Under the pieces are notes generated by a model. The model saw nothing but the letters and a program-made list of their open reading frames with translations. It searched no databases and was not told the origin of the DNA. Positions 1-55,977 of a stretch of DNA of 55,977 nucleotides are shown here, piece after piece (the stretch's first letter is position 1; every line of letters begins with the position of its first letter). The stretch is from IMG/VR virus record IMGVR_UViG_3300021091_000089, positions 1-55,977 of that record, one strand, 5' to 3'. Origin of the DNA: a virus (Duplodnaviria; Caudoviricetes). A program made the translations under genes and the position numbers.

Positions 1-165
1 GTCTTTGCGGCCTACTTCCTTTTTGCGATGATGTCGGCTTATGGGCATAACGCTAACGAAGTGTATGTGACTCTTCTCGGGCAATGGGGAATGCTTATTT
101 TTTCCTTCTATTTTGGTTCTCGTGGTATGGAAAAAATTGCGGAAATCTGGAGTAAGAAGAAGTGA
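1..165 (+). CDS. Holin, 3' partial (3-TM holin-like)
   Basis: Frame 1 reads VFAAYFLFAMMSAYG...LLGQWGMLIFSFYFGSRGMEKIAEIWSKKK*. It has two hydrophobic helices, a FYFGSR motif and a basic tail, and overlaps the endolysin start (GTGA). Confidence 0.75.
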   Translation, partial: VFAAYFLFAMMSAYGHNANEVYVTLLGQWGMLIFSFYFGSRGMEKIAEIWSKKK

Positions 166-539
166 TTAACTGGGAAAAATACCCCAACTTTTCGGTCAGA
201 GAGTTCATCTGCTCTCATTGCGGGGGTGAGGGTGTCCAAGAAGGTCTGTTGGATAAGCTCCAGGCGATGCGCACCGAGTACGGTAAACCCATAAAGATCA
301 CCTCCGGATATCGTTGTCCACAGCACCCCGTAGAAGCCAAGAAAACCGCCCCTGGCGCTCACGCATTAGGCTTGGCTGCTGACATCGCGGCTGAGGGTGC
401 AGAGGCCCACAGAATCCTCTCCCTGGCGTTCAAACACGGCTTCACCGGTGTTGGTGTGCAACAAAAAGGCACAGGTCGTTTTATCCACGTAGACATTCGG
501 TCTGGGCAACTACCTACCCCGAGCGTATGGAGCTATTGA
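162..539 (+). CDS. Endolysin, peptidase M15A family
   Basis: EFxCxHCG, ITSGYRC, HxxGxAADI and FIHVD zinc-peptidase motifs; lies next to the holin. Confidence 0.9.
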   Translation: MINWEKYPNFSVREFICSHCGGEGVQEGLLDKLQAMRTEYGKPIKITSGYRCPQHPVEAKKTAPGAHALGLAADIAAEGAEAHRILSLAFKHGFTGVGVQQKGTGRFIHVDIRSGQLPTPSVWSY

Positions 540-2450
540 GTGCCCTTCCTTAAACTCAACTTTAAACCGGGGATCGTCAAAGACACGACGAACTACGCCA
601 ATGAGGGTGGGTTTTCTGACGGGGATAAGATCCGGTTTTTCTCTGGGTTCCCACAAAAAATAGGTGGTTGGATTAAGCCTACGCCAAATTCGTTTCTCGG
701 TGTCTGCCGTCAGATGTGGAACTGGATCACGTCTTTCTCGGATAACTTCTTAGCAGTTGGTACAAACATTAAAGTCTACATTGAGGTTGGTGGGGTCTTT
801 TATGACATCACGCCCTTAAGAATCACCCTCATCTCCCCGGCTACAAACAACAGCATTGCCACGACAAATGGATCAACCACAGTCACATTCACGGTATCAA
901 GCCATGGGTTAGAGACAGGCGCGTATGTGACTATCTCAGGTGTTACTGGTAATCCTGGTGGGGTGACAAATGCAGAGATAAACAAAGAACACCAAGTCAC
1001 TGTTGTTGGTTCAAGCGTATTTACCATTACTGTAACTACTCCCGCTTCATCTACCGTATCTAACCAAGGCGGCACAAGTATCTCCATAGCCTGCCAAATA
1101 AACCCTGGGTTCGCCTCCGCTACTCTTGGCTACGGCTGGGGTACTGGGTCTTGGAATGATCCGCAGACATCGTGGGGGCTGGCTAGTCCTGATCCGGTTG
1201 TGTTGATGCAAAGGGATTGGTGGTTTGACAACTTCGATAACGACTTGGTGATGAACATCCGCAAAGGGCCTATTTATTATTGGGAGCGGGGTTCCTTAGC
1301 GAGTCCTTCTACAGCCTTAGGCGTTCGGGCGGTGCTTCTTTCCAGTCTTGCTGGGGCTAGTAGCGTGCCCAATATCGCTATGCAGACTCTTGTGTCTCAG
1401 AATGATAAGCACCTGATGGCCTTTGGATGTCAGCCGTTTGGGGGTATCTCTACCGACTATGACCCGCTTCTGATCCGTTGGGCTAGTCAGGATGAGCCTC
1501 AGTATTGGAGCCCCACAGGCACAACCCCAGGCGGTGCGGTTAGTAGTGCTGGATTCTTGCGGGTTTCTCGCGGGTCGGAGATCGTGCGTGCACTGCCTAC
1601 AAGACAGGAAATATTGGTCTGGACTAATTCAAACTTGTATTCCTTGCAATACACAGGCACCACGGACGTGTTTGCCCTACAAGAACTTGCTGACAATATC
1701 TCCATCATCAGCCCCCGTGCGGTGGCCTCGGCAAACAATGTGACCTACTGGATGGGGCAGGACAAGTTCTATGTCTATACTGGTCAGGTTCAGACACTAC
1801 CTTGCACGATCAGGGATTATGTTTTCAAAGACATCAACTTTAACCAGTCAGATCAGATAATTTGTGGCACCAACGAGGGCTTTACGGAAATCTGGTGGTT
1901 CTATCCCACTGCCAACTCTAACTGGATTGATCAATATGTAATTTATAACCACCTGGAACAGGTCTGGTATTACGGCACTCTTGTCCGCACGGCTTGGCTA
2001 GACACCGCTATTAGGGGAAACCCTATAGCTGCCAGAACTCTAAACGGCGCCTCAACAGGACACTTATTTGAGCATGAGGTTGGGGTAAACGATGACACGT
2101 CACCGATGCAGTCTTATATTGAGTCGTCAGACTTTGACTTAGGCGATGGTGAGAAGTTCATGCTAACTGACCGCATGATCCCAGACTTTAGATTTGACGG
2201 GTCCACGGCTGATAATCCAACGCTTACCATGACCATTAAGCCCAAGCGGTTCTCTGGTACAGCGTATGAGAACCAAGCATCTGACACCCAGCCGGTCATT
2301 GAGGTGCCGATAAGCCAGACATACACGGGGCAAGTCTTTATTCGGGCACGCGGCAGGCAGGTCGCCTTCAGGGTGGATTCTGCTGACTTAAATGTGCAGT
2401 GGCAGTTGGGTTCGGTACGACTTAGTGTGCGCGAAGATGGGCGACGGTAA
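540..2450 (+). CDS. Tail/head-closure (stabilisation) protein, P22 gp10 or tail tubular B-like
   Basis: 636 aa, beta-rich, LIRWASQD motif, C-terminal RARGRQVAFR motif, Thr/Ser-rich N-terminal insert; precedes the internal virion genes. Confidence 0.65.
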   Translation: MPFLKLNFKPGIVKDTTNYANEGGFSDGDKIRFFSGFPQKIGGWIKPTPNSFLGVCRQMWNWITSFSDNFLAVGTNIKVYIEVGGVFYDITPLRITLISPATNNSIATTNGSTTVTFTVSSHGLETGAYVTISGVTGNPGGVTNAEINKEHQVTVVGSSVFTITVTTPASSTVSNQGGTSISIACQINPGFASATLGYGWGTGSWNDPQTSWGLASPDPVVLMQRDWWFDNFDNDLVMNIRKGPIYYWERGSLASPSTALGVRAVLLSSLAGASSVPNIAMQTLVSQNDKHLMAFGCQPFGGISTDYDPLLIRWASQDEPQYWSPTGTTPGGAVSSAGFLRVSRGSEIVRALPTRQEILVWTNSNLYSLQYTGTTDVFALQELADNISIISPRAVASANNVTYWMGQDKFYVYTGQVQTLPCTIRDYVFKDINFNQSDQIICGTNEGFTEIWWFYPTANSNWIDQYVIYNHLEQVWYYGTLVRTAWLDTAIRGNPIAARTLNGASTGHLFEHEVGVNDDTSPMQSYIESSDFDLGDGEKFMLTDRMIPDFRFDGSTADNPTLTMTIKPKRFSGTAYENQASDTQPVIEVPISQTYTGQVFIRARGRQVAFRVDSADLNVQWQLGSVRLSVREDGRR

Positions 2451-3322
2451 TGGCGCTAGTTGGGTTCCGTGCTCCGGCTCTACCCCTCCCTCCTGGGCAA
2501 TATGACTCACGGCAGCAGGCCGAGCTTATCCGGGCGCTTAGGCTGTATTTTAACCTCATAGACTCACTCACCCCCCAACAGGCGCAGTCGTACAAAGCGG
2601 AGAACTTTATTGGTGGTACGTTTACTGGAGATTTTGTTGGGGATTTTACTGGTGGTACATTCAGTGGAAATGTTTTAGGGGGTACGCTGTCTGGGTTCGG
2701 GCTTGGGTTAGAAGTTCCCTACGCTCTGTTAATGTCGGATCAGGACCAGGACAGTGCAGGTGTGACTTCAGAGAACATTGTCACCCTAAACCAAATAATT
2801 CTAAGCGACGGGATCAATGTAGAAAATAACAGCCGGATTACGTTTGCCTATCCCGGACAGTACCTAGTGACTGCCAGGTTCCAATTCGCCAACCGGGGAA
2901 ATGCGGCAGCTGAGTTTGAGATCTGGGTCAAGAACAGTGGTACAAATTACCCTTTAAGTGGCACACGGTTTGACATCCCGGCCAGGAAGAGTGGGTCCAT
3001 ATGGTCGCACGTGACAGCCAATATTTCGGGAATATTCACGGTTCAGGCAGATGAATACTTAGAGTTTGCCTGGTGGTCAGACGAAGCCGACATGTATATT
3101 GAGCACTATGCGGCAGGGACAAGCCCAACAAGACCGGAGATCGCCTCAGTTATTGTGACGGTCAACTTCTTGTCTGCGCTGCCCCCGAGGTTTGTACCGA
3201 CTCTGCCAGACCGACTGGTGATTCAAGGTGCCGCACCAAGTTTGTTACGAGGAACAGTAGCCATACCCCCCGCAGCAGGCTTGTCGCTTCAAGGCGTTGC
3301 GCCTACAATAGTAATCGCGTAG
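2450..3322 (+). CDS. Tail-associated protein with a beta-sandwich (C1q/TNF-like) domain
   Basis: 290 aa, coupled to the upstream gene (TAATG), GTFxG repeats, then a SRITF..PGQYLV jelly-roll-like segment. Confidence 0.5.
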   Translation: MALVGFRAPALPLPPGQYDSRQQAELIRALRLYFNLIDSLTPQQAQSYKAENFIGGTFTGDFVGDFTGGTFSGNVLGGTLSGFGLGLEVPYALLMSDQDQDSAGVTSENIVTLNQIILSDGINVENNSRITFAYPGQYLVTARFQFANRGNAAAEFEIWVKNSGTNYPLSGTRFDIPARKSGSIWSHVTANISGIFTVQADEYLEFAWWSDEADMYIEHYAAGTSPTRPEIASVIVTVNFLSALPPRFVPTLPDRLVIQGAAPSLLRGTVAIPPAAGLSLQGVAPTIVIA

Positions 3323-3358
3323 TACCTCTGTAGTTCAACTTAACCAAAGGAGAGTTCC

Positions 3359-3535
3359 ATGGTCTCAGAAGTCACTAAAGACGACACGTTTTTTATCCAC
3401 TGCCTGTATGACTATGTTCTAGGGCGTAAGCCTGACGAAGAAGGTCTGCGGTTTTGGGAGCATTACGAACCACGTTCTAATCTAGTAGCGGCGTTTGTGG
3501 TTGAAGCTAAGAAAGAGCTTGCCGCTCGCGCTTAA
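3359..3535 (+). CDS. Small stand-alone DUF4214-like protein (58 aa, not in the ORF track)
   Basis: AAGGAG RBS; MVSEVTKDDTFFIHCLYDYVLGRKPDEEGLRFWEHY... matches the FI..LY..VLGR.PD.EGL.FW pattern. Confidence 0.7.
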   Translation: MVSEVTKDDTFFIHCLYDYVLGRKPDEEGLRFWEHYEPRSNLVAAFVVEAKKELAARA

Positions 3536-3544
3536 CTAACGAGG

Positions 3545-3564
3545 TAGCCCCCTTCGGGGGGCTA
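3545..3564 (+). promoter_or_regulatory. C(UUCG)G hairpin between a GAGG SD-like sequence and the ATG at 3572
   Basis: TAGCCCCC-TTCG-GGGGGCTA, a perfect 8-bp stem with no U-tract. Confidence 0.6.
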
Positions 3565-3571
3565 AGTAACT

Positions 3572-6500
3572 ATGGCACTGACATACGCACAAGCCCAACA
3601 AATTGCTGCAGCAAACCAGCCTCCGGGTGGATACACACAGGATCAGATTAATCAATGGGCTAGTTGGGCGGTGAGTAGCCCAGATGTTGCGTATTCTCCA
3701 AATCCAGCGCAACAGGTAAAAGATTCTATAGTTGTTGCACAAGCTAAAGCAGGTGAACGTAGTGGTGGTGAAAACTTAACTCAGTCTGATGTAAACCAAT
3801 TTAATAGCTTAGTTGCTTCTGGTGATTTTGTAAAAGCAGCACAGTTTTCTGAATCAAAAGGAGTCGATCCTGCGATTACAGCAGCTTATATTAATGCAAA
3901 TGCTGCTAATTTAGGCCTTCCCGCTGACTTTCGGGTCAATGCTATAAACGTCACCTCAGCGGCAGTAGCAGCCGCACAAGCAGCCGCACCAGCACCAGCA
4001 CCTGCTTCCGGTATAGCTGCTATTCCAATAACTTCACCAGCACCCGCACCAGCACCAGCACCAGCAGCCGCACCTGTTCCAACAGCACAAGCTGCCTTAG
4101 ATTATTACAGGGCAACTGGAGATATTGTAGGGACGCAGCAAAGACTTGCTGCGTCTGCGGGTATGCCAAACCTAACTAAAGAACAAGCAGCGGCTGGTGT
4201 TGTTACAAATATCTACGAAAAAAATTTAGATCGGGCGCCAGACCCATCGGGGCTACAAAATTACACAACTCAAATATTAAGCGGAGTTCCTTACGATACG
4301 GTTGTAAAAGAAATACAAGGATCTGCCGAAGCTGCTGCAAAAAAACCCGCTGAAGACGCTGCAAAAGCGCAAACTGCCCCACAAAGAAAGGGCTTAGATG
4401 CTCCAGTTTTAAATCGGTCTGAGATTATTGAGCTTTATCGTGGTATTGGTATGAACAAACCCAAAGATGAAGATATTGGGTTTTGGTTAGAGTACGCGCA
4501 ATACAACCCGGACGTTATAAATTCTGGCAACCCTAGAAACCAAGTAATCAATGCGTTTAAAGCAGCGGCTAAAGGCTACGGCTTAACACCTGCGGAAGAT
4601 TTTGGGCAGTTTGGTAGATCAGGCGCAAGGCCGACAATTACGTCTCCGATTCTCCCTGCGGGGCAAAAACTTTCCCCACTTCAATTTGCGACTCCGCAAA
4701 GGGGTATTGCTGCGCTCCGTGGCCCGGCGTATATGTCAAGTCTTTTAGAGATGCCTGTGGGTGCCACTAATGTAACCACTCCGTTTGGTGGTTCTCAAAC
4801 ACAGCAATTACCTGCAGCCCCAACAACTGTTCAACGACCCGGACCTTTTGCTTTAGAGACAGGTGTGTCGTTTGGTCCTTTAGCCGTATCTCCTGAAGCT
4901 GTTGCCCGTGAACAAGCCGCTGCGGTTAAAACTGCTACAAATGCCGCAAACGCTAAATTAAATCCTGCGGGTGGTACTACAAGCCTTCTTGATTATGGTG
5001 GTGGAGATAGTGATGGTTCGCCTGGACCGACAGGCCCAGGGATGTCGGCTAGTGATTTAGGTAATGCAATTGCACTTGGTTTAAATGCGCTTGGTTTGTC
5101 TGGCCTTGGTAGTATAGGTTTAGGTTCTTTTGGAGCGCCTGTTTCTGGTCCTGGAATGACAGGGCATGGTGGTAATGTTGCAGGTGGTCCTGATGATAGT
5201 CCTGCTCCTGGTCCTCCTGGGGCTGCGCCCGGAGTGGATGGCGATTTGGCAAAAGGCGGTTTAATTACATACCAAGAAGGTGGCATGTCTAAGCTTACGG
5301 CGAAAGAAGCTGGGTCGCAGTTTGATATGTCAAAGCTTCTCGATGAGCAAGGCCGCTTAATTGGTGGGTTTTTACGGCCTGAGTCAAGACCTGACCGCAA
5401 GGTTCCTGATGAGTATGGGGCTTACGGTAGGCCGGTTCGTGATGAATCTGGAAAGATTACAAACTACGAGTTTGTTCCGTATCAAAGCAACGTAGTCTTT
5501 AACCCCCGTCTAAGTGAAGCTGAAGCTCGTGGAATGACTGAAGATGAAAAAGCTCGTGCAATAAGAAATATGCAGATACGTATGGGGCTAACTGATCCTA
5601 TACCTCAAGGAATTATTTCTACAGGAATACCAGCAAATATACGTAGGTCAAGGGGATACGAACTTGCTCAAGGTGGCCTAGCCTCTCTTGCTGAAAACCT
5701 AGCCGATAAAGGCCGTGGCGGTGACTCCATGCTGGTCCACATGTCGCCTGAAGAAGTGTCAGGGTTGCGTGGGCTGGCTATGCACATGGGTGAGGACTTG
5801 ACCATTAACCCTCAGACTGGGTTGCCTGAAGCTAAACTTTTGAAGAAACTATTGCCAATCCTTCCGTTCATTCCGGGCATCGGTCAGATCTTAGGGCCTA
5901 TTGCTGCAAGCATGGGTTCTTTAGGCACGGCGTTATCAAGTTTTGCTTCTGCTAGTCCTCTTTTAGCTAAATCAATTGCTTCAGGAATTATTGGTGGGTT
6001 CACTGCGCCGGGCAAAGGGTTTAACTTTAAAGAAGGCTTGAAGACCGGTATAGGCGCCTTTGCTGGTGGTAAGCTGTTTGAAACTCTTAGCGCAATGGGT
6101 GCGCCGGGTGGAAGTGGTGTTAGTCCAAGTGGCGGTCAAGGAGTTAAAGTTGCTCCCGCATATGGGGGAGTGCCAACAACAGAAATTTTAATCCCGCCAA
6201 ATATTGATTACGCAAACGTTTTGGCTCAAGGTGCTCCCGGTTCTTTCCCAAAAATGACACCTACTGACTTTTCTAATATTTTAACTCCACCTGAAGGTGC
6301 TAGACTCGGATCTGGACCTACGGGAATTAAACTTAGCCCATCTGCAACAACTCCAGTTACTCCTGATTTTACTTCTCAAGTTAATCTACCAGGTGCTCCC
6401 GCATCAACTGATTACGCTCTTACTGGGCCTTCATCGTCATCGGCAGCATACCCTTCAACAGCTACAGGGGGGGAAAGAAAAATATTGGGCATGACTCCGG

Positions 6501-6994
6501 CTGAGATTTCTCTTGGTTTTACTGCTGGCTCTGCTTTGATGGGGTACGATGAACAACAAAAATTTGCTGCTGCTCAAGCTGCTAAAGAGCGTGAAGAAGA
6601 CGAGCGTCGCCGCAAATATGAAGAATTGTTTAGTCGTACACTTGGGCGTGTGCCTATGGCTGCTGGTGGTGGTCTTGTCGCTATGGCTGGCGGCGGGATG
6701 CCTACGTTTGAATATGGTGGTACGACTGCGCCGACTGGTGAGCCTCGGATGGTTACGGGTGCTGGTGATGGTATGAGCGATAATATACCTGCCAATATTG
6801 AAGGTGTGCAGGAAGCCCGGTTGGCTAACGATGAGTTTGTAGTGCCTGCTGATGTTGTAGCAGATATTGGCAACGGCTCCAGTAGTGCTGGGGCTAAGAA
6901 ACTTTACGCCATGATGGATCGAATCCGTAAAGCACGGCATGGCACGACAGAGCAACCCCCTGAAATTGATGCTGAGCGCTTAATGCCAGCGTAA
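3572..6994 (+). CDS. Large internal virion/ejection protein with DUF4214-like segments
   Basis: 1140 aa, Ala/Pro/Gly-rich. Contains IYEKNLDRAPDPSGLQNY (DUF4214-like), GRGGDSMLVHM...INPQTGLPEA and GDGMSDNIPA...EFVVPADVV modules typical of phage internal proteins. Confidence 0.65.
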   Translation: MALTYAQAQQIAAANQPPGGYTQDQINQWASWAVSSPDVAYSPNPAQQVKDSIVVAQAKAGERSGGENLTQSDVNQFNSLVASGDFVKAAQFSESKGVDPAITAAYINANAANLGLPADFRVNAINVTSAAVAAAQAAAPAPAPASGIAAIPITSPAPAPAPAPAAAPVPTAQAALDYYRATGDIVGTQQRLAASAGMPNLTKEQAAAGVVTNIYEKNLDRAPDPSGLQNYTTQILSGVPYDTVVKEIQGSAEAAAKKPAEDAAKAQTAPQRKGLDAPVLNRSEIIELYRGIGMNKPKDEDIGFWLEYAQYNPDVINSGNPRNQVINAFKAAAKGYGLTPAEDFGQFGRSGARPTITSPILPAGQKLSPLQFATPQRGIAALRGPAYMSSLLEMPVGATNVTTPFGGSQTQQLPAAPTTVQRPGPFALETGVSFGPLAVSPEAVAREQAAAVKTATNAANAKLNPAGGTTSLLDYGGGDSDGSPGPTGPGMSASDLGNAIALGLNALGLSGLGSIGLGSFGAPVSGPGMTGHGGNVAGGPDDSPAPGPPGAAPGVDGDLAKGGLITYQEGGMSKLTAKEAGSQFDMSKLLDEQGRLIGGFLRPESRPDRKVPDEYGAYGRPVRDESGKITNYEFVPYQSNVVFNPRLSEAEARGMTEDEKARAIRNMQIRMGLTDPIPQGIISTGIPANIRRSRGYELAQGGLASLAENLADKGRGGDSMLVHMSPEEVSGLRGLAMHMGEDLTINPQTGLPEAKLLKKLLPILPFIPGIGQILGPIAASMGSLGTALSSFASASPLLAKSIASGIIGGFTAPGKGFNFKEGLKTGIGAFAGGKLFETLSAMGAPGGSGVSPSGGQGVKVAPAYGGVPTTEILIPPNIDYANVLAQGAPGSFPKMTPTDFSNILTPPEGARLGSGPTGIKLSPSATTPVTPDFTSQVNLPGAPASTDYALTGPSSSSAAYPSTATGGERKILGMTPAEISLGFTAGSALMGYDEQQKFAAAQAAKEREEDERRRKYEELFSRTLGRVPMAAGGGLVAMAGGGMPTFEYGGTTAPTGEPRMVTGAGDGMSDNIPANIEGVQEARLANDEFVVPADVVADIGNGSSSAGAKKLYAMMDRIRKARHGTTEQPPEIDAERLMPA

Positions 6995-7002
6995 GGACTA
7001 AT

Positions 7003-8034
7003 ATGGCAACGCAAACAATTACCACTGCCGGTGAAGTACCGAAAGTACTAGAACCTTTTTATTTAGGAAAAGAGGGGCAACCCGGACTTATAGAACGTGG
7101 TATGAGCGCCATATTTCCTGGCGACTTATCTGGTGAACGTGCTTTCTTATCTCGCTATGCACCAGTCATCGGTGCGGATCTTATGGGTGCAGGTGAAATT
7201 GCACCGATGTCTCAGTTCCAACAACAGGTTGGGCAACAGCTAGGAACCTTTGTATCTCCAGAACAGTTTGGCCTTGGTACGCAAGCCGGACAAGAATCTG
7301 CTGCAGGACTGCAGGCTTTAATGCAGTTGCAAGCCCCTGGTATTGGTCCAGCACGGGAGTTTACTGGAGCAGAAGCAAAAACCTATATGTCCCCCTACAT
7401 GCAAAATGTGGTGGATATACAGCAAAGACAAGCGATTGAAGCTGCACGGCAGGCTCAGCTTGGTGGGAATTTAGCGGCTGCAAGACAGGGCACTTACGGT
7501 GGTGCACGACAGGCTCTTTTACAGGGACAACGCGAATCAGGGCTTCGTCAACAATTAGGTGATATTCAAGCCCAAGGTCTTCAGAGTGCCTTTAATCAGG
7601 CACAACAAGCGTTCCAAGCCGACCGTGCAGCACAGATGGATGTGGCCCGAGCAAATCAAGCCGCCGCCTTACAAGCAGGACAACAAAGACTCGGCGCGGC
7701 TCAAGGGTTGGGTGGGCTGGCACAGACCTTTGGTGGTTTGGGTACGCAACAGCTTGCCGGTGAACTCGACATCCTCAAGACTCAGGGTGCCTTTGGCGAT
7801 CTACAGAGAAATATTGCGCAGCAGCAACTTGATGCTCAACGTAGTGCTCTTATGCAAGGAGCGGAATACGGTACAACGCAAGTGGGACAGCTTTCTAATC
7901 TCTTACGTGGCATCCCGCTTACAGACACAACTCAGAAAACAACCACACCTCCGCCTTCGTTTGCAAGCCAGCTAACCGGTATGGGTCTAACTGGTATCGG
8001 TTTGTACAATCTCCTTGGTGGAGGTAGGTCATAA
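7003..8034 (+). CDS. Internal virion (DNA ejection/pilot-type) protein
   Basis: 343 aa, Gln/Ala/Gly-rich helical protein with YMSPYMQNVVD and GTYGGARQ motifs and a C-terminal hydrophobic Gly-rich segment. Confidence 0.65.
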   Translation: MATQTITTAGEVPKVLEPFYLGKEGQPGLIERGMSAIFPGDLSGERAFLSRYAPVIGADLMGAGEIAPMSQFQQQVGQQLGTFVSPEQFGLGTQAGQESAAGLQALMQLQAPGIGPAREFTGAEAKTYMSPYMQNVVDIQQRQAIEAARQAQLGGNLAAARQGTYGGARQALLQGQRESGLRQQLGDIQAQGLQSAFNQAQQAFQADRAAQMDVARANQAAALQAGQQRLGAAQGLGGLAQTFGGLGTQQLAGELDILKTQGAFGDLQRNIAQQQLDAQRSALMQGAEYGTTQVGQLSNLLRGIPLTDTTQKTTTPPPSFASQLTGMGLTGIGLYNLLGGGRS

Positions 8035-9689
8035 TGTTAAACCCAGTTCAGGAGTACGCAAAAGCTAGGGCGATGCCCATACCGGCGCTTGTAGCCGTGT
8101 TGCAGGGAAAAAGTGACATGGTTAGCCTTGGGGTTGCCCATGCTGCGTTAAAAGAAAAGACCGAAGCTGAGATTGCACAAAAAGGGGCTAACGCTGCCAT
8201 GATGGCGCAGGCTCCCAAAGTTGTTAATCGTGATATTGCTATGGCCCAGGGTATTGCTGCGATGCCTACAGATGTTGACGTGCCCATGGGGGGCATAGTG
8301 GGTAATGATGGGCAGATGACAGACACAGCGGCTGGCGGGGGCATAGTGGCGTTTAGCAATGGGGGTGATCCTCGTGCGCAGTTACGTAAAACACCTCCAA
8401 CGTCTGTTCCACGAACACCGGTTGATCCTCGTGCGCAAGTACGCCCAACTTTTCCGCCAGTTTCTGCAACCGGTCAACCTTTACCTCCTATAGCCCCTTC
8501 GCCCTCTATTCCACGTCAGCCGGGGATATTTTCTCGTGCTGCACAATCTCTTTCAAAATCTCCTATTGGTCGGGCTATTCCTGGCGCTGCGCTGTTGTCA
8601 GAACTTTTTTCGTCACGCCCTACAAACGTTGGCGAAGAAGAGCAACTAGATATGTATCGCACGCTGTTGGGGTTGGGCTACACCGAAGAAGATGTTCGGA
8701 ACATGCCTCCAGAGATTCGCAAACAGATTGTTAACACGGTTAAACAATCACAGGCACAGCAAGCCCAACAAGCGCCACAGGCACAACCAGAAGGCCAAGG
8801 GCAGCAAATGCCACCACAAGACCAAGGGCAACAAGCTCCGGGTGGGATAGCAGCATTACCGACTCGCGGTGCGCCTGATGCAGGCAACTTAATGGAACGC
8901 GCTAGTACACTTCTTGGACCCCAACGACAAATTGAAGGCGGGATTCCGTCTATTCAACAGGCTGTACAGCAAGAACGAGAAGGACTTACTGCAGCTGGGT
9001 TTGACTTTAATCTGATGAAAAACCAAATCAGAGACATTCGTGCAGAAAAAGAAGAACTAAAAGGCTCCAGAAAAGAAGCAGCTAACCTACGCCTAATTGA
9101 AGCAGGTCTGGGTATTTTGGGCGGTGAGTCTCCGTATGCGTTTGTTAACATCGGTAAAGGCGCTACTCCAGCCCTTAAAGGTTTGGCGGAAGATCTTAAA
9201 GACATCAAGAAAGAACAGCGTGCTTACGATAAAGCCCTACGCGATGTCCAGCTTGCTGAAAACCAAATTGCTGCAGGTGTGGGTGCTGGGGCTATGCGGC
9301 GACGTGACTCTGCTATGGAGCGTGCTGATCGTGCGGCGGAGCGTATGGAAACCAATAAAGTTTCTATGGCTCAGAGCTTGTTAAGCGCAGACACCCAACG
9401 CTATGTTGCAGACACTGCTCGGGAAACAGCTGGATTACAACGCGCAGAAACTGCTGAAGCTACACGTCGAAACAATGCGCTAACCTTGGCGCGTCAACAA
9501 GTTCAGGCGGCGATGCAGCGTGATCCAAGATTAGGTATGGATACGGCAAAGCAAGAAGAACTACTAAACCAGTACTTCAACGAAAACTACAAGCGTTTAA
9601 GCCAAGGCCCGACCGCAGAACAAACTCCTTCTGGTTTACCTAGTCAAAGCGCAATACGAGCAGAAATGGCGCGTAGAGGACTTAAATAA
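8034..9689 (+). CDS. Internal virion protein
   Basis: 551 aa with Pro/Gln-rich linkers and coiled coil; translationally coupled on both sides. Confidence 0.6.
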   Translation: MLNPVQEYAKARAMPIPALVAVLQGKSDMVSLGVAHAALKEKTEAEIAQKGANAAMMAQAPKVVNRDIAMAQGIAAMPTDVDVPMGGIVGNDGQMTDTAAGGGIVAFSNGGDPRAQLRKTPPTSVPRTPVDPRAQVRPTFPPVSATGQPLPPIAPSPSIPRQPGIFSRAAQSLSKSPIGRAIPGAALLSELFSSRPTNVGEEEQLDMYRTLLGLGYTEEDVRNMPPEIRKQIVNTVKQSQAQQAQQAPQAQPEGQGQQMPPQDQGQQAPGGIAALPTRGAPDAGNLMERASTLLGPQRQIEGGIPSIQQAVQQEREGLTAAGFDFNLMKNQIRDIRAEKEELKGSRKEAANLRLIEAGLGILGGESPYAFVNIGKGATPALKGLAEDLKDIKKEQRAYDKALRDVQLAENQIAAGVGAGAMRRRDSAMERADRAAERMETNKVSMAQSLLSADTQRYVADTARETAGLQRAETAEATRRNNALTLARQQVQAAMQRDPRLGMDTAKQEELLNQYFNENYKRLSQGPTAEQTPSGLPSQSAIRAEMARRGLK

Positions 9690-12600
9690 TGGATCTTTCC
9701 AGACTATCTGATGAGGATTTAAAGGCGCTTTCTGAAGGGCGTTTGCAAGCAGTATCAGATCGTGGTCTACGCATACTGTCTGGAGAAGCCCCGCCTGAAC
9801 CAAAAGAAGGGATGCTTGCTGCTGGTATTGGCGGATTCAAAAGCACTTTGTCACGGGGTAGAACTGCGGTTGAATCTATCTTTGACCCAGAAGGTGCAGC
9901 TCGTCGTGGTGTCGAACGTGGTGAAGAAATTAGGGAACAATACGCCCCAGGCGCCAGCCTGCAACGCGTCAAAGATGTCTATACTGAGCGTGGTTTTCTG
10001 CCTGCGGCAGGCGAAGTTATTAGCCAGATCCCCGGCGCTTTGGCGGAACAAGCCCCACAGATTGCAGCTACATTGGGTGGCGCTAAAGCAGGCGCTATGG
10101 CTGGGGCTAGATTCGGCCCTAAAGGTGCCCTAATTGGTGGTCTTGGGGGCGCTGTTGCGCCGTCTTTGGCACAGTTGTACGCCGGTAATATTGAACGCCA
10201 ATCTGAAGAAGGTGCCGAAGAAATTAGCCGTGGGCGTGCATTAGCCGCTGCTGCTCCGGGTGCTGCCTTAGAGGTGGCGTCTACTTTTATTCCTTTAGGG
10301 CGGTCACTTGTCGGTAAACTCTTAGGGCCAGAAGCACGTCAGGTTTTAGAGCGTGGCAGCGCAGAAGCAGCCGAAAGAGTTGTCCGAGATGGGCTACTAA
10401 AAACCGTCGGTAAAGGTGCAGCTGTTGGTGCGGCGGCAGAAGTGCCAACTGAAGTTATCCAGCAGATGCTGGAGCGTTTGCAAGCAGGACTGCCCGTAAC
10501 ATCAGAAGACGCTTTGGCTGAGTATGGTGAGGCTGCATATGGCGGTGCTTTAGTTGGTGGTCCGTTTGGTGCGGCTGGTCGGTTAGGGCAGCGTACGGTA
10601 GCCCGTGGTGAAAGAGAACGGGAAGAGTCTGAACGGCAGGCAGAGATTCAACGCCAAGAGGCAGCACAAGCACGCCAAGAGGCTGAAGAAGCAGAAGCCT
10701 ACAAGCTGACGCCTGAGTACAGGCAAGAGCTTAACGTCAAAATTGTAGCCAACAAAGACCGGCTGCGTGAGATTGAAACGCTGCTACAGAATAAAACCCT
10801 GGACCCTGATGTTCGGGAAGACGCCAAAGAAGAAGCTAAAGAGATTAGAAAAGAGCTGAAGCAGCTCACCAAGGACATGCAGGACGCTGTCCGTGCGTCT
10901 CGTAAAGAAGGCGAACCTACCACAGTTGAAGCAGCGATTCAACGGCAGCGTGAGCGCATGCAAGAAGAAACTGTGACTGACGAGTTTGGGAATGTAGTTA
11001 CGGTCGACACTACTTTGGATGTGCCTCAATTTGATGAACAAGGGCGCCCAATAACCCGCAAAACTAAAGAAGGCAAGACAGTATTAAAAACGGCTAAAGG
11101 GCAAATGCCTAAAGCCATGACGCCTGAAGAAGAAGCTGATGCATACCAACGCCAAGCAAATGAAACACTAAAACTATTTAAAGAACGTGAAGCTGCCCTT
11201 GAGCGTTTGCGTGAGAAAGAACAGCAAGAGAAGGTTAAAAAAGACGAAGAACTGCAAACTGGCATCCGTACTTTCTTGCAACAAACAGAAGAGATGGCTG
11301 AGCTTGAACCGGGTGCCGCTGTTGCAACTCGTGAGATGGCGGCTGAAAAGAAAACCAAAGAGGCTCAGGCTGCAGCGCAAGAAATAACGTTAGACCGTAT
11401 CCAGCTTGTGCTGGAGAACTTTGGTTTGCGTGCAGCTGGAGTACCACAAGAAAAACGCCTTGATATTGAAAGTAAAGTCAACGAAGGTCGGGTTGACCGT
11501 GTTGTAACCAGTGTTCTTGGTATTAAAGGCTTAGGTGGGCGCACAGTTAGTGCAGCTGAGGCTTTGCCAAATATCCAAAACCGGATTCAAGAACTAGAAG
11601 ATCGTCGTCAGAAAGCATTGGTTTCTAAAGACCCGCTGATGCTGGACAACGGTCAACTTACCGATAAAGGCTACGACCTTGTAGCCACAGAAGCCAAACT
11701 AAACGAACTGCGTAAGCTACAAGCCGTAGCTCAGTCACAAGCACCTGCAGAAACCGCTACCGAAGCAGGGATGGTTGGGCAGTTACAGGCTGCGTTTGCT
11801 GGGCAGACTGAAGGATTTGCTGTACCAGAAGCTCAAGGACTGCCCAGGTCTGCATATCCAGGGCGTATTGAAACTGCTAACAAAGAAGCCAGTGGTGCGT
11901 TTGATGATCTTGTCAGTTTTGTTGATGATCTTCAAAAGAAACAATACATAGGCGGTGTGGTTTCCCAACTTGCTATCCAAGACTTAAATGTATCACTACG
12001 CAAGTTGCGTACGCTTCCTCCTGATTCGCCAGAACGTAAACGCTTAGAAAGCCGCATAGCACAACAAAAGGCGGTGCTGCCAACTTCTACACGGGAAAAA
12101 CTAGAAGCAGATGTTGAGGCTTCTAAAGAACGCGTTATCAACAGCCTTGTTAACGAAGTAGCGTTTACCCGTGCACAACGAAATATGCAGCCGCTTCGTA
12201 CAGACGAAGTTCAAGTTTTTAAAGAAGATATTGCCAGCCTGTTGGATATGCTTGTGGAGCGTAGTTTGGCTCCTGCGCCAGGAATGTTGGCAGAGACGAC
12301 ATACAAAGGTGGACGTGAAACACGGCGTGGGTTGGTGGAGGGCGCTACAGAAGTTACAGAAGATCCCCGCAGCAATATCCGTCAACTCCCGTTTGGTGCG
12401 TCTGAGAAAAAACCGCGTTTATTAAATCCTGAAGAACAGAAAAAAGTAAAAGCTAGTCTCAGCCAGTTAAAGAGCGCTGCTATTCGTGCTAATAGCGTCA
12501 TGCAAAATTTAGATGCACGAATTCGTGAGTTGCCACCAGATACGCCACAGTCTGAGGTTCAAGCTCTTTTAGAAGAGCGTCGTGCACTGTTTGATGAAGC

Positions 12601-15600
12601 AGAAAAAGCCCAACGTGACTACGTAAACTATCGTACCGCTATTGGACTGAACCTAGCTTCTACAGGTGTGACGCAACAACAAGCCGTAAAAAATATTAAA
12701 GGCGTCATTCGGTCGTTGAAAGAGTCTTTAATTGAAGAAGGTAAACGGCCTGTTCGGGCAGAGCGTCCAGTCCTGCGCCAACAATTCCAAGGCTATAGGC
12801 CTGATGAGTCTTACCTTGAGCGTGGCAATAGGATTGTGCGTGACGTTCAAGATTTACTAAACAGGCCAGACATTGACCCGACAGTTGCCAGAACGCTTGA
12901 ACAGGCGGCAGACCTCATCGCCACAGAAGACGTTAATCCTACGTTCTTGGAAACTGTAGACGAACAAATAGGGCGTATAAAACGTGGCACAGACAAACCC
13001 GATGCTTCTGCTGCGCTTATTAACGACATCCAGCAGGACATGAACCAACAGCGTGCGCTACGTGCGTATGCTGAAGGTGAGCAGTTTACTATGGTGCCCA
13101 GGGGTCAGGGGTTTGCTGAGGTGGAAGTGCAGCCGGATTTGTTCCCTGAAACACGGGCCACCATGCGTGCGACCCCGACTACGTTCCAGCGCCTGCAGAA
13201 GTCCCGTGAGGTTCGCAAAGCCAAAGAGAAGATTGAAAAAGAAAAAGCGGAAACGCAACAAACCCGCAAAGCAATGCTTGAAGCTAAGCGTGAGTTAGAA
13301 AAAGAGTTAAGCGAAAAATTAGATGTAAAAAAATTGCGTAATAGAGAACGCGATTTAATAGGAAAAATTCAGACTTTAGCAAATGAAATTAGAACACGGG
13401 GAGGGTACACTGAAGCTACAGTTTCAGGGCTTCGGTATAAATGGGAAAACAGTAAAGACCCACAAGATATTCAACAGTATAAAAAAGAAATGGCAGTTTA
13501 CAATGCACGCCCTCCAGAAGAACGTGTAAAAGTAGCTAAGCCGGTGCATGCTGGTGAATGGGTAGTTGTTGGAGAATCGACATCAAAAGTTAACGTGCTT
13601 AAGATGTCTGATGAAACCGCTAAACAAGAAGCACTGGTTGACAAAAGTATTCAAAACGAAATTGTCGAATTACGTAAGTTAGAAAAAATTATCAAAAATT
13701 ATGAAGGCACTCCTTTTGAACAAGAGGCAAAAAAGAGGCTTTCGATTCAACGCGGAATTGTTATAAAAGCTGAACGGGCATTACAAGACGCTAAAGACAA
13801 AGCCAATAAATTTAAAGAAGCTTTGCAGGCTAGACTAGCGCGGGGGTTAGATTTACCCGAAACTAAAGTAGAAAGAACCCCCGTAGGCAAAGTTAAGTAT
13901 GTGAAGCCAAAAGCTGTGTACGACTTAGAAATGCAACGGTATAGGGAAGCCATAAAAGGGCTAACACCACAACAAATTAAAGACGTTCCAAAACCAACTA
14001 AGAGCACAACGGGTAACGTATACAAGCGTAGGATTGTTCAAGTCCTGGGGCCAGCAGAAGCCGACGCAACTTTTGAAGCGGAGTACCAACAACGCGCTAA
14101 CAGTTTACGTCGGATGCAGGCGTTGTCGCCTCAGGAAATGGCAGCTAAGTGGAGAGAAAAAGAAAAAGAAGCTAAAGCGGCTAGAAACTCTGCTAAAAAT
14201 GCGTTGGACAGTTTTGTATCTTCTGTTCGATCTGGCACAAAAGCAAAGAATTTTCCGCAGTACAAAAAGCTAGCAGACGTACTTGATCGTGCTGATGCAG
14301 AGTTGCGCAGTATACGAGAAAACATAAGGCTGATGAAAGCCGCTGAGTACAACCCCGACCAAGTTAAACGTAACGCCCCTGTCCGCACAACGACTGGGCC
14401 AACTAAGCCTGCACGTCTTGGCGTTACTGAAGATCAGATGTATGACCTGCTTGGTGAGCGTGGGCGGATGGTGGGTCCGCGTACCTACTCTGTGGATGAC
14501 ATACCTGATCTGAGAATCAGTGACCATGATGCTACTGGTGAAATTGACGTAAAAGCAGCCACAGACCGTTTGAAGGCGATGAAAGAAAAAGCCGAGAAAC
14601 GCGGCATCAAATTCAAGTACTACGCGGTGTCTGAAGTGCTGCCCCCTGAGATTCGTACCAGCGTGGAGCGTCTGGGCTATTACGCCAAACGTGTTAAGGG
14701 TGGTGTGATGCCTGATGGCACGGTGTTTGTTGTCATTGAATCCCATGACAGCCTTGCGGATCTGGAAAAGACCATCGCCCACGAGCTTATCGGTCACTAT
14801 GGATTTGAAGGTTTTGTTGGTGAGCAGGGGATGAAAGACCTTCTTCAGAAGGTTGAGAACACTTTTGATACTGTGTTCAAGATGGCTGACGCCATAGGCG
14901 TGGGAAAAGAAGCAGAAGATGCTGCCGTTGCTGTGTGGCGTGCCACAAACAATACCGACGCTGGCAAGATGCAGGCGCTCAAAGAAGCCATTGCGTACAC
15001 AATGGAGAAGCGTGTTGACCAGTCGTTTATGGAGAAAGCTAAGCGCTGGCTACAAGAATTAACAGGCGCCCTGCGTGCGGGTTTAAAACGCCTTGGTTTG
15101 GTGGACTCATCTAGGATGACCACCTCTGACCTGTTCTATCTGATGAAACAGGCAGACAGCAACTTCAAAGAAGGCAAGCCTATTGCTTACCGTTCAGCCA
15201 ATGGTGAAGTATCGTTTAGCGTTGGTGCTGCCAAGTACAACCCAGGCATGGAAGAAGTTGGGCGTATTGCAGACAAGATTGTGGCTCGGCAAAAGACCTT
15301 TGTGGATAAGGTCAAAGCCAACACCAGAGGTCTGGCGTTCCGCACGCAGTTCATTGACAGGCTGGCTGCACTAGAAGCACTGGTCAACAAAGGCATGTCG
15401 CGGGGTGAGATTGACTCCCTGAAGGCGGCAGACGTTATGTACTTCAGCCGCATGGCTGATCAACGCCATGGTTTCGTTGCAGCGATTGCAAACAACGGCG
15501 CCCTAAAGCTCAAAGATGTTAAGCGCCCAGATGGTAACGTTGAGAAGATCATGGAGGTCGAACCCAGCGCCAGTCTGCGGGATGTATCCGAAGCGCTACA

Positions 15601-17854
15601 GGGTGCCAATGTTGGTAACGCAGAAGCTACTGGGCGGTTGTTCACAATGTATCTGGCCGCAGAGCGTGCGGCTAATCCAAACGTTGGTAAAGACAAACTT
15701 AACTTTGGTCCTGATTTAACTGAGGCAGACTTAGCTAAAGCACGAGCAATTGGGCTTGCAAACCCTGCTTTCCAAAAAGCCCGGAAGCTGTACAACGAGT
15801 ACAACAAAGGGTTGATTAACTTTGCAGTACAGTCTGGCGCACTTAGTAAAGAGCTTGGTGATAAGCTAAATAGTACTAACGACTACGTGCCTTTTTACCG
15901 GGTACGGGAAGGGGTGGTTGACCTTGTTATTGCTGGTGAAAAACCCATTCGTATTGGCGACATAAAGAACCAGCCGTACCTGAAAGAACTTGTGGGCGGC
16001 GATCAGGCGATTATGGACTTCTTTACCTCGTCACTTCAGAACACCACCATGCTGACCGATATGGCGTTGAAGAACCTAGCCACTCGGAACGCTGCCTTTG
16101 TGATGAAAGACTTGGGGATTGGCGAGATCCAAAAGGGTACCGGGCCTGCTTCTAAGAACGTCGTACGGTTCAAACGTGACGGCATCGACTACCACCTCAC
16201 AATGGACAAGAAGGCTGTCGATACGCTCTTTGGTGAAAACTTCCCGGTTGAACTTATTGCCGAGGGTATGGAAGGCATAAAGATTTCGATGCCCTTTTTG
16301 GTTCGCGCCATGGCGCTGCCTGCCAATACACTGCGAAAGTTCATTACCCGTGACCCACGCTACGCGGTTCGCCAGCTTTTCCGTGACTCTATGGATGCGG
16401 CGCTCACCACTGGTACGAACGCTGTGCCTGTACTGGGTGCCCTGAAGCAAGCCACTAAGATGTTTAGTGGAAAGAGCGAGGAGTACCAGAAGCTGCAGCG
16501 CAGGGGCATTGTAGGTGGTCAGGTCATTACGGGCGCCCCAGAAGACATGCAAAAGATCATGCAGCACATCACCTCTGGTCGCCCAGGGTGGGACTGGGCT
16601 TTTGCTAAGCTGGATCAGATCGCGCTGGCTGGCGATGCTGCCACCCGTGCTTCTGCCTACAACTCGTTTTTGAAACAAGGTTTATCTGAACGGGAAGCTA
16701 CGCTTGCGTCGTTGGAGATTATGAACTTTGGACGACGTGGGGTTTCCCCTAGTATGTATTTCTTAAACGCCACGATCCCCTTCTTTAACGCAGGTATCCA
16801 GGGTATCGACAAGATTTACCGGGCGTTTACCGGCCAGATGCCATACAACGAGAAGCTGAAGGTACAGCAAAAGCTTATTGCCCGTGGCCTGATGATGGCG
16901 GCGTTTACCATGACCTATGCAGCCATGATGCAGGACGATGAGGCGTATGAGAACGCCACACCAGAGCAGCGCTATGGCAACTGGTTTATCCGTATCCCAG
17001 GCTTGGAAGAGCCTTTCCGTGTGCCTATCCCGTTTGAAGTTGGGCTGCTGTTTAAGTCAATCCCAGAAGGCGTCTTCAACGCCATGTTTACGGACGAGGA
17101 CACAGAAAAGATTGCAAAAGACTTGGCGAAACAGATTGGGCGGTCGTTGCCAGGGGGCATTGCAGAGTCGGGCGTTCCGATCCCTGCAGCCGTTAAACCC
17201 ATACTGGAGAACATCACCAACACCTCGTTCTTCTCCGGGCGTGACATCGTTGACGCTAGGCTGGAAGGGGTGGAGAAAGAACTTCAGTACCGCGACAAGA
17301 CGCCTGAACTTCTAAAAGCTCTGGGGCCAATCACAGCAGCATTAGGGATTTCCCCAGTACAGATGGAAAACCTTATCCGTGGTTACTTTGGCACATTGGG
17401 TATCGGCATCGTGAGTATCGCCAACCCGATTTTGGGCGCAGGTGAGGCCGGTGCCGTAGAAGGGCGCCCAAGTGAGCTGCCGATTGTGGGCGGCTTGCTC
17501 CAGCCTAACGATGCTGGTCGTGTCGTGATTGAAGCCTATGACTCCATGAAGGTGGTGGAGCGTGCGCAGCGTTCGTATAGTAAGTTGCTGGAAGAAGGCA
17601 AAGAGGAAGAAGCACAGCGGTTCTTGGAAAAGAATATTGATAAAGTATCCATGGCGTCGTTTGCAGGTTCTGTGCGGCAGCAGATGGGTGAGCTTGCCAA
17701 AGCAGAACGGGCGATCCGTGCTTTGCCTTCCGAAGATATGTCGCCCCAAGAAAAGCGCAAGGAACTTGACGAACTACGGGATATTAGAAATCTGCTGGCA
17801 AAACAGTTTATTGATGTGTCCGCAGAAATAAAACGCCAAGGCGTTTCCCAATAA
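9689..17854 (+). CDS. Large polyvalent/ejected virion protein with a zincin-like HExxxH segment and a C-terminal LPD38-type domain
   Basis: 2721 aa. N-terminal DLSRLSDEDL, Gly/Ala hydrophobic segments, long coiled coil, TIAHELIGHYG, and C-terminal IPFFNAGIQG, RVPIPFEVG and PIPAAVKPILE motifs. Confidence 0.75.
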   Translation: MDLSRLSDEDLKALSEGRLQAVSDRGLRILSGEAPPEPKEGMLAAGIGGFKSTLSRGRTAVESIFDPEGAARRGVERGEEIREQYAPGASLQRVKDVYTERGFLPAAGEVISQIPGALAEQAPQIAATLGGAKAGAMAGARFGPKGALIGGLGGAVAPSLAQLYAGNIERQSEEGAEEISRGRALAAAAPGAALEVASTFIPLGRSLVGKLLGPEARQVLERGSAEAAERVVRDGLLKTVGKGAAVGAAAEVPTEVIQQMLERLQAGLPVTSEDALAEYGEAAYGGALVGGPFGAAGRLGQRTVARGEREREESERQAEIQRQEAAQARQEAEEAEAYKLTPEYRQELNVKIVANKDRLREIETLLQNKTLDPDVREDAKEEAKEIRKELKQLTKDMQDAVRASRKEGEPTTVEAAIQRQRERMQEETVTDEFGNVVTVDTTLDVPQFDEQGRPITRKTKEGKTVLKTAKGQMPKAMTPEEEADAYQRQANETLKLFKEREAALERLREKEQQEKVKKDEELQTGIRTFLQQTEEMAELEPGAAVATREMAAEKKTKEAQAAAQEITLDRIQLVLENFGLRAAGVPQEKRLDIESKVNEGRVDRVVTSVLGIKGLGGRTVSAAEALPNIQNRIQELEDRRQKALVSKDPLMLDNGQLTDKGYDLVATEAKLNELRKLQAVAQSQAPAETATEAGMVGQLQAAFAGQTEGFAVPEAQGLPRSAYPGRIETANKEASGAFDDLVSFVDDLQKKQYIGGVVSQLAIQDLNVSLRKLRTLPPDSPERKRLESRIAQQKAVLPTSTREKLEADVEASKERVINSLVNEVAFTRAQRNMQPLRTDEVQVFKEDIASLLDMLVERSLAPAPGMLAETTYKGGRETRRGLVEGATEVTEDPRSNIRQLPFGASEKKPRLLNPEEQKKVKASLSQLKSAAIRANSVMQNLDARIRELPPDTPQSEVQALLEERRALFDEAEKAQRDYVNYRTAIGLNLASTGVTQQQAVKNIKGVIRSLKESLIEEGKRPVRAERPVLRQQFQGYRPDESYLERGNRIVRDVQDLLNRPDIDPTVARTLEQAADLIATEDVNPTFLETVDEQIGRIKRGTDKPDASAALINDIQQDMNQQRALRAYAEGEQFTMVPRGQGFAEVEVQPDLFPETRATMRATPTTFQRLQKSREVRKAKEKIEKEKAETQQTRKAMLEAKRELEKELSEKLDVKKLRNRERDLIGKIQTLANEIRTRGGYTEATVSGLRYKWENSKDPQDIQQYKKEMAVYNARPPEERVKVAKPVHAGEWVVVGESTSKVNVLKMSDETAKQEALVDKSIQNEIVELRKLEKIIKNYEGTPFEQEAKKRLSIQRGIVIKAERALQDAKDKANKFKEALQARLARGLDLPETKVERTPVGKVKYVKPKAVYDLEMQRYREAIKGLTPQQIKDVPKPTKSTTGNVYKRRIVQVLGPAEADATFEAEYQQRANSLRRMQALSPQEMAAKWREKEKEAKAARNSAKNALDSFVSSVRSGTKAKNFPQYKKLADVLDRADAELRSIRENIRLMKAAEYNPDQVKRNAPVRTTTGPTKPARLGVTEDQMYDLLGERGRMVGPRTYSVDDIPDLRISDHDATGEIDVKAATDRLKAMKEKAEKRGIKFKYYAVSEVLPPEIRTSVERLGYYAKRVKGGVMPDGTVFVVIESHDSLADLEKTIAHELIGHYGFEGFVGEQGMKDLLQKVENTFDTVFKMADAIGVGKEAEDAAVAVWRATNNTDAGKMQALKEAIAYTMEKRVDQSFMEKAKRWLQELTGALRAGLKRLGLVDSSRMTTSDLFYLMKQADSNFKEGKPIAYRSANGEVSFSVGAAKYNPGMEEVGRIADKIVARQKTFVDKVKANTRGLAFRTQFIDRLAALEALVNKGMSRGEIDSLKAADVMYFSRMADQRHGFVAAIANNGALKLKDVKRPDGNVEKIMEVEPSASLRDVSEALQGANVGNAEATGRLFTMYLAAERAANPNVGKDKLNFGPDLTEADLAKARAIGLANPAFQKARKLYNEYNKGLINFAVQSGALSKELGDKLNSTNDYVPFYRVREGVVDLVIAGEKPIRIGDIKNQPYLKELVGGDQAIMDFFTSSLQNTTMLTDMALKNLATRNAAFVMKDLGIGEIQKGTGPASKNVVRFKRDGIDYHLTMDKKAVDTLFGENFPVELIAEGMEGIKISMPFLVRAMALPANTLRKFITRDPRYAVRQLFRDSMDAALTTGTNAVPVLGALKQATKMFSGKSEEYQKLQRRGIVGGQVITGAPEDMQKIMQHITSGRPGWDWAFAKLDQIALAGDAATRASAYNSFLKQGLSEREATLASLEIMNFGRRGVSPSMYFLNATIPFFNAGIQGIDKIYRAFTGQMPYNEKLKVQQKLIARGLMMAAFTMTYAAMMQDDEAYENATPEQRYGNWFIRIPGLEEPFRVPIPFEVGLLFKSIPEGVFNAMFTDEDTEKIAKDLAKQIGRSLPGGIAESGVPIPAAVKPILENITNTSFFSGRDIVDARLEGVEKELQYRDKTPELLKALGPITAALGISPVQMENLIRGYFGTLGIGIVSIANPILGAGEAGAVEGRPSELPIVGGLLQPNDAGRVVIEAYDSMKVVERAQRSYSKLLEEGKEEEAQRFLEKNIDKVSMASFAGSVRQQMGELAKAERAIRALPSEDMSPQEKRKELDELRDIRNLLAKQFIDVSAEIKRQGVSQ

Positions 17855-17996
17855 TACCCACCACTGCCTTGCCCATCACCCTAGCGATGAGGGCGGCTTT
17901 CATTCCTTCTTGTAGCGTCTTTTCGGTGTCTAGGCAGGGGACAAAGAACCCCTGCCCCTTTTCAAGCTGCTTCCATGGGTATCGGATCTTCATCAT
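17808..17996 (-). CDS. Small conserved phage protein (YPW..L..G.GFFVP family)
   Basis: IRYPWKQLEKGQGFFVPC motif; start trimmed to an ATG; last gene of the minus-strand block. Confidence 0.65.
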   Translation of the reverse strand: MMKIRYPWKQLEKGQGFFVPCLDTEKTLQEGMKAALIARVMGKAVVGIIGKRLGVLFLRTHQ

Positions 17997-20835
17997 CTTC
18001 GTCAATTCTGCGAGAGATCTTCATGGCGTTGACGCGCATCTGTGGGCCTTTAGTCTTTGACATGAGGTCCTTCTTGGAATACGACACCATGTACATCGCC
18101 TCCATCTGCCGCTTAAAATCCGTGTAGCCAAAGCTCATACTGGAGCAGTACTGTTTCATCAACTTCTCTTCTATGTAGAAGTCAACAAACCCCACCGTGA
18201 CGCCGTGTTCCACACGCCCAAAGATCTCGCTGCGGGTAATGCTCTGGTCAATAACGCCATTGTCGCCAAGGGATGCTGCCAACGTATTATCTAGGGTTTT
18301 CACTACCACAAACTTACCGTAGAACTCTCTGATGTAAGCGTTTAGAATGTCCTCGGCTGTTCGGACATTGGCTTTGATCGTAGCCCGTGCGTTCTGCACG
18401 ATCTTGCGCAGAACCTCTGTTATGCCTGCCATGGGGAAGTCAGCGATCTTGGCGTGTGATGATCCAGCCAGAAGCCCACCAGCCAGCAGACAGGTACAGC
18501 CTGCCAGCCAGTACCGCTCATCATCGGTGAATTGAAAGTCGCGTTTCAGTTTGGCCCGAACCTGCCGGACGGTGTCCTCCACAACGTCTTTGTTATCCAC
18601 AAGAAACTGTGCGTACTGCTGACCTGCCACCCCGTAGTTATTTTTCAGGGTGGAGATGATCTCCGTGTCGCCTTCTTGCCACTGAATGATGTTGCTTAGG
18701 GTCAACTCTAATACCCGCCGAATTTCACCTTCTGATGAGTGTTTCCGTGCTCCAGTCAGGTAGTCGATCACGTGGGTGTTGGAGGATAGCAGCGCCATGG
18801 ACTTCCAATAGGTCGTGTTCTCGCGCTCTTTGTTGGCGCCAGACTCCATCCGCTCTTTGCCTTGCCCCTCTGCCATATCGAAGATAAACCCAGGCATCCA
18901 TTCAAAATCTTTGCGGTTCTTACTGGTGATTTCGTCAGAGATCAGGGGCAGGTTGTTCAACATCCCCAGGCGTTGTTGCATCGCCACATCAGACGTGGAC
19001 TTGCTCACCCTGAACTTGGTGGGATGCCCCCATATGGACGCAGCCAGTTCTAAGGTTAGGGTTTTCCCTGTACCAGATTCACTAGACCCCAGGTGAAACG
19101 TAAACCCGTCATACCCCGTGAATCGCATCAGCGGGGCACCAAAGCCCACCAGAGAGAGCGCCAACACCTCGTGCATCTTCCTGGCAGTCAGCATGTTGAT
19201 GACCTTTCGCCAGTTATCCAGCGTGCCTGTGGGCACCGTGGCCTTATTGATGTTGACCAGATGGCGCATAGGTATGTGGCGCGGTACAGAATGAGGGGCG
19301 TACACCCGCTCATTAAAGACAAAGGTATCGTTGAGTTGCCACCCATAACTGTCTGGTACATCCACAGTTTTCTGGTTGGCTGACGCCTGTTCTACAGCGG
19401 CCCGAACGTACTCGTAAAGGTTTTTATCATTGCCCGACCCAAACAATGCCATGACGTTTTGCTGGGCTAGGGTTTTTATCGTCTCGTCTTTTGATGCCGT
19501 GGCGCGTTGTGACATGGTTATTTCCTGAGCGCCGGTGGGGCGCATCGCCAACATGTGCACGGTGTGTTCGTTGCTCTGGCACAGAATATTTACTACAAAC
19601 AAGTCATACGGAATAAGAGGAACTTGGTTAGTGCTCTGGTTTCCTTGGGCATCTGTGGTTGTTTTATCCAAGTAAACCCCACCATTCTTACCGTATGAAT
19701 ACCCCTTTGGTGGCGCAGGTCTTGTAATGGTGATGGGCGTGGGTGTCTTCGGTAGTGGTTCTATGACCACTTCTTTTTCTGTCGTTTCCAGTTCTACCTC
19801 GCGTCCAAGCGCCAGAGGGTTGGTAATTTTGCCGAAGTGTGGGCACCCACTACATACTCCAGGGTTGAGACTGTCGATCTTGACGCAGGCGTACGGACCT
19901 TTGATCTCGTTGAGCTTAGTCTGCATACGCTCAGCGTCGTAAGGATGTAACTGACTTAGCCAAACTGCCGCCTTGATCCCATCTTTGCAAGGCTTGGCAA
20001 TCGACAACATTGCACGCCATAACGGTTCCATGCCATCGTCTGCAGCGTTTTCAATGTAGTGCGCTAGTTGCCCACACCCTGTGCCTTCTTTAGTGCGCGT
20101 CAGAATGTTTTTAAATACTGTCACGCTGTTTGACATAAGCGTGAGGTTTGTCTGGCTTTTAGATGTTGGGCGTGTACCGGGCAGACTAAGGGCTGGCATC
20201 GCCACCGGTTTGACGGTCAACTTAGAGTTGATGAACTCTTCCAGCGTTTCTAAGTCAAAAGCACCAGAGCCTTCTCCTAACAGCTTTACAGGTTTGGGCG
20301 GGTTGAACTTAAAGTTTAGCGTCCCTGGTACGCGTAGTACCCTGGCGGCATCAGCCGTGCAGTTCCAGTCAATCTCCATCCCTTCCTGTTTCAACAGTCG
20401 CTTAAAATTCTCTGCGACAGGTTTCCATCGGGCGACTTCGGCTTCCTCGGTCAGAGGCCAGTAGATGTGATACCCACCGCCTGATGACACGACAATTGGC
20501 TGGCCCAGCGTGTTCATGCCAGTTTTAAGCATGAACTCCTCAAATGCCTGTGCAGCTTCTTTGCGCGTCTTGTACCGCTTCTTGTCGCCCAGGTCTACGT
20601 CTATAAACAACGACTTTAAGACACGCGCATTGTCTGCGGTTCTGTTGTCCTTTGTTTTGTATGCAGCTAGGCCAAAATAACTGTGCAGTCCTTTCTGCAC
20701 AAATACATTTGCTGCGCTAGGGATTTCCCTAATATCAGATAAAAAGACGTGCTCTCTTCTTGGTGTGTCGAATTCTGCAACACAATAAAAACCGGAAGAC
20801 GGGAGCACTGCCGCTAGAAAATCAAGCGGTTGCAT
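17962..20835 (-). CDS. Primase-helicase: N-terminal RepB/AEP-like primase, Cys-rich linker, DUF927 helicase
   Basis: FIDVD, SSGGGYHIYW and DAARVLRVPGT primase motifs; CSGC cluster; Walker A GSSESGTGKT and Walker B LISDE. Confidence 0.88.
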   Translation of the reverse strand: MQPLDFLAAVLPSSGFYCVAEFDTPRREHVFLSDIREIPSAANVFVQKGLHSYFGLAAYKTKDNRTADNARVLKSLFIDVDLGDKKRYKTRKEAAQAFEEFMLKTGMNTLGQPIVVSSGGGYHIYWPLTEEAEVARWKPVAENFKRLLKQEGMEIDWNCTADAARVLRVPGTLNFKFNPPKPVKLLGEGSGAFDLETLEEFINSKLTVKPVAMPALSLPGTRPTSKSQTNLTLMSNSVTVFKNILTRTKEGTGCGQLAHYIENAADDGMEPLWRAMLSIAKPCKDGIKAAVWLSQLHPYDAERMQTKLNEIKGPYACVKIDSLNPGVCSGCPHFGKITNPLALGREVELETTEKEVVIEPLPKTPTPITITRPAPPKGYSYGKNGGVYLDKTTTDAQGNQSTNQVPLIPYDLFVVNILCQSNEHTVHMLAMRPTGAQEITMSQRATASKDETIKTLAQQNVMALFGSGNDKNLYEYVRAAVEQASANQKTVDVPDSYGWQLNDTFVFNERVYAPHSVPRHIPMRHLVNINKATVPTGTLDNWRKVINMLTARKMHEVLALSLVGFGAPLMRFTGYDGFTFHLGSSESGTGKTLTLELAASIWGHPTKFRVSKSTSDVAMQQRLGMLNNLPLISDEITSKNRKDFEWMPGFIFDMAEGQGKERMESGANKERENTTYWKSMALLSSNTHVIDYLTGARKHSSEGEIRRVLELTLSNIIQWQEGDTEIISTLKNNYGVAGQQYAQFLVDNKDVVEDTVRQVRAKLKRDFQFTDDERYWLAGCTCLLAGGLLAGSSHAKIADFPMAGITEVLRKIVQNARATIKANVRTAEDILNAYIREFYGKFVVVKTLDNTLAASLGDNGVIDQSITRSEIFGRVEHGVTVGFVDFYIEEKLMKQYCSSMSFGYTDFKRQMEAMYMVSYSKKDLMSKTKGPQMRVNAMKISRRIDEDDEDPIPMEAA

Positions 20836-20850
20836 GAGTACCCCCTGTTG

Positions 20851-21006
20851 TTATTGTGCTGTTGATGCCAGCTTATCTAAGGCAGCTTCGTATCGTTTTA
20901 AAAGCTCCTCCTGATAACTTTTATGTAATTCATCAGTGGCTAGTATTTGCCAGCAAAAACGCGCAAATTCTTCGTCGGTTAACTGCGAAGGTTGAATGTA
21001 TTGCAT
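20851..21006 (-). CDS. Hypothetical protein (51 aa, not in the ORF track)
   Basis: MQYIQPSQLTDEEFARFCWQIL...ELLKRYEAALDKLASTAQ* fills the gap between the HTH and primase genes. Confidence 0.65.
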   Translation of the reverse strand: MQYIQPSQLTDEEFARFCWQILATDELHKSYQEELLKRYEAALDKLASTAQ

Positions 21007-21260
21007 AGTGTTCTCCAAGCGTCTTCTGTCTGACTGGTTTTTTTAAGCACCTCCAAGATCGCGTTGACTTTCTCTTTATACGCCGGAGTCACTTCTGTAG
21101 ATCCTGTAAACCAGTTGTAGACAGTTTGTCGTGTTGCGCCAGTTAGCATGGCGATGCGTTGCATTGATATGTCTCGTAAAACCGCCCAACGCCCAAGCTG
21201 AGTACCTAGGGTACGTGGGCTGTTGTTTACGGTGCTTTTAATTTTTTCAGAGTAGGGCAT
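20979..21260 (-). CDS. Cro/XRE-like helix-turn-helix regulator
   Basis: SMQRIAMLTGATRQTVYNWFTG HTH; start trimmed to ATG 21260 (MPYSEK). Confidence 0.85.
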   Translation of the reverse strand: MPYSEKIKSTVNNSPRTLGTQLGRWAVLRDISMQRIAMLTGATRQTVYNWFTGSTEVTPAYKEKVNAILEVLKKTSQTEDAWRTLCNTFNLRS

Positions 21261-21270
21261 AGGTAGAGGC

Positions 21271-21316
21271 GGGGGTACTAACACAAAGCGCTTGAGCCGA
21301 CGCCGTGCGTTCCCCC
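21271..21316 (-). ncRNA. Candidate cis-acting RNA hairpin with a GAA/AGUA loop-E-like motif
   Basis: Minus strand GGGG-GAA-C-GCAC-GGCG...CGCT-TT-GTGT-T-AGTA-CCCC, between the SSB stop and the HTH start. Confidence 0.45.
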
Positions 21317-21323
21317 AAGTTGA

Positions 21324-22226
21324 TTAGTCGTCGGTATCCCAGTCTGCCACAACTGACGCCAGATTGTTTTTCTTTGGCGCTGGGGGGGATGATACTTCTT
21401 TCCTAACCTCCGGCTCTTCTACCTCTTGCGCCGGTTCCTCTTTAGGCTTAGTGGTTTTCTTAGCCGAAGGGGGAGCGCCTTCCAGAACCACGGGCTTGGC
21501 CTCCACCTTATCGACCTGCGCCACGGTCATGGTCACAGCACGCTTAGCGTCCTCAGACTGACCCTTCTCCACGGCAGTGGCATGCTCACTATCGGTAAGC
21601 CAACGCACGGGCCTAAAGAACAGCTTGGGCGACTCTTTGTTGGTGTCGAACTTCATGCGGGTGACAACCATCTCCGGGCTGATGGACTGCGCAGCCAACC
21701 AACGAGCGTATGCCTGCAGGGGATAGTTGTCGCCTTCTGCCTTACCGAAGATCGACGTGGCGGGTAGCTGAAGCTGCAACACATCTCCCTCTATGTCGTT
21801 AGCGAGAACTACTGCCAGCCGTTGGTTAAACCGACATGCCCGTGACTCACCCGCACCGGAACCCTTGATGTTCTGTGGGCAGGTTGCGCAGCTTGGCGAC
21901 TGTGGTGCGTTGGCCTTGGCGTCTGGCTTCTCGCCATCTGCTGACCAGCAGTCAGGAGGAGCGGGGTTCTCAGGATCCCATGCGCCAGCATAAAAGGTAC
22001 GGCTGATCTTCTCAGCGGCGTTGACGATCACGATGTCCAAGTACCGCTCTTCGATGGCGGCGATCTGCTTGCCATCATGCACTAAGCGGAACACACCGCC
22101 CTTGATTGAAATGCGCTTGCCGCTCTGGACACCACCACCTGCAAGGGCTTTGGCTACAGCAGACAGCTCACGGTTTTTTGCAAATGCAGGCAGATTGCCT
22201 GTCTGAAACAAAGTCACATCTGACAT
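21324..22226 (-). CDS. ssDNA-binding/annealing-type replication protein
   Basis: 300 aa, RISIKGG start, CWS..G and CATCP motifs, acidic aromatic tail WDTDD; replication context. Confidence 0.65.
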   Translation of the reverse strand: MSDVTLFQTGNLPAFAKNRELSAVAKALAGGGVQSGKRISIKGGVFRLVHDGKQIAAIEERYLDIVIVNAAEKISRTFYAGAWDPENPAPPDCWSADGEKPDAKANAPQSPSCATCPQNIKGSGAGESRACRFNQRLAVVLANDIEGDVLQLQLPATSIFGKAEGDNYPLQAYARWLAAQSISPEMVVTRMKFDTNKESPKLFFRPVRWLTDSEHATAVEKGQSEDAKRAVTMTVAQVDKVEAKPVVLEGAPPSAKKTTKPKEEPAQEVEEPEVRKEVSSPPAPKKNNLASVVADWDTDD

Positions 22227-22237
22227 TTACTTCTCCT

Positions 22238-22639
22238 TTACTTCGTAGGTTTGCGGACAGTTACGGTAAATTCGCTGTCCGAGTTAAGGCCCGGTGGAAC
22301 AAGTCCGGGGTTTTCTTCAAGGAACTGCGCCATGTTTGACTGAGCTATGCGCTTTTCAAACAGGTCAAGCACCTCATGTTCTAAGACAAACTTCTTAAAT
22401 GAATCCCAATCACTTGTGGTGTACCGCGTCTTTTGCCCCAATATGATTGTGCCTTCATCAGTGCGCACGCTCTTTAGCCCCGCCGCCATCATGTGGTCTT
22501 TAATGGCGTTGCTGACTTCCTGTTGCTGAGCCTTGAGCGTTTCAACTTCTGTTTCGTACGCTGTGGTCAGCTCTTGGACCTTCGTGCGGATCTTGCGGTA
22601 AATCTTTGCCAACTTGTCTAACGGTATTTGGTCTTCCAT
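22238..22639 (-). CDS. Conserved phage replication-module protein (coiled coil plus DWDSF motif)
   Basis: 133 aa, AAGGAG RBS, SVRTDEGT, DWDSFKKFV and VPPGL motifs. Confidence 0.7.
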   Translation of the reverse strand: MEDQIPLDKLAKIYRKIRTKVQELTTAYETEVETLKAQQQEVSNAIKDHMMAAGLKSVRTDEGTIILGQKTRYTTSDWDSFKKFVLEHEVLDLFEKRIAQSNMAQFLEENPGLVPPGLNSDSEFTVTVRKPTK

Positions 22640-22665
22640 GTAACGCTCCTTTTAGTGTTTTGAGT

Positions 22666-22694
22666 ATTTTGTCAAACATTTTACTTCATGTCAA
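22666..22694 (-). promoter_or_regulatory. Sigma70-type promoter for the SSB-HTH-primase operon
   Basis: Minus strand TTGACA-N17-CAAAAT with an extended TG; an operator-like palindrome sits in the spacer. Confidence 0.55.
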
Positions 22695-24243
22695 GCACTT
22701 CTTCGTACAACTTCACCAGCATGTTGTTGTCCTCCACTCGTTCGGCTAAGCGCTTAAACATCTTGCGTTCAATGTCACTGCCCTGGATGTGGACGACTGT
22801 GACCTTATCGCTTGTCTGGCCTTTGCGATCAGATCGTGCGCAGCACTGAATGTATGTTTCGGTGGACATCACTGGCCCCCAGAACACAACAGTGTCGGCT
22901 GCGGTCAGCGTGACGCCATGCGCCGCTGCCTGTGGTTGGATTACCAAGACGCGAGGGTCTTGTTCTTCTTGAAAATGTTTAAAAATTTTTGTGCGCTTTG
23001 CAGGCGACACATCGCCATGAATAGTGCTTACAGAGGTTTTGTTGATAGTAAGATAGTTTGTAATGGTGTCTATGCTGTGGCGATATGGGGCGAACACTAA
23101 GACTTTGCGCTGTGTTTCTTCCAACACCTCCATGAGGACAGCTAGTCTTGGGGCACAGTCAAACTCCACAACTTCTGCGTTATCTGTATAGGCTGCTCCA
23201 GCGCTAATTTGTAAGAGCTTATTAACTTCTGCGGCGGCGTTAATCGCCGTGATTGTTTCACCAGCCGCCTTGACAAGCATCTGCTCCTTGAGGATGTTGT
23301 AGTACTTTTTCTGCTGGGGGGTGAGAGGGACATCGCGTGTCTCCGTTATTACTGGTGGAAGATCAAGGCACTGTGCCTTCGTATAGCGTATTGCAGGCTG
23401 CAGCACCGTGTGGATCTTTTCTTGTGCTGAAGGTTTAGGCGCCCACTTAAACATCGTCAGCTTCTGCATCGTCGCATCTCGCCATGCTGTAAAGAACTTA
23501 GGCACAGCATTGGGGTTGACCAGTTTAGCCAAGCCATACGCATCAAGGGGCGACTGTGACGCAGGGGTACCGGTCATCATCCACAGGTAAGTGTCGGGCT
23601 TCAAAATCTTGTTAAGCGACTTCCAACGTTTTGTTTGCACGTTCTTGTAGGCATTGGCCTCGTCAGCTACAACAAGATCAAACCGTCCATCGTTGTTTAT
23701 CTCATCTGCGATGAGGTTCAGTCCGTCATAGTTCGTGATGACAAACTCGTAATCACCTTGCACCATCTCGATACGACGTGATGCTTGCTGGTGGTGAGCC
23801 ACAATGGCGCTGCGGTGAATGATGCTGTTGCCCAAGTCGTTTATCCAAGCTGACTGCATAATCGACACAGGGCAGAGCACCAGACACCGACGCACCTGCT
23901 TAGTTCGCATGAGATAGTCAGCCGCCCAGAGCGCCGACAGCGTCTTGCCTGTGCCGGGTTCAGAGAAAACAAACGCTCGTCTGTGCAAGGTCAAAAACGC
24001 AGCCGTCTCCATCTGATGCTTCATCGGCTTAAACCTGCCCGGCCAGTCGTAGCGTGCAGTGATGGGGGAGGGTACGTTTCTCACACCCAGGTTGCGCAGC
24101 ACACGCGCTTCGTCTAACCCCCATCGCACAGCGATCTCATACACGCCGTCCTGCTCACCAACTACTGCAAACTTGGGAATAACTTTGTACTTGTCTGGAT
24201 TGCGCGTTCGTAACAGCAACGCTTTGTTTTCAACGATTTGCAT
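22681..24243 (-). CDS. SNF2-family SF2 helicase
   Basis: EPGTGKT, ADEAN, MTGTP, AAHGVTLT and QCCARSDRKGQ motifs. Confidence 0.92.
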   Translation of the reverse strand: MQIVENKALLLRTRNPDKYKVIPKFAVVGEQDGVYEIAVRWGLDEARVLRNLGVRNVPSPITARYDWPGRFKPMKHQMETAAFLTLHRRAFVFSEPGTGKTLSALWAADYLMRTKQVRRCLVLCPVSIMQSAWINDLGNSIIHRSAIVAHHQQASRRIEMVQGDYEFVITNYDGLNLIADEINNDGRFDLVVADEANAYKNVQTKRWKSLNKILKPDTYLWMMTGTPASQSPLDAYGLAKLVNPNAVPKFFTAWRDATMQKLTMFKWAPKPSAQEKIHTVLQPAIRYTKAQCLDLPPVITETRDVPLTPQQKKYYNILKEQMLVKAAGETITAINAAAEVNKLLQISAGAAYTDNAEVVEFDCAPRLAVLMEVLEETQRKVLVFAPYRHSIDTITNYLTINKTSVSTIHGDVSPAKRTKIFKHFQEEQDPRVLVIQPQAAAHGVTLTAADTVVFWGPVMSTETYIQCCARSDRKGQTSDKVTVVHIQGSDIERKMFKRLAERVEDNNMLVKLYEEVLDMK

Positions 24244-24439
24244 GGTTCTCTCTCAATTTATAAACTTCTCTTATGCCTGCTTTGTCTTGCACAAGGTGGT
24301 AATCCAAAAGACTCTGACGCATAAGCGTGTTAATCATTTTTTTCCACGTCTCGTCCTCCACGTCTGTGGAATCTACCCACGAATAACCAAACCGTAAGTA
24401 CCAAACATCCGCAAGCTGCTGCGGATTTAGCTTTTTCAT
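24230..24439 (-). CDS. Hypothetical protein
   Basis: 69-aa ORF coupled to both neighbours. Confidence 0.6.
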   Translation of the reverse strand: MKKLNPQQLADVWYLRFGYSWVDSTDVEDETWKKMINTLMRQSLLDYHLVQDKAGIREVYKLRENHANR

Positions 24440-24690
24440 CGACCGTTTTCTCCTCGGTTCGCTTTCACGCTACGGATGCGCAGATTGCTTTTAGCTGACG
24501 AGCCGCCTGAGCGCAGTGGTTTCTTGTGGTCAATGTCTTTGCCCTCACGAGCATCGGCCTTGCCATTGTTGTTTTTATCAACGCCTGTCTTATCGACTAA
24601 GCGTTGAGCTTTAACCCGCTCAGCCCTTTGCTTAATCTGCTCAGGCTTGCCGTGGTATTTCGCATATTCTCTTTTGTAGTCTCTTGACAT
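24436..24690 (-). CDS. Small HNH-like protein
   Basis: KDIDHKKPL..GG....NLRI....ANR; AGGAG RBS. Confidence 0.75.
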   Translation of the reverse strand: MSRDYKREYAKYHGKPEQIKQRAERVKAQRLVDKTGVDKNNNGKADAREGKDIDHKKPLRSGGSSAKSNLRIRSVKANRGENGR

Positions 24691-24699
24691 GATTGGCTC

Positions 24700-25371
24700 C
24701 TAATGTTTGGGGTGAAGTTCACAACTTTTTACTGGGCACCATCCGCACAGTGCGCTTTGTGTGGGGTTCCACACATTGTTCTCAAACGCTACGGATAGTT
24801 TTGCCACCCGTTGTCTGTACTGCCACCACGCTGGCTCAATGTCTTCCACCGACATCTTGTGTTTGACCATGCTCTCCTTCACCACAAACAACAAGGCCGA
24901 ATTGACCTGTCGAATGTGGGGAAAGTGCGCAAAAGTCATCAGCGACATCAACACAAGCTGATCGGTATCGGGGTACTTGTTGTTGCCAGTTTTATAGTCA
25001 ACGATCCATGCGGTGAGGTTTTCGTCGTCTACGATTAACAAGTCAGCAATACCACGCACCCATACGGAGTCGTCTTTGAAACCGCACGGCTTAAGGTCAA
25101 CGGTCAGGCCCATCTCGTGCTCAGGGTACTTGCGCCCAGGCTTTTGAAGTAGCGCGTCAAGGGTTGGCTTTACAAACTCAAACTGCGGTGGGATGGGGGT
25201 GCCATCCTGCACATAGTTCTCTGCTGCTGTGTGTAACTCCTTACCGTAACGAATCTGCTCCGTGTCTGGGAACGGGTGCTTCTTTAGAACCTTTACCTCG
25301 TGATAGCGTCTGGCACAGCCTTCAAAATCTTTCAGACTGCTGTGTGACCATGTGACCTTGTGCGTTGTCAT
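24700..25371 (-). CDS. PD-(D/E)XK Cas4/RecB-like exonuclease
   Basis: WSHSSL..FEGC, GIADL, IVDYKTG, QL motif and a C-terminal CGWCP...C. Confidence 0.88.
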   Translation of the reverse strand: MTTHKVTWSHSSLKDFEGCARRYHEVKVLKKHPFPDTEQIRYGKELHTAAENYVQDGTPIPPQFEFVKPTLDALLQKPGRKYPEHEMGLTVDLKPCGFKDDSVWVRGIADLLIVDDENLTAWIVDYKTGNNKYPDTDQLVLMSLMTFAHFPHIRQVNSALLFVVKESMVKHKMSVEDIEPAWWQYRQRVAKLSVAFENNVWNPTQSALCGWCPVKSCELHPKH

Positions 25372-25670
25372 TAGAACTCCGCTTTGGTTATGACCTTGGT
25401 TAGCCGGTTTGCGAACGCTGTGACAAACCTCTCATCAGCTTCAAGTTTGTTGTTCATGTCCTTCAGGATGGCGTGGGTAACTTCGTGCCAGAAGGTGTCT
25501 GTAATTTCTTCTTGCTTGAACCGCCTGTTGTCGTATGAGCTGCGTGTGCCGATCTTGATCATCTTACCGTTATAAAACACGCCACCCATAGCTCCCTTCT
25601 GGGGCATACGCCCACACATAACAACGTCGTATTTGGTTTTACCAACTGTAATTTTTTTAGGCATTTTCAT
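25371..25670 (-). CDS. Small zincin-like HExxH protein
   Basis: TFWHEVTHAIL...E..V; start trimmed to ATG 25670, which overlaps the polymerase stop (ATGA). Confidence 0.7.
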   Translation of the reverse strand: MKMPKKITVGKTKYDVVMCGRMPQKGAMGGVFYNGKMIKIGTRSSYDNRRFKQEEITDTFWHEVTHAILKDMNNKLEADERFVTAFANRLTKVITKAEF

Positions 25671-27631
25671 TTTGCTTCTCCATATCGTTTTGCAGAGCCT
25701 ACCTCCGCTGCCAGTGGAATACCCGGCATGTACTTCGGCTCCATAGTCATCTGCGCTAAAACCCAAGTTTTAGCGTTCGCTTCTTCTGCCTCAGGTACAA
25801 GGCAGACTACTTCATCATGGACAGTTAACACACACGGATACTCTTTTTGTATCCGCAGCATGCCGTCTGTCATCACACACCTAGCCACTGCCTGAACAAT
25901 GTTTTCAGTCAGCGCCCCCCCGTACACCTTTTTTTCATTTGGCCCGTAGACCCACTGCAGCCGACCTTTTGGATCAGCATTTCCTTTCAGGGAAGGATAC
26001 TTCAAAGTCATACCGTTTGGCAAGAAGATTTTTTCTTTTTCAAACTGCAGGCACTTGTGATGGTAAACCCTACCCTCAAACAGCCCACGCTGAATAAGCT
26101 CCTGGCACAACTGCCAGAACTGCGTGACCGGCTGCGCTGCTTCACGGTACTTATCAATGATCTTCTTGGCAGACACCGCATGAATCAGTAGTTCATCTTC
26201 AGTGCAAGTGTGTGGTATATCCCATAAGCGCTTAGCGTTCTCATCCCATTCTAAGAAGCTGCCTATGTAGTCAGACGTTACGCCTAACTGCTTAGCAAAA
26301 GCCCTGTCGTACCGTGTGGATGGTGCGCCTAGGAACCCCGTCAACAACTGCGCAGCAAACGATGCCCACCCCAAACCATAACCTGCCCCCAACAAAGCAG
26401 ACTTAGCAGACTGGCGAAGGTCAGGGTGTAATTCTTTGCTTAACCCTGGTATGCCGAACATCTGCGCACCAAACATAGCGTACGCATCCTGCCCTGATCT
26501 AAAGATGTTAAGGAGATCTTCGTAATCAGCCAGCCACGCCAATACACGCGGTTCGATCTGCGACAAGTCACACACCACTAAGGTATACCCCTCAGGGGCC
26601 ATGATCGACTTACGAAGGAACGACCCACGTTTTAAGTTCTGCAGATTAAGTCCAGATCCCTTACTTGCAGACCAGCGCCCTGTATGTGCGCCGTAATAGT
26701 TAAGGGGCACCGGAAGAACACCGCGTTGTGCAATATCCAAGAATCGTTGCGCTCTAGTGCGCTCCAATGTTGATTTAACGGCCAGCCGCGCTTCACATAA
26801 GAGAGCAACATCTTCATTGTCGGCGTTGAGCAACGCCTGAAAGAGTGCATCGTTTTTAGCAAGCGCAAGCGCCTTTTCACCGGTGGTCTTGCTGATTTTA
26901 ATCGGCGGCTCCACGCCAAGGCTGCGTAACAACTCGCCAAACTGCGGGTTGCTTGCAAGGATAGTTTCTTCGACACCAAGACGTTGAAGAAGTGTTTCTC
27001 TCTTTTCTCTTTCTTCGTTAATCGCTTCACTGAGCATCTCCTTATCTAGTTGTAGCACAGGGTTAGTGAACATCTTCAGCGTCAAGTCTATAAGTCGTAA
27101 CTCTTTGGCAGGGTAGCCCTGCACCAGACGCTTAAAAACCTCCTCACACAGGAACGTATCGTGCGCACAGTAGTCAGCCAGTTCTTTTTCTATCTCATGG
27201 GTAAGCTCGTCTAGCCCGTCTGTGCTGTACACAGCTTTGCCTTTGGGCGGCAGGCCAAACTCTTCTGCAAGTTTTGCCAAGCTGTTGCCCACCTCCACCC
27301 CACGCAAGGCACGCGCCATGGACAGCGAGTCGAATATGAACGCAGGCTTGCAACCATAGACCCACGACAGTATGGCGACATCGAACTGTGCGTTGTGCGC
27401 CAGCACCGCTGTCTCTGACCAGTCTATCGCAGCAAACGCTGCGGGTAGTTCAGCATGGCTGTGCCACGTGGTGTTGTCCTCTCCGTAGTCTTTTATGCAG
27501 GCACCAAACGCTTTGAAGTTCTCGTGTCGTATGTACTGCTCAGTAGTAAGTTTAGATAGTGTGTAGTCTTTACTCGACCAGCGTGTTTCAAAGTCAATTA
27601 CCACTATGCGCTTGTATGGCGGCTTTGACAT
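25667..27631 (-). CDS. polA: DNA polymerase family A with a 3'-5' exonuclease domain
   Basis: IDFET, AHNAQFD and YCAHD (exonuclease); HTGRWS, CDLSQIEPR (motif A), RQSAKSALLGAGYG (motif B), VHDE (motif C). Confidence 0.95.
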   Translation of the reverse strand: MSKPPYKRIVVIDFETRWSSKDYTLSKLTTEQYIRHENFKAFGACIKDYGEDNTTWHSHAELPAAFAAIDWSETAVLAHNAQFDVAILSWVYGCKPAFIFDSLSMARALRGVEVGNSLAKLAEEFGLPPKGKAVYSTDGLDELTHEIEKELADYCAHDTFLCEEVFKRLVQGYPAKELRLIDLTLKMFTNPVLQLDKEMLSEAINEEREKRETLLQRLGVEETILASNPQFGELLRSLGVEPPIKISKTTGEKALALAKNDALFQALLNADNEDVALLCEARLAVKSTLERTRAQRFLDIAQRGVLPVPLNYYGAHTGRWSASKGSGLNLQNLKRGSFLRKSIMAPEGYTLVVCDLSQIEPRVLAWLADYEDLLNIFRSGQDAYAMFGAQMFGIPGLSKELHPDLRQSAKSALLGAGYGLGWASFAAQLLTGFLGAPSTRYDRAFAKQLGVTSDYIGSFLEWDENAKRLWDIPHTCTEDELLIHAVSAKKIIDKYREAAQPVTQFWQLCQELIQRGLFEGRVYHHKCLQFEKEKIFLPNGMTLKYPSLKGNADPKGRLQWVYGPNEKKVYGGALTENIVQAVARCVMTDGMLRIQKEYPCVLTVHDEVVCLVPEAEEANAKTWVLAQMTMEPKYMPGIPLAAEVGSAKRYGEAK

Positions 27632-27887
27632 GTTTGATGTTCTCCTCGTTAATTATGATTGCAACGCCACCAGCTTTACGAATTTTTTCTAACTCGCGGT
27701 CTTGTAACGCAGTCGTTGTATTACTGCCTGCCTTGCACTCTATGGCAAAGAAATACCCCTTGTAACAGCCGATGATGTCTGGCACCCCAGCCCTACCAAA
27801 CCCCCCCATGAGGGGGAGAAAATGGTAGGCGCCAAGCTCATCAAGAACTAACTTCACCTCCTTTTTAACCTTGGCTTCTGGGGTCAT
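27594..27887 (-). CDS. VRR-NUC domain nuclease / resolvase
   Basis: PEAKVK, GVPDII, FAIECK and TALQ motifs. Confidence 0.88.
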   Translation of the reverse strand: MTPEAKVKKEVKLVLDELGAYHFLPLMGGFGRAGVPDIIGCYKGYFFAIECKAGSNTTTALQDRELEKIRKAGGVAIIINEENIKHVKAAIQAHSGN

Positions 27888-28075
27888 AGCGGGGCTTTCT
27901 CAAACTCACTGAATGTTAGGGTTGTTTTTTGTGATCTCTTCGCCAGCTCGTACGGATTCACTAGCGTAAAGGGCCATGTAGGATACGGATGCGATGCTTT
28001 CCAATGCGGATCGTAGTATGGCGACTTCTCTAGTTCGGAAAGCAAGATCGGTTTGTAGCGCTTTGATTTGGGCAT
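27884..28075 (-). CDS. Hypothetical protein
   Basis: AGGAG RBS; stop overlaps the VRR-NUC ATG. Confidence 0.5.
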   Translation of the reverse strand: MPKSKRYKPILLSELEKSPYYDPHWKASHPYPTWPFTLVNPYELAKRSQKTTLTFSEFEKAPL

Positions 28076-28103
28076 GTAGTTGCTCCTGTTCTTCGGCGTT
28101 CAT
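27906..28103 (-). CDS. Hypothetical coiled-coil protein (overlaps the previous ORF in another frame)
   Basis: ATG 28103 overlaps the upstream stop (ATGA); heptad pattern LHAQIKALQTDLAFRTREVAILRSAL. Confidence 0.45.
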   Translation of the reverse strand: MNAEEQEQLHAQIKALQTDLAFRTREVAILRSALESIASVSYMALYASESVRAGEEITKNNPNIQ

Positions 28104-28291
28104 CGTGGCAAGCTCTCTGCCCACACAAGTATGGCGCTGGATGCACGCACAATGTTCTTACTGATGTTGGCGATCTCAAGAACTTCTCGTTCGCTTAACC
28201 TTGCGTTTGCGCACAGTTCTTGTAGCCTTTCTGATGACTGCTTCAGGACTATTACTGACTGTGCTGGATCCCTGATCTCTGTTGCTTGCAT
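28100..28291 (-). CDS. Hypothetical helical protein
   Basis: GGAGG RBS; 63 aa. Confidence 0.55.
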   Translation of the reverse strand: MQATEIRDPAQSVIVLKQSSERLQELCANARLSEREVLEIANISKNIVRASSAILVWAESLPR

Positions 28292-28505
28292 CCAATACCT
28301 CCATTAGTTTTTCAAGATAATGTTTGCCCTTACCAATCTCGGTAAAAGCTTCGTCTTTGTTGCCCATGCGCATCACGTACTTCAGTGCGCCACCACGATA
28401 GTAGCCGATACGTTGTTCAACGGGCCACGTATCCACCACATCCCATGGTTCTATGCCCATAAGTTTGTAATGCGAACCACCAATCTGTTTATCTTTTGCT
28501 GCCAT
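28176..28505 (-). CDS. DUF3310 (T7 gp1.7/SaV-like) protein
   Basis: QIGGSHYK, EPWD, GGALKYVMR.G.K and KGKHYL motifs. Confidence 0.82.
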   Translation of the reverse strand: MAAKDKQIGGSHYKLMGIEPWDVVDTWPVEQRIGYYRGGALKYVMRMGNKDEAFTEIGKGKHYLEKLMEVLDASNRDQGSSTVSNSPEAVIRKATRTVRKRKVKRTRSS

Positions 28506-28508
28506 ATA

Positions 28509-28811
28509 TCACCTCAAAGGTTGTTTGTTAGCCCACATGTTTACGCAGGTCTGCTCCAAGTCCATAGAAGGCGGGTTTGTTTTTAATGCATCTTTCAGAC
28601 CCATGTTGTATGCCTCGATCACGGTCTTGGGCAGTATCTCCATAGGCGGATCGTTAGATTTCATTTTGCTGATGCCGATTGCGATCAGACTTGTTAGCAC
28701 TACCCCAACCAAGACACCCAGGCCCCACTGTTTGTTGCTTTCGTTCATTACATTCTCCTTTCTAAATGGGCAGTCGCGCCCTTGTTCACAATCTCCTTGG
28801 CAGCAGATCAT
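28509..28811 (-). CDS. Single-pass membrane protein with an N-terminal Cys-rich motif
   Basis: MICCQGDCEQGRDCP then the TM segment WGLGVLVGVVLTSLIAIGI. An alternative internal start at 28748 has an AAGGAG RBS. Confidence 0.6.
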   Translation of the reverse strand: MICCQGDCEQGRDCPFRKENVMNESNKQWGLGVLVGVVLTSLIAIGISKMKSNDPPMEILPKTVIEAYNMGLKDALKTNPPSMDLEQTCVNMWANKQPLR

Positions 28812-29167
28812 TGGTTTTTCTCCCGCAGCTTGGCTTCGACATGAGAAATTAAATTCTGTATACATTGTCTGGAAGGTGCGCCAAATTTAATTGGCTCATC
28901 ATTAGGTTCAGTAATTTTTGAATCAAAAACCAAGTCTAAACTTTCCTCATCCGTCAGCCCAACCCATTCACGCTTTGGTGCGGCATAAAGCGGAACCTCA
29001 TTTACACCTTGCTGCCGGTTAACCCAAAAGTCATGGTGCTCACGATTAAGGTCTTCTACGTGTGCGTACCCCACAGGCTTTTGTTTTTGCCACGTTTTCT
29101 CCTGGTACTTGTTCCATGTCGCTTCAACGTATGCTGTCATCTCTTCAGGTGTTATTGGTTTAGCCAC
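28808..29167 (-). CDS. Hypothetical protein, WVGLT..E / EAKLREKN cassette family
   Basis: PLYAAPKREWVGLTDEE...VEAKLREKNQ; start trimmed to GTG 29167. Confidence 0.65.
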   Translation of the reverse strand: MAKPITPEEMTAYVEATWNKYQEKTWQKQKPVGYAHVEDLNREHHDFWVNRQQGVNEVPLYAAPKREWVGLTDEESLDLVFDSKITEPNDEPIKFGAPSRQCIQNLISHVEAKLREKNQ

Positions 29168-29393
29168 CGTTCTTCTCCCGCAGCTTAGTTTCAATGGCCC
29201 GTTCGTAATTCCATCCACGAAAAAGGTTGTCCTTTGCCCAGGCCGTGTGGATCTTTTCAATCTCCTCATCGGTCAGGTTCACCCAGGCTCTCTGCTGGCA
29301 CTCCGTGGCGTAGTGCCTCATTTGATCCTCTGTAAACAGATCCTTTCCAGCAATTCGGTACTGAGCGGATGGCATCTTTGAGATATGGATCAT
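29160..29393 (-). CDS. Hypothetical protein, WVGLT..E / EAKLREKN cassette family
   Basis: RAWVNLTDEEI...IETKLREKNGG. Confidence 0.65.
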   Translation of the reverse strand: MIHISKMPSAQYRIAGKDLFTEDQMRHYATECQQRAWVNLTDEEIEKIHTAWAKDNLFRGWNYERAIETKLREKNGG

Positions 29394-29623
29394 GTGTTCT
29401 TCTCCTTCAGCTTAGCTTCAAGCGCAGCAATCATGTCGATAACATACGGGCGGTTTGCCAGTGAGATTTCTCTGGCCTCCTCCTTAGTTAACCCAACCCA
29501 TTCACGCTCCGGTTGCGCCAATGCTTTCCGCAGTGCTTCTTTGATCGCAACCTCTGTGTCTTCAAGCCCGTGAGCATTTTCAAAATACTTCAACGCCTGC
29601 TCTGCTGCTTCTCGTAATTTCAT
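29390..29623 (-). CDS. Hypothetical protein, WVGLT..E / EAKLREKN cassette family
   Basis: LREAAEQAL...REWVGLTKEE...LEAKLKEKNT; start trimmed to the ATG overlapping the upstream stop. Confidence 0.65.
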   Translation of the reverse strand: MKLREAAEQALKYFENAHGLEDTEVAIKEALRKALAQPEREWVGLTKEEAREISLANRPYVIDMIAALEAKLKEKNT

Positions 29624-29856
29624 TTCTGACCCCTTATTCTCACCCCACACACCTCAGCCGCTAACTGCCCAACTTGTTGCTGTGTTTTGTTCAAGTCAGT
29701 TCTGGTTTTGTAGTCCTCTGAAATTCCATCACAAATCTCAGCACACGCCTCTCGCTCCCTGTCTACCGCCCAGTTCACAAGCTTAAAAATAAACTCATCG
29801 GAATCCAAGCCTTGCGGAAGTGCTGCGACCATTTCCCCAATCTGTTCCTTGGTCAT
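29620..29856 (-). CDS. Hypothetical protein (EREACA family)
   Basis: REREACAEICD...C..RIRG motif; coupled to its neighbours. Confidence 0.65.
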   Translation of the reverse strand: MTKEQIGEMVAALPQGLDSDEFIFKLVNWAVDREREACAEICDGISEDYKTRTDLNKTQQQVGQLAAEVCGVRIRGQK

Positions 29857-30026
29857 TTCTCACCTCCTTCATTTACGATCACATCTTCAGCAGGCATCTC
29901 CACAGTCCAGAACTGATACTCACACTCCGGACACACCCGCCGCCGTTTGCTCCACCTTGGGTGCTCCTCGATCAATCTGGTCTCCTTCACCTTGGTGTAG
30001 TGGTGGTCACAGTTGGGGCAGTTCAT
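29853..30026 (-). CDS. NrdR N-terminal-like zinc ribbon protein (57 aa, not in the ORF track)
   Basis: MNCPNC....TKVKETR......SKRRRVCPECEYQFWTVE. Confidence 0.8.
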   Translation of the reverse strand: MNCPNCDHHYTKVKETRLIEEHPRWSKRRRVCPECEYQFWTVEMPAEDVIVNEGGEK

Positions 30027-30321
30027 GGTTGTCCTCCCATTTGTGTAGATACTGTAATCCTTTCTCGGTTATATGAATATAGGATTTACGCTGATCTCGA
30101 TCCTCAGGGTGCTCGTAGTCTGCAGCAAACCCTTTGGCTTTAAGCAACGCTAACTTTTTGTATGTTGTAGCCGGTGCAGAAATTTTGTCTTTGCGACACT
30201 CACGCACCAGCATCTCTGTGGGCACCGGCCCACGGAAATCACTTAACACATCCAACACACAATCAGCGCCCATGTCCATGCCGTGACTCTTTTGTTGATA
30301 GTAAACTCTGATGGGACGCAT
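30007..30321 (-). CDS. MarR-like winged-helix protein
   Basis: SAPATTYKKLALLKAKGF...DQRKSYIHITEKG. Confidence 0.75.
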   Translation of the reverse strand: MRPIRVYYQQKSHGMDMGADCVLDVLSDFRGPVPTEMLVRECRKDKISAPATTYKKLALLKAKGFAADYEHPEDRDQRKSYIHITEKGLQYLHKWEDNHELPQL

Positions 30322-30330
30322 AGCTGCTCC

Positions 30331-31203
30331 TTAGAAATTAAAACGATCTACGATCTCAGCCACCTGCGCACGAATCTCCGTGCGTGCGTCTAAGTTCTTG
30401 CGCAGTTCTTCTGCGTCCACGGTACGCAGCAGTTTTTCTAACTCCAGACGCGCTGCCTCAATGGTCATATCGTTCGTCAGGTTTAGTGACTCCAACGCCT
30501 CACACAGCTCCAGCCCACCCTCGACCAGCGATGTGTGGATACGGCCCTTGCGTTGTTTGCCATTGACTTCTTCTACCTTCAGCCGCTCCATCATGCGGTC
30601 AAGGTGCGCCTTGAGTCTGCCACGTGCGTCAGACATAGCAGCTTCCACACGCTCATCAGCCAGCTTACTTAGCTTCTCCTGCAGATTTTTCTGCGCTTCG
30701 TTGCCAACATCAACACGGAAGTCCCCCGCCTTGGGCACAGGCATGTAGTTCACACGGAAAGAAAACTTGTGTGCAATCTCTTGTGGGGAAGGGTACTCAC
30801 TGCGGTTAAACATATCCCCCAACGCCATAGCTTGCGCTGTAATGAGCGACGGATACACAGCGATGAACGTGTTAACGAGATCGGCAAACTCCTGCTCAAA
30901 CTTACCCATGCGGTCATTGAAATCCATAAACTTCTTTGTGGGAAGCAAACGGATACCAGAGTCTGACCAGGGCAGCGTGCTCTCATACACATAGTTACGC
31001 ACCGCCCCGATGTGCGCTTGGATAACTTCTAACTCCTGCCGCCCTGCAAGCAGGTGCTTGTTGACCCGTGCTGCGTCTTTGGCAGTTGCGTTCTTGCTCG
31101 ACACCACCTCATCGGTGGTGCTCCTGTCCAGCTTACGTGCTGTCCATACGGGCGCGTTGAATTCAACCAGTAACGCGCAGGTGTCGATATTAAATCTGCT
31201 CAT
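30331..31203 (-). CDS. DUF3150-like protein
   Basis: WTARKLD, TLPWSDSGIRLLP, YP....I..KF and LNLTND motifs; lies downstream of the vWA/ATPase pair. Confidence 0.7.
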   Translation of the reverse strand: MSRFNIDTCALLVEFNAPVWTARKLDRSTTDEVVSSKNATAKDAARVNKHLLAGRQELEVIQAHIGAVRNYVYESTLPWSDSGIRLLPTKKFMDFNDRMGKFEQEFADLVNTFIAVYPSLITAQAMALGDMFNRSEYPSPQEIAHKFSFRVNYMPVPKAGDFRVDVGNEAQKNLQEKLSKLADERVEAAMSDARGRLKAHLDRMMERLKVEEVNGKQRKGRIHTSLVEGGLELCEALESLNLTNDMTIEAARLELEKLLRTVDAEELRKNLDARTEIRAQVAEIVDRFNF

Positions 31204-31225
31204 GGTGATTCTCCTTTCTTATGTG

Positions 31226-31654
31226 TTAAAGCAACCGCAGTACTTCTAAGGCGTTGTGCTCCCTATTTATCGAAGTCATGTACGCCTTGTTACCAAAGAG
31301 CCTACTGCATAGTGCCGTAGTAGACGACTGCAATTTGTCCGGCCCATACTTACCGCCAGGCACAAACGTGCTTTCGCCAGGTTTCAGGTTCTCAATAAAC
31401 GGACGGACATAATTTCCCAACTCCCCTTTTGGAAACTCAAAGTTACGTTTCCTTCTTTGGGGAGGCGCCATCTTGACGGACACAATGTCGCCGTGCTTAA
31501 GCTCTGCACCCTCACTGGTTTTAACGTAGTAACTGCAGCCCAGATTTCTGAGTACCGTCAACAAGTCATCAATAGTTCTGTCTTTCAAACTGTAGCGTGT
31601 TGCGGTGGTGTTAGTGTTAGGACGGGTAAACAAAGGTTGTTGTTTATCATTCAT
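31226..31654 (-). CDS. Hypothetical, possibly DNA-binding protein
   Basis: 142 aa, AAGGAG RBS, LKPGESTFVP motif resembling the 17808 ORF. Confidence 0.6.
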   Translation of the reverse strand: MNDKQQPLFTRPNTNTTATRYSLKDRTIDDLLTVLRNLGCSYYVKTSEGAELKHGDIVSVKMAPPQRRKRNFEFPKGELGNYVRPFIENLKPGESTFVPGGKYGPDKLQSSTTALCSRLFGNKAYMTSINREHNALEVLRLL

Positions 31655-31665
31655 GGTAGATCTCC

Positions 31666-32856
<1,191 letters not shown>

Positions 32857-32858
32857 GG

Positions 32859-33998
32859 TTACACCTTGTAGAAGATACGGTTGTCGTTCATCATCTCGCC
32901 GAACTCAGCGATGGTGGAGTACAGACCGAGGTGTAGCGTGGCTGATGCAGACACACGGCGCAGGAACAATGACTGCACCTCTGGTTGTAGCCGCCTGATG
33001 TAGAGCGTGAACGCCTGTGCATCGTCGCGTGTCTTGGTCTGTGCCAACGAACGGAACACCACCACCTGCTGCGCGATCTTGTTGTCTGGCACTGGTGTGT
33101 TAAGAGGATCAGCCAGTATGTCTGTGTTGCGTGGCACCTGCGCACCGAACCGGATGAACGACATCAGGATAGAGGTAAATGCTTTGCCCACTGTGCCAGA
33201 AAGTGCTTGTTCCAAAGTAGCACTATCGAACCCCCCCACGGCATATGCGTCGAGGATGTCTGACGCAGCATGTAAGGTACGCGGCGACGCATAGGCATCT
33301 TGGACTTCTTGCGGGTTGTAAATTGATGGGTTGTCTTTCTTCTGATCTTTGTTTTCATATCTGCCTCCTGGTAAGTAGTCAACGAATGAGTCAAGCACCT
33401 GCGGGTTCTCCTCCACGCAGGCTATGAGGATGGGGTTCAACCCCATGGGCATGGCAAAGTTCTGTATCCACTCCTGCCCGTCAGCTTTGCGCAGCTTGAC
33501 CACGATCAGCCTGTTGCGCAGGTGTGCCGCTAGGCTGTCACCCAGACCCTCAATGGCGAGGTTCGTAGCGCCGAACACCACCGACCGCTCGGGCCAGTAC
33601 ATCGTCCCCACCCTGCGCTCATACATCATGGGCGCGATCATGTTCTTAACGAACTGTGGAATCTTGGCGACCTCGTCGAACATCACAAGCACAGGGCGCT
33701 CTTTGTCTGCACCGCGCTGGTTGCCAAAGCTCAGGCCCAGCCGTTGGTTGGGTAGCTCACGGGCTATGCCCTGCTCACGGTCAATGTCTGGCATGAACAA
33801 CGAACCATCAGACAACTGCGTGCAGTCGATGGGCGCAGGCTTGATGTGGTCAGCAAAGAACGGATCAGCCGACAGCGTGCGGTGTAGCCATGACTTGCCT
33901 GTGCCGTTCTCACCCATTATGAGGACGGTGCGCTTGTGGCCCACGGCCTTGATCAGATCAACGATCTGGCTGTGTGTAAGGAATTCATTAGCATCCAT
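32859..33998 (-). CDS. MoxR-like AAA+ ATPase
   Basis: GENGTGKS, VMFDE, ATN, LRNR and SPRT motifs; start trimmed to ATG 33998 behind AAGGAG. Confidence 0.88.
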   Translation of the reverse strand: MDANEFLTHSQIVDLIKAVGHKRTVLIMGENGTGKSWLHRTLSADPFFADHIKPAPIDCTQLSDGSLFMPDIDREQGIARELPNQRLGLSFGNQRGADKERPVLVMFDEVAKIPQFVKNMIAPMMYERRVGTMYWPERSVVFGATNLAIEGLGDSLAAHLRNRLIVVKLRKADGQEWIQNFAMPMGLNPILIACVEENPQVLDSFVDYLPGGRYENKDQKKDNPSIYNPQEVQDAYASPRTLHAASDILDAYAVGGFDSATLEQALSGTVGKAFTSILMSFIRFGAQVPRNTDILADPLNTPVPDNKIAQQVVVFRSLAQTKTRDDAQAFTLYIRRLQPEVQSLFLRRVSASATLHLGLYSTIAEFGEMMNDNRIFYKV

Positions 33999-34039
33999 GG
34001 TTGTACTCTCCTTTTGGAATTTAACTGCATTGTTAAAAG

Positions 34040-34068
34040 ATTGTAGAGCAAAGTAAAACCTTTGACAA
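34040..34068 (-). promoter_or_regulatory. Sigma70-type promoter for the ATPase-vWA operon
   Basis: Minus strand TTGTCA-N17-TACAAT. Confidence 0.7.
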
Positions 34069-34074
34069 GCGTTT

Positions 34075-34275
34075 TTATACGGCATCCTCCTTCCTATTGA
34101 TACGTTGACAATAACGACGGTACTGCTCAGGCGTGTGCCTTGCAATGATGGTCAGGCGTCGGGGTGCGCCGTTCATGTGCTCAATCCAGCGGTCAAAACT
34201 GGCGTAGTCCAGTGCCTCTTGCTTGGTCTTGAACTTGTGGGTGCTCCCCTCGACTGTGTAGATATATTTGCCCAT
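34075..34275 (-). CDS. Hypothetical protein
   Basis: 66 aa, AAGGAG RBS, FKTKQEALDYA motif. Confidence 0.6.
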   Translation of the reverse strand: MGKYIYTVEGSTHKFKTKQEALDYASFDRWIEHMNGAPRRLTIIARHTPEQYRRYCQRINRKEDAV

Positions 34276-34310
34276 ATGTACTCTCCTTTCCTATCGTTAG
34301 TTACTGCTAG

Positions 34311-35315
34311 TTACTTATACATAAACTCATCGTAGCCGTAGTCGCTGCTCGCGTACTTGGCAGACTCTATCGGCTCGCCGAACAACTCGTTGCGCACCAG
34401 CATGACGAAGGTTTCTGGGTCGGTGTATGCCATGTCGAACATCTCCGCCTTTGTCATGCCGTACAGACTGTAGTCGTTATCTGTAGTTTGTTTGTAGTAA
34501 CTGCCACCCCTGGCCCAGCTGTAGTCTTTGTAGTCATTGACCTGCGGATCTCTGTCGGTGGGCAGTGCTTCCCAGTCGATGGTCAGGCAAGAGTCACGCA
34601 GGTGGAACAGTGTGGGCAGGTGTAGCGTCTCGTTGCCGGTGTGCTCGTTGAGGTAGCCGCACGAGATGTTGGTGCACTCAGGGATGATGTGGGTGTAGTT
34701 GGCAGTGTCAGTGAACACGCCCGTGTCGTCTGGCTCGTAGATGTTGTGCTCGTTGTCATTGAGTGCATCAGCCAAGGCTTGGGCGAAAATATCCGAGCAA
34801 CACCGACCCCAGCCCTGGTGTGTGATGACGCTTGTGCTGCCGCGTCTGTCGAAGGCGATGGCACGCTTGAACTTGTAGAGCACATCAGGATACTGCTTGG
34901 CGATGTGGCTTGAACCCAGGCCACCACACTCTTCTGCGCGGTGGAAAAAGTAACAGCCAGGCACACCGGCGTCGATCATCTCCAGCATGAGCCATGCGCC
35001 AGCCGCATCGTCAGCACCCAGAGGCTCACCATCGGCTTTGAAATAGGTCTGCGTTGCGCGGTGGAACTTGGCACGCTGATGCCCCTCGGTGCGGTGCACA
35101 GTGTCGGTGTGGCAAGAGAACATAGTGTGTGGCGTGCGCCCGTCAGGGTGTAGCACCGTGACGACCAGGGCCATGTCGTCCACATTGGTGGGGTCATACG
35201 GCATGATGAACCGCTCGATCCACTGTGCCTCAGACTTCGACTTGTGTGGGCGCTTGTACCTGAGCATCTCGTGCAGACGCTCGTCGTAGAAAACAGAATT
35301 AGATTCTCGTGTCAT
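34311..35315 (-). CDS. M28/M20-like zinc exopeptidase
   Basis: SCHTDTV, LGADDAAG, AEECGGLGS, AFDRRG, FTD and EHT ligand motifs. Confidence 0.88.
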   Translation of the reverse strand: MTRESNSVFYDERLHEMLRYKRPHKSKSEAQWIERFIMPYDPTNVDDMALVVTVLHPDGRTPHTMFSCHTDTVHRTEGHQRAKFHRATQTYFKADGEPLGADDAAGAWLMLEMIDAGVPGCYFFHRAEECGGLGSSHIAKQYPDVLYKFKRAIAFDRRGSTSVITHQGWGRCCSDIFAQALADALNDNEHNIYEPDDTGVFTDTANYTHIIPECTNISCGYLNEHTGNETLHLPTLFHLRDSCLTIDWEALPTDRDPQVNDYKDYSWARGGSYYKQTTDNDYSLYGMTKAEMFDMAYTDPETFVMLVRNELFGEPIESAKYASSDYGYDEFMYK

Positions 35316-35339
35316 GTGATTCTCCTTAAGTTGTTTGAA

Positions 35340-37148
35340 TTAAAGGACATACGCAGGCAGCACGCTGCGTAGAATGTCGACCCTGGTTCTGTTGGCATAC
35401 AGGTCGAACGGCACGCCCTCAATACTGCGGAACATCTTGAGGCCGTTGGTTACGTCACGTGCGTACCGGATCAGCTGGTGCATTGTGACGAACCCAGACA
35501 CCCACTCGTTGCCGTAGTCATCGACGAACCGTGTCGCCTCGTCGTGGATCTTGGCTATGTCTTCGGGCAGGTCACCGATGTAGCACACAGGCAGGCCATT
35601 GTCTGCGCTGGGCATCCGCACCGTCACGCGTGAGGCAGCGTGGGTGTCACGATTGTGGTAGTACTCGTAGTCACCGTCAGAGTTTGTGATCTTCACCGCA
35701 TCTTCCTCGTGCATCCACTCGCCGTCAGGGTTCTGCACACACTCACTCTCGCAACGGTACGCACCCTCTGTATCGCAGTAGACAATGCCATGCCGATCAA
35801 GGTATGCGTCATGGTAGTACTCACCATCTGTCTCGCAGTACACCACATCGTCCTGGTGGATGTAGTCCCTGTCGCCGTGGCGTGAGTAGCACCAAGTGTA
35901 GTCGTCAATGCAGCACTGCCCGATGCGTATGCCGTGGTAGTCAGAGTAGACCATGTCTTCCTCGTCCTCATTGGTCTGATCACCACACGCGTCACATGTG
36001 CCACCGCTACGATAGATGCCGTTCGTCTCGCGTGCATCATGGCAGTGCTCGCCGCAGGTGTAGCCAATGACCCAGAAGCCACGCGTCAGACTGACTGTGT
36101 ACTCGTTGCCGTCGATGTACGGCATGAGGTAGTTGTTGTCGTCGTCCTGTATAGCCAGCAGGCGCAGGCCGTCAGCGTAGCCGCTCTGCCGTTCGTACCC
36201 CATCTCGATGAGCTTATCCTCAAGGGTTAGGGCTTCTGCGCCGTAGAGTCTGACGAAGTGACCGCCGTTGTTTGGCTGATCAGGGTATGCAACGATGGCG
36301 CGTGCAACGAGCTGGTCTGTCGCATCATCGGTCAGCCATGTGATAGCGAAGTCACCTGAGCCATAGACCTCGGCAGGGTGGTAGTCACCAGAGATATCAC
36401 CGATACGCGAACCGCCCATGCATGACATACATGAACTGACCCCGTCCTCGTAGATACGCTTGAAGTCTGCCGATGTCTTGCCCATGTGGAACGACAAACT
36501 CTTGACACCGTTAGCCATGGATCGGATCTGGTTCTGTGTCAGCATCTCACTGTAGAACTGTGTGAGGTAGCGTCCGATCTTCATGCGCACCTGCCGATCA
36601 GCCCTGCCGTAGTCAGGCGATGGAGTATAGGCCACCATCGTGGGTTCATCGACAGAGATATGCGGGAAGTGCCACCACAGTGACGGGTTGAGTTTGCCCA
36701 GCTGACGCAGCTGCTCTAAGAACAACGGCGCGGTGTATTTGTGCAGGTAAAACCTAGCGCACTCACGCCACACCCAGAACGCATTGGGTGTGATCAGCTC
36801 GTTGGCTAGCATGATGACCTTGGCGTTGCAATAGATCCGCGTCAGGGGACGACTGCTAAGCTGTTTGACTGCATCAGGTATAGCACCAAAGTCACACGCA
36901 ATGTCAATCCTCTCGACCATACGGTGCATCTGTTGCGGGTCGATGGGCGTGGGTTCTGCATCAAACGCAGACGCGTCTCTGTGTAACTCGTTGATGAGAA
37001 GGCATCGGCCTGGTGCGCCAGTCGAATTAGCCAAGTCAGTCAGTTTAAGCACTGGCATGAAGTTGATGGGGTTGGTGGGGTCGATTGCATGGGTATGCAA
37101 CACTTGTAGCAAAGATTCTTTGCTTTGAATCTTGGACATAATATCCAT
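35340..37148 (-). CDS. Large early protein with an acidic Cys/His/Tyr-rich repeat region
   Basis: 602 aa; MKIGRYL, SCMS, ARAIV, RLYG and MPYID motifs, then CDAC and repeated D.V.C...GEY(Y)H units. Confidence 0.7.
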   Translation of the reverse strand: MDIMSKIQSKESLLQVLHTHAIDPTNPINFMPVLKLTDLANSTGAPGRCLLINELHRDASAFDAEPTPIDPQQMHRMVERIDIACDFGAIPDAVKQLSSRPLTRIYCNAKVIMLANELITPNAFWVWRECARFYLHKYTAPLFLEQLRQLGKLNPSLWWHFPHISVDEPTMVAYTPSPDYGRADRQVRMKIGRYLTQFYSEMLTQNQIRSMANGVKSLSFHMGKTSADFKRIYEDGVSSCMSCMGGSRIGDISGDYHPAEVYGSGDFAITWLTDDATDQLVARAIVAYPDQPNNGGHFVRLYGAEALTLEDKLIEMGYERQSGYADGLRLLAIQDDDNNYLMPYIDGNEYTVSLTRGFWVIGYTCGEHCHDARETNGIYRSGGTCDACGDQTNEDEEDMVYSDYHGIRIGQCCIDDYTWCYSRHGDRDYIHQDDVVYCETDGEYYHDAYLDRHGIVYCDTEGAYRCESECVQNPDGEWMHEEDAVKITNSDGDYEYYHNRDTHAASRVTVRMPSADNGLPVCYIGDLPEDIAKIHDEATRFVDDYGNEWVSGFVTMHQLIRYARDVTNGLKMFRSIEGVPFDLYANRTRVDILRSVLPAYVL

Positions 37149-37171
37149 GATGTAATCTCCTTATAGTTAAG

Positions 37172-37318
37172 TTACTGCACCAACATCATTAAAATGATGT
37201 ACCCAAGAAACAAGGCGAACATAAAGCCCAGTATCCCAAGCACATCTACGAACACCGCACGCGTCTCACGCATACGGCGAATTCTTCTACGCCTTTGAAC
37301 TGAGTTAATTGAGACCAT
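37172..37318 (-). CDS. Small membrane protein (48 aa, not in the ORF track)
   Basis: MVSINSVQRRRRIRRMRETRAVFVDVLGILGFMFALFLGYIILMMLVQ*; GGAGG RBS. Confidence 0.65.
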   Translation of the reverse strand: MVSINSVQRRRRIRRMRETRAVFVDVLGILGFMFALFLGYIILMMLVQ

Positions 37319-37499
37319 CTGGCACCTCCACTTCTCCTTCTAAATAAACTTCAGTGTCGTAGTCTTGCGGTTTTGTGTCGCTGGTAAGTCCACGCGCTAC
37401 CCAGTCCCAGGCTTGGTCAATGGCACCTGCCTCGGTTTCTGCTTCGACAGTTACATAGCGGTACTCTTTACTCACCACACAGATTTCGTATGTTTTCAT
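37305..37499 (-). CDS. Small acidic protein (MK.YEI...VEAE...A family)
   Basis: MKTYEICVVSKEYRYVTVEAETEAGAIDQAW. Confidence 0.7.
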   Translation of the reverse strand: MKTYEICVVSKEYRYVTVEAETEAGAIDQAWDWVARGLTSDTKPQDYDTEVYLEGEVEVPDGLN

Positions 37500-37669
37500 T
37501 CTTTCACCTCCTTCATGGATTCAATTTGCCAATCAGCGCCATCACGAACACCGTAGTCACCGTGTGTTACCTCTTCAAAGGCTTTGTACTCAGCCTCTGT
37601 TGTGTTCTCTGCTTCAATGACCACCTTGACAAACGATGTGCGTGTCATTTCGATTTCGTAAAGTTTCAT
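37496..37669 (-). CDS. Small acidic protein, paralogue (57 aa, not in the ORF track)
   Basis: MKLYEIEMTRTSFVKVVIEAENTTEAEYKAF...; AAGGAG RBS and ATGA coupling. Confidence 0.7.
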   Translation of the reverse strand: MKLYEIEMTRTSFVKVVIEAENTTEAEYKAFEEVTHGDYGVRDGADWQIESMKEVKE

Positions 37670-37681
37670 ATCAATCTCCTT

Positions 37682-38140
37682 TTAAAAGTTACCTTCAGCA
37701 ACCTGCAAGCAGGTCATTCCATTCCTACGCCACATATCAACAACCTGCTGTCTGTCATCGAGCACAAACAACACGCGGTCTTTGTCTATGTGGGCGTCAA
37801 GAATCTCTTGCTTAACGATGTAGTCGGCTCGGTAGTCGCCGTCCTTGCGCATGAGCAGTTGCATGACAGGCGGATGCCACAAACGACATTCCTCTCGTAG
37901 CCACCATATCGTGTCCTCTCTGCATCGCTCAGGTCTACCTGAACAGAAGATGACATTGAATGTGGTTGGTTTGCTATTGAGAAATGTATCCAATATGAAC
38001 AGCACTGGATCGTTGACTTTATCTTCACGCACGCCTGCATAGAAGGCGTTCCAGTTCTTGGGCTTATCACGGACATGATGAACCCTGTGCTCGCAGTTAG
38101 CGAGCGTGCCATCTAGGTCACACACAATCGTGTCTCTCAT
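37682..38140 (-). CDS. HAD phosphatase (T4 PseT 3'-phosphatase-domain-like)
   Basis: DLDGT, SGR, LLMR..GD.R.D..VK and LDDR..VV.MWR motifs. Confidence 0.9.
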   Translation of the reverse strand: MRDTIVCDLDGTLANCEHRVHHVRDKPKNWNAFYAGVREDKVNDPVLFILDTFLNSKPTTFNVIFCSGRPERCREDTIWWLREECRLWHPPVMQLLMRKDGDYRADYIVKQEILDAHIDKDRVLFVLDDRQQVVDMWRRNGMTCLQVAEGNF

Positions 38141-38141
38141 C

Positions 38142-38222
38142 TCACACCCCCACGTTTAAAAGAATCAGCCCACCGCAGATGGTGAGCACGATGAAATAAA
38201 AGATAAAAAATAGCTGACCCAT
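38142..38222 (-). CDS. Tiny hydrophobic peptide (26 aa)
   Basis: MGQLFFIFYFIVLTICGGLILLNVGV*; AGGAGG RBS; fills the gap exactly. Confidence 0.5.
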   Translation of the reverse strand: MGQLFFIFYFIVLTICGGLILLNVGV

Positions 38223-38224
38223 GG

Positions 38225-38434
38225 TTACACCTCCTTCTTAGTTGGTTCTTTTTGTTTCACACTTGAAAGCACCCAGTCACAGTCTTCGCCGATCTTGTTG
38301 ACTAAGACATGGGCCTTGACACGCGCGGCGTGTTCGCTATCGGCCTCAAAGATGAAGCCCACCTTCAACGGTATTGCGTCGCCCCACACCCAGTTCTCGC
38401 AGTTATCGAACTCGATTTCGTAATACGCTTTCAT
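38225..38434 (-). CDS. Small protein, distant paralogue of the MK.YEI family
   Basis: MKAYYEIEF...FEADSEHAARVKA; start trimmed to ATG 38434. Confidence 0.6.
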   Translation of the reverse strand: MKAYYEIEFDNCENWVWGDAIPLKVGFIFEADSEHAARVKAHVLVNKIGEDCDWVLSSVKQKEPTKKEV

Positions 38435-38435
38435 C

Positions 38436-38597
38436 TCACACCCCCTTCTTTCTAAGAACGACACACTCGGACTTGAACCGCGCCCACTCTTGCTTGCCAT
38501 CACTGGCTTTTGGGACAGGTTGTCCCAAAGATTGTTTACCTTCAAAAGGTTTTGTTTTTACTGCGCGTAACAGCACACACTGCTCTGGTTTTAACAT
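38436..38597 (-). CDS. Small basic protein (53 aa, not in the ORF track)
   Basis: AAGGAG RBS; MLKPEQCVLLRAVK...SLGQPVPK...ECVVLRKKGV*; contains palindrome copy 1. Confidence 0.55.
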   Translation of the reverse strand: MLKPEQCVLLRAVKTKPFEGKQSLGQPVPKASDGKQEWARFKSECVVLRKKGV

Positions 38598-38678
38598 GGT
38601 GACTCTCCTTCATTAGTGCGTAGTGCGTGGGTGTGCCGCACCCACAACGGTTTGGGACATGGTGTCCCAAAATCTTTC

Positions 38679-39281
38679 TCACATCTTGTAGTCAGAGGCC
38701 AGCATCTGGCGCCAATCTTTGGGCGGTTTCTTGCCCTTCTGTTTCAGCACGCTGATGATGTATCTGGCCTTGCGTATGTCTTCCCGTAAATTCGTTATGG
38801 CTAACTCAGTCATACCATGCGCACGATCCACACGCTTGGACAGTTTCATCAGTTCGTTTTGTATTCGGGCGTAGTCATCGGCGAACAGCTTGCGCCTTGT
38901 CTTACGGATAACTTCTTTGTGAGTAGTGGTGGCACGCTGTTTTCGTTTGGCGATCTTGACCTCAACAACGAAGTCGTGCACACCCTCGGCACGCAGTCGG
39001 CGACGCATTTGCTCACGGGTTAGATCTTCAGGGCGCTTGGTTTTGGCGTCGTGACAGTCGTTGCACTCCTTGCCTTCGTACTGAAGTCGGCGTTGAGCGA
39101 GAGGGTTGTGTAGCCAAGCGCGAGTCTGAGCCAAAGACGCAAGGCGTTTGAAATGGCTCAAAGATTTTAATTGCAGACAGCTTGAACACCACGCCCCGTC
39201 TGGCTTTGAAGGCAAAGCAAGTGCGTAATCATGGGTGTAATCGGGGTCGGAAGTGTCCAGTAAAAATTTCCAAGTGGACAT
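38679..39281 (-). CDS. Basic zinc-finger protein (CxxC...CxxC)
   Basis: WCSSC...ECNDC with an Arg/Lys-rich C-terminal half; start trimmed to ATG 39281 behind GAGGAG. Confidence 0.7.
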   Translation of the reverse strand: MSTWKFLLDTSDPDYTHDYALALPSKPDGAWCSSCLQLKSLSHFKRLASLAQTRAWLHNPLAQRRLQYEGKECNDCHDAKTKRPEDLTREQMRRRLRAEGVHDFVVEVKIAKRKQRATTTHKEVIRKTRRKLFADDYARIQNELMKLSKRVDRAHGMTELAITNLREDIRKARYIISVLKQKGKKPPKDWRQMLASDYKM

Positions 39282-39555
39282 GAAGTGGACTCTCCTCAAA
39301 GGTTAGTGGAAGACGCTTGCGAGCGGGTGCGTCACAGGTATCATACCAAAAAAAAGAAAGGGCAAAGGAAAAGAACAAAGAAGGCCAAAAAAGAAAAAAG
39401 AGTGTCCACTTGTCTAGCCCCCTATAATAATAATAATATAAATATAAATATATTATTATAGATGTGCCTCAAAGTGGACAGCGCTAGCACTGGCGCGGGT
39501 TCGGGGGTGTCCATGTCGTGTCCACTACGCGCCAAAAGTGGGAAGTGCTGGACAC
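39253..39555. other. Replication-origin-like locus (short repeats around an AT-only core)
   Basis: Eight GTGTCCA/AAGTGGAC-type boxes, a 38-nt AT-only tract at 39423-39460 and an A-rich tract at 39348-39401. Confidence 0.6.
39340..39348 (-). promoter_or_regulatory. Extended -10 promoter candidate for the zinc-finger gene
   Basis: Minus strand TG-G-TATGAT; no good -35 element. Confidence 0.45.
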
Positions 39556-39623
39556 GACCTGTTTTTACCCTAGTTACTACAAAGAAGTTATGCGTAAGGT
39601 TTTGGGACAAGCTGTCCCAAAGA

Positions 39624-39776
39624 TTAAGCGTCCTTTCCAAGGCGTAGTTCAAGGCCTGACTTCCACTCGCGGGTTTGGGATTGCTCGCGCTTGAAGCGTA
39701 GCTCGCCTGCGTGGTGGCGTGGCTTGGGCGTGGTCTTGGGTGTGTGCTGGCGTTGGTCTTTGCGTGTCTTTGACAT
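39624..39776 (-). CDS. Small basic protein (50 aa, not in the ORF track)
   Basis: AGGAG RBS; MSKTRKDQRQHTPKTTPKPRHH...LRLGKDA*. Confidence 0.55.
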   Translation of the reverse strand: MSKTRKDQRQHTPKTTPKPRHHAGELRFKREQSQTREWKSGLELRLGKDA

Positions 39777-39856
39777 GGTGTTCTCCTAGTAGAAAAGAAA
39801 GTAAAGGCCAAGCCCAACTGCGCTGGGGATAATGAACAAAAGGCTGGCTTGCATTG

Positions 39857-40054
39857 TTAGTCTCCCATGCACTCAAAGTATTGGTCGATGACATCCTCAA
39901 GCTCAAAGTCTTTTGTCGCCTCTTGGATGTTGCACGCATCGCTGTCTTGAAACCACAGGCTTTCGCCTGTCTCTTGGTCTGTTATTTCATAAGCCCAGCC
40001 GTTGCCGTGCGATGTAATGAGGTAACGCCTGTTGGGTGTGTTGAATGACATCAT
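39857..40054 (-). CDS. Small acidic early protein
   Basis: 65 aa, AGGAG RBS, SHGNGWAY...SLWFQD.DA motif. Confidence 0.7.
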   Translation of the reverse strand: MMSFNTPNRRYLITSHGNGWAYEITDQETGESLWFQDSDACNIQEATKDFELEDVIDQYFECMGD

Positions 40055-40071
40055 GGTGATTCTCCTAGTAG

Positions 40072-40099
40072 AAAAAAAAAAAAGGGCGCCGAAGCGCCC
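40072..40099 (-). terminator. Rho-independent terminator
   Basis: Minus strand GGGCGC-TTCG-GCGCCC followed by T12. Confidence 0.9.
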
Positions 40100-40127
40100 G
40101 CGGGGTTTGGGACAAGCTGTCCCAAAA

Positions 40128-40532
40128 TTAAGCGCGACCGATATACTTCAGGAAGCGCTGAAGGTCAGCCTTGGACAGCTTGAGAGCGGCGTCACCGAGC
40201 TTCTGCCATTCGGCCTTGGGTTCGGCCTTGGTGCGTGAACCCCCGCGAGCGTCTTTCTTGATATCGTGGAACTTGGCAATGCACCGATTCCACTGCCTCT
40301 GTGCGCCCTCGTGCTTATTGGCAGATATGGCCTCCTCACTGGTGTAGAACTTCCAGCCAGACTCCTGCAGGACAAAGAAAGCCCCGTACTTGTCGGCGTG
40401 AACCTCTGCAAGTTCTGCAATGAGTGAACCCGCGAGAAAGCCCCCGCGTAGACTCTTAGCCACCTCTTTGTCAAGCTCCAAAGAGGTTTGTACCAAGGTT
40501 GCGTACAACGAAACAATAGTAGCGTTCGACAT
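40128..40532 (-). CDS. First early gene, hypothetical protein
   Basis: 134 aa, AAGGAG RBS, bracketed by two palindrome copies. Confidence 0.75.
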   Translation of the reverse strand: MSNATIVSLYATLVQTSLELDKEVAKSLRGGFLAGSLIAELAEVHADKYGAFFVLQESGWKFYTSEEAISANKHEGAQRQWNRCIAKFHDIKKDARGGSRTKAEPKAEWQKLGDAALKLSKADLQRFLKYIGRA

Positions 40533-40622
40533 AAGTAGTTCTCCTTAAGATCTTTGGGACAGGTTGTCCCAAACCAGCGAACTGGCTGGACAGGCCGACT
40601 GGACTACCCAATCGACACTTAC

Positions 40623-40631
40623 ATTATAACA
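40623..40631 (-). promoter_or_regulatory. Extended -10 early promoter
   Basis: Minus strand TG-T-TATAAT about 90 nt upstream of the first early gene. Confidence 0.6.
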
Positions 40632-40856
40632 TAATAGGTAGTTTGGCTTGCCTGCTGTCGAGCCATTTTGCGGTTTTGCTGACCCCACCGTGGGGTGGCC
40701 CCCCAAAATTTTGCGGCGTAGTGGGCGGAGGGAGAAACACTATTCCACTCCCACACTTCACAGTTGTAAAATCTTTATCAAATCCCCCCAACACACCACC
40801 CCTACAAAATATTTTTAAAAATTTAAACAAGCATTGTCAAACTTTATACATCAACA

Positions 40857-40895
40857 AATAAAAAAATGCCCCCGGAGCTTGCGCTCAACGGGGGC
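40857..40895 (-). terminator. Rho-independent terminator insulating the early/late switch region
   Basis: GCCCCCG...CGGGGGC stem with an inner GAGC/GCTC stem, followed by a T-rich tract on the minus strand. Confidence 0.65.
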
Positions 40896-40945
40896 CAAGA
40901 GGGGAGGGAGGATTCCCCTGAAGGAGAACTACACATGGAAGCCCC

Positions 40946-40974
40946 TTGCAAGGCTTCACAAGCGAGTATACACT
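40946..40974 (+). promoter_or_regulatory. Sigma70-type promoter for the terminase operon
   Basis: TTGCAA-N17-TACACT. Confidence 0.6.
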
Positions 40975-41019
40975 TCTGCCCACTGAGCACAAGCTCTGCT
41001 TACGGGAGGAACGACCCGC

Positions 41020-41616
41020 GTGTTAGATCATTTGGTAAATGCTGAGTACGAGCCAGAGGTGTTAAAAGCACCCATGGAAGGGTTTACGCCTTTAAAAAAG
41101 GTGGACGCCAACACTTTGCTTGACGCACAGATCAACACGACAGACTGGCTCACAGAACTGGGAGCCAAAGACGATGAAACGCTGGTGGCTCAGGCCCAAG
41201 AAACCCAAGCAAGAGACGCGTTCCACGCCCTGACTGCGGATCCCACCCGCGCCAAAGATGCACTGACACAGATTACGCTACCCCCGGCGATTCAAAAGCT
41301 GGTTGGAATGTTGACCATCTACGACTGGTCATTTGTTGACCACGCCCGTGAGCTGCGGGGAATGGCGGTGGCGAAAATTGTGGAAGAAACAGACCACCCA
41401 GATGCTCGTATCCGGTTAAAAGCACTGGAGTTGCTGGGTAAGGTCACAGAAGTGGGGTTGTTTACGGAGCGGTTTGAGGTGAAAAAGAGCGAGATGTCGG
41501 ATGCAGAGCTGGACGCCAAGATCAAAGAAAAGCTTGCAGCCTTAAACCGCACGATAGAAGTGGACGCCACAGAAGTCGAAGACATTTCTGTCCAAGAAGA
41601 TGAACAGAACCAGTGA
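41020..41616 (+). CDS. terS: Terminase small subunit (putative)
   Basis: Lies directly before TerL; RLKALELLGK...GLFTER motif. Confidence 0.7.
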   Translation: MLDHLVNAEYEPEVLKAPMEGFTPLKKVDANTLLDAQINTTDWLTELGAKDDETLVAQAQETQARDAFHALTADPTRAKDALTQITLPPAIQKLVGMLTIYDWSFVDHARELRGMAVAKIVEETDHPDARIRLKALELLGKVTEVGLFTERFEVKKSEMSDAELDAKIKEKLAALNRTIEVDATEVEDISVQEDEQNQ

Positions 41617-43117
41617 TCAAGAGCTGCAGGCGCTGCTGGCAAGCATGACGCCGAAGCAAAAAATGGAGTTCTTAGAAGAGCTTGAGGAGCAGGAGCACAG
41701 GCTGCGGTTAAAAAACGCCCGGACAAACATGATCGAGTTTGCCAAAGAGATCTATCCGGGGTTTAAAGAAGGGGCGCACCACAGGCAGTTGGCGAAAATC
41801 TTCGCCGATGTGGCAGCAGGCACTAAAAAACGGGTAATTATCAATATTGCGCCACGTATGGGGAAGTCAGAGTTTGCCTCTTATTTGTTTCCGTCGTGGT
41901 TTTTAGGGCAGTACCCAGATCAGAAGATTATTATGGCAACGCACACCGCTGGGTTGTCAGAAGATTTCGGTAGAAGAGTGCGTAATTTGATTGAGTCCGA
42001 TGAATACAGAACCATATTTTCCGGCACAGTCGTGGCAGATGATCAAAAAGCAGCAGGCAAGTGGTCTACGTCGGCTGGTGGTCAGTATTACGCAGTGGGC
42101 GTGGGGGGAGCGTTGGCTGGTCGTGGTGCTGATTTATTTGTCATTGACGATCCACATTCTGAACAAGATATAAAGGCCAACAGTAGGGCGACATTTGATA
42201 ATGCATGGTCGTGGTTCCAAACAGGGCCGTTGCAGCGCTTAATGCCTGGGGGGCGCATCATCGTTGTGATGACCAGATGGTCATTGGTGGACTTAACTGG
42301 GCGGCTGCTTGCGTTTCAGGCGAGAAACCCAGAGGCAGAACCCTGGGAAATTGTGGAGCTGCCAGCCATAATGTTTGAAAACACCGAGCGCGAGAAGTCG
42401 CTCTGGCCTGAGCAGTGGCCCTTGGACCAGCTAAAAGCCAAAAAAATGGCGATGGACCCACGGTATTGGAACGCCCAGTACATGCAGCAGCCGACCTTAG
42501 ACTCGGCTGCGTTTATCAAAAGACAACACTGGAGAATCTGGGAACCAGAAGATCCACCTTCGTGCGAGTTCATTATTCAGTCTTGGGATACGGCGCACGA
42601 GGCCAAGACAACCGCTGACTACACAGCCTGCACAACCTGGGGAGTGTGGTATAACGAAGAAGAGAGCAGCAGGCCCAGCCTTATACTGTTGGACGCGTTT
42701 AAAGACCGGATGGAGTTTCCAGAGTTAAAAGAGGTGGCGTTTAAGCAATGGAAAGAATGGAACCCAGATGCGTTCTTAGTAGAAAAAAAAGCCGCAGGCG
42801 CACCATTGATTCAAGAATTGCGTAGGATGGGCATACCGGTAGATGAGTTTACGCCAAGCCGGGGCAACGATAAGATAGCCAGGGTTAACGCAGTTTCAGA
42901 CCTTTTTGCAAGCGGGTCGGTGTGGGCGCCGGATACGCGGTGGGCACGGGATGTGATTGAAGAAATTGTGGCGTTTCCTGTTGGTGAGCATGATGACTAC
43001 GTAGACACCATGACCCAGGCCCTGTTACGCTTTAGAAATGGTGGGTTTATTACACTGCCCAGTGACGAGGCTGATGAGCCAAGATTCTTTAAAAGCCGCA
43101 GGGCGGCGTACTACTAG
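41600..43117 (+). CDS. terL: Terminase large subunit
   Basis: APRMGKS, VIDDP, MTRW, SWDTA, VEKKAAG and HDDYVD motifs. Confidence 0.96.
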   Translation: MNRTSDQELQALLASMTPKQKMEFLEELEEQEHRLRLKNARTNMIEFAKEIYPGFKEGAHHRQLAKIFADVAAGTKKRVIINIAPRMGKSEFASYLFPSWFLGQYPDQKIIMATHTAGLSEDFGRRVRNLIESDEYRTIFSGTVVADDQKAAGKWSTSAGGQYYAVGVGGALAGRGADLFVIDDPHSEQDIKANSRATFDNAWSWFQTGPLQRLMPGGRIIVVMTRWSLVDLTGRLLAFQARNPEAEPWEIVELPAIMFENTEREKSLWPEQWPLDQLKAKKMAMDPRYWNAQYMQQPTLDSAAFIKRQHWRIWEPEDPPSCEFIIQSWDTAHEAKTTADYTACTTWGVWYNEEESSRPSLILLDAFKDRMEFPELKEVAFKQWKEWNPDAFLVEKKAAGAPLIQELRRMGIPVDEFTPSRGNDKIARVNAVSDLFASGSVWAPDTRWARDVIEEIVAFPVGEHDDYVDTMTQALLRFRNGGFITLPSDEADEPRFFKSRRAAYY

Positions 43118-43125
43118 GAACCAAT

Positions 43126-45594
43126 ATGTCTATTGAAAAATCACTGTATCAAGCCCCGCGTGGCATCGTAGAAGATGTCGAAGATACTTTAGGCGAGCCA
43201 GAGATTGAAATTGAAATTGAAGATCCAGAGTCGGTAAAGATTGAAGCTGGTGGTTTAGAGATTTTAATTAAACCAGAAGGCGAGTCCGATTTTTACGCTA
43301 ACTTGGCAGAAGATATTGAGCCAGCAGAACTAGATTCTTTGGGTGGTGATCTACTCCAAGATATTCGCAACGACTTAGATTCCCGAAAAGACTGGGAGAA
43401 AACCTACAAAGAAGGGCTAATTCTGTTGGGCCTGAAGTACGAAGAGCGTACAGAACCCTGGGACGGCGCCTGTGGTGTGTTCCACCCCATGATTACAGAA
43501 GCCGTGGTGCGGTTCCAAAGTGAAACCATAATGGAGACGTTCCCTGCCCAGGGGCCGGTAAAGACAAAGATCCTCGGCAAAGATACACGGGAGAAGGAAG
43601 AAGCTGCGGCTCGGGTCAAAGAAGACATGAACTACGAACTGACAGAACGCATGCCAGAGTTTCGTATGGAGCACGAGCGGATGCTGTGGAACCTGCCTGC
43701 TACGGGGTCGGCGTTTAAAAAGGTGTACTTTGATCCGTCTCTGGAGCGCCAGACTTCTGTGTTTGTTCCAGCCGAAGACATCATTGTGGCCTACGGTACG
43801 GTCAGTATGGAGACTGCGGAGCGGGTAACGCACCGTATGTACAAGACCAAAAACGAGATACGCAAACTACAGGTAGCGGGGTTTTATTTAGATGTAGATT
43901 TGGGTGAGCCGTCACGAACTAAAAACGAACTACAGGAGAAAAAAGATAAAGAAAGTGGTATGTCGTCAAACAACGACGACCGTTACATACTGTATGAAGC
44001 ACACGTCAACTTAGACTTGCCGGGGTACGAAGACAAGGAAGACGGCAAGCCCACAGGCATAGCCATCCCTTATGTGGTCACGGTTGTAGAAGGCACAGGC
44101 GAGGTACTAGCCGTACGCCGTAACTACTACGAAGACGACGACACAAAACAACGTCGGGATCACTTTGTGCACTACGTGTACATCCCTGGGTTTGGGTTCT
44201 ATGGCTTTGGGCTTTTCCACCTGATTGGCGGGTTTGCCAAGTCAGCTACGTCGATAATGAGGCAGTTGGTGGATGCTGGTACGCTTTCCAATCTGCCAGG
44301 AGGGTTAAAAGCCAGAGGGCTACGGATCAAAGGCGATGACACCCCCATCGCACCAGGGGAGTTTAGAGATGTGGATATTGGCTCTGGTGCACTGCGGGAT
44401 AACATTTTGCCCCTCCCCTACAAAGAACCCAGCGCTACGCTATATCAGTTACTGGGAACAATTGTAGAAGAAGGCCGTCGGTTTGCTGCTACGGCAGATA
44501 TGAAGATTTCCGACATGAGCGCTCAGGCGCCAGTTGGCACGACTCTTGCGCTTCTGGAGCGCATGCTTAAGGTGATGTCGGCAGTACAGGCTCGGGTTCA
44601 TTACGCGTTCAAACACGAGCTGCAGCTTTTGTCTAACATTATCCGTGACTACACGGACGATGATTATGATTACGAACCACAGACTGGGGTTCGCAAAGCC
44701 AAACGTTCTGATTACGACATGGTGGAGATCATCCCTGTGTCTGATCCGAACGCAGCCACAATGTCTCAAAGGGTTGTGCAGTATCAGGCAGTGATCCAGC
44801 TGTCACAGACAGCACCGCAGATTTACGACATGCCTGCCCTGCATCGCCAGATGTTAGAAGTGTTGGGAATACGCAACGCTGCCAAGCTTGTGCCTATGGA
44901 AGATGATGAGAAACCGAAGGATCCGATCACAGAAAACATGAACGCGCTGAAGATGAAGCCGTTGAAAGCGTTTATGTATCAGGATCATCAGGCGCATATC
45001 ACGACACACATGAATATGATTAACGACCCAGCGGTCGCGCAGTTAGTCGGACAAAATCCCCAGGCGTCAGTAATGATGGCTGCACTACAGGCGCATATTG
45101 CTGAACACCTTGGGTTTTTGTACCGCCGTCAAGTTCAAGATGCGATTGGTACACCGTTGCCAGCGCCGGACGACACAATTCCGAAAGAGATGGAAGTTCA
45201 GATCTCCAAGATGGTCGCAGAAGGTTCACAGATCGTGTTGGCACAAAGCCAACAGGCTGCTGCACAGCAACAAGCACTACAAAACGCACAAGACCCGATC
45301 ATGCAGGCCGAGATGCAGAAACTGCAGATTCAACAGGCAGAAGTTCAGCGTAAGGCTCAAAAAGATCAGATGGATGCGCAGATTCGGATGCTGCAACTGC
45401 AGCTTGAAGAACTCAAAGCTCAGCAGCAAGCGGAGATTGAGGGTACACGCCTTGGTATTCAGATTGCCAAAGATCAGTCGGATTTGGAATTTAAGCAAGA
45501 CGTGGAGGCAGTAAAACAAGAGATTGAAGGTACCCGCATAGGTATGGAGCTTGCACAATCCCTTACTGAACCGGAAAGGAAACCTAAACAGTGA
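43126..45594 (+). CDS. Portal protein (P22-like, long C-terminal coiled-coil barrel)
   Basis: 822 aa directly after TerL; GSAFKKVYFD and GFYGFGL motifs; Gln-rich helical tail. Confidence 0.88.
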   Translation: MSIEKSLYQAPRGIVEDVEDTLGEPEIEIEIEDPESVKIEAGGLEILIKPEGESDFYANLAEDIEPAELDSLGGDLLQDIRNDLDSRKDWEKTYKEGLILLGLKYEERTEPWDGACGVFHPMITEAVVRFQSETIMETFPAQGPVKTKILGKDTREKEEAAARVKEDMNYELTERMPEFRMEHERMLWNLPATGSAFKKVYFDPSLERQTSVFVPAEDIIVAYGTVSMETAERVTHRMYKTKNEIRKLQVAGFYLDVDLGEPSRTKNELQEKKDKESGMSSNNDDRYILYEAHVNLDLPGYEDKEDGKPTGIAIPYVVTVVEGTGEVLAVRRNYYEDDDTKQRRDHFVHYVYIPGFGFYGFGLFHLIGGFAKSATSIMRQLVDAGTLSNLPGGLKARGLRIKGDDTPIAPGEFRDVDIGSGALRDNILPLPYKEPSATLYQLLGTIVEEGRRFAATADMKISDMSAQAPVGTTLALLERMLKVMSAVQARVHYAFKHELQLLSNIIRDYTDDDYDYEPQTGVRKAKRSDYDMVEIIPVSDPNAATMSQRVVQYQAVIQLSQTAPQIYDMPALHRQMLEVLGIRNAAKLVPMEDDEKPKDPITENMNALKMKPLKAFMYQDHQAHITTHMNMINDPAVAQLVGQNPQASVMMAALQAHIAEHLGFLYRRQVQDAIGTPLPAPDDTIPKEMEVQISKMVAEGSQIVLAQSQQAAAQQQALQNAQDPIMQAEMQKLQIQQAEVQRKAQKDQMDAQIRMLQLQLEELKAQQQAEIEGTRLGIQIAKDQSDLEFKQDVEAVKQEIEGTRIGMELAQSLTEPERKPKQ

Positions 45595-45785
45595 TACAAA
45601 GTTTTGTAGAAGTTTTACGCAAAAAGATTCGTGAGGATCTAAACAACTACGCCGACGATATGGCAGGCGGCGCTTGTCAAAATTTTGAGCAGTACCAAAA
45701 ACTCTGCGGAGTCATCCAAGGTCTGGCTATGGCAGAGGCTTATTTACTTGATCTTGCAAAGAAAGTAGAGGAATCAAATGAGTGA
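45591..45785 (+). CDS. Small conserved head-module protein
   Basis: EQYQKLCGVIQGL motif, between the portal and GroES genes. Confidence 0.7.
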   Translation: MIQSFVEVLRKKIREDLNNYADDMAGGACQNFEQYQKLCGVIQGLAMAEAYLLDLAKKVEESNE

Positions 45786-46140
45786 AGAATCAACCCCACG
45801 CCCAGCTACACAACTGCCAAAGCCTAAAGGGTGGAAGTTATTGTGTGCTTTGCCAGAAGTTGAAGACAAGTTTTCAGGCACTGACCTGCTTAAGCCAGAT
45901 TCGTTGGCAAAAGTAGAGGAATACAGCACAACCGTGCTTTGTGTCTTAGAGCTTGGCAGTGATGCCTACAAAGATGAAGGTAAGTTTCCTAACGGCCCGT
46001 GGTGTAAAAAGGGTGATTTTGTCTTAGTTAGGGCTTACTCAGGAACTCGTTTTAAAATTCACGGTCAAGAGTTCCGCCTGATTAACGACGATCAGGTTGA
46101 GGCTGTTGTGGAAGACCCACGCGGTTATACCCGCGCTTAA
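45778..46140 (+). CDS. groES: GroES-like co-chaperonin
   Basis: PKGWKLL, VLELG, KKGDFVL...YSGT and RLINDDQVEAVV motifs. Confidence 0.88.
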   Translation: MSEESTPRPATQLPKPKGWKLLCALPEVEDKFSGTDLLKPDSLAKVEEYSTTVLCVLELGSDAYKDEGKFPNGPWCKKGDFVLVRAYSGTRFKIHGQEFRLINDDQVEAVVEDPRGYTRA

Positions 46141-46151
46141 AGGAGCAAAAA

Positions 46152-47084
46152 ATGCCTGAAAACAAATTTTCAAGTGAGCAAGAAGTACAAGAAGATAGTA
46201 TTGAGATTGAGACCGAAGAATCTGATATTGATCTTGAAATCGTAGACGACACGCCAGAAGAAGACCGTGGGCGTAAGCCTCTTGACCGGGATGTTAATGA
46301 CCCCAGTGATGAGGAAATTGCGGAATACAGCGACAAAGTCCAGAAACGGATGAAGGAGCTTACGCACGCACGTCACGACGAACGCCGTGCCAAAGAGTCA
46401 GCCTTACGGGAACGAGAAGAAGCTGTCCGTGTAGCGCAGAAACTGATTGAAGAAAATCGTGCACTGCGTCAAAACGTGAACACAAATCAGACCGTAGCCG
46501 TAGAAAGTATGAAGGCTCAGGCCGAAGCAGCGTTGGTCATGGCTCGTAAAAAGCTAAAAGAAGCCCAGGAAAACTATGACACTGACGCCATCATTGCTGC
46601 TCAAGAAGAACTGGCAGAGGCCAAATACCGGGCTGAAAGGATAAAAGACTACCGTCCTACCCCTTTACAAGAACCGAAACAAGAGGTATATAATCAGGAA
46701 ACTACGCCGCAAGTGCCTGTCCCAGACCAAAAAGCGTTGAGTTGGCAGCAACAAAACCAATGGTTTGGCGCAGATGAAGAAATGACCAGTCTCGCATTAG
46801 CGGTGCATAAGAAGTTGGTCGAATCGGGGGTTGACCCTCGCAGTGACGATTATTACGAGCGAGTAAACGCTCGCATGCGCGAAGTGTTTCCTAAATTCTT
46901 TGGAGAGACAAAAAAGGAACAACCGAGTAAACGTTCGGCTAACGTTGTAGCCGCTGTTACACGAACTGCAACTGGTAAAACCAGGGTTAAATTGACCAAG
47001 ACCCAAGAGGCGTTAGCCAGAAAATTTGGGTTAACCAACGAGCAGTACGCCAAAGAAGTCCTTAAACTTACATCGGAGTCCTAA
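46152..47084 (+). CDS. Capsid scaffolding protein (putative)
   Basis: Acidic N-terminus, KVQKRMKELT coiled coil, NQWFG motif, C-terminal ARKFGLTNEQYAK. Confidence 0.75.
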   Translation: MPENKFSSEQEVQEDSIEIETEESDIDLEIVDDTPEEDRGRKPLDRDVNDPSDEEIAEYSDKVQKRMKELTHARHDERRAKESALREREEAVRVAQKLIEENRALRQNVNTNQTVAVESMKAQAEAALVMARKKLKEAQENYDTDAIIAAQEELAEAKYRAERIKDYRPTPLQEPKQEVYNQETTPQVPVPDQKALSWQQQNQWFGADEEMTSLALAVHKKLVESGVDPRSDDYYERVNARMREVFPKFFGETKKEQPSKRSANVVAAVTRTATGKTRVKLTKTQEALARKFGLTNEQYAKEVLKLTSES

Positions 47085-47085
47085 A

Positions 47086-47562
47086 ATGTCTGAAAGAATT
47101 AGTCGTGATGGTACGCAAGAGCGTACGCCCAGAAACCTTCAAACACGTGAGAGTTCTGCTCGTAGCATGGAATACACCCCACCGAGCACTCTTCCTGATC
47201 CCACCCCACAACCGGGCTGGAATTTTCGATGGATTGCAACGTCTTTGTTAAATCAAGCGTTGCCCCAGAATGTTTCCAGAAAAACGCGTGATGGGTGGGA
47301 GCCGGTCAGAGCAACTGACCATCCCGAGCTAATGCTCGCAGGCGACAAAAATGGCAATGTTGAATTGGGTGGTTTAATGCTGTGCAAGATGCCTACAGAA
47401 CGTGTGGAATCTCGGACACATTTTTACCAACAAAAAAACACAGCCCAAGTGGAATCTGTTGATAACCACTTTATGCGTAACAATGATCCCCGTATGCCTT
47501 TGTTTAGCGAGAAAAAATCCGCTACGACTAGGGGTGTGGGGTTTGGTACTGGAACAAAATAA
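47086..47562 (+). CDS. Conserved head-module protein
   Basis: FRWIA, GWEPV and GGLMLCKMP motifs. Confidence 0.7.
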   Translation: MSERISRDGTQERTPRNLQTRESSARSMEYTPPSTLPDPTPQPGWNFRWIATSLLNQALPQNVSRKTRDGWEPVRATDHPELMLAGDKNGNVELGGLMLCKMPTERVESRTHFYQQKNTAQVESVDNHFMRNNDPRMPLFSEKKSATTRGVGFGTGTK

Positions 47563-47580
47563 CCTTTTTAGGAGTTAAAC

Positions 47581-48237
47581 ATGGCTTACCCTACTGTAGA
47601 CAAGCCTTACGGGCTTATTCCGATCAATCTGATCGGCGGTCAGGTGTTTGCTGGAGCTACCCGGAAGCGTCGTATTGCTAGTGGTTACAATACGAATATC
47701 TTCTTCGGTGATCTGGTAAAGCTGACCACTGACGGAACGATCGTTCTTGCTAATGAAACCTCTACTGGCCCTTCTACGGGTTTTGCTGGTGTTTTCCTTG
47801 GCTGCAACTTCATCAACTCTTCTACTAAGCAGTTGCAGTTTCAACAGTTTTATCCAGCCAATACGACGGCCCCTACTGGCACGTTCATTGAGGCTATTAT
47901 TGCTGATGATCCTGACACGCTGTTTAAGGTAGTTGTGGTATCCGGCACAACCGTTGTTACCGGCGTTCAGTACAGCGCCATTGGCGAAAATGCTGATCTT
48001 GTACAAAACGCAGGTTCAACGACTACTGGTAATTCGGCTGTTGCTATTAACGCAACTACCGGAACTGCTCGGACCAAACCAATCCGCATCGTGGATGTTG
48101 TTCCTGATACCTCTTACATTTCCAGTGGAAATGTTCTGTTCCCTGAGGTAATCGTCAAGATCAATGCTCCGTCTGTTGATGAAGATGGCGTACCGTCTGG
48201 CGGTCATATGTACAACAACCCGCTGGGTATTGCTTAA
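47581..48237 (+). CDS. Capsid decoration/cement-like protein
   Basis: 218 aa, beta-rich with PYGL.P, IFFGDLV and DDP motifs; directly before the capsid gene. Confidence 0.6.
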   Translation: MAYPTVDKPYGLIPINLIGGQVFAGATRKRRIASGYNTNIFFGDLVKLTTDGTIVLANETSTGPSTGFAGVFLGCNFINSSTKQLQFQQFYPANTTAPTGTFIEAIIADDPDTLFKVVVVSGTTVVTGVQYSAIGENADLVQNAGSTTTGNSAVAINATTGTARTKPIRIVDVVPDTSYISSGNVLFPEVIVKINAPSVDEDGVPSGGHMYNNPLGIA

Positions 48238-48248
48238 GGAGCTAAATC

Positions 48249-49157
48249 ATGGCTATTTCACGTGCACAACTGCTTAAAGAACTCCTTCCCGGCCTGAACG
48301 CCCTGTTTGGTCTGGAGTACGCTCGCTACGGCGAAGAGTACAAGGAGATTTACGAGACTGAGACTTCTGAGCGCTCGTTTGAAGAGGAAACCAAACTGTC
48401 TGGCTTCTCCGCCGCTCCGGTGAAGAACGAAGGCAGCGCAATTGCCTACGATAACGCGCAGGAAGCTTTCACTGCTCGCTATACCCACGAAACCATTGCT
48501 CTTGGATTCTCGCTGACTGAAGAGGCTATTGAGGACAACCTCTATGACTCCCTGTCATCGCGCTATACCAAGTCGCTGGCCCGTGCTATGGCGTACACCA
48601 AAGAGGTAAAAGGCGCATCCGTTCTCAACAACGGGTTTAGTGCTTCTTTTCCCGGTGGTGATGGTGTTCCTCTGTTCTCTACTGTTCACCCACTGATTTC
48701 TGGTGGCGTTAACAGCAACACCCCTGCGACCCCTGCAGATTTGAATGAAACTTCTCTTGAGAACGCCGTTATTCAAATTGCTGCATGGACTGATGAGCGC
48801 GGCCTGCTGATTGCGGCTAAACCGCGTAAGCTCATTATTCCTTCTGCGTTGCAGTTCGTGGCAACCCGTCTTCTTGAGACTGAACTCCGCGTCGGTACCG
48901 CTGACAACGACATCAATGCTCTGAAGAACAACGGTTCTATCCCTGGTGGTTACGCAATTAACCACTGGCTGACGGACACGGACGCATGGTTCCTGACCAC
49001 GGATGTTCCTAACGGTATGAAGCACTTTGTGCGGACTCCGCTGTCGAACTCAATGGATGGAGACTTCGATACAGGGAACGTTCGTTACAAGAGTCGCGAG
49101 CGCTACTCGTTCGGGTTCTCGGACCCGCTTGGAATGTTCGGAAGCCCCGGAGCCTAA
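48249..49157 (+). CDS. Major capsid protein (HK97 fold, Mu gpT-like family)
   Basis: 302 aa with strongly biased codons; EEAIEDNLY, DGVPLFS..HP, KLIIP and RERYSFG motifs; followed by a terminator. Confidence 0.9.
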   Translation: MAISRAQLLKELLPGLNALFGLEYARYGEEYKEIYETETSERSFEEETKLSGFSAAPVKNEGSAIAYDNAQEAFTARYTHETIALGFSLTEEAIEDNLYDSLSSRYTKSLARAMAYTKEVKGASVLNNGFSASFPGGDGVPLFSTVHPLISGGVNSNTPATPADLNETSLENAVIQIAAWTDERGLLIAAKPRKLIIPSALQFVATRLLETELRVGTADNDINALKNNGSIPGGYAINHWLTDTDAWFLTTDVPNGMKHFVRTPLSNSMDGDFDTGNVRYKSRERYSFGFSDPLGMFGSPGA

Positions 49158-49177
49158 GCTACATAAGGCTTTGCGAG

Positions 49178-49211
49178 AACCCCCGGTGTAAAAGCCGGGG
49201 GTTTTTGTTTT
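49178..49211 (+). terminator. Rho-independent terminator after the capsid gene
   Basis: AACCCCCGGT-GTAAAA-GCCGGGGGTT followed by TTTGTTTT. Confidence 0.88.
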
Positions 49212-49212
49212 C

Positions 49213-49241
49213 TTGCTTTTTGATTTTCTTTGTGATACATT
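49213..49241 (+). promoter_or_regulatory. Promoter of the HNH gene
   Basis: TTGCTT-N17-TACATT with an extended TG. Confidence 0.65.
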
Positions 49242-49269
49242 GCCTGTTACTAAGTCAAAGGAGATCAGC

Positions 49270-49872
49270 ATGGACTACAGTCAATACCCCACAAACCGCG
49301 CCGATGCCAAGGCTATTGGTGCTAAGTACTACTTCACGGGCGAACCTTGCAAACACGGGCACATAGCCTTAAGGAAGACAAAAGGGTCGTGCGTTGAGTG
49401 TTTAAAAGTTGAATGGCAACAAGCAGCCGAAAAACGCGCCGACTACTTTGTGCAGTACAACAAACGCGAAGACGTTAAAGACCGTAAACACGATTGGTAT
49501 CAGGACAATAAAGAACAAGTTATTGCCGCAGCATCAACACGGCCTCAACATGTAAAGCGGCAATACCAAACAGCTTGGAAAGAGCGAAATGTATTGTGGG
49601 TTCGGGCCGACACAAAGGCGCGTCGAAGAAAACACCGGCAGGCTACACCTCCTTGGTTAACAAGAAAGCAAAAGTCTGAGATACGACAGATTTACCAAAT
49701 AGCCATAACCATGTCTAAAACCACGGGGGAGCAGTACGTTGTAGACCATATCGTACCTTTACGTTCGGATGCGGTTTGTGGTCTGCACGTCCCTTGGAAC
49801 CTGCGGGTAATGACCCAAGAAGAAAACTTGAAGAAGTCAAACAAGCTTCTTGACTCCCCCCAAAATACCTGA
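49270..49872 (+). CDS. Free-standing HNH homing endonuclease
   Basis: YFTGEPCKHGH...CVEC N-terminal module and VDHIVPL...VCGLHVPWNL...EN..KSN; AAGGAG RBS before ATG 49270. Confidence 0.88.
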   Translation: MDYSQYPTNRADAKAIGAKYYFTGEPCKHGHIALRKTKGSCVECLKVEWQQAAEKRADYFVQYNKREDVKDRKHDWYQDNKEQVIAAASTRPQHVKRQYQTAWKERNVLWVRADTKARRRKHRQATPPWLTRKQKSEIRQIYQIAITMSKTTGEQYVVDHIVPLRSDAVCGLHVPWNLRVMTQEENLKKSNKLLDSPQNT

Positions 49873-49878
49873 TACAAA
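49850..49878 (+). promoter_or_regulatory. Promoter for the downstream virion genes, embedded in the HNH 3' end
   Basis: TTGACT-N17-TACAAA with an extended TG. Confidence 0.55.
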
Positions 49879-49885
49879 GAGAAAA

Positions 49886-49952
49886 CCAAGAAACCCACCC
49901 ATGCAGACTGGCTTGGCAGACTTAGTAGAGACTGTATGGGGATGTGCTACTA
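49886..49952 (+). ncRNA. Candidate structured 5' leader RNA with crossing helices
   Basis: CCAAG/CTTGG, CCCATGCAG/CTGTATGGG and TAGTAG/CTACTA pairings directly before the RBS. Confidence 0.5.
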
Positions 49953-49970
49953 CACGAAAGGACTATCGTC

Positions 49971-50510
49971 ATGGCACGTACTACTTTTCAGGGGCCAGTG
50001 CGGTCCCTTGGCGGCGTTTATCAACAAGGTGCGGATTCAGTTGTAGCAATTACTTCCAGCACTACACTTACTCCAGAAGAACACGGCGGACGGATTATTT
50101 CCGTTGGCGGCACGTTGGCGTCAAATCTTACTTTGACACTGCCAACAATTAATACCACGGCTAACGCTGCTTCTGCTGGCCCGGGGCCAGATCCTAATAC
50201 GCTGAACAATCAAGGCGTGGTCTACACCATCTGGATTCCTACCACAATTGCAACCTCATCGTTGAAGATTGGAACTGATGGAACAGACAAATATGTTGGT
50301 TCTGTGCTTTCAATAGATACCGATTCATCAGATGCTGCTCGTGGTTTTGTTTCAGGTGCTACAAATGACTTTATTAACTTTAACGGTGGCACCACTGGCG
50401 GTATTGCTGGGACATGGGTGCAGATTTTTGCCATAGCCGCATTAAAGTACATGGTTACCGGCGTAGCACTTGGATCAGGAACTGTAGCAACTCCGTTTGC
50501 TGACTCCTGA
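49971..50510 (+). CDS. Virion structural protein (putative head fibre/decoration)
   Basis: MARTTFQGPVRS start behind AAAGGA; Thr/Gly-rich beta protein ending ATPFADS. Confidence 0.65.
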   Translation: MARTTFQGPVRSLGGVYQQGADSVVAITSSTTLTPEEHGGRIISVGGTLASNLTLTLPTINTTANAASAGPGPDPNTLNNQGVVYTIWIPTTIATSSLKIGTDGTDKYVGSVLSIDTDSSDAARGFVSGATNDFINFNGGTTGGIAGTWVQIFAIAALKYMVTGVALGSGTVATPFADS

Positions 50511-50523
50511 TTAGGAGGCCAAC

Positions 50524-50829
50524 ATGGCTATGCAAACTGATGTACAGGCCAGTGTACCAATCACTGGTGATGGGTTATTTACTGACCAAGCGGCGAACAA
50601 CCTTGGCAGGACTCGGGTAAAAAGCATCTACATTGTGCCGGGGGGTTCAGCAGGAAGCGTGGTGTTTAAAGATGGCGGTTCAGGCGGTACAACCGTTATG
50701 ACTGTAAACACTGTTGCTTCCGCAATCCAACCAACGTATATACTGATGCCCGGTCAAGGTGTTTTGTTTACAACAAACGTCTATGCGGATGTGACAAACA
50801 TTGGTTCTGTCACAATTTTCTATGGCTAA
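50524..50829 (+). CDS. Small beta-rich virion protein
   Basis: 101 aa, AGGAGG RBS, ending VTIFYG. Confidence 0.65.
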   Translation: MAMQTDVQASVPITGDGLFTDQAANNLGRTRVKSIYIVPGGSAGSVVFKDGGSGGTTVMTVNTVASAIQPTYILMPGQGVLFTTNVYADVTNIGSVTIFYG

Positions 50830-51109
50830 GTCAAAGGGCATGGGTATAAATACTTCTGTGAAGTCGGGCAATTTTCGCCCGACCAAGCAGGGTGCCGGTA
50901 TGACTGAGAAAGGTGTAGCTGCCTATCGTCGTGCTAATCCCGGCTCTAAACTTTCAACCGCTGTCACAGAAGATAAACCTACAGGCAAACGTGCTGCTAG
51001 GCGTAAGTCTTTCTGTGCTCGTTCACTAGGCCAGATGAAGAAATTTCCCGAGGCCGCAAAAGATCCCAACAGCCGCATTCGACAGGCTAGAAAAAGGTGG
51101 AAGTGCTAA
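50822..51109 (+). CDS. Basic protein, DUF6321-like
   Basis: GAGMTEKGVAAYRRANPGSKL...RRKSFCARS...ARKRWKC; start trimmed to ATG 50822. Confidence 0.7.
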   Translation: MAKSKGMGINTSVKSGNFRPTKQGAGMTEKGVAAYRRANPGSKLSTAVTEDKPTGKRAARRKSFCARSLGQMKKFPEAAKDPNSRIRQARKRWKC

Positions 51110-51358
51110 ATGGAACTGATTAACTTTTTCTGGAACGGAGTTCTTACTTTGGCAGCGGCATTTTTTGCGCTGGTTAGCTATATGGCACAAGAAAAATTTA
51201 AAAAACTAGAACAGCTTGAACAAAGGCTTAACGACACTCGTGTGGAGGTAGCTCGTGATCACGTCACTAAAGAAGAAGTTCAACGCATTACTGAACACAT
51301 TGACGCAAGGTTTAACCGCCTTGAAGAGAAAATTGACCGACTTATTTCAAAGGGGTAA
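51110..51358 (+). CDS. Membrane-anchored coiled-coil protein
   Basis: N-terminal TM segment, then RLEEKIDRL. Confidence 0.7.
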   Translation: MELINFFWNGVLTLAAAFFALVSYMAQEKFKKLEQLEQRLNDTRVEVARDHVTKEEVQRITEHIDARFNRLEEKIDRLISKG

Positions 51359-51363
51359 ATAAA

Positions 51364-51522
51364 ATGCCAATTAACATCGTTCCAAAAACAGGCCCTGATA
51401 AAGACAAGCCCGTTGACGCCAAAGGAAAACCTGTAAAGAAAGCTAAAGGCGGTATGGTCTCAGCATCGAAAAGAGCTGATGGTATTGCCAAAAAAGGTAA
51501 GACAAGAGGGAAGATCTGCTAA
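51364..51522 (+). CDS. Small Lys-rich protein (52 aa, not in the ORF track)
   Basis: MPINIVPK...KKAKGGMVSASKRADGIAKKGKTRGKIC*; coupled to the next ATG. Confidence 0.75.
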   Translation: MPINIVPKTGPDKDKPVDAKGKPVKKAKGGMVSASKRADGIAKKGKTRGKIC

Positions 51523-52181
51523 TGTACTTAACCAGCAATATTCCGTACTTCAAATGCTGGGTAAGGAAAGAGTTTACAAATGGACACCAAAACTACCACG
51601 GGGAATACATACACGGGCTGGCAGTCGCAGTCACGACTATTCCTGATCGGTGCCTTGGGTTCCAAATTATTTTCACAGGGTGTGAAGCAGAAGGTGAGCC
51701 AAACCCCCACGGCGGGGCTATGTGGGCCAGGATGCCGATCACTGCTCTTGTGGGTGATATACCCCTTCAAGAGTGGCCTGAGCGGATGGAGACTCACCTG
51801 GCGCAGCCTTGGGACTGTAGCTCGTACAACCACGGGATCGTTAAGATCCAAAGAGCGCAACCTTCTCCTTGGTTATGCAAGATCAACAATGAATTTCATA
51901 CAGGGCGTTATCTGTTCACGGTGGACTATGCTGAGAGTGATGTTGCAGAAGACCCATCTCAGCACAAACAAAGTCATGTACTTATATTGACTGACGCAGG
52001 AAAATGGACGGGAAATGTAGTGGCGTTACCTAACAATCGAGTGCGAGTTACCAGCCCGGCCTATTGGGTCACTGGAGAAGGAGCACCTGATTTTAGACCG
52101 AGCCAATGGATTCATTGTGCAGAGCAGGACGATTCGTACATGGACCCCGAGGTGACTTTTAACAACTTGTATAAGGAGTAA
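51522..52181 (+). CDS. Conserved globular phage protein of unknown function
   Basis: 219 aa; NIP..CWVRKE, GAMWARMPI, PWDCSS, YLFTVD, HKQSH and PNNR motifs. Confidence 0.75.
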   Translation: MYLTSNIPYFKCWVRKEFTNGHQNYHGEYIHGLAVAVTTIPDRCLGFQIIFTGCEAEGEPNPHGGAMWARMPITALVGDIPLQEWPERMETHLAQPWDCSSYNHGIVKIQRAQPSPWLCKINNEFHTGRYLFTVDYAESDVAEDPSQHKQSHVLILTDAGKWTGNVVALPNNRVRVTSPAYWVTGEGAPDFRPSQWIHCAEQDDSYMDPEVTFNNLYKE

Positions 52182-52412
52182 GTGATGAAATCAAAAATGA
52201 TGGCTGGCGGTGGTATGGCTAAAATGGGTATGGGCGGCGGTGTGAAAGCCAAAATGGGTGTTTCTAAGATGAGCGCAGTAAAAACTGGTAAACCTGCTAT
52301 GGGTAGTGCTTCCAAGCGTGCTGATGGGGTTGCTGTAAAAGGCAAAACCAAGGGTAGGATGTTGGCTGGTGGTGGTAAAGCCAAGATGATGCGTAGCGGC
52401 GGAGCGTGCTAA
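52182..52412 (+). CDS. Small Lys/Met/Gly-rich protein
   Basis: Four xxGG units plus SASKRADGVAVKGKTKGR; AAGGAG RBS. Confidence 0.75.
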   Translation: MMKSKMMAGGGMAKMGMGGGVKAKMGVSKMSAVKTGKPAMGSASKRADGVAVKGKTKGRMLAGGGKAKMMRSGGAC

Positions 52413-52691
52413 ATGATTGCCTCGCGCGGGATGGGTGCTATCCGCAAATCCAAGATGCCTAAGGCTAAAAAGGGTAAGCGGAAAGACGGCGATACTTTTA
52501 CGATGTTTAAAGAGGGTGGTCAGTCTCGCGTCAATCAATCTGGCAATTACACGAAGCCAGAGCTACGCAAGAGGATCTTTAACCAAGTAAAAGCCGCCGC
52601 TACACACGGCACGGGTGCAGGCCAATGGTCGGCCCGTAAGGCTCAGCTAGTCGCCAAGAAGTACAAAGCTGCTGGTGGTGGCTACAAGTGA
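52413..52691 (+). CDS. Basic protein, DUF5872-like
   Basis: NYTKPELRKRI...GQWSARKAQLVAKKYKAAGGGY. Confidence 0.7.
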   Translation: MIASRGMGAIRKSKMPKAKKGKRKDGDTFTMFKEGGQSRVNQSGNYTKPELRKRIFNQVKAAATHGTGAGQWSARKAQLVAKKYKAAGGGYK

Positions 52692-52921
52692 AAGCTCCAC
52701 AACAAAGCCTTAAAGATTGGGGGGCGCAGAAATGGAGGACCAAGAGTGGTAAGAAATCTTCCGTTACAGGCGAGCGTTATTTACCAGAGAAAGCGATCCA
52801 ATCTCTATCTCCAGCAGAGTATGCAGCGACGACGCGAGCTAAAAGAGCTGGTAAAGCTAGTGGAAAGCAATTCGTTAAACAACCCAAATCAATCGCAGCA
52901 AAGACAAAGGGATTTCGATAA
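52688..52921 (+). CDS. Basic protein, DUF5872-like
   Basis: QQSLKDW..QKWRTKSG...ERYLPEKA...GKQFV. Confidence 0.7.
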   Translation: MKAPQQSLKDWGAQKWRTKSGKKSSVTGERYLPEKAIQSLSPAEYAATTRAKRAGKASGKQFVKQPKSIAAKTKGFR

Positions 52922-53181
52922 TGGCTAAACCGTTTCCAGACTTAAACAAAGACGGCGAAGTAACAAAAGCAGATGTGCTTATGGGCCGAGGTGTTATAGG
53001 TAAAAAGAAGGGCGGTTGGATTTCCAAGGCCATAAAGAAGCCCGGTGCCCTGCGTCAGTCTCTTGGCGTTAAAAAGGGTGAGAAGATTCCCGCTGGCAAA
53101 CTAGCTGCTGCCGCTAAGAAGCCCGGTAAGATGGGTCAGAGAGCGCGGTTAGCACAGACTTTAAAGGGGTTTAAGAAGTGA
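52921..53181 (+). CDS. Small Lys-rich protein with an EF-hand-like loop
   Basis: FPDLNKDGEVTKADVL, then KKGGWISKAIKKPGALR...RARLAQTL. Confidence 0.72.
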   Translation: MAKPFPDLNKDGEVTKADVLMGRGVIGKKKGGWISKAIKKPGALRQSLGVKKGEKIPAGKLAAAAKKPGKMGQRARLAQTLKGFKK

Positions 53182-53930
53182 CTACTTCCGGCTCAGCCAG
53201 CTTTAATCTTGACCTTAACGATATTGTCGAAGAGGCATACGAGAGAGTTGGCATTGAGGTACGCACAGGCTATGAGCACAGGACTGCACGGCGCAGTTTG
53301 AATTTGTTGTTTGCCGATTGGGCAAACCGGGGCATCAACCTGTGGACGATTGAGCAGGGGTCGCTCAATTTAACGCAAGGCGAGCCTACGTATGCGCTAC
53401 CCGTAGATACGGTAGACCTTTTAGAGCATGTCATTCGTACCGGCGCAGGCGATATTTCAACCCAGGCAGACCTGACAATCACGCGTATTAGTGTTTCTAC
53501 TTACGCCACAATCCCAAATAAACTTTCGCAAGGTCGACCTATTCAGGTCTGGATCAATCGGCAGACAGGGGCGGAATACCCCCCTGGAGGGCGTCCAGCA
53601 GGCACAAACCCCGCTACAGGTATCTTACCCCCCAACATCAACGTCTGGCCCACCCCAGACGGCTCACAGCCCTACCAATTCGTCTACTGGCGTATGCGGC
53701 GCATCCAAGATGCTGGCGGTGGCGTGAACACCCAAGACATTCCTTTTCGGTTTTTACCCTGTCTGGTGGCAGGATTGTCGTATTACTTGGCGCTCAAAGT
53801 CCCAGAGGCGTACAACCGGTTGGCTGATTTAAAAGTCATGTACGACGAGGCTTGGGAACTGGCTGCGTCTGAAGATCGTGAAAAAGCGCCGGATCGGTTG
53901 GTGCCACGTCGGATGTATATCAGCGGCTGA
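53178..53930 (+). CDS. Head-tail adaptor (P22 gp4 / tail tubular A-like)
   Basis: ARRSLNLLFADWANRG, GRP, VWPTPD and LVAGLSYYLA motifs. Confidence 0.75.
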   Translation: MTTSGSASFNLDLNDIVEEAYERVGIEVRTGYEHRTARRSLNLLFADWANRGINLWTIEQGSLNLTQGEPTYALPVDTVDLLEHVIRTGAGDISTQADLTITRISVSTYATIPNKLSQGRPIQVWINRQTGAEYPPGGRPAGTNPATGILPPNINVWPTPDGSQPYQFVYWRMRRIQDAGGGVNTQDIPFRFLPCLVAGLSYYLALKVPEAYNRLADLKVMYDEAWELAASEDREKAPDRLVPRRMYISG

Positions 53931-53931
53931 C

Positions 53932-54324
53932 ATGAGTAACAGATTTGCTTCCGGTAAAAATGCGATTGCGCAGTGTGATCGCTGCAACTTTCGTTTTCCG
54001 CTAAAAGAATTAACCACAATAACGGTCAAAACTAAAAACGTAAACTTGTTGGTTTGCAGTGAGTGCTGGGACCCAGACCACCCACAGTTACAGTTAGGAA
54101 TGTATCCGGTTTCAGACCCACAGGCTTTACGTAACCCCAGACCTGACTCAAACAGCTACATCACTTCTGGTGTAAACGTAGACGGAAACCCGTCTGGTGG
54201 TAGTAGAATCTTCCAATGGGGTTATGCTCCTGTAGGCGGTGCGAGAGCTAACGCTGACGGGCTTACACCGAACAATCTGGCGCTGGGCGTAACGCTTGGC
54301 ACTGTAACCGTAACAACTTCATAG
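53932..54324 (+). CDS. Zinc-ribbon protein of the head-completion module
   Basis: CDRC...VCSECWDPDHPQL...PRPD; start trimmed to ATG 53932. Confidence 0.72.
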   Translation: MSNRFASGKNAIAQCDRCNFRFPLKELTTITVKTKNVNLLVCSECWDPDHPQLQLGMYPVSDPQALRNPRPDSNSYITSGVNVDGNPSGGSRIFQWGYAPVGGARANADGLTPNNLALGVTLGTVTVTTS

Positions 54325-54333
54325 GAGTAAATC

Positions 54334-54501
54334 ATGGCAGACAAAAAAGCAATGCAAGCACTTAAAGAGCATGCCAATAAACCCGCTGGTGAGGCTCATA
54401 AAGGCCTGAAAAAAGGGGGCAAGACCAACCTCGACATGAAGAAGTACGGGCGTGGTATGGCTAAGGTGATGAACCAGCGGTCTTCCTCAAGGGGACGATA
54501 A
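54334..54501 (+). CDS. Small Lys-rich protein (55 aa, not in the ORF track)
   Basis: AGGAG RBS; MADKKAM...HKGLKKGGKTNLDMKKYGRGMAKVMNQ...*. Confidence 0.72.
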   Translation: MADKKAMQALKEHANKPAGEAHKGLKKGGKTNLDMKKYGRGMAKVMNQRSSSRGR

Positions 54502-54764
54502 TGGCTAAGTACAGCATGAAAGTTAAGGGTAAAGAGATTGGCCCTGCTGAAATCTATGCGCCTCCGCACACGATGAAAGGCACGCCTACCACTGTGAAGA
54601 CATATCAGACCACAGAAAGCGGCCCTGAGATAGTCAAGAAAATGAATATGTCGGTGGGTAACATCAACCGGTTTGAGCCGCCTATCAATCCCTATGGGGT
54701 TGGTGAGATGCGTGGGTATGGTGCTGCTATTAAGGGCCGTAAGATCAGCGGGAAGATGGGATGA
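54501..54764 (+). CDS. Small basic protein
   Basis: 87 aa ending MRGYGAAIKGRKISGKMG. Confidence 0.7.
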   Translation: MAKYSMKVKGKEIGPAEIYAPPHTMKGTPTTVKTYQTTESGPEIVKKMNMSVGNINRFEPPINPYGVGEMRGYGAAIKGRKISGKMG

Positions 54765-55420
54765 ACTTAACGACGCTTCGCGCCACTATTCGGGCTTATG
54801 CTGAGAATGACTTCCCACAGACTGTGGGCAGTGGTGGTTTAACGTCTGACCAACAAGTTGATACCTTTATTCGTCAGGCTGAAGAGCGTATTTTTAATAG
54901 CGTTCAGTTTCCCAATTTTCGCAAGAACCAGACGGGCAACACGACAGCAGATAACAAGTATCTTGGGACGCCGGTAGACTTTTTGGCGCCCTATTCTCTG
55001 GCAGTTATTCTGCCCACTGGGGAGTACGAGTATCTGTTAAACAAGGATGTGAACTACATCAGAGCGGCTTTCCCAAGTCCAACATACAAAGCGGCGCCTA
55101 AGTACTACGCCATATTTGATGACAACACGTTTATCCTTGGGCCAACACCGAACCTGAACTATTCGATGGAGCTGCATTACTTCTATTACCCTGAGTCCAT
55201 TACGACTGCTAACACGACTTGGCTGGGCGATAACTTCGATATGACCCTACTCTACGGTGCGTTGTCTGAGGCTGCGGCATTTATGAAGGCTGAACAAGAT
55301 GTTATTGCCAACTACGCTAAACGGTACGAAGAGGCGATGATTCTGGCTAAGCGCATGGGTGATGGCATGGAGCGCAGGGACGCTTACAGGTCTGGTCAGG
55401 TCAGAATGACGGTGAACTAA
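54761..55420 (+). CDS. Second head-tail adaptor-like protein
   Basis: FIRQAEERI, P.DFL, PKYYA, LGPTP and LLYGAL.EA motifs. Confidence 0.72.
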   Translation: MNLTTLRATIRAYAENDFPQTVGSGGLTSDQQVDTFIRQAEERIFNSVQFPNFRKNQTGNTTADNKYLGTPVDFLAPYSLAVILPTGEYEYLLNKDVNYIRAAFPSPTYKAAPKYYAIFDDNTFILGPTPNLNYSMELHYFYYPESITTANTTWLGDNFDMTLLYGALSEAAAFMKAEQDVIANYAKRYEEAMILAKRMGDGMERRDAYRSGQVRMTVN

Positions 55421-55421
55421 A

Positions 55422-55853
55422 GTGTCATTTACAGGCAATTATGTTTGCAATTCCTTTCTTTCTGGCTCCTTTGACGGGGATTTTGATTTTGGCCCAGGCA
55501 CAGCAGATGTCTACAAGCTTGCTCTGTACACTAATGCGGCGACCCTAAATGCAGAAACGGCTGTCTACACCACCGATGGGGAAGTCGTTGCCTCTGGATA
55601 CACGGAAGGCGGTCCTGTTATTACCCCGACGAAAGGTATCGGGAACATATCGACTTCGGGCGGTACAGCCTTTGTCACCTTTGCCAACGTCACCGTGTCT
55701 GCTGCTTTCACGGCCCGTGGTGCGCTGATTTATAAGGTAGGTGGGGCAGCGATCTGCGTATTAGATTTTGGTGCCGATAGAACTTCAGTAGTGAGTTTTC
55801 AAGTGACCTTCCCCGCAGCCACCGTAACAGATGCGTTGATAAGGATCTCTTAA
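55422..55853 (+). CDS. Virion/tail structural protein
   Basis: KLALYT, EV...GYT.GG, TARGALIY and VLDFG motifs. Confidence 0.65.
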   Translation: MSFTGNYVCNSFLSGSFDGDFDFGPGTADVYKLALYTNAATLNAETAVYTTDGEVVASGYTEGGPVITPTKGIGNISTSGGTAFVTFANVTVSAAFTARGALIYKVGGAAICVLDFGADRTSVVSFQVTFPAATVTDALIRIS

Positions 55854-55977
55854 TGTTCACCTCCTTTCACTCAGACCCACCTACAGTAGTGATTGCGCCT
55901 ATTCCTCCTAAGGAAGAAATCTGGGTAGCCGCTGAAGAAATCGAGATGAAAGGCGAGCTAAACGCTGGTCTGGATGT
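55853..55977 (+). CDS. Hypothetical protein, 5' partial
   Basis: ATG overlaps the upstream TAA; frame stays open to the window end. Confidence 0.5.
   Translation, partial: MFTSFHSDPPTVVIAPIPPKEEIWVAAEEIEMKGELNAGLD

What the first reader, a model, noticed from the sequence alone, without database searches (positions are those of the whole stretch)
50822..54764. Cluster of small Lys/Gly-rich proteins sharing an x-x-x-Gly-Gly motif with the internal virion proteins: possible protease-processing or capsid-loading system
Seen: eight short, very basic ORFs lie between the capsid and adaptor genes, two of them missed by the ORF track. Five carry a five-residue unit ending in GG, usually with a hydrophobic first residue: KAKGG (51364 ORF); MAGGG, LAGGG and MRSGG (52182); FKEGG (52413); KKKGG (52921); LKKGG (54334). 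The same unit recurs about 45 kb away in the internal proteins: LAKGG (~5246), YQEGG (~5270), LAQGG (~5663), MAAGG and MAGGG (~6656-6697), and AAGGG/FSNGG (~8328-8366). There it tends to sit just before conserved modules. Established: adenovirus protease cuts (M/I/L)xGG sites in basic core proteins, ASFV pS273R cuts GG-X in core polyproteins, and T4 internal proteins use a capsid-targeting sequence. Inference: this phage may package protamine-like core peptides and ejection proteins using a common GG signal for cleavage or sorting. I do not know of such a system described for P22-like podoviruses.
Basis: partly seen in the sequence, partly recalled or inferred. Interest (0 to 1): 0.78.

Follow-up and report, generated by a model that had tools for sequence, protein, structure and literature searches.

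The report
Shared end-tag on phage mini-proteins
An abundant uncultured aquatic phage lineage encodes, between its capsid and neck genes, a variable set of small basic proteins, many of which end in the same peptide; the peptide is probably an address or docking tag, but its partner is unknown.

Summary
The eight small basic ORFs are real, conserved genes, and every quoted GG string sits at the stated coordinate. Within this genome alone, however, x-x-x-GG is no commoner than Gly content predicts: 13 observed against 11.9 expected, and 2 against 1.7 for the hydrophobic form once the 76-aa repeat protein is removed.

The real signal shows in relatives. Two ORFs (51364 and 52182) carry a near-invariant module with a K-G-G, S-A-S-K-R-A-D-G and G-x4-G-K-T signature. 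This module defines at least 8352 protein clusters. It ends exactly three residues before the stop in 140 of the 150 best hits, and it is fused to unrelated, mostly disordered bodies. These genes lie only between capsid and adaptor, 0 to 5 per genome.

Hydrophobic-x-x-GG units are enriched in the bodies (z = 6). The GG sites of the 1140-aa internal protein are invariant, and profiles of its GG modules hit the small proteins far more often than shuffled controls.

No protease was found, so cleavage is unsupported. My best reading is a portable docking or address tag for loading into the virion (confidence 0.4). The lineage is HTVC023P/DSL-LC04-like, not P22-like.

The parts
48249..49157 (+). 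Major capsid protein. It marks the left boundary of the locus.
   Evidence: Pfam Phage_capsid_4 E 7e-14 and Mu-like gpT E 1.8e-7. phrog_371 major head protein. 78-91% identical in 23 related loci.
50822..51109 (+). 95-aa basic protein (pI 11.5) with a DUF6321 domain. It is the conserved left flank of the variable segment. It has no GG in this copy. It ends in Cys, which is kept in at least 90% of 50 relatives.
   Evidence: Pfam DUF6321 E 3.4e-13, 50.5 bits against a cut-off of 28.5. Found in 46 of 84 and 47 of 77 loci. Module 'A'. Conservation.
51110..51358 (+). 82-aa protein with a hydrophobic N-terminus and a coiled-coil-like remainder. Not basic (pI 6.1).
   Evidence: phrog_7885 E 7e-10. 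Found in 23 of 84 loci. pI.
51364..51522 (+). 52-aa protein made of little more than the tag. It is a minimal member of the C-terminally tagged family.
   Evidence: Tag profile E 2.1e-17. Residues R25, D27, G28, G33, K34, T35 and G37 of its last 40 aa are invariant in 62 tags.
51439..51519 (+). The tag itself (KAKGGMVSASKRADGIAKKGKTRGKIC): a K-G-G unit, then S-A-S-K-R-A-D-G, then a G-x4-G-K-T signature, then three final residues before the stop.
51522..52181 (+). 219-aa acidic protein (pI 5.4) of unknown function. It looks like an inserted accessory gene, not a core part of the locus.
   Evidence: phrog_3704 E 5.5e-31. Found in only 2 of 84 loci. The atlas search gave viral clusters only, with scores of 0.76, which is a lead at most.
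52182..52412 (+). 76-aa protein, the second type of tagged protein. The tag core (residues 42-58, nt 52305-52355) is flanked by M-x-x-G-G-G repeat units whose number varies between relatives. It ends in Cys.
   Evidence: 158 homologues. In alignment A1, V33, S44, D48, G49, A51, G54, K55, T56 and G58 are invariant and repeat number varies. Tag profile E 1.6e-7.
52413..52691 (+). 92-aa basic protein. It has a disordered N-half that holds the conserved [YF]-x-E-G-G unit, followed by a two-helix module.
   Evidence: phrog_17747 E 2.6e-26. G35 and G36 are invariant in 46 sequences. AlphaFold2: residues 33-38 have pLDDT below 50; helices at 49-61 and 74-86 have pLDDT about 80-87.
52688..52921 (+). 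77-aa basic protein that folds as a small helical domain. It carries no GG. In many relatives it is fused to GG-unit tails or to the preceding gene.
   Evidence: phrog_14910 E 4e-35. AlphaFold2 mean pLDDT 86.5. No PDB fold match at E<=0.001. 780 longer fused forms.
52921..53181 (+). 86-aa basic protein. The N-terminal part is variable and holds an EF-hand/dockerin-like loop and KKKGG. The C-terminal module is conserved.
   Evidence: The N-part is conserved in only about 20% of 22 relatives and the C-part in at least 90%. Dockerin_1 E 0.05, below the cut-off.
53178..53930 (+). First SU10-type adaptor-like protein. It marks the right boundary of the tagged-gene segment.
   Evidence: Pfam SU10_adaptor E 8.9e-7, 30 bits against a cut-off of 27. 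At least 600 relatives in IMG/VR.
53878..54324 (+). 148-aa Cys-rich protein. It is a core gene of the neck region and is not one of the basic mini-proteins.
   Evidence: Found in 83 of 84 loci. phrog_28581 E 8.6e-5.
54334..54501 (+). 55-aa basic protein with a conserved L-x-K-G-G-K-T unit. The same module also occurs inside type-2 tagged proteins of relatives.
   Evidence: 58 distinct relatives, with GG conserved at about 90% or more. Module seen in ORFs L044_1169, L058_4742 and L041_5382.
54501..54764 (+). 87-aa basic protein with a conserved R-G-x-G-A-A-x-K-G tail and no GG.
   Evidence: 38 relatives. Found in 32 of 84 loci.
54761..55420 (+). Second SU10-type adaptor protein.
   Evidence: Pfam SU10_adaptor E 6e-22, 79.5 bits.
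3572..6994 (+). 1140-aa Gly-rich presumed internal/ejection protein with three conserved GG modules: nt 5237-5305 (residues 556-578), nt 5639-5722 (residues 690-717) and nt 6641-6727 (residues 1024-1052).
   Evidence: 2174 homologues. GG pairs are kept in 111-120 of 120. Module profiles hit the small proteins more often than shuffled controls. The neighbouring gene 7003-8034 matches phrog_4287 'DNA ejection protein' at E 4.5e-9, and gene 9689-17854 carries LPD38.

Best explanation
Shown. The capsid-to-adaptor interval of this podophage lineage is a variable locus. Conserved flanks (the DUF6321 protein on the left; the 52413 and 52688 proteins on the right) enclose 0 to 5 genes per genome. The products of these genes have unrelated, mostly low-complexity bodies and share one module of about 25 residues. 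That module has a K-G-G unit, S-A-S-K-R-A-D-G and a G-x4-G-K-T signature, and it ends exactly three residues before the stop. The window has two such genes, 51364 and 52182. Short hydrophobic-(A/K)-x-G-G units recur in the bodies, in 52413 and 54334, and at invariant sites of the 1140-aa internal protein.

Inferred. The module and the GG units are docking peptides for one conserved partner of the assembling head: the capsid inner face, the scaffold core, the portal or the ejection-protein complex. Through them a changeable set of small proteins would be loaded into the procapsid together with the ejection protein and later leave with the DNA. [quoted passage not shown]
For: 1. Size of the family. 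A profile of 62 tags finds 8352 cluster representatives at E<=0.001 and 2450 at E<=1e-10 among 1.84 billion.

2. Fixed C-terminal register. Exactly 3 residues follow the core in 63 of 73 ORFs, 133 of 156 and 140 of 150. The last residue is V in 108 of those 140.

3. Unrelated bodies. 130 tag-stripped bodies fall into 97 BLAST components. None of the 79 members of 100 aa or more reaches a Pfam cut-off.

4. Selection acts on the protein, not the DNA. Among 185 distinct core DNAs the invariant D, G, G, T and G use all their synonymous codons. Codon differences over all pairs are 103719 synonymous against 41351 non-synonymous.

5. Locus specificity.
- 73 of 73 tagged ORFs lie upstream of the adaptor, and 41 of 41 lie between capsid and adaptor.
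- In 77 loci found through the tag itself, 143 of 145 lie upstream of the adaptor and 85 of 85 downstream of the capsid gene.
- In one complete 67-kb genome all 4 matches lie within 2 kb just upstream of the adaptor.
- 18 of the 23 adaptor-seeded loci with a full interval carry at least one tag, with 0-5 per locus.

6. GG units. In 135 tag-stripped bodies hydrophobic-xxGG occurs 54 times against 24.9 expected (z 6.1; 0 of 1000 shuffles reach it). [FY]xxGG occurs 25 times against 5.0 (z 9.5).

7. Link to the internal protein.
- A profile of its module at residues 690-717 scores 5 bits or more on 58 of 150 tagged proteins, against 0 of 150 reversed and 2 of 750 block-shuffled.
- Its C-terminal GG module scores 5 bits or more on 37 of 120 relatives of 52182, against 7 of 600 shuffled.
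- The tag profile's best site in 64 of 116 internal proteins is this same module.

8. Precedent. [quoted passage not shown]
Against: - No experiment or proteome places any of these proteins in a virion. Eight of the 10 related phage records tested, 8 isolates and 2 environmental genomes, lack the tag. Pag-Yong1 has one weak match (E 1.3e-4) and Caulobacter phage GB2A one dubious match interrupted by a stop.
- The link to the internal protein rests on short, low-scoring matches. hhalign gives E 0.075 and probability 0.75%. In the window alone the tag ORF scores 5.1 bits, E 0.54, ranking behind a non-coding frame.
- The sequences counted are related to one another, so the counts are not independent events.
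- That the 1140-aa protein is internal is itself inferred from its neighbours.
- Gene position in a late operon does not prove a virion role, because accessory genes also insert there. Examples are the 219-aa gene (2 of 84 loci) and the HNH-like gene at 49213 (5 of 84 loci).
- The tag does not resemble the conserved C-terminus of the scaffolding protein.
Confidence: 0.4

Rival explanations
1. The tag is a phosphate or nucleic-acid anchor. The basic C-terminal module, with its G-x4-G-K-T signature, binds DNA, RNA or another polyphosphate. The proteins would then coat or condense phage DNA, in the head or in the cytoplasm, without needing a protein receptor.
For: The tag carries a net charge of about +7, while the bodies are near neutral. 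G28, G33, K34 and T35 are invariant and form the Walker-A pattern. All eight window ORFs have pI 9.9-11.5. From my own knowledge, not from any call: isolated P-loop peptides can bind phosphate ligands and nucleic acids.
Against: Unspecific charge binding would not need an invariant Asp, an invariant Thr, or a fixed distance of 3 residues from the C-terminus. Proteins cannot enter the head bound to DNA that is threaded through the portal, so a loading step would still be needed. Only 5 residues follow the Thr, so no P-loop fold can form around the motif.
Confidence: 0.2
2. The GG units are cut sites for a protease that processes the small proteins and the internal proteins, as in adenovirus or ASFV cores.
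For: GG units sit at the borders between conserved modules. The same modules are fused in some genomes and are separate genes in others. In 52413 the unit lies in a disordered stretch just before a folded module. [MIL]xGG is mildly over-represented in + strand proteins: 24 against 13.9 with a whole shuffle (p 0.004) and 24 against 16.2 with a local shuffle (24 of 500 shuffles reach it).
Against: No clan CE, C39 or prohead protease appears in Pfam scans of 63 ORFs or PHROGs scans of the 36 + strand ORFs. The preferred hydrophobic residue is three places before the first Gly, not two as in the adenovirus site. Cutting after the K-G-G of the tag would release the conserved part as a 20-residue peptide. 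The residues after GG are conserved as well, which fits a binding motif better than a cut site.
Confidence: 0.07
3. The tag is a host-directed C-terminal signal. It would be read by a host machine that recognises basic C-termini ending in a hydrophobic residue, for example an unfoldase/protease adaptor site or a tail-specific protease. It would then control turnover or occupy that machine.
For: The tag is strictly C-terminal, with a free end and a hydrophobic or Cys last residue in 136 of 140 cases. The bodies are disordered.
Against: The genes lie only in the head module. The conserved part is about 25 residues, far longer than known C-terminal degrons (from my own knowledge). Hosts of this lineage are unknown, so no host partner can be named.
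Confidence: 0.08
4. No common function. The GG strings shared by the small ORFs and the internal proteins are by-products of Gly/Lys/Met-rich flexible linkers. The tag is simply the only conserved domain of one fast-evolving gene family that duplicates in place.
For: There is no enrichment within the window once 52182 is set aside. KKKGG of 52921 is not conserved. The profile-profile match is not significant. Tandem paralogues could explain several tags per genome.
Against: Block-shuffled controls that keep local composition score far lower: 2 of 750 against 58 of 150, and 7 of 600 against 37 of 120. GG sites are invariant in 111-120 of 120 internal proteins, with conserved neighbouring residues. 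97 unrelated body groups among 130 are hard to derive from simple duplication.
Confidence: 0.2

Closest known systems
Capsid-targeting sequence (CTS) of phage T4 internal proteins IPI-III and Alt
   Same: A highly diverse set of small proteins shares only a short terminal peptide (for T4: PMC3012670, passages read). Here the genes also sit in a variable locus of the virion gene block. This is the closest functional analogy.
   Different: The T4 CTS is N-terminal and is removed by the prohead protease (from my own knowledge). Here the module is C-terminal and about 25 residues long, nothing suggests that it is removed, and no prohead protease was detected. There is no sequence similarity. Presence in the virion has not been shown here.
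Encapsulin cargo targeting peptides
   Same: Short C-terminal peptides on otherwise unrelated cargo proteins that bind the inside of an HK97-fold shell, with cargo genes next to the shell gene (search listing and abstracts of PMC10960027 and PMC8346489).
   Different: Encapsulin peptides are not basic and have a different consensus (from my own knowledge). Their cargo are enzymes. Here the bodies match no Pfam family at its cut-off, the compartment is a DNA-filled phage head, and the receptor is unknown.
Adenovirus protease (M/I/L)XGG-X sites in core proteins, and ASFV pS273R GG-X sites
   Same: Basic virion-core proteins carrying GG motifs preceded by a hydrophobic residue.
   Different: No matching protease gene was found. 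The spacing of the hydrophobic residue differs. Residues after GG are conserved. No processing evidence exists.
Walker A / P-loop motif
   Same: The invariant residues of the tag spell G-x4-G-K-T.
   Different: The motif ends 5 residues before the C-terminus of a low-complexity protein. There is no preceding beta strand, no following helix and no Walker B. It is not a P-loop NTPase domain.
Small virion proteins of T7-like podophages that are ejected at infection (gp6.7, gp7.3)
   Same: Small proteins encoded among head and tail genes of a podophage, present in particles and released into the cell (from my own knowledge; not checked in any call).
   Different: No homology was tested or claimed. 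The T7 proteins are single conserved genes, not a variable tagged family.

Membership tests
T4-type CTS internal-protein system | Diverse proteins sharing only a short terminal peptide | tested here: met
   130 tag-stripped bodies fall into 97 BLAST components, and the tag is near-invariant.
T4-type CTS internal-protein system | Genes clustered in a variable locus of the virion gene block | tested here: met
   0-5 tagged genes per genome between conserved flanks, always between capsid and adaptor.
T4-type CTS internal-protein system | Signal is N-terminal and removed by a prohead protease | tested here: not met
   The tag is C-terminal, with 3 residues after the core in 140 of 150. No prohead protease appears in Pfam scans of 63 ORFs or PHROGs scans of the 36 + strand ORFs.
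T4-type CTS internal-protein system | Proteins present in the head and ejected with the DNA | not testable with these tools
   This needs virion proteomics. No cultured relative carries the canonical tag.
Adenain/ASFV-type GG-X processing | A virus-encoded clan CE (or similar) cysteine protease | tested here: not met
   None found. The only protease-like hits are a DUF2201 metallopeptidase-like gene (31666-32856, - strand) and a weak M28 hit (34311-35315, - strand), plus an M15 cell-wall peptidase at 162-539.
Adenain/ASFV-type GG-X processing | Consensus sites enriched beyond composition | tested here: inconclusive
   [MIL]xGG in + strand proteins: 24 against 16.2 with a local shuffle (24 of 500 shuffles reach it). 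Small cluster: 3 against 1.8, not significant.
Adenain/ASFV-type GG-X processing | New termini after GG in mature proteins | not testable with these tools
   This needs N-terminomics.
Encapsulin-type cargo loading | C-terminal peptide on unrelated cargo encoded beside an HK97-fold shell gene | tested here: met
Encapsulin-type cargo loading | Peptide binds the inner face of the shell protein | not testable with these tools
   No binding assay or reliable model is available.
P-loop NTPase | Walker A motif G-x4-G-K-[ST] | tested here: met
   G28, G33, K34 and T35 are invariant in 62 tags. D, G, G, T and G are kept in 185 of 185 core DNAs.
P-loop NTPase | Motif embedded in an alpha/beta domain with Walker B | tested here: not met
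   Only 5 residues follow the Thr. None of 79 members reaches a Pfam cut-off.
Pfam DUF6321 (ORF 50822) | Score above the curated cut-off | tested here: met
   50.5 bits against 28.5.
SU10-type adaptor (53178 and 54761) | Score above the curated cut-off | tested here: met
   30.0 and 79.5 bits against 27.

The most novel reading that the evidence does not exclude
One of the most abundant uncultured aquatic podophage lineages uses a peptide code: hydrophobic-A-x-G-G units plus a C-terminal anchor that looks like a P-loop. This code would address both its ejection protein and a fast-changing library of disordered mini-proteins to the same site inside an HK97-fold capsid. That would be a natural cargo-loading system that works like encapsulin targeting peptides or the T4 CTS but evolved independently. 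Its cargo would be injected with the DNA, plausibly to counter host defences.
Probability: 0.22. Interest if true: 0.8.

Novelty: new variant of a known kind. Interest (0 to 1): 0.6.

Why it matters
If the tag is an address label, it gives a simple sequence rule for finding proteins that these abundant environmental phages carry in their heads and inject. In T4, proteins of that kind include anti-restriction factors. It would also offer a short portable peptide for loading foreign proteins into HK97-type capsids.

Even without a known function, the family is very large (at least 8352 clusters at 50% identity). It matches no Pfam, NCBIfam or PHROGs model in the scans made here. A full-text search for four strings of its core found no relevant paper. 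It is therefore an uncharacterised piece of phage biology.

The work also shows that counting the motif in a single genome was the wrong test. The signal appears only in comparison with relatives.

Tried and rejected
- Complex prediction. The capsid protein (alignment of 24) was modelled with the 40-residue tag (alignment of 62). The verdict was 'no answer': score 0.00 against a mark of 0.32, and the controls were not run. This says nothing either way about binding.
- Scaffold mimicry. The window's scaffold C-terminus has a stretch that looks a little like the tag. In 42 relatives the G-K-T-R part of that stretch is not conserved, so I dropped the idea.
- GroES mobile-loop mimicry. I asked whether GG followed by hydrophobic residues copies a GroEL-binding loop. 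The phage's own GroES-like protein has no GG in its loop region. Dropped to a remote possibility.
- Tag profile against all six frames of the window. It hits only 51364 and 52182. The other small ORFs and the internal proteins are not detected at E<1.
- hhalign. Tag against internal protein gave E 0.075; 52413 against internal protein gave E 0.34. Neither is significant.
- Fold and structure searches. The 52688 model had no PDB match at E<=0.001 and only unnamed viral relatives in BFVD. Sequence searches of solved structures gave nothing meaningful for 52413, 50822 or the tag. For 52688 the only hits were a 14-residue match to designed 'Cake' propeller repeats, with no stretch passing on its own.
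- Family libraries. NCBIfam and permissive Pfam scans of the small ORFs gave nothing usable.
- Other look-ups. tblastn of the 52-aa ORF against cultured phages found no match. The atlas search of the 219-aa protein gave viral clusters at a score of 0.76 only. Cluster names were all 'hypothetical' or plainly wrong.
- Literature. 'DUF6321' returned 0 papers. Four strings from the tag core returned 5 papers, of which the 4 listed are unrelated. The Pam1 paper concerns a 36-kb phage of another lineage and does not bear on these ORFs.

Full report
WHAT THE WINDOW IS

The window is an IMG/VR virus record of 55,977 bp. It is linear and CheckV rates it 88% complete. The + strand carries:
- large terminase (41600-43117) and portal (43126-45594);
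- a GroES-like gene, a coiled-coil scaffold-like gene (46152-47084) and the major capsid protein (48249-49157);
- a cement-like protein (49944-50510) and two SU10-type adaptor-like genes (53178-53930 and 54761-55420).

At the left end of the record come an M15 peptidase, a virion protein and a 1140-aa Gly-rich protein (3572-6994). They are followed by a protein matching a PHROG labelled 'DNA ejection protein' (7003-8034), a 551-aa protein and a 2721-aa LPD38 polyvalent protein.

By capsid protein the nearest cultured phages are Pag-Yong1/MinM2 (73%) and then phage 023Pt_psg01, DSL-LC04, HTVC027P and HTVC023P (62-66%). This is not a P22-like phage.

The late module runs off the right end of the record and resumes at the left end. 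In relatives the homologue of gene 540-2450 lies 3.9-10.5 kb downstream of the adaptor. In L055 the 1140-aa homologue starts 9.4 kb downstream. The '45 kb' separation is therefore an effect of where the record is cut.

THE OBSERVATION

Eight short ORFs with pI 9.9-11.5 lie between the capsid gene and the second adaptor gene. They are packed head to tail, with gaps of -4 to +9 nt. Two non-basic genes are interspersed: an 82-aa protein with a hydrophobic N-terminus, and a 219-aa acidic protein found in only 2 of 84 related loci.

All eight are genuine genes. ORF 52182 has 158 homologues. The others recur in 26-66 of the 84 related loci and are mostly syntenic.

ENRICHMENT IN THIS GENOME

With residues shuffled inside each protein:
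- GG in the nine small ORFs: 13 against 11.9 expected (p=0.42).
- Hydrophobic-xxGG: 8 against 2.7, but 5 of the 8 lie in the 76-aa repeat protein. Without it the count is 2 against 1.7.
- Three internal proteins: 10 against 9.0 with a local shuffle.
- + strand proteins overall show a mild GG excess, 113 against 97.4 (local shuffle, p=0.036). [MIL]xGG is 24 against 16.2, and 24 of 500 shuffles reach it.

WHAT RELATIVES SHOW

Searching with the adaptor gave at least 600 related stretches in IMG/VR, of which 80 loci were kept. Scanning their + strand ORFs for the core shared by 51364 and 52182 found 73 ORFs of 53-345 aa in 42 of 84 loci.
- In 63 of the 73, exactly three residues follow the core.
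- All 73 lie upstream of the adaptor.
- All 41 that sit in a locus also holding the capsid gene lie between the two.

In an alignment of 62 tails, seven positions are invariant: R25, D27, G28, G33, K34, T35 and G37. The K-G-G glycines are kept in at least 90%. G28 to T35 spell G-x4-G-K-T.

A profile of this alignment, run against 1.84 billion cluster representatives, found 8352 at E<=0.001 and 2450 at E<=1e-10. Among the best 150:
- 140 end exactly three residues after the core, and the last residue is V in 108 of those;
- the 130 bodies of 40 aa or more fall into 97 separate BLAST groups.

Other properties of the family:
- None of the 79 members of 100 aa or more reaches a Pfam cut-off.
- The bodies are near neutral (median net charge +2). 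The tag region carries about +7.
- At the invariant residues all synonymous codons are in use in 185 distinct core DNAs, and synonymous codon differences outnumber non-synonymous ones 2.5 to 1. Conservation is therefore at the protein level. This is not a DNA repeat.

A second sample seeded with the tag itself gave 77 new loci. All of them hold window-like neighbouring genes. Of their tagged ORFs, 143 of 145 lie upstream of the adaptor and 85 of 85 downstream of the capsid gene.

In 47 loci (46 related loci plus the window itself) with a complete interval the order is:
- the DUF6321 protein;
- then 0-5 tagged genes and a second gene type, some copies of which also carry the tag core;
- then the 52413-type and 52688-type genes.

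18 of the 23 adaptor-seeded loci in that set hold at least one tag. Of 10 related phage records (8 isolates and 2 environmental genomes), 8 have none. Pag-Yong1 has one weak match and Caulobacter phage GB2A one dubious match.

THE GG UNITS

In the 135 tag-stripped bodies:
- hydrophobic-xxGG occurs 54 times against 24.9 under a local shuffle (z 6.1; 0 of 1000 shuffles reach it);
- [FY]xxGG occurs 25 times against 5.0 (z 9.5).

Positional conservation holds for the unit in 52413 (G35 and G36 invariant in 46 sequences). It also holds in 54334, in the tag and in the repeat tail of 52182. It does not hold in 52921.

In the AlphaFold2 model of 52413 the unit lies in a stretch with pLDDT below 50, just ahead of a two-helix module. 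ORF 52688 folds confidently (pLDDT 86.5) into a small helical domain with no PDB match. The modules are fused in some genomes and are separate genes in others; 780 longer forms of 52688 were found.

THE LINK TO THE INTERNAL PROTEIN

The 1140-aa protein has 2174 homologues.

Direct profile-profile comparison with the tag is not significant (E 0.075). Tests against controls are clearer.
The controls give 0 of 150 reversed and 2 of 750 block-shuffled.
- The C-terminal module (the MAAGG/MAGGG site) scores 5 bits or more on 37 of 120 relatives of 52182, against 7 of 600 shuffled.
- The first module (the LAKGG/YQEGG site) does so on 19 of 120, against 1 of 600.
- Conversely, the tag profile's best site in 64 of 116 internal proteins is the 690-717 module.

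The sequences are related to one another, so these are not independent counts, and the scores are low. In the window alone the match is not significant (E 0.54). I take the resemblance as real at family level but weak.

MECHANISM

What is shown: a portable, strictly C-terminal peptide under strong selection, on unrelated disordered bodies, confined to the head-gene block, with motif kinship to a conserved module of the presumed ejection protein.

What is inferred: these peptides dock on one conserved partner during head assembly, so that a changeable set of proteins is packaged and later released with the DNA. T4 offers the precedent. Its internal proteins are a diverse set sharing only a capsid-targeting sequence (PMC3012670, passages read). 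Encapsulin targeting peptides offer a C-terminal, HK97-shell analogue (abstracts only).

I put this reading at 0.4. The rivals are:
- a phosphate or nucleic-acid anchor (0.2);
- no common function beyond flexible linkers and one duplicating family (0.2);
- a host-directed C-terminal signal (0.08);
- proteolytic processing at GG (0.07), for which no protease gene was found.

NOVELTY

The two tag-bearing window ORFs (51364, 52182) match nothing in Pfam, PHROGs or NCBIfam. Of the 79 longer tagged proteins, scanned against Pfam only, none reaches a cut-off. Full-text searches found no paper for 'DUF6321' and only unrelated papers for four strings from the tag core. These searches cover open-access text only.

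Earlier notes of this scan describe other terminal tags on small phage proteins in other lineages. They are unchecked leads, but they suggest that the theme is general. I therefore class this as a new variant of a known kind.

Noticed in passing
window 50822-51109, 51364-51522, 52182-52412: Three of the small basic proteins end in Cys. The terminal Cys is kept in at least 90% of 50 DUF6321 relatives. Most aligned relatives of 52182 also end in a Cys, and 13 of 140 canonical tags end in C. No explanation.
   Followed up: partly
window 52939-52974 (N-terminus of ORF 52921): An EF-hand/dockerin-like calcium-loop pattern (D-x-N-x-D-G-x-V-T-x-x-D). Pfam Dockerin_1 gives E 0.05, below the cut-off. 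The same module is fused to the 52688 domain or to tagged proteins in relatives (P0417, P0277).
   Followed up: partly
window 52413-52921: ORFs 52413 and 52688 overlap by 4 nt. In 7 related loci one 131-aa ORF matches both, and 780 longer fused forms of 52688 exist. Gene borders in this interval shift between genomes.
   Followed up: partly
window 52688-52921: The 77-aa protein gives a confident model (pLDDT 86.5) of a small five-helix domain. It has no PDB match at E<=0.001 and only unnamed viral relatives. It may be an undescribed fold.
   Followed up: partly
window 49213-49872: An HNH/endonuclease VII-like gene (phrog_1035 E 2.4e-15) sits between the capsid and cement genes. It is present in only 5 of 84 related loci, so it is probably a mobile homing-endonuclease insertion.
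   Followed up: no
window 51522-52181: A 219-aa acidic protein (phrog_3704, labelled 'ferredoxin' there and 'PurM' in HTVC023P). It lies in the middle of the basic cluster but is present in only 2 of 84 related loci. Function unknown.
   Followed up: partly
window 28944-29513 and 38134-38458: Direct repeats in the early (- strand) region: three copies of a 36-nt unit (64-81% identical to the reference copy) and two copies of a 31-nt unit. They may be regulatory sites.
   Followed up: no
window 45778-46140: A phage GroES-like co-chaperonin (Cpn10 E 1.1e-4) lies between portal and scaffold and is conserved in all cultured relatives examined. Its loop region lacks the usual Gly-Gly.
   Followed up: partly
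window 9689-17854: A 2721-aa polyvalent protein with an LPD38 domain (E 1.2e-32) follows the presumed ejection proteins.
   Followed up: no
window 3963-4094: An Ala-Pro-rich 12-nt-periodic repeat inside the 1140-aa protein (6 overlapping copies of a 36-nt unit).
   Followed up: no
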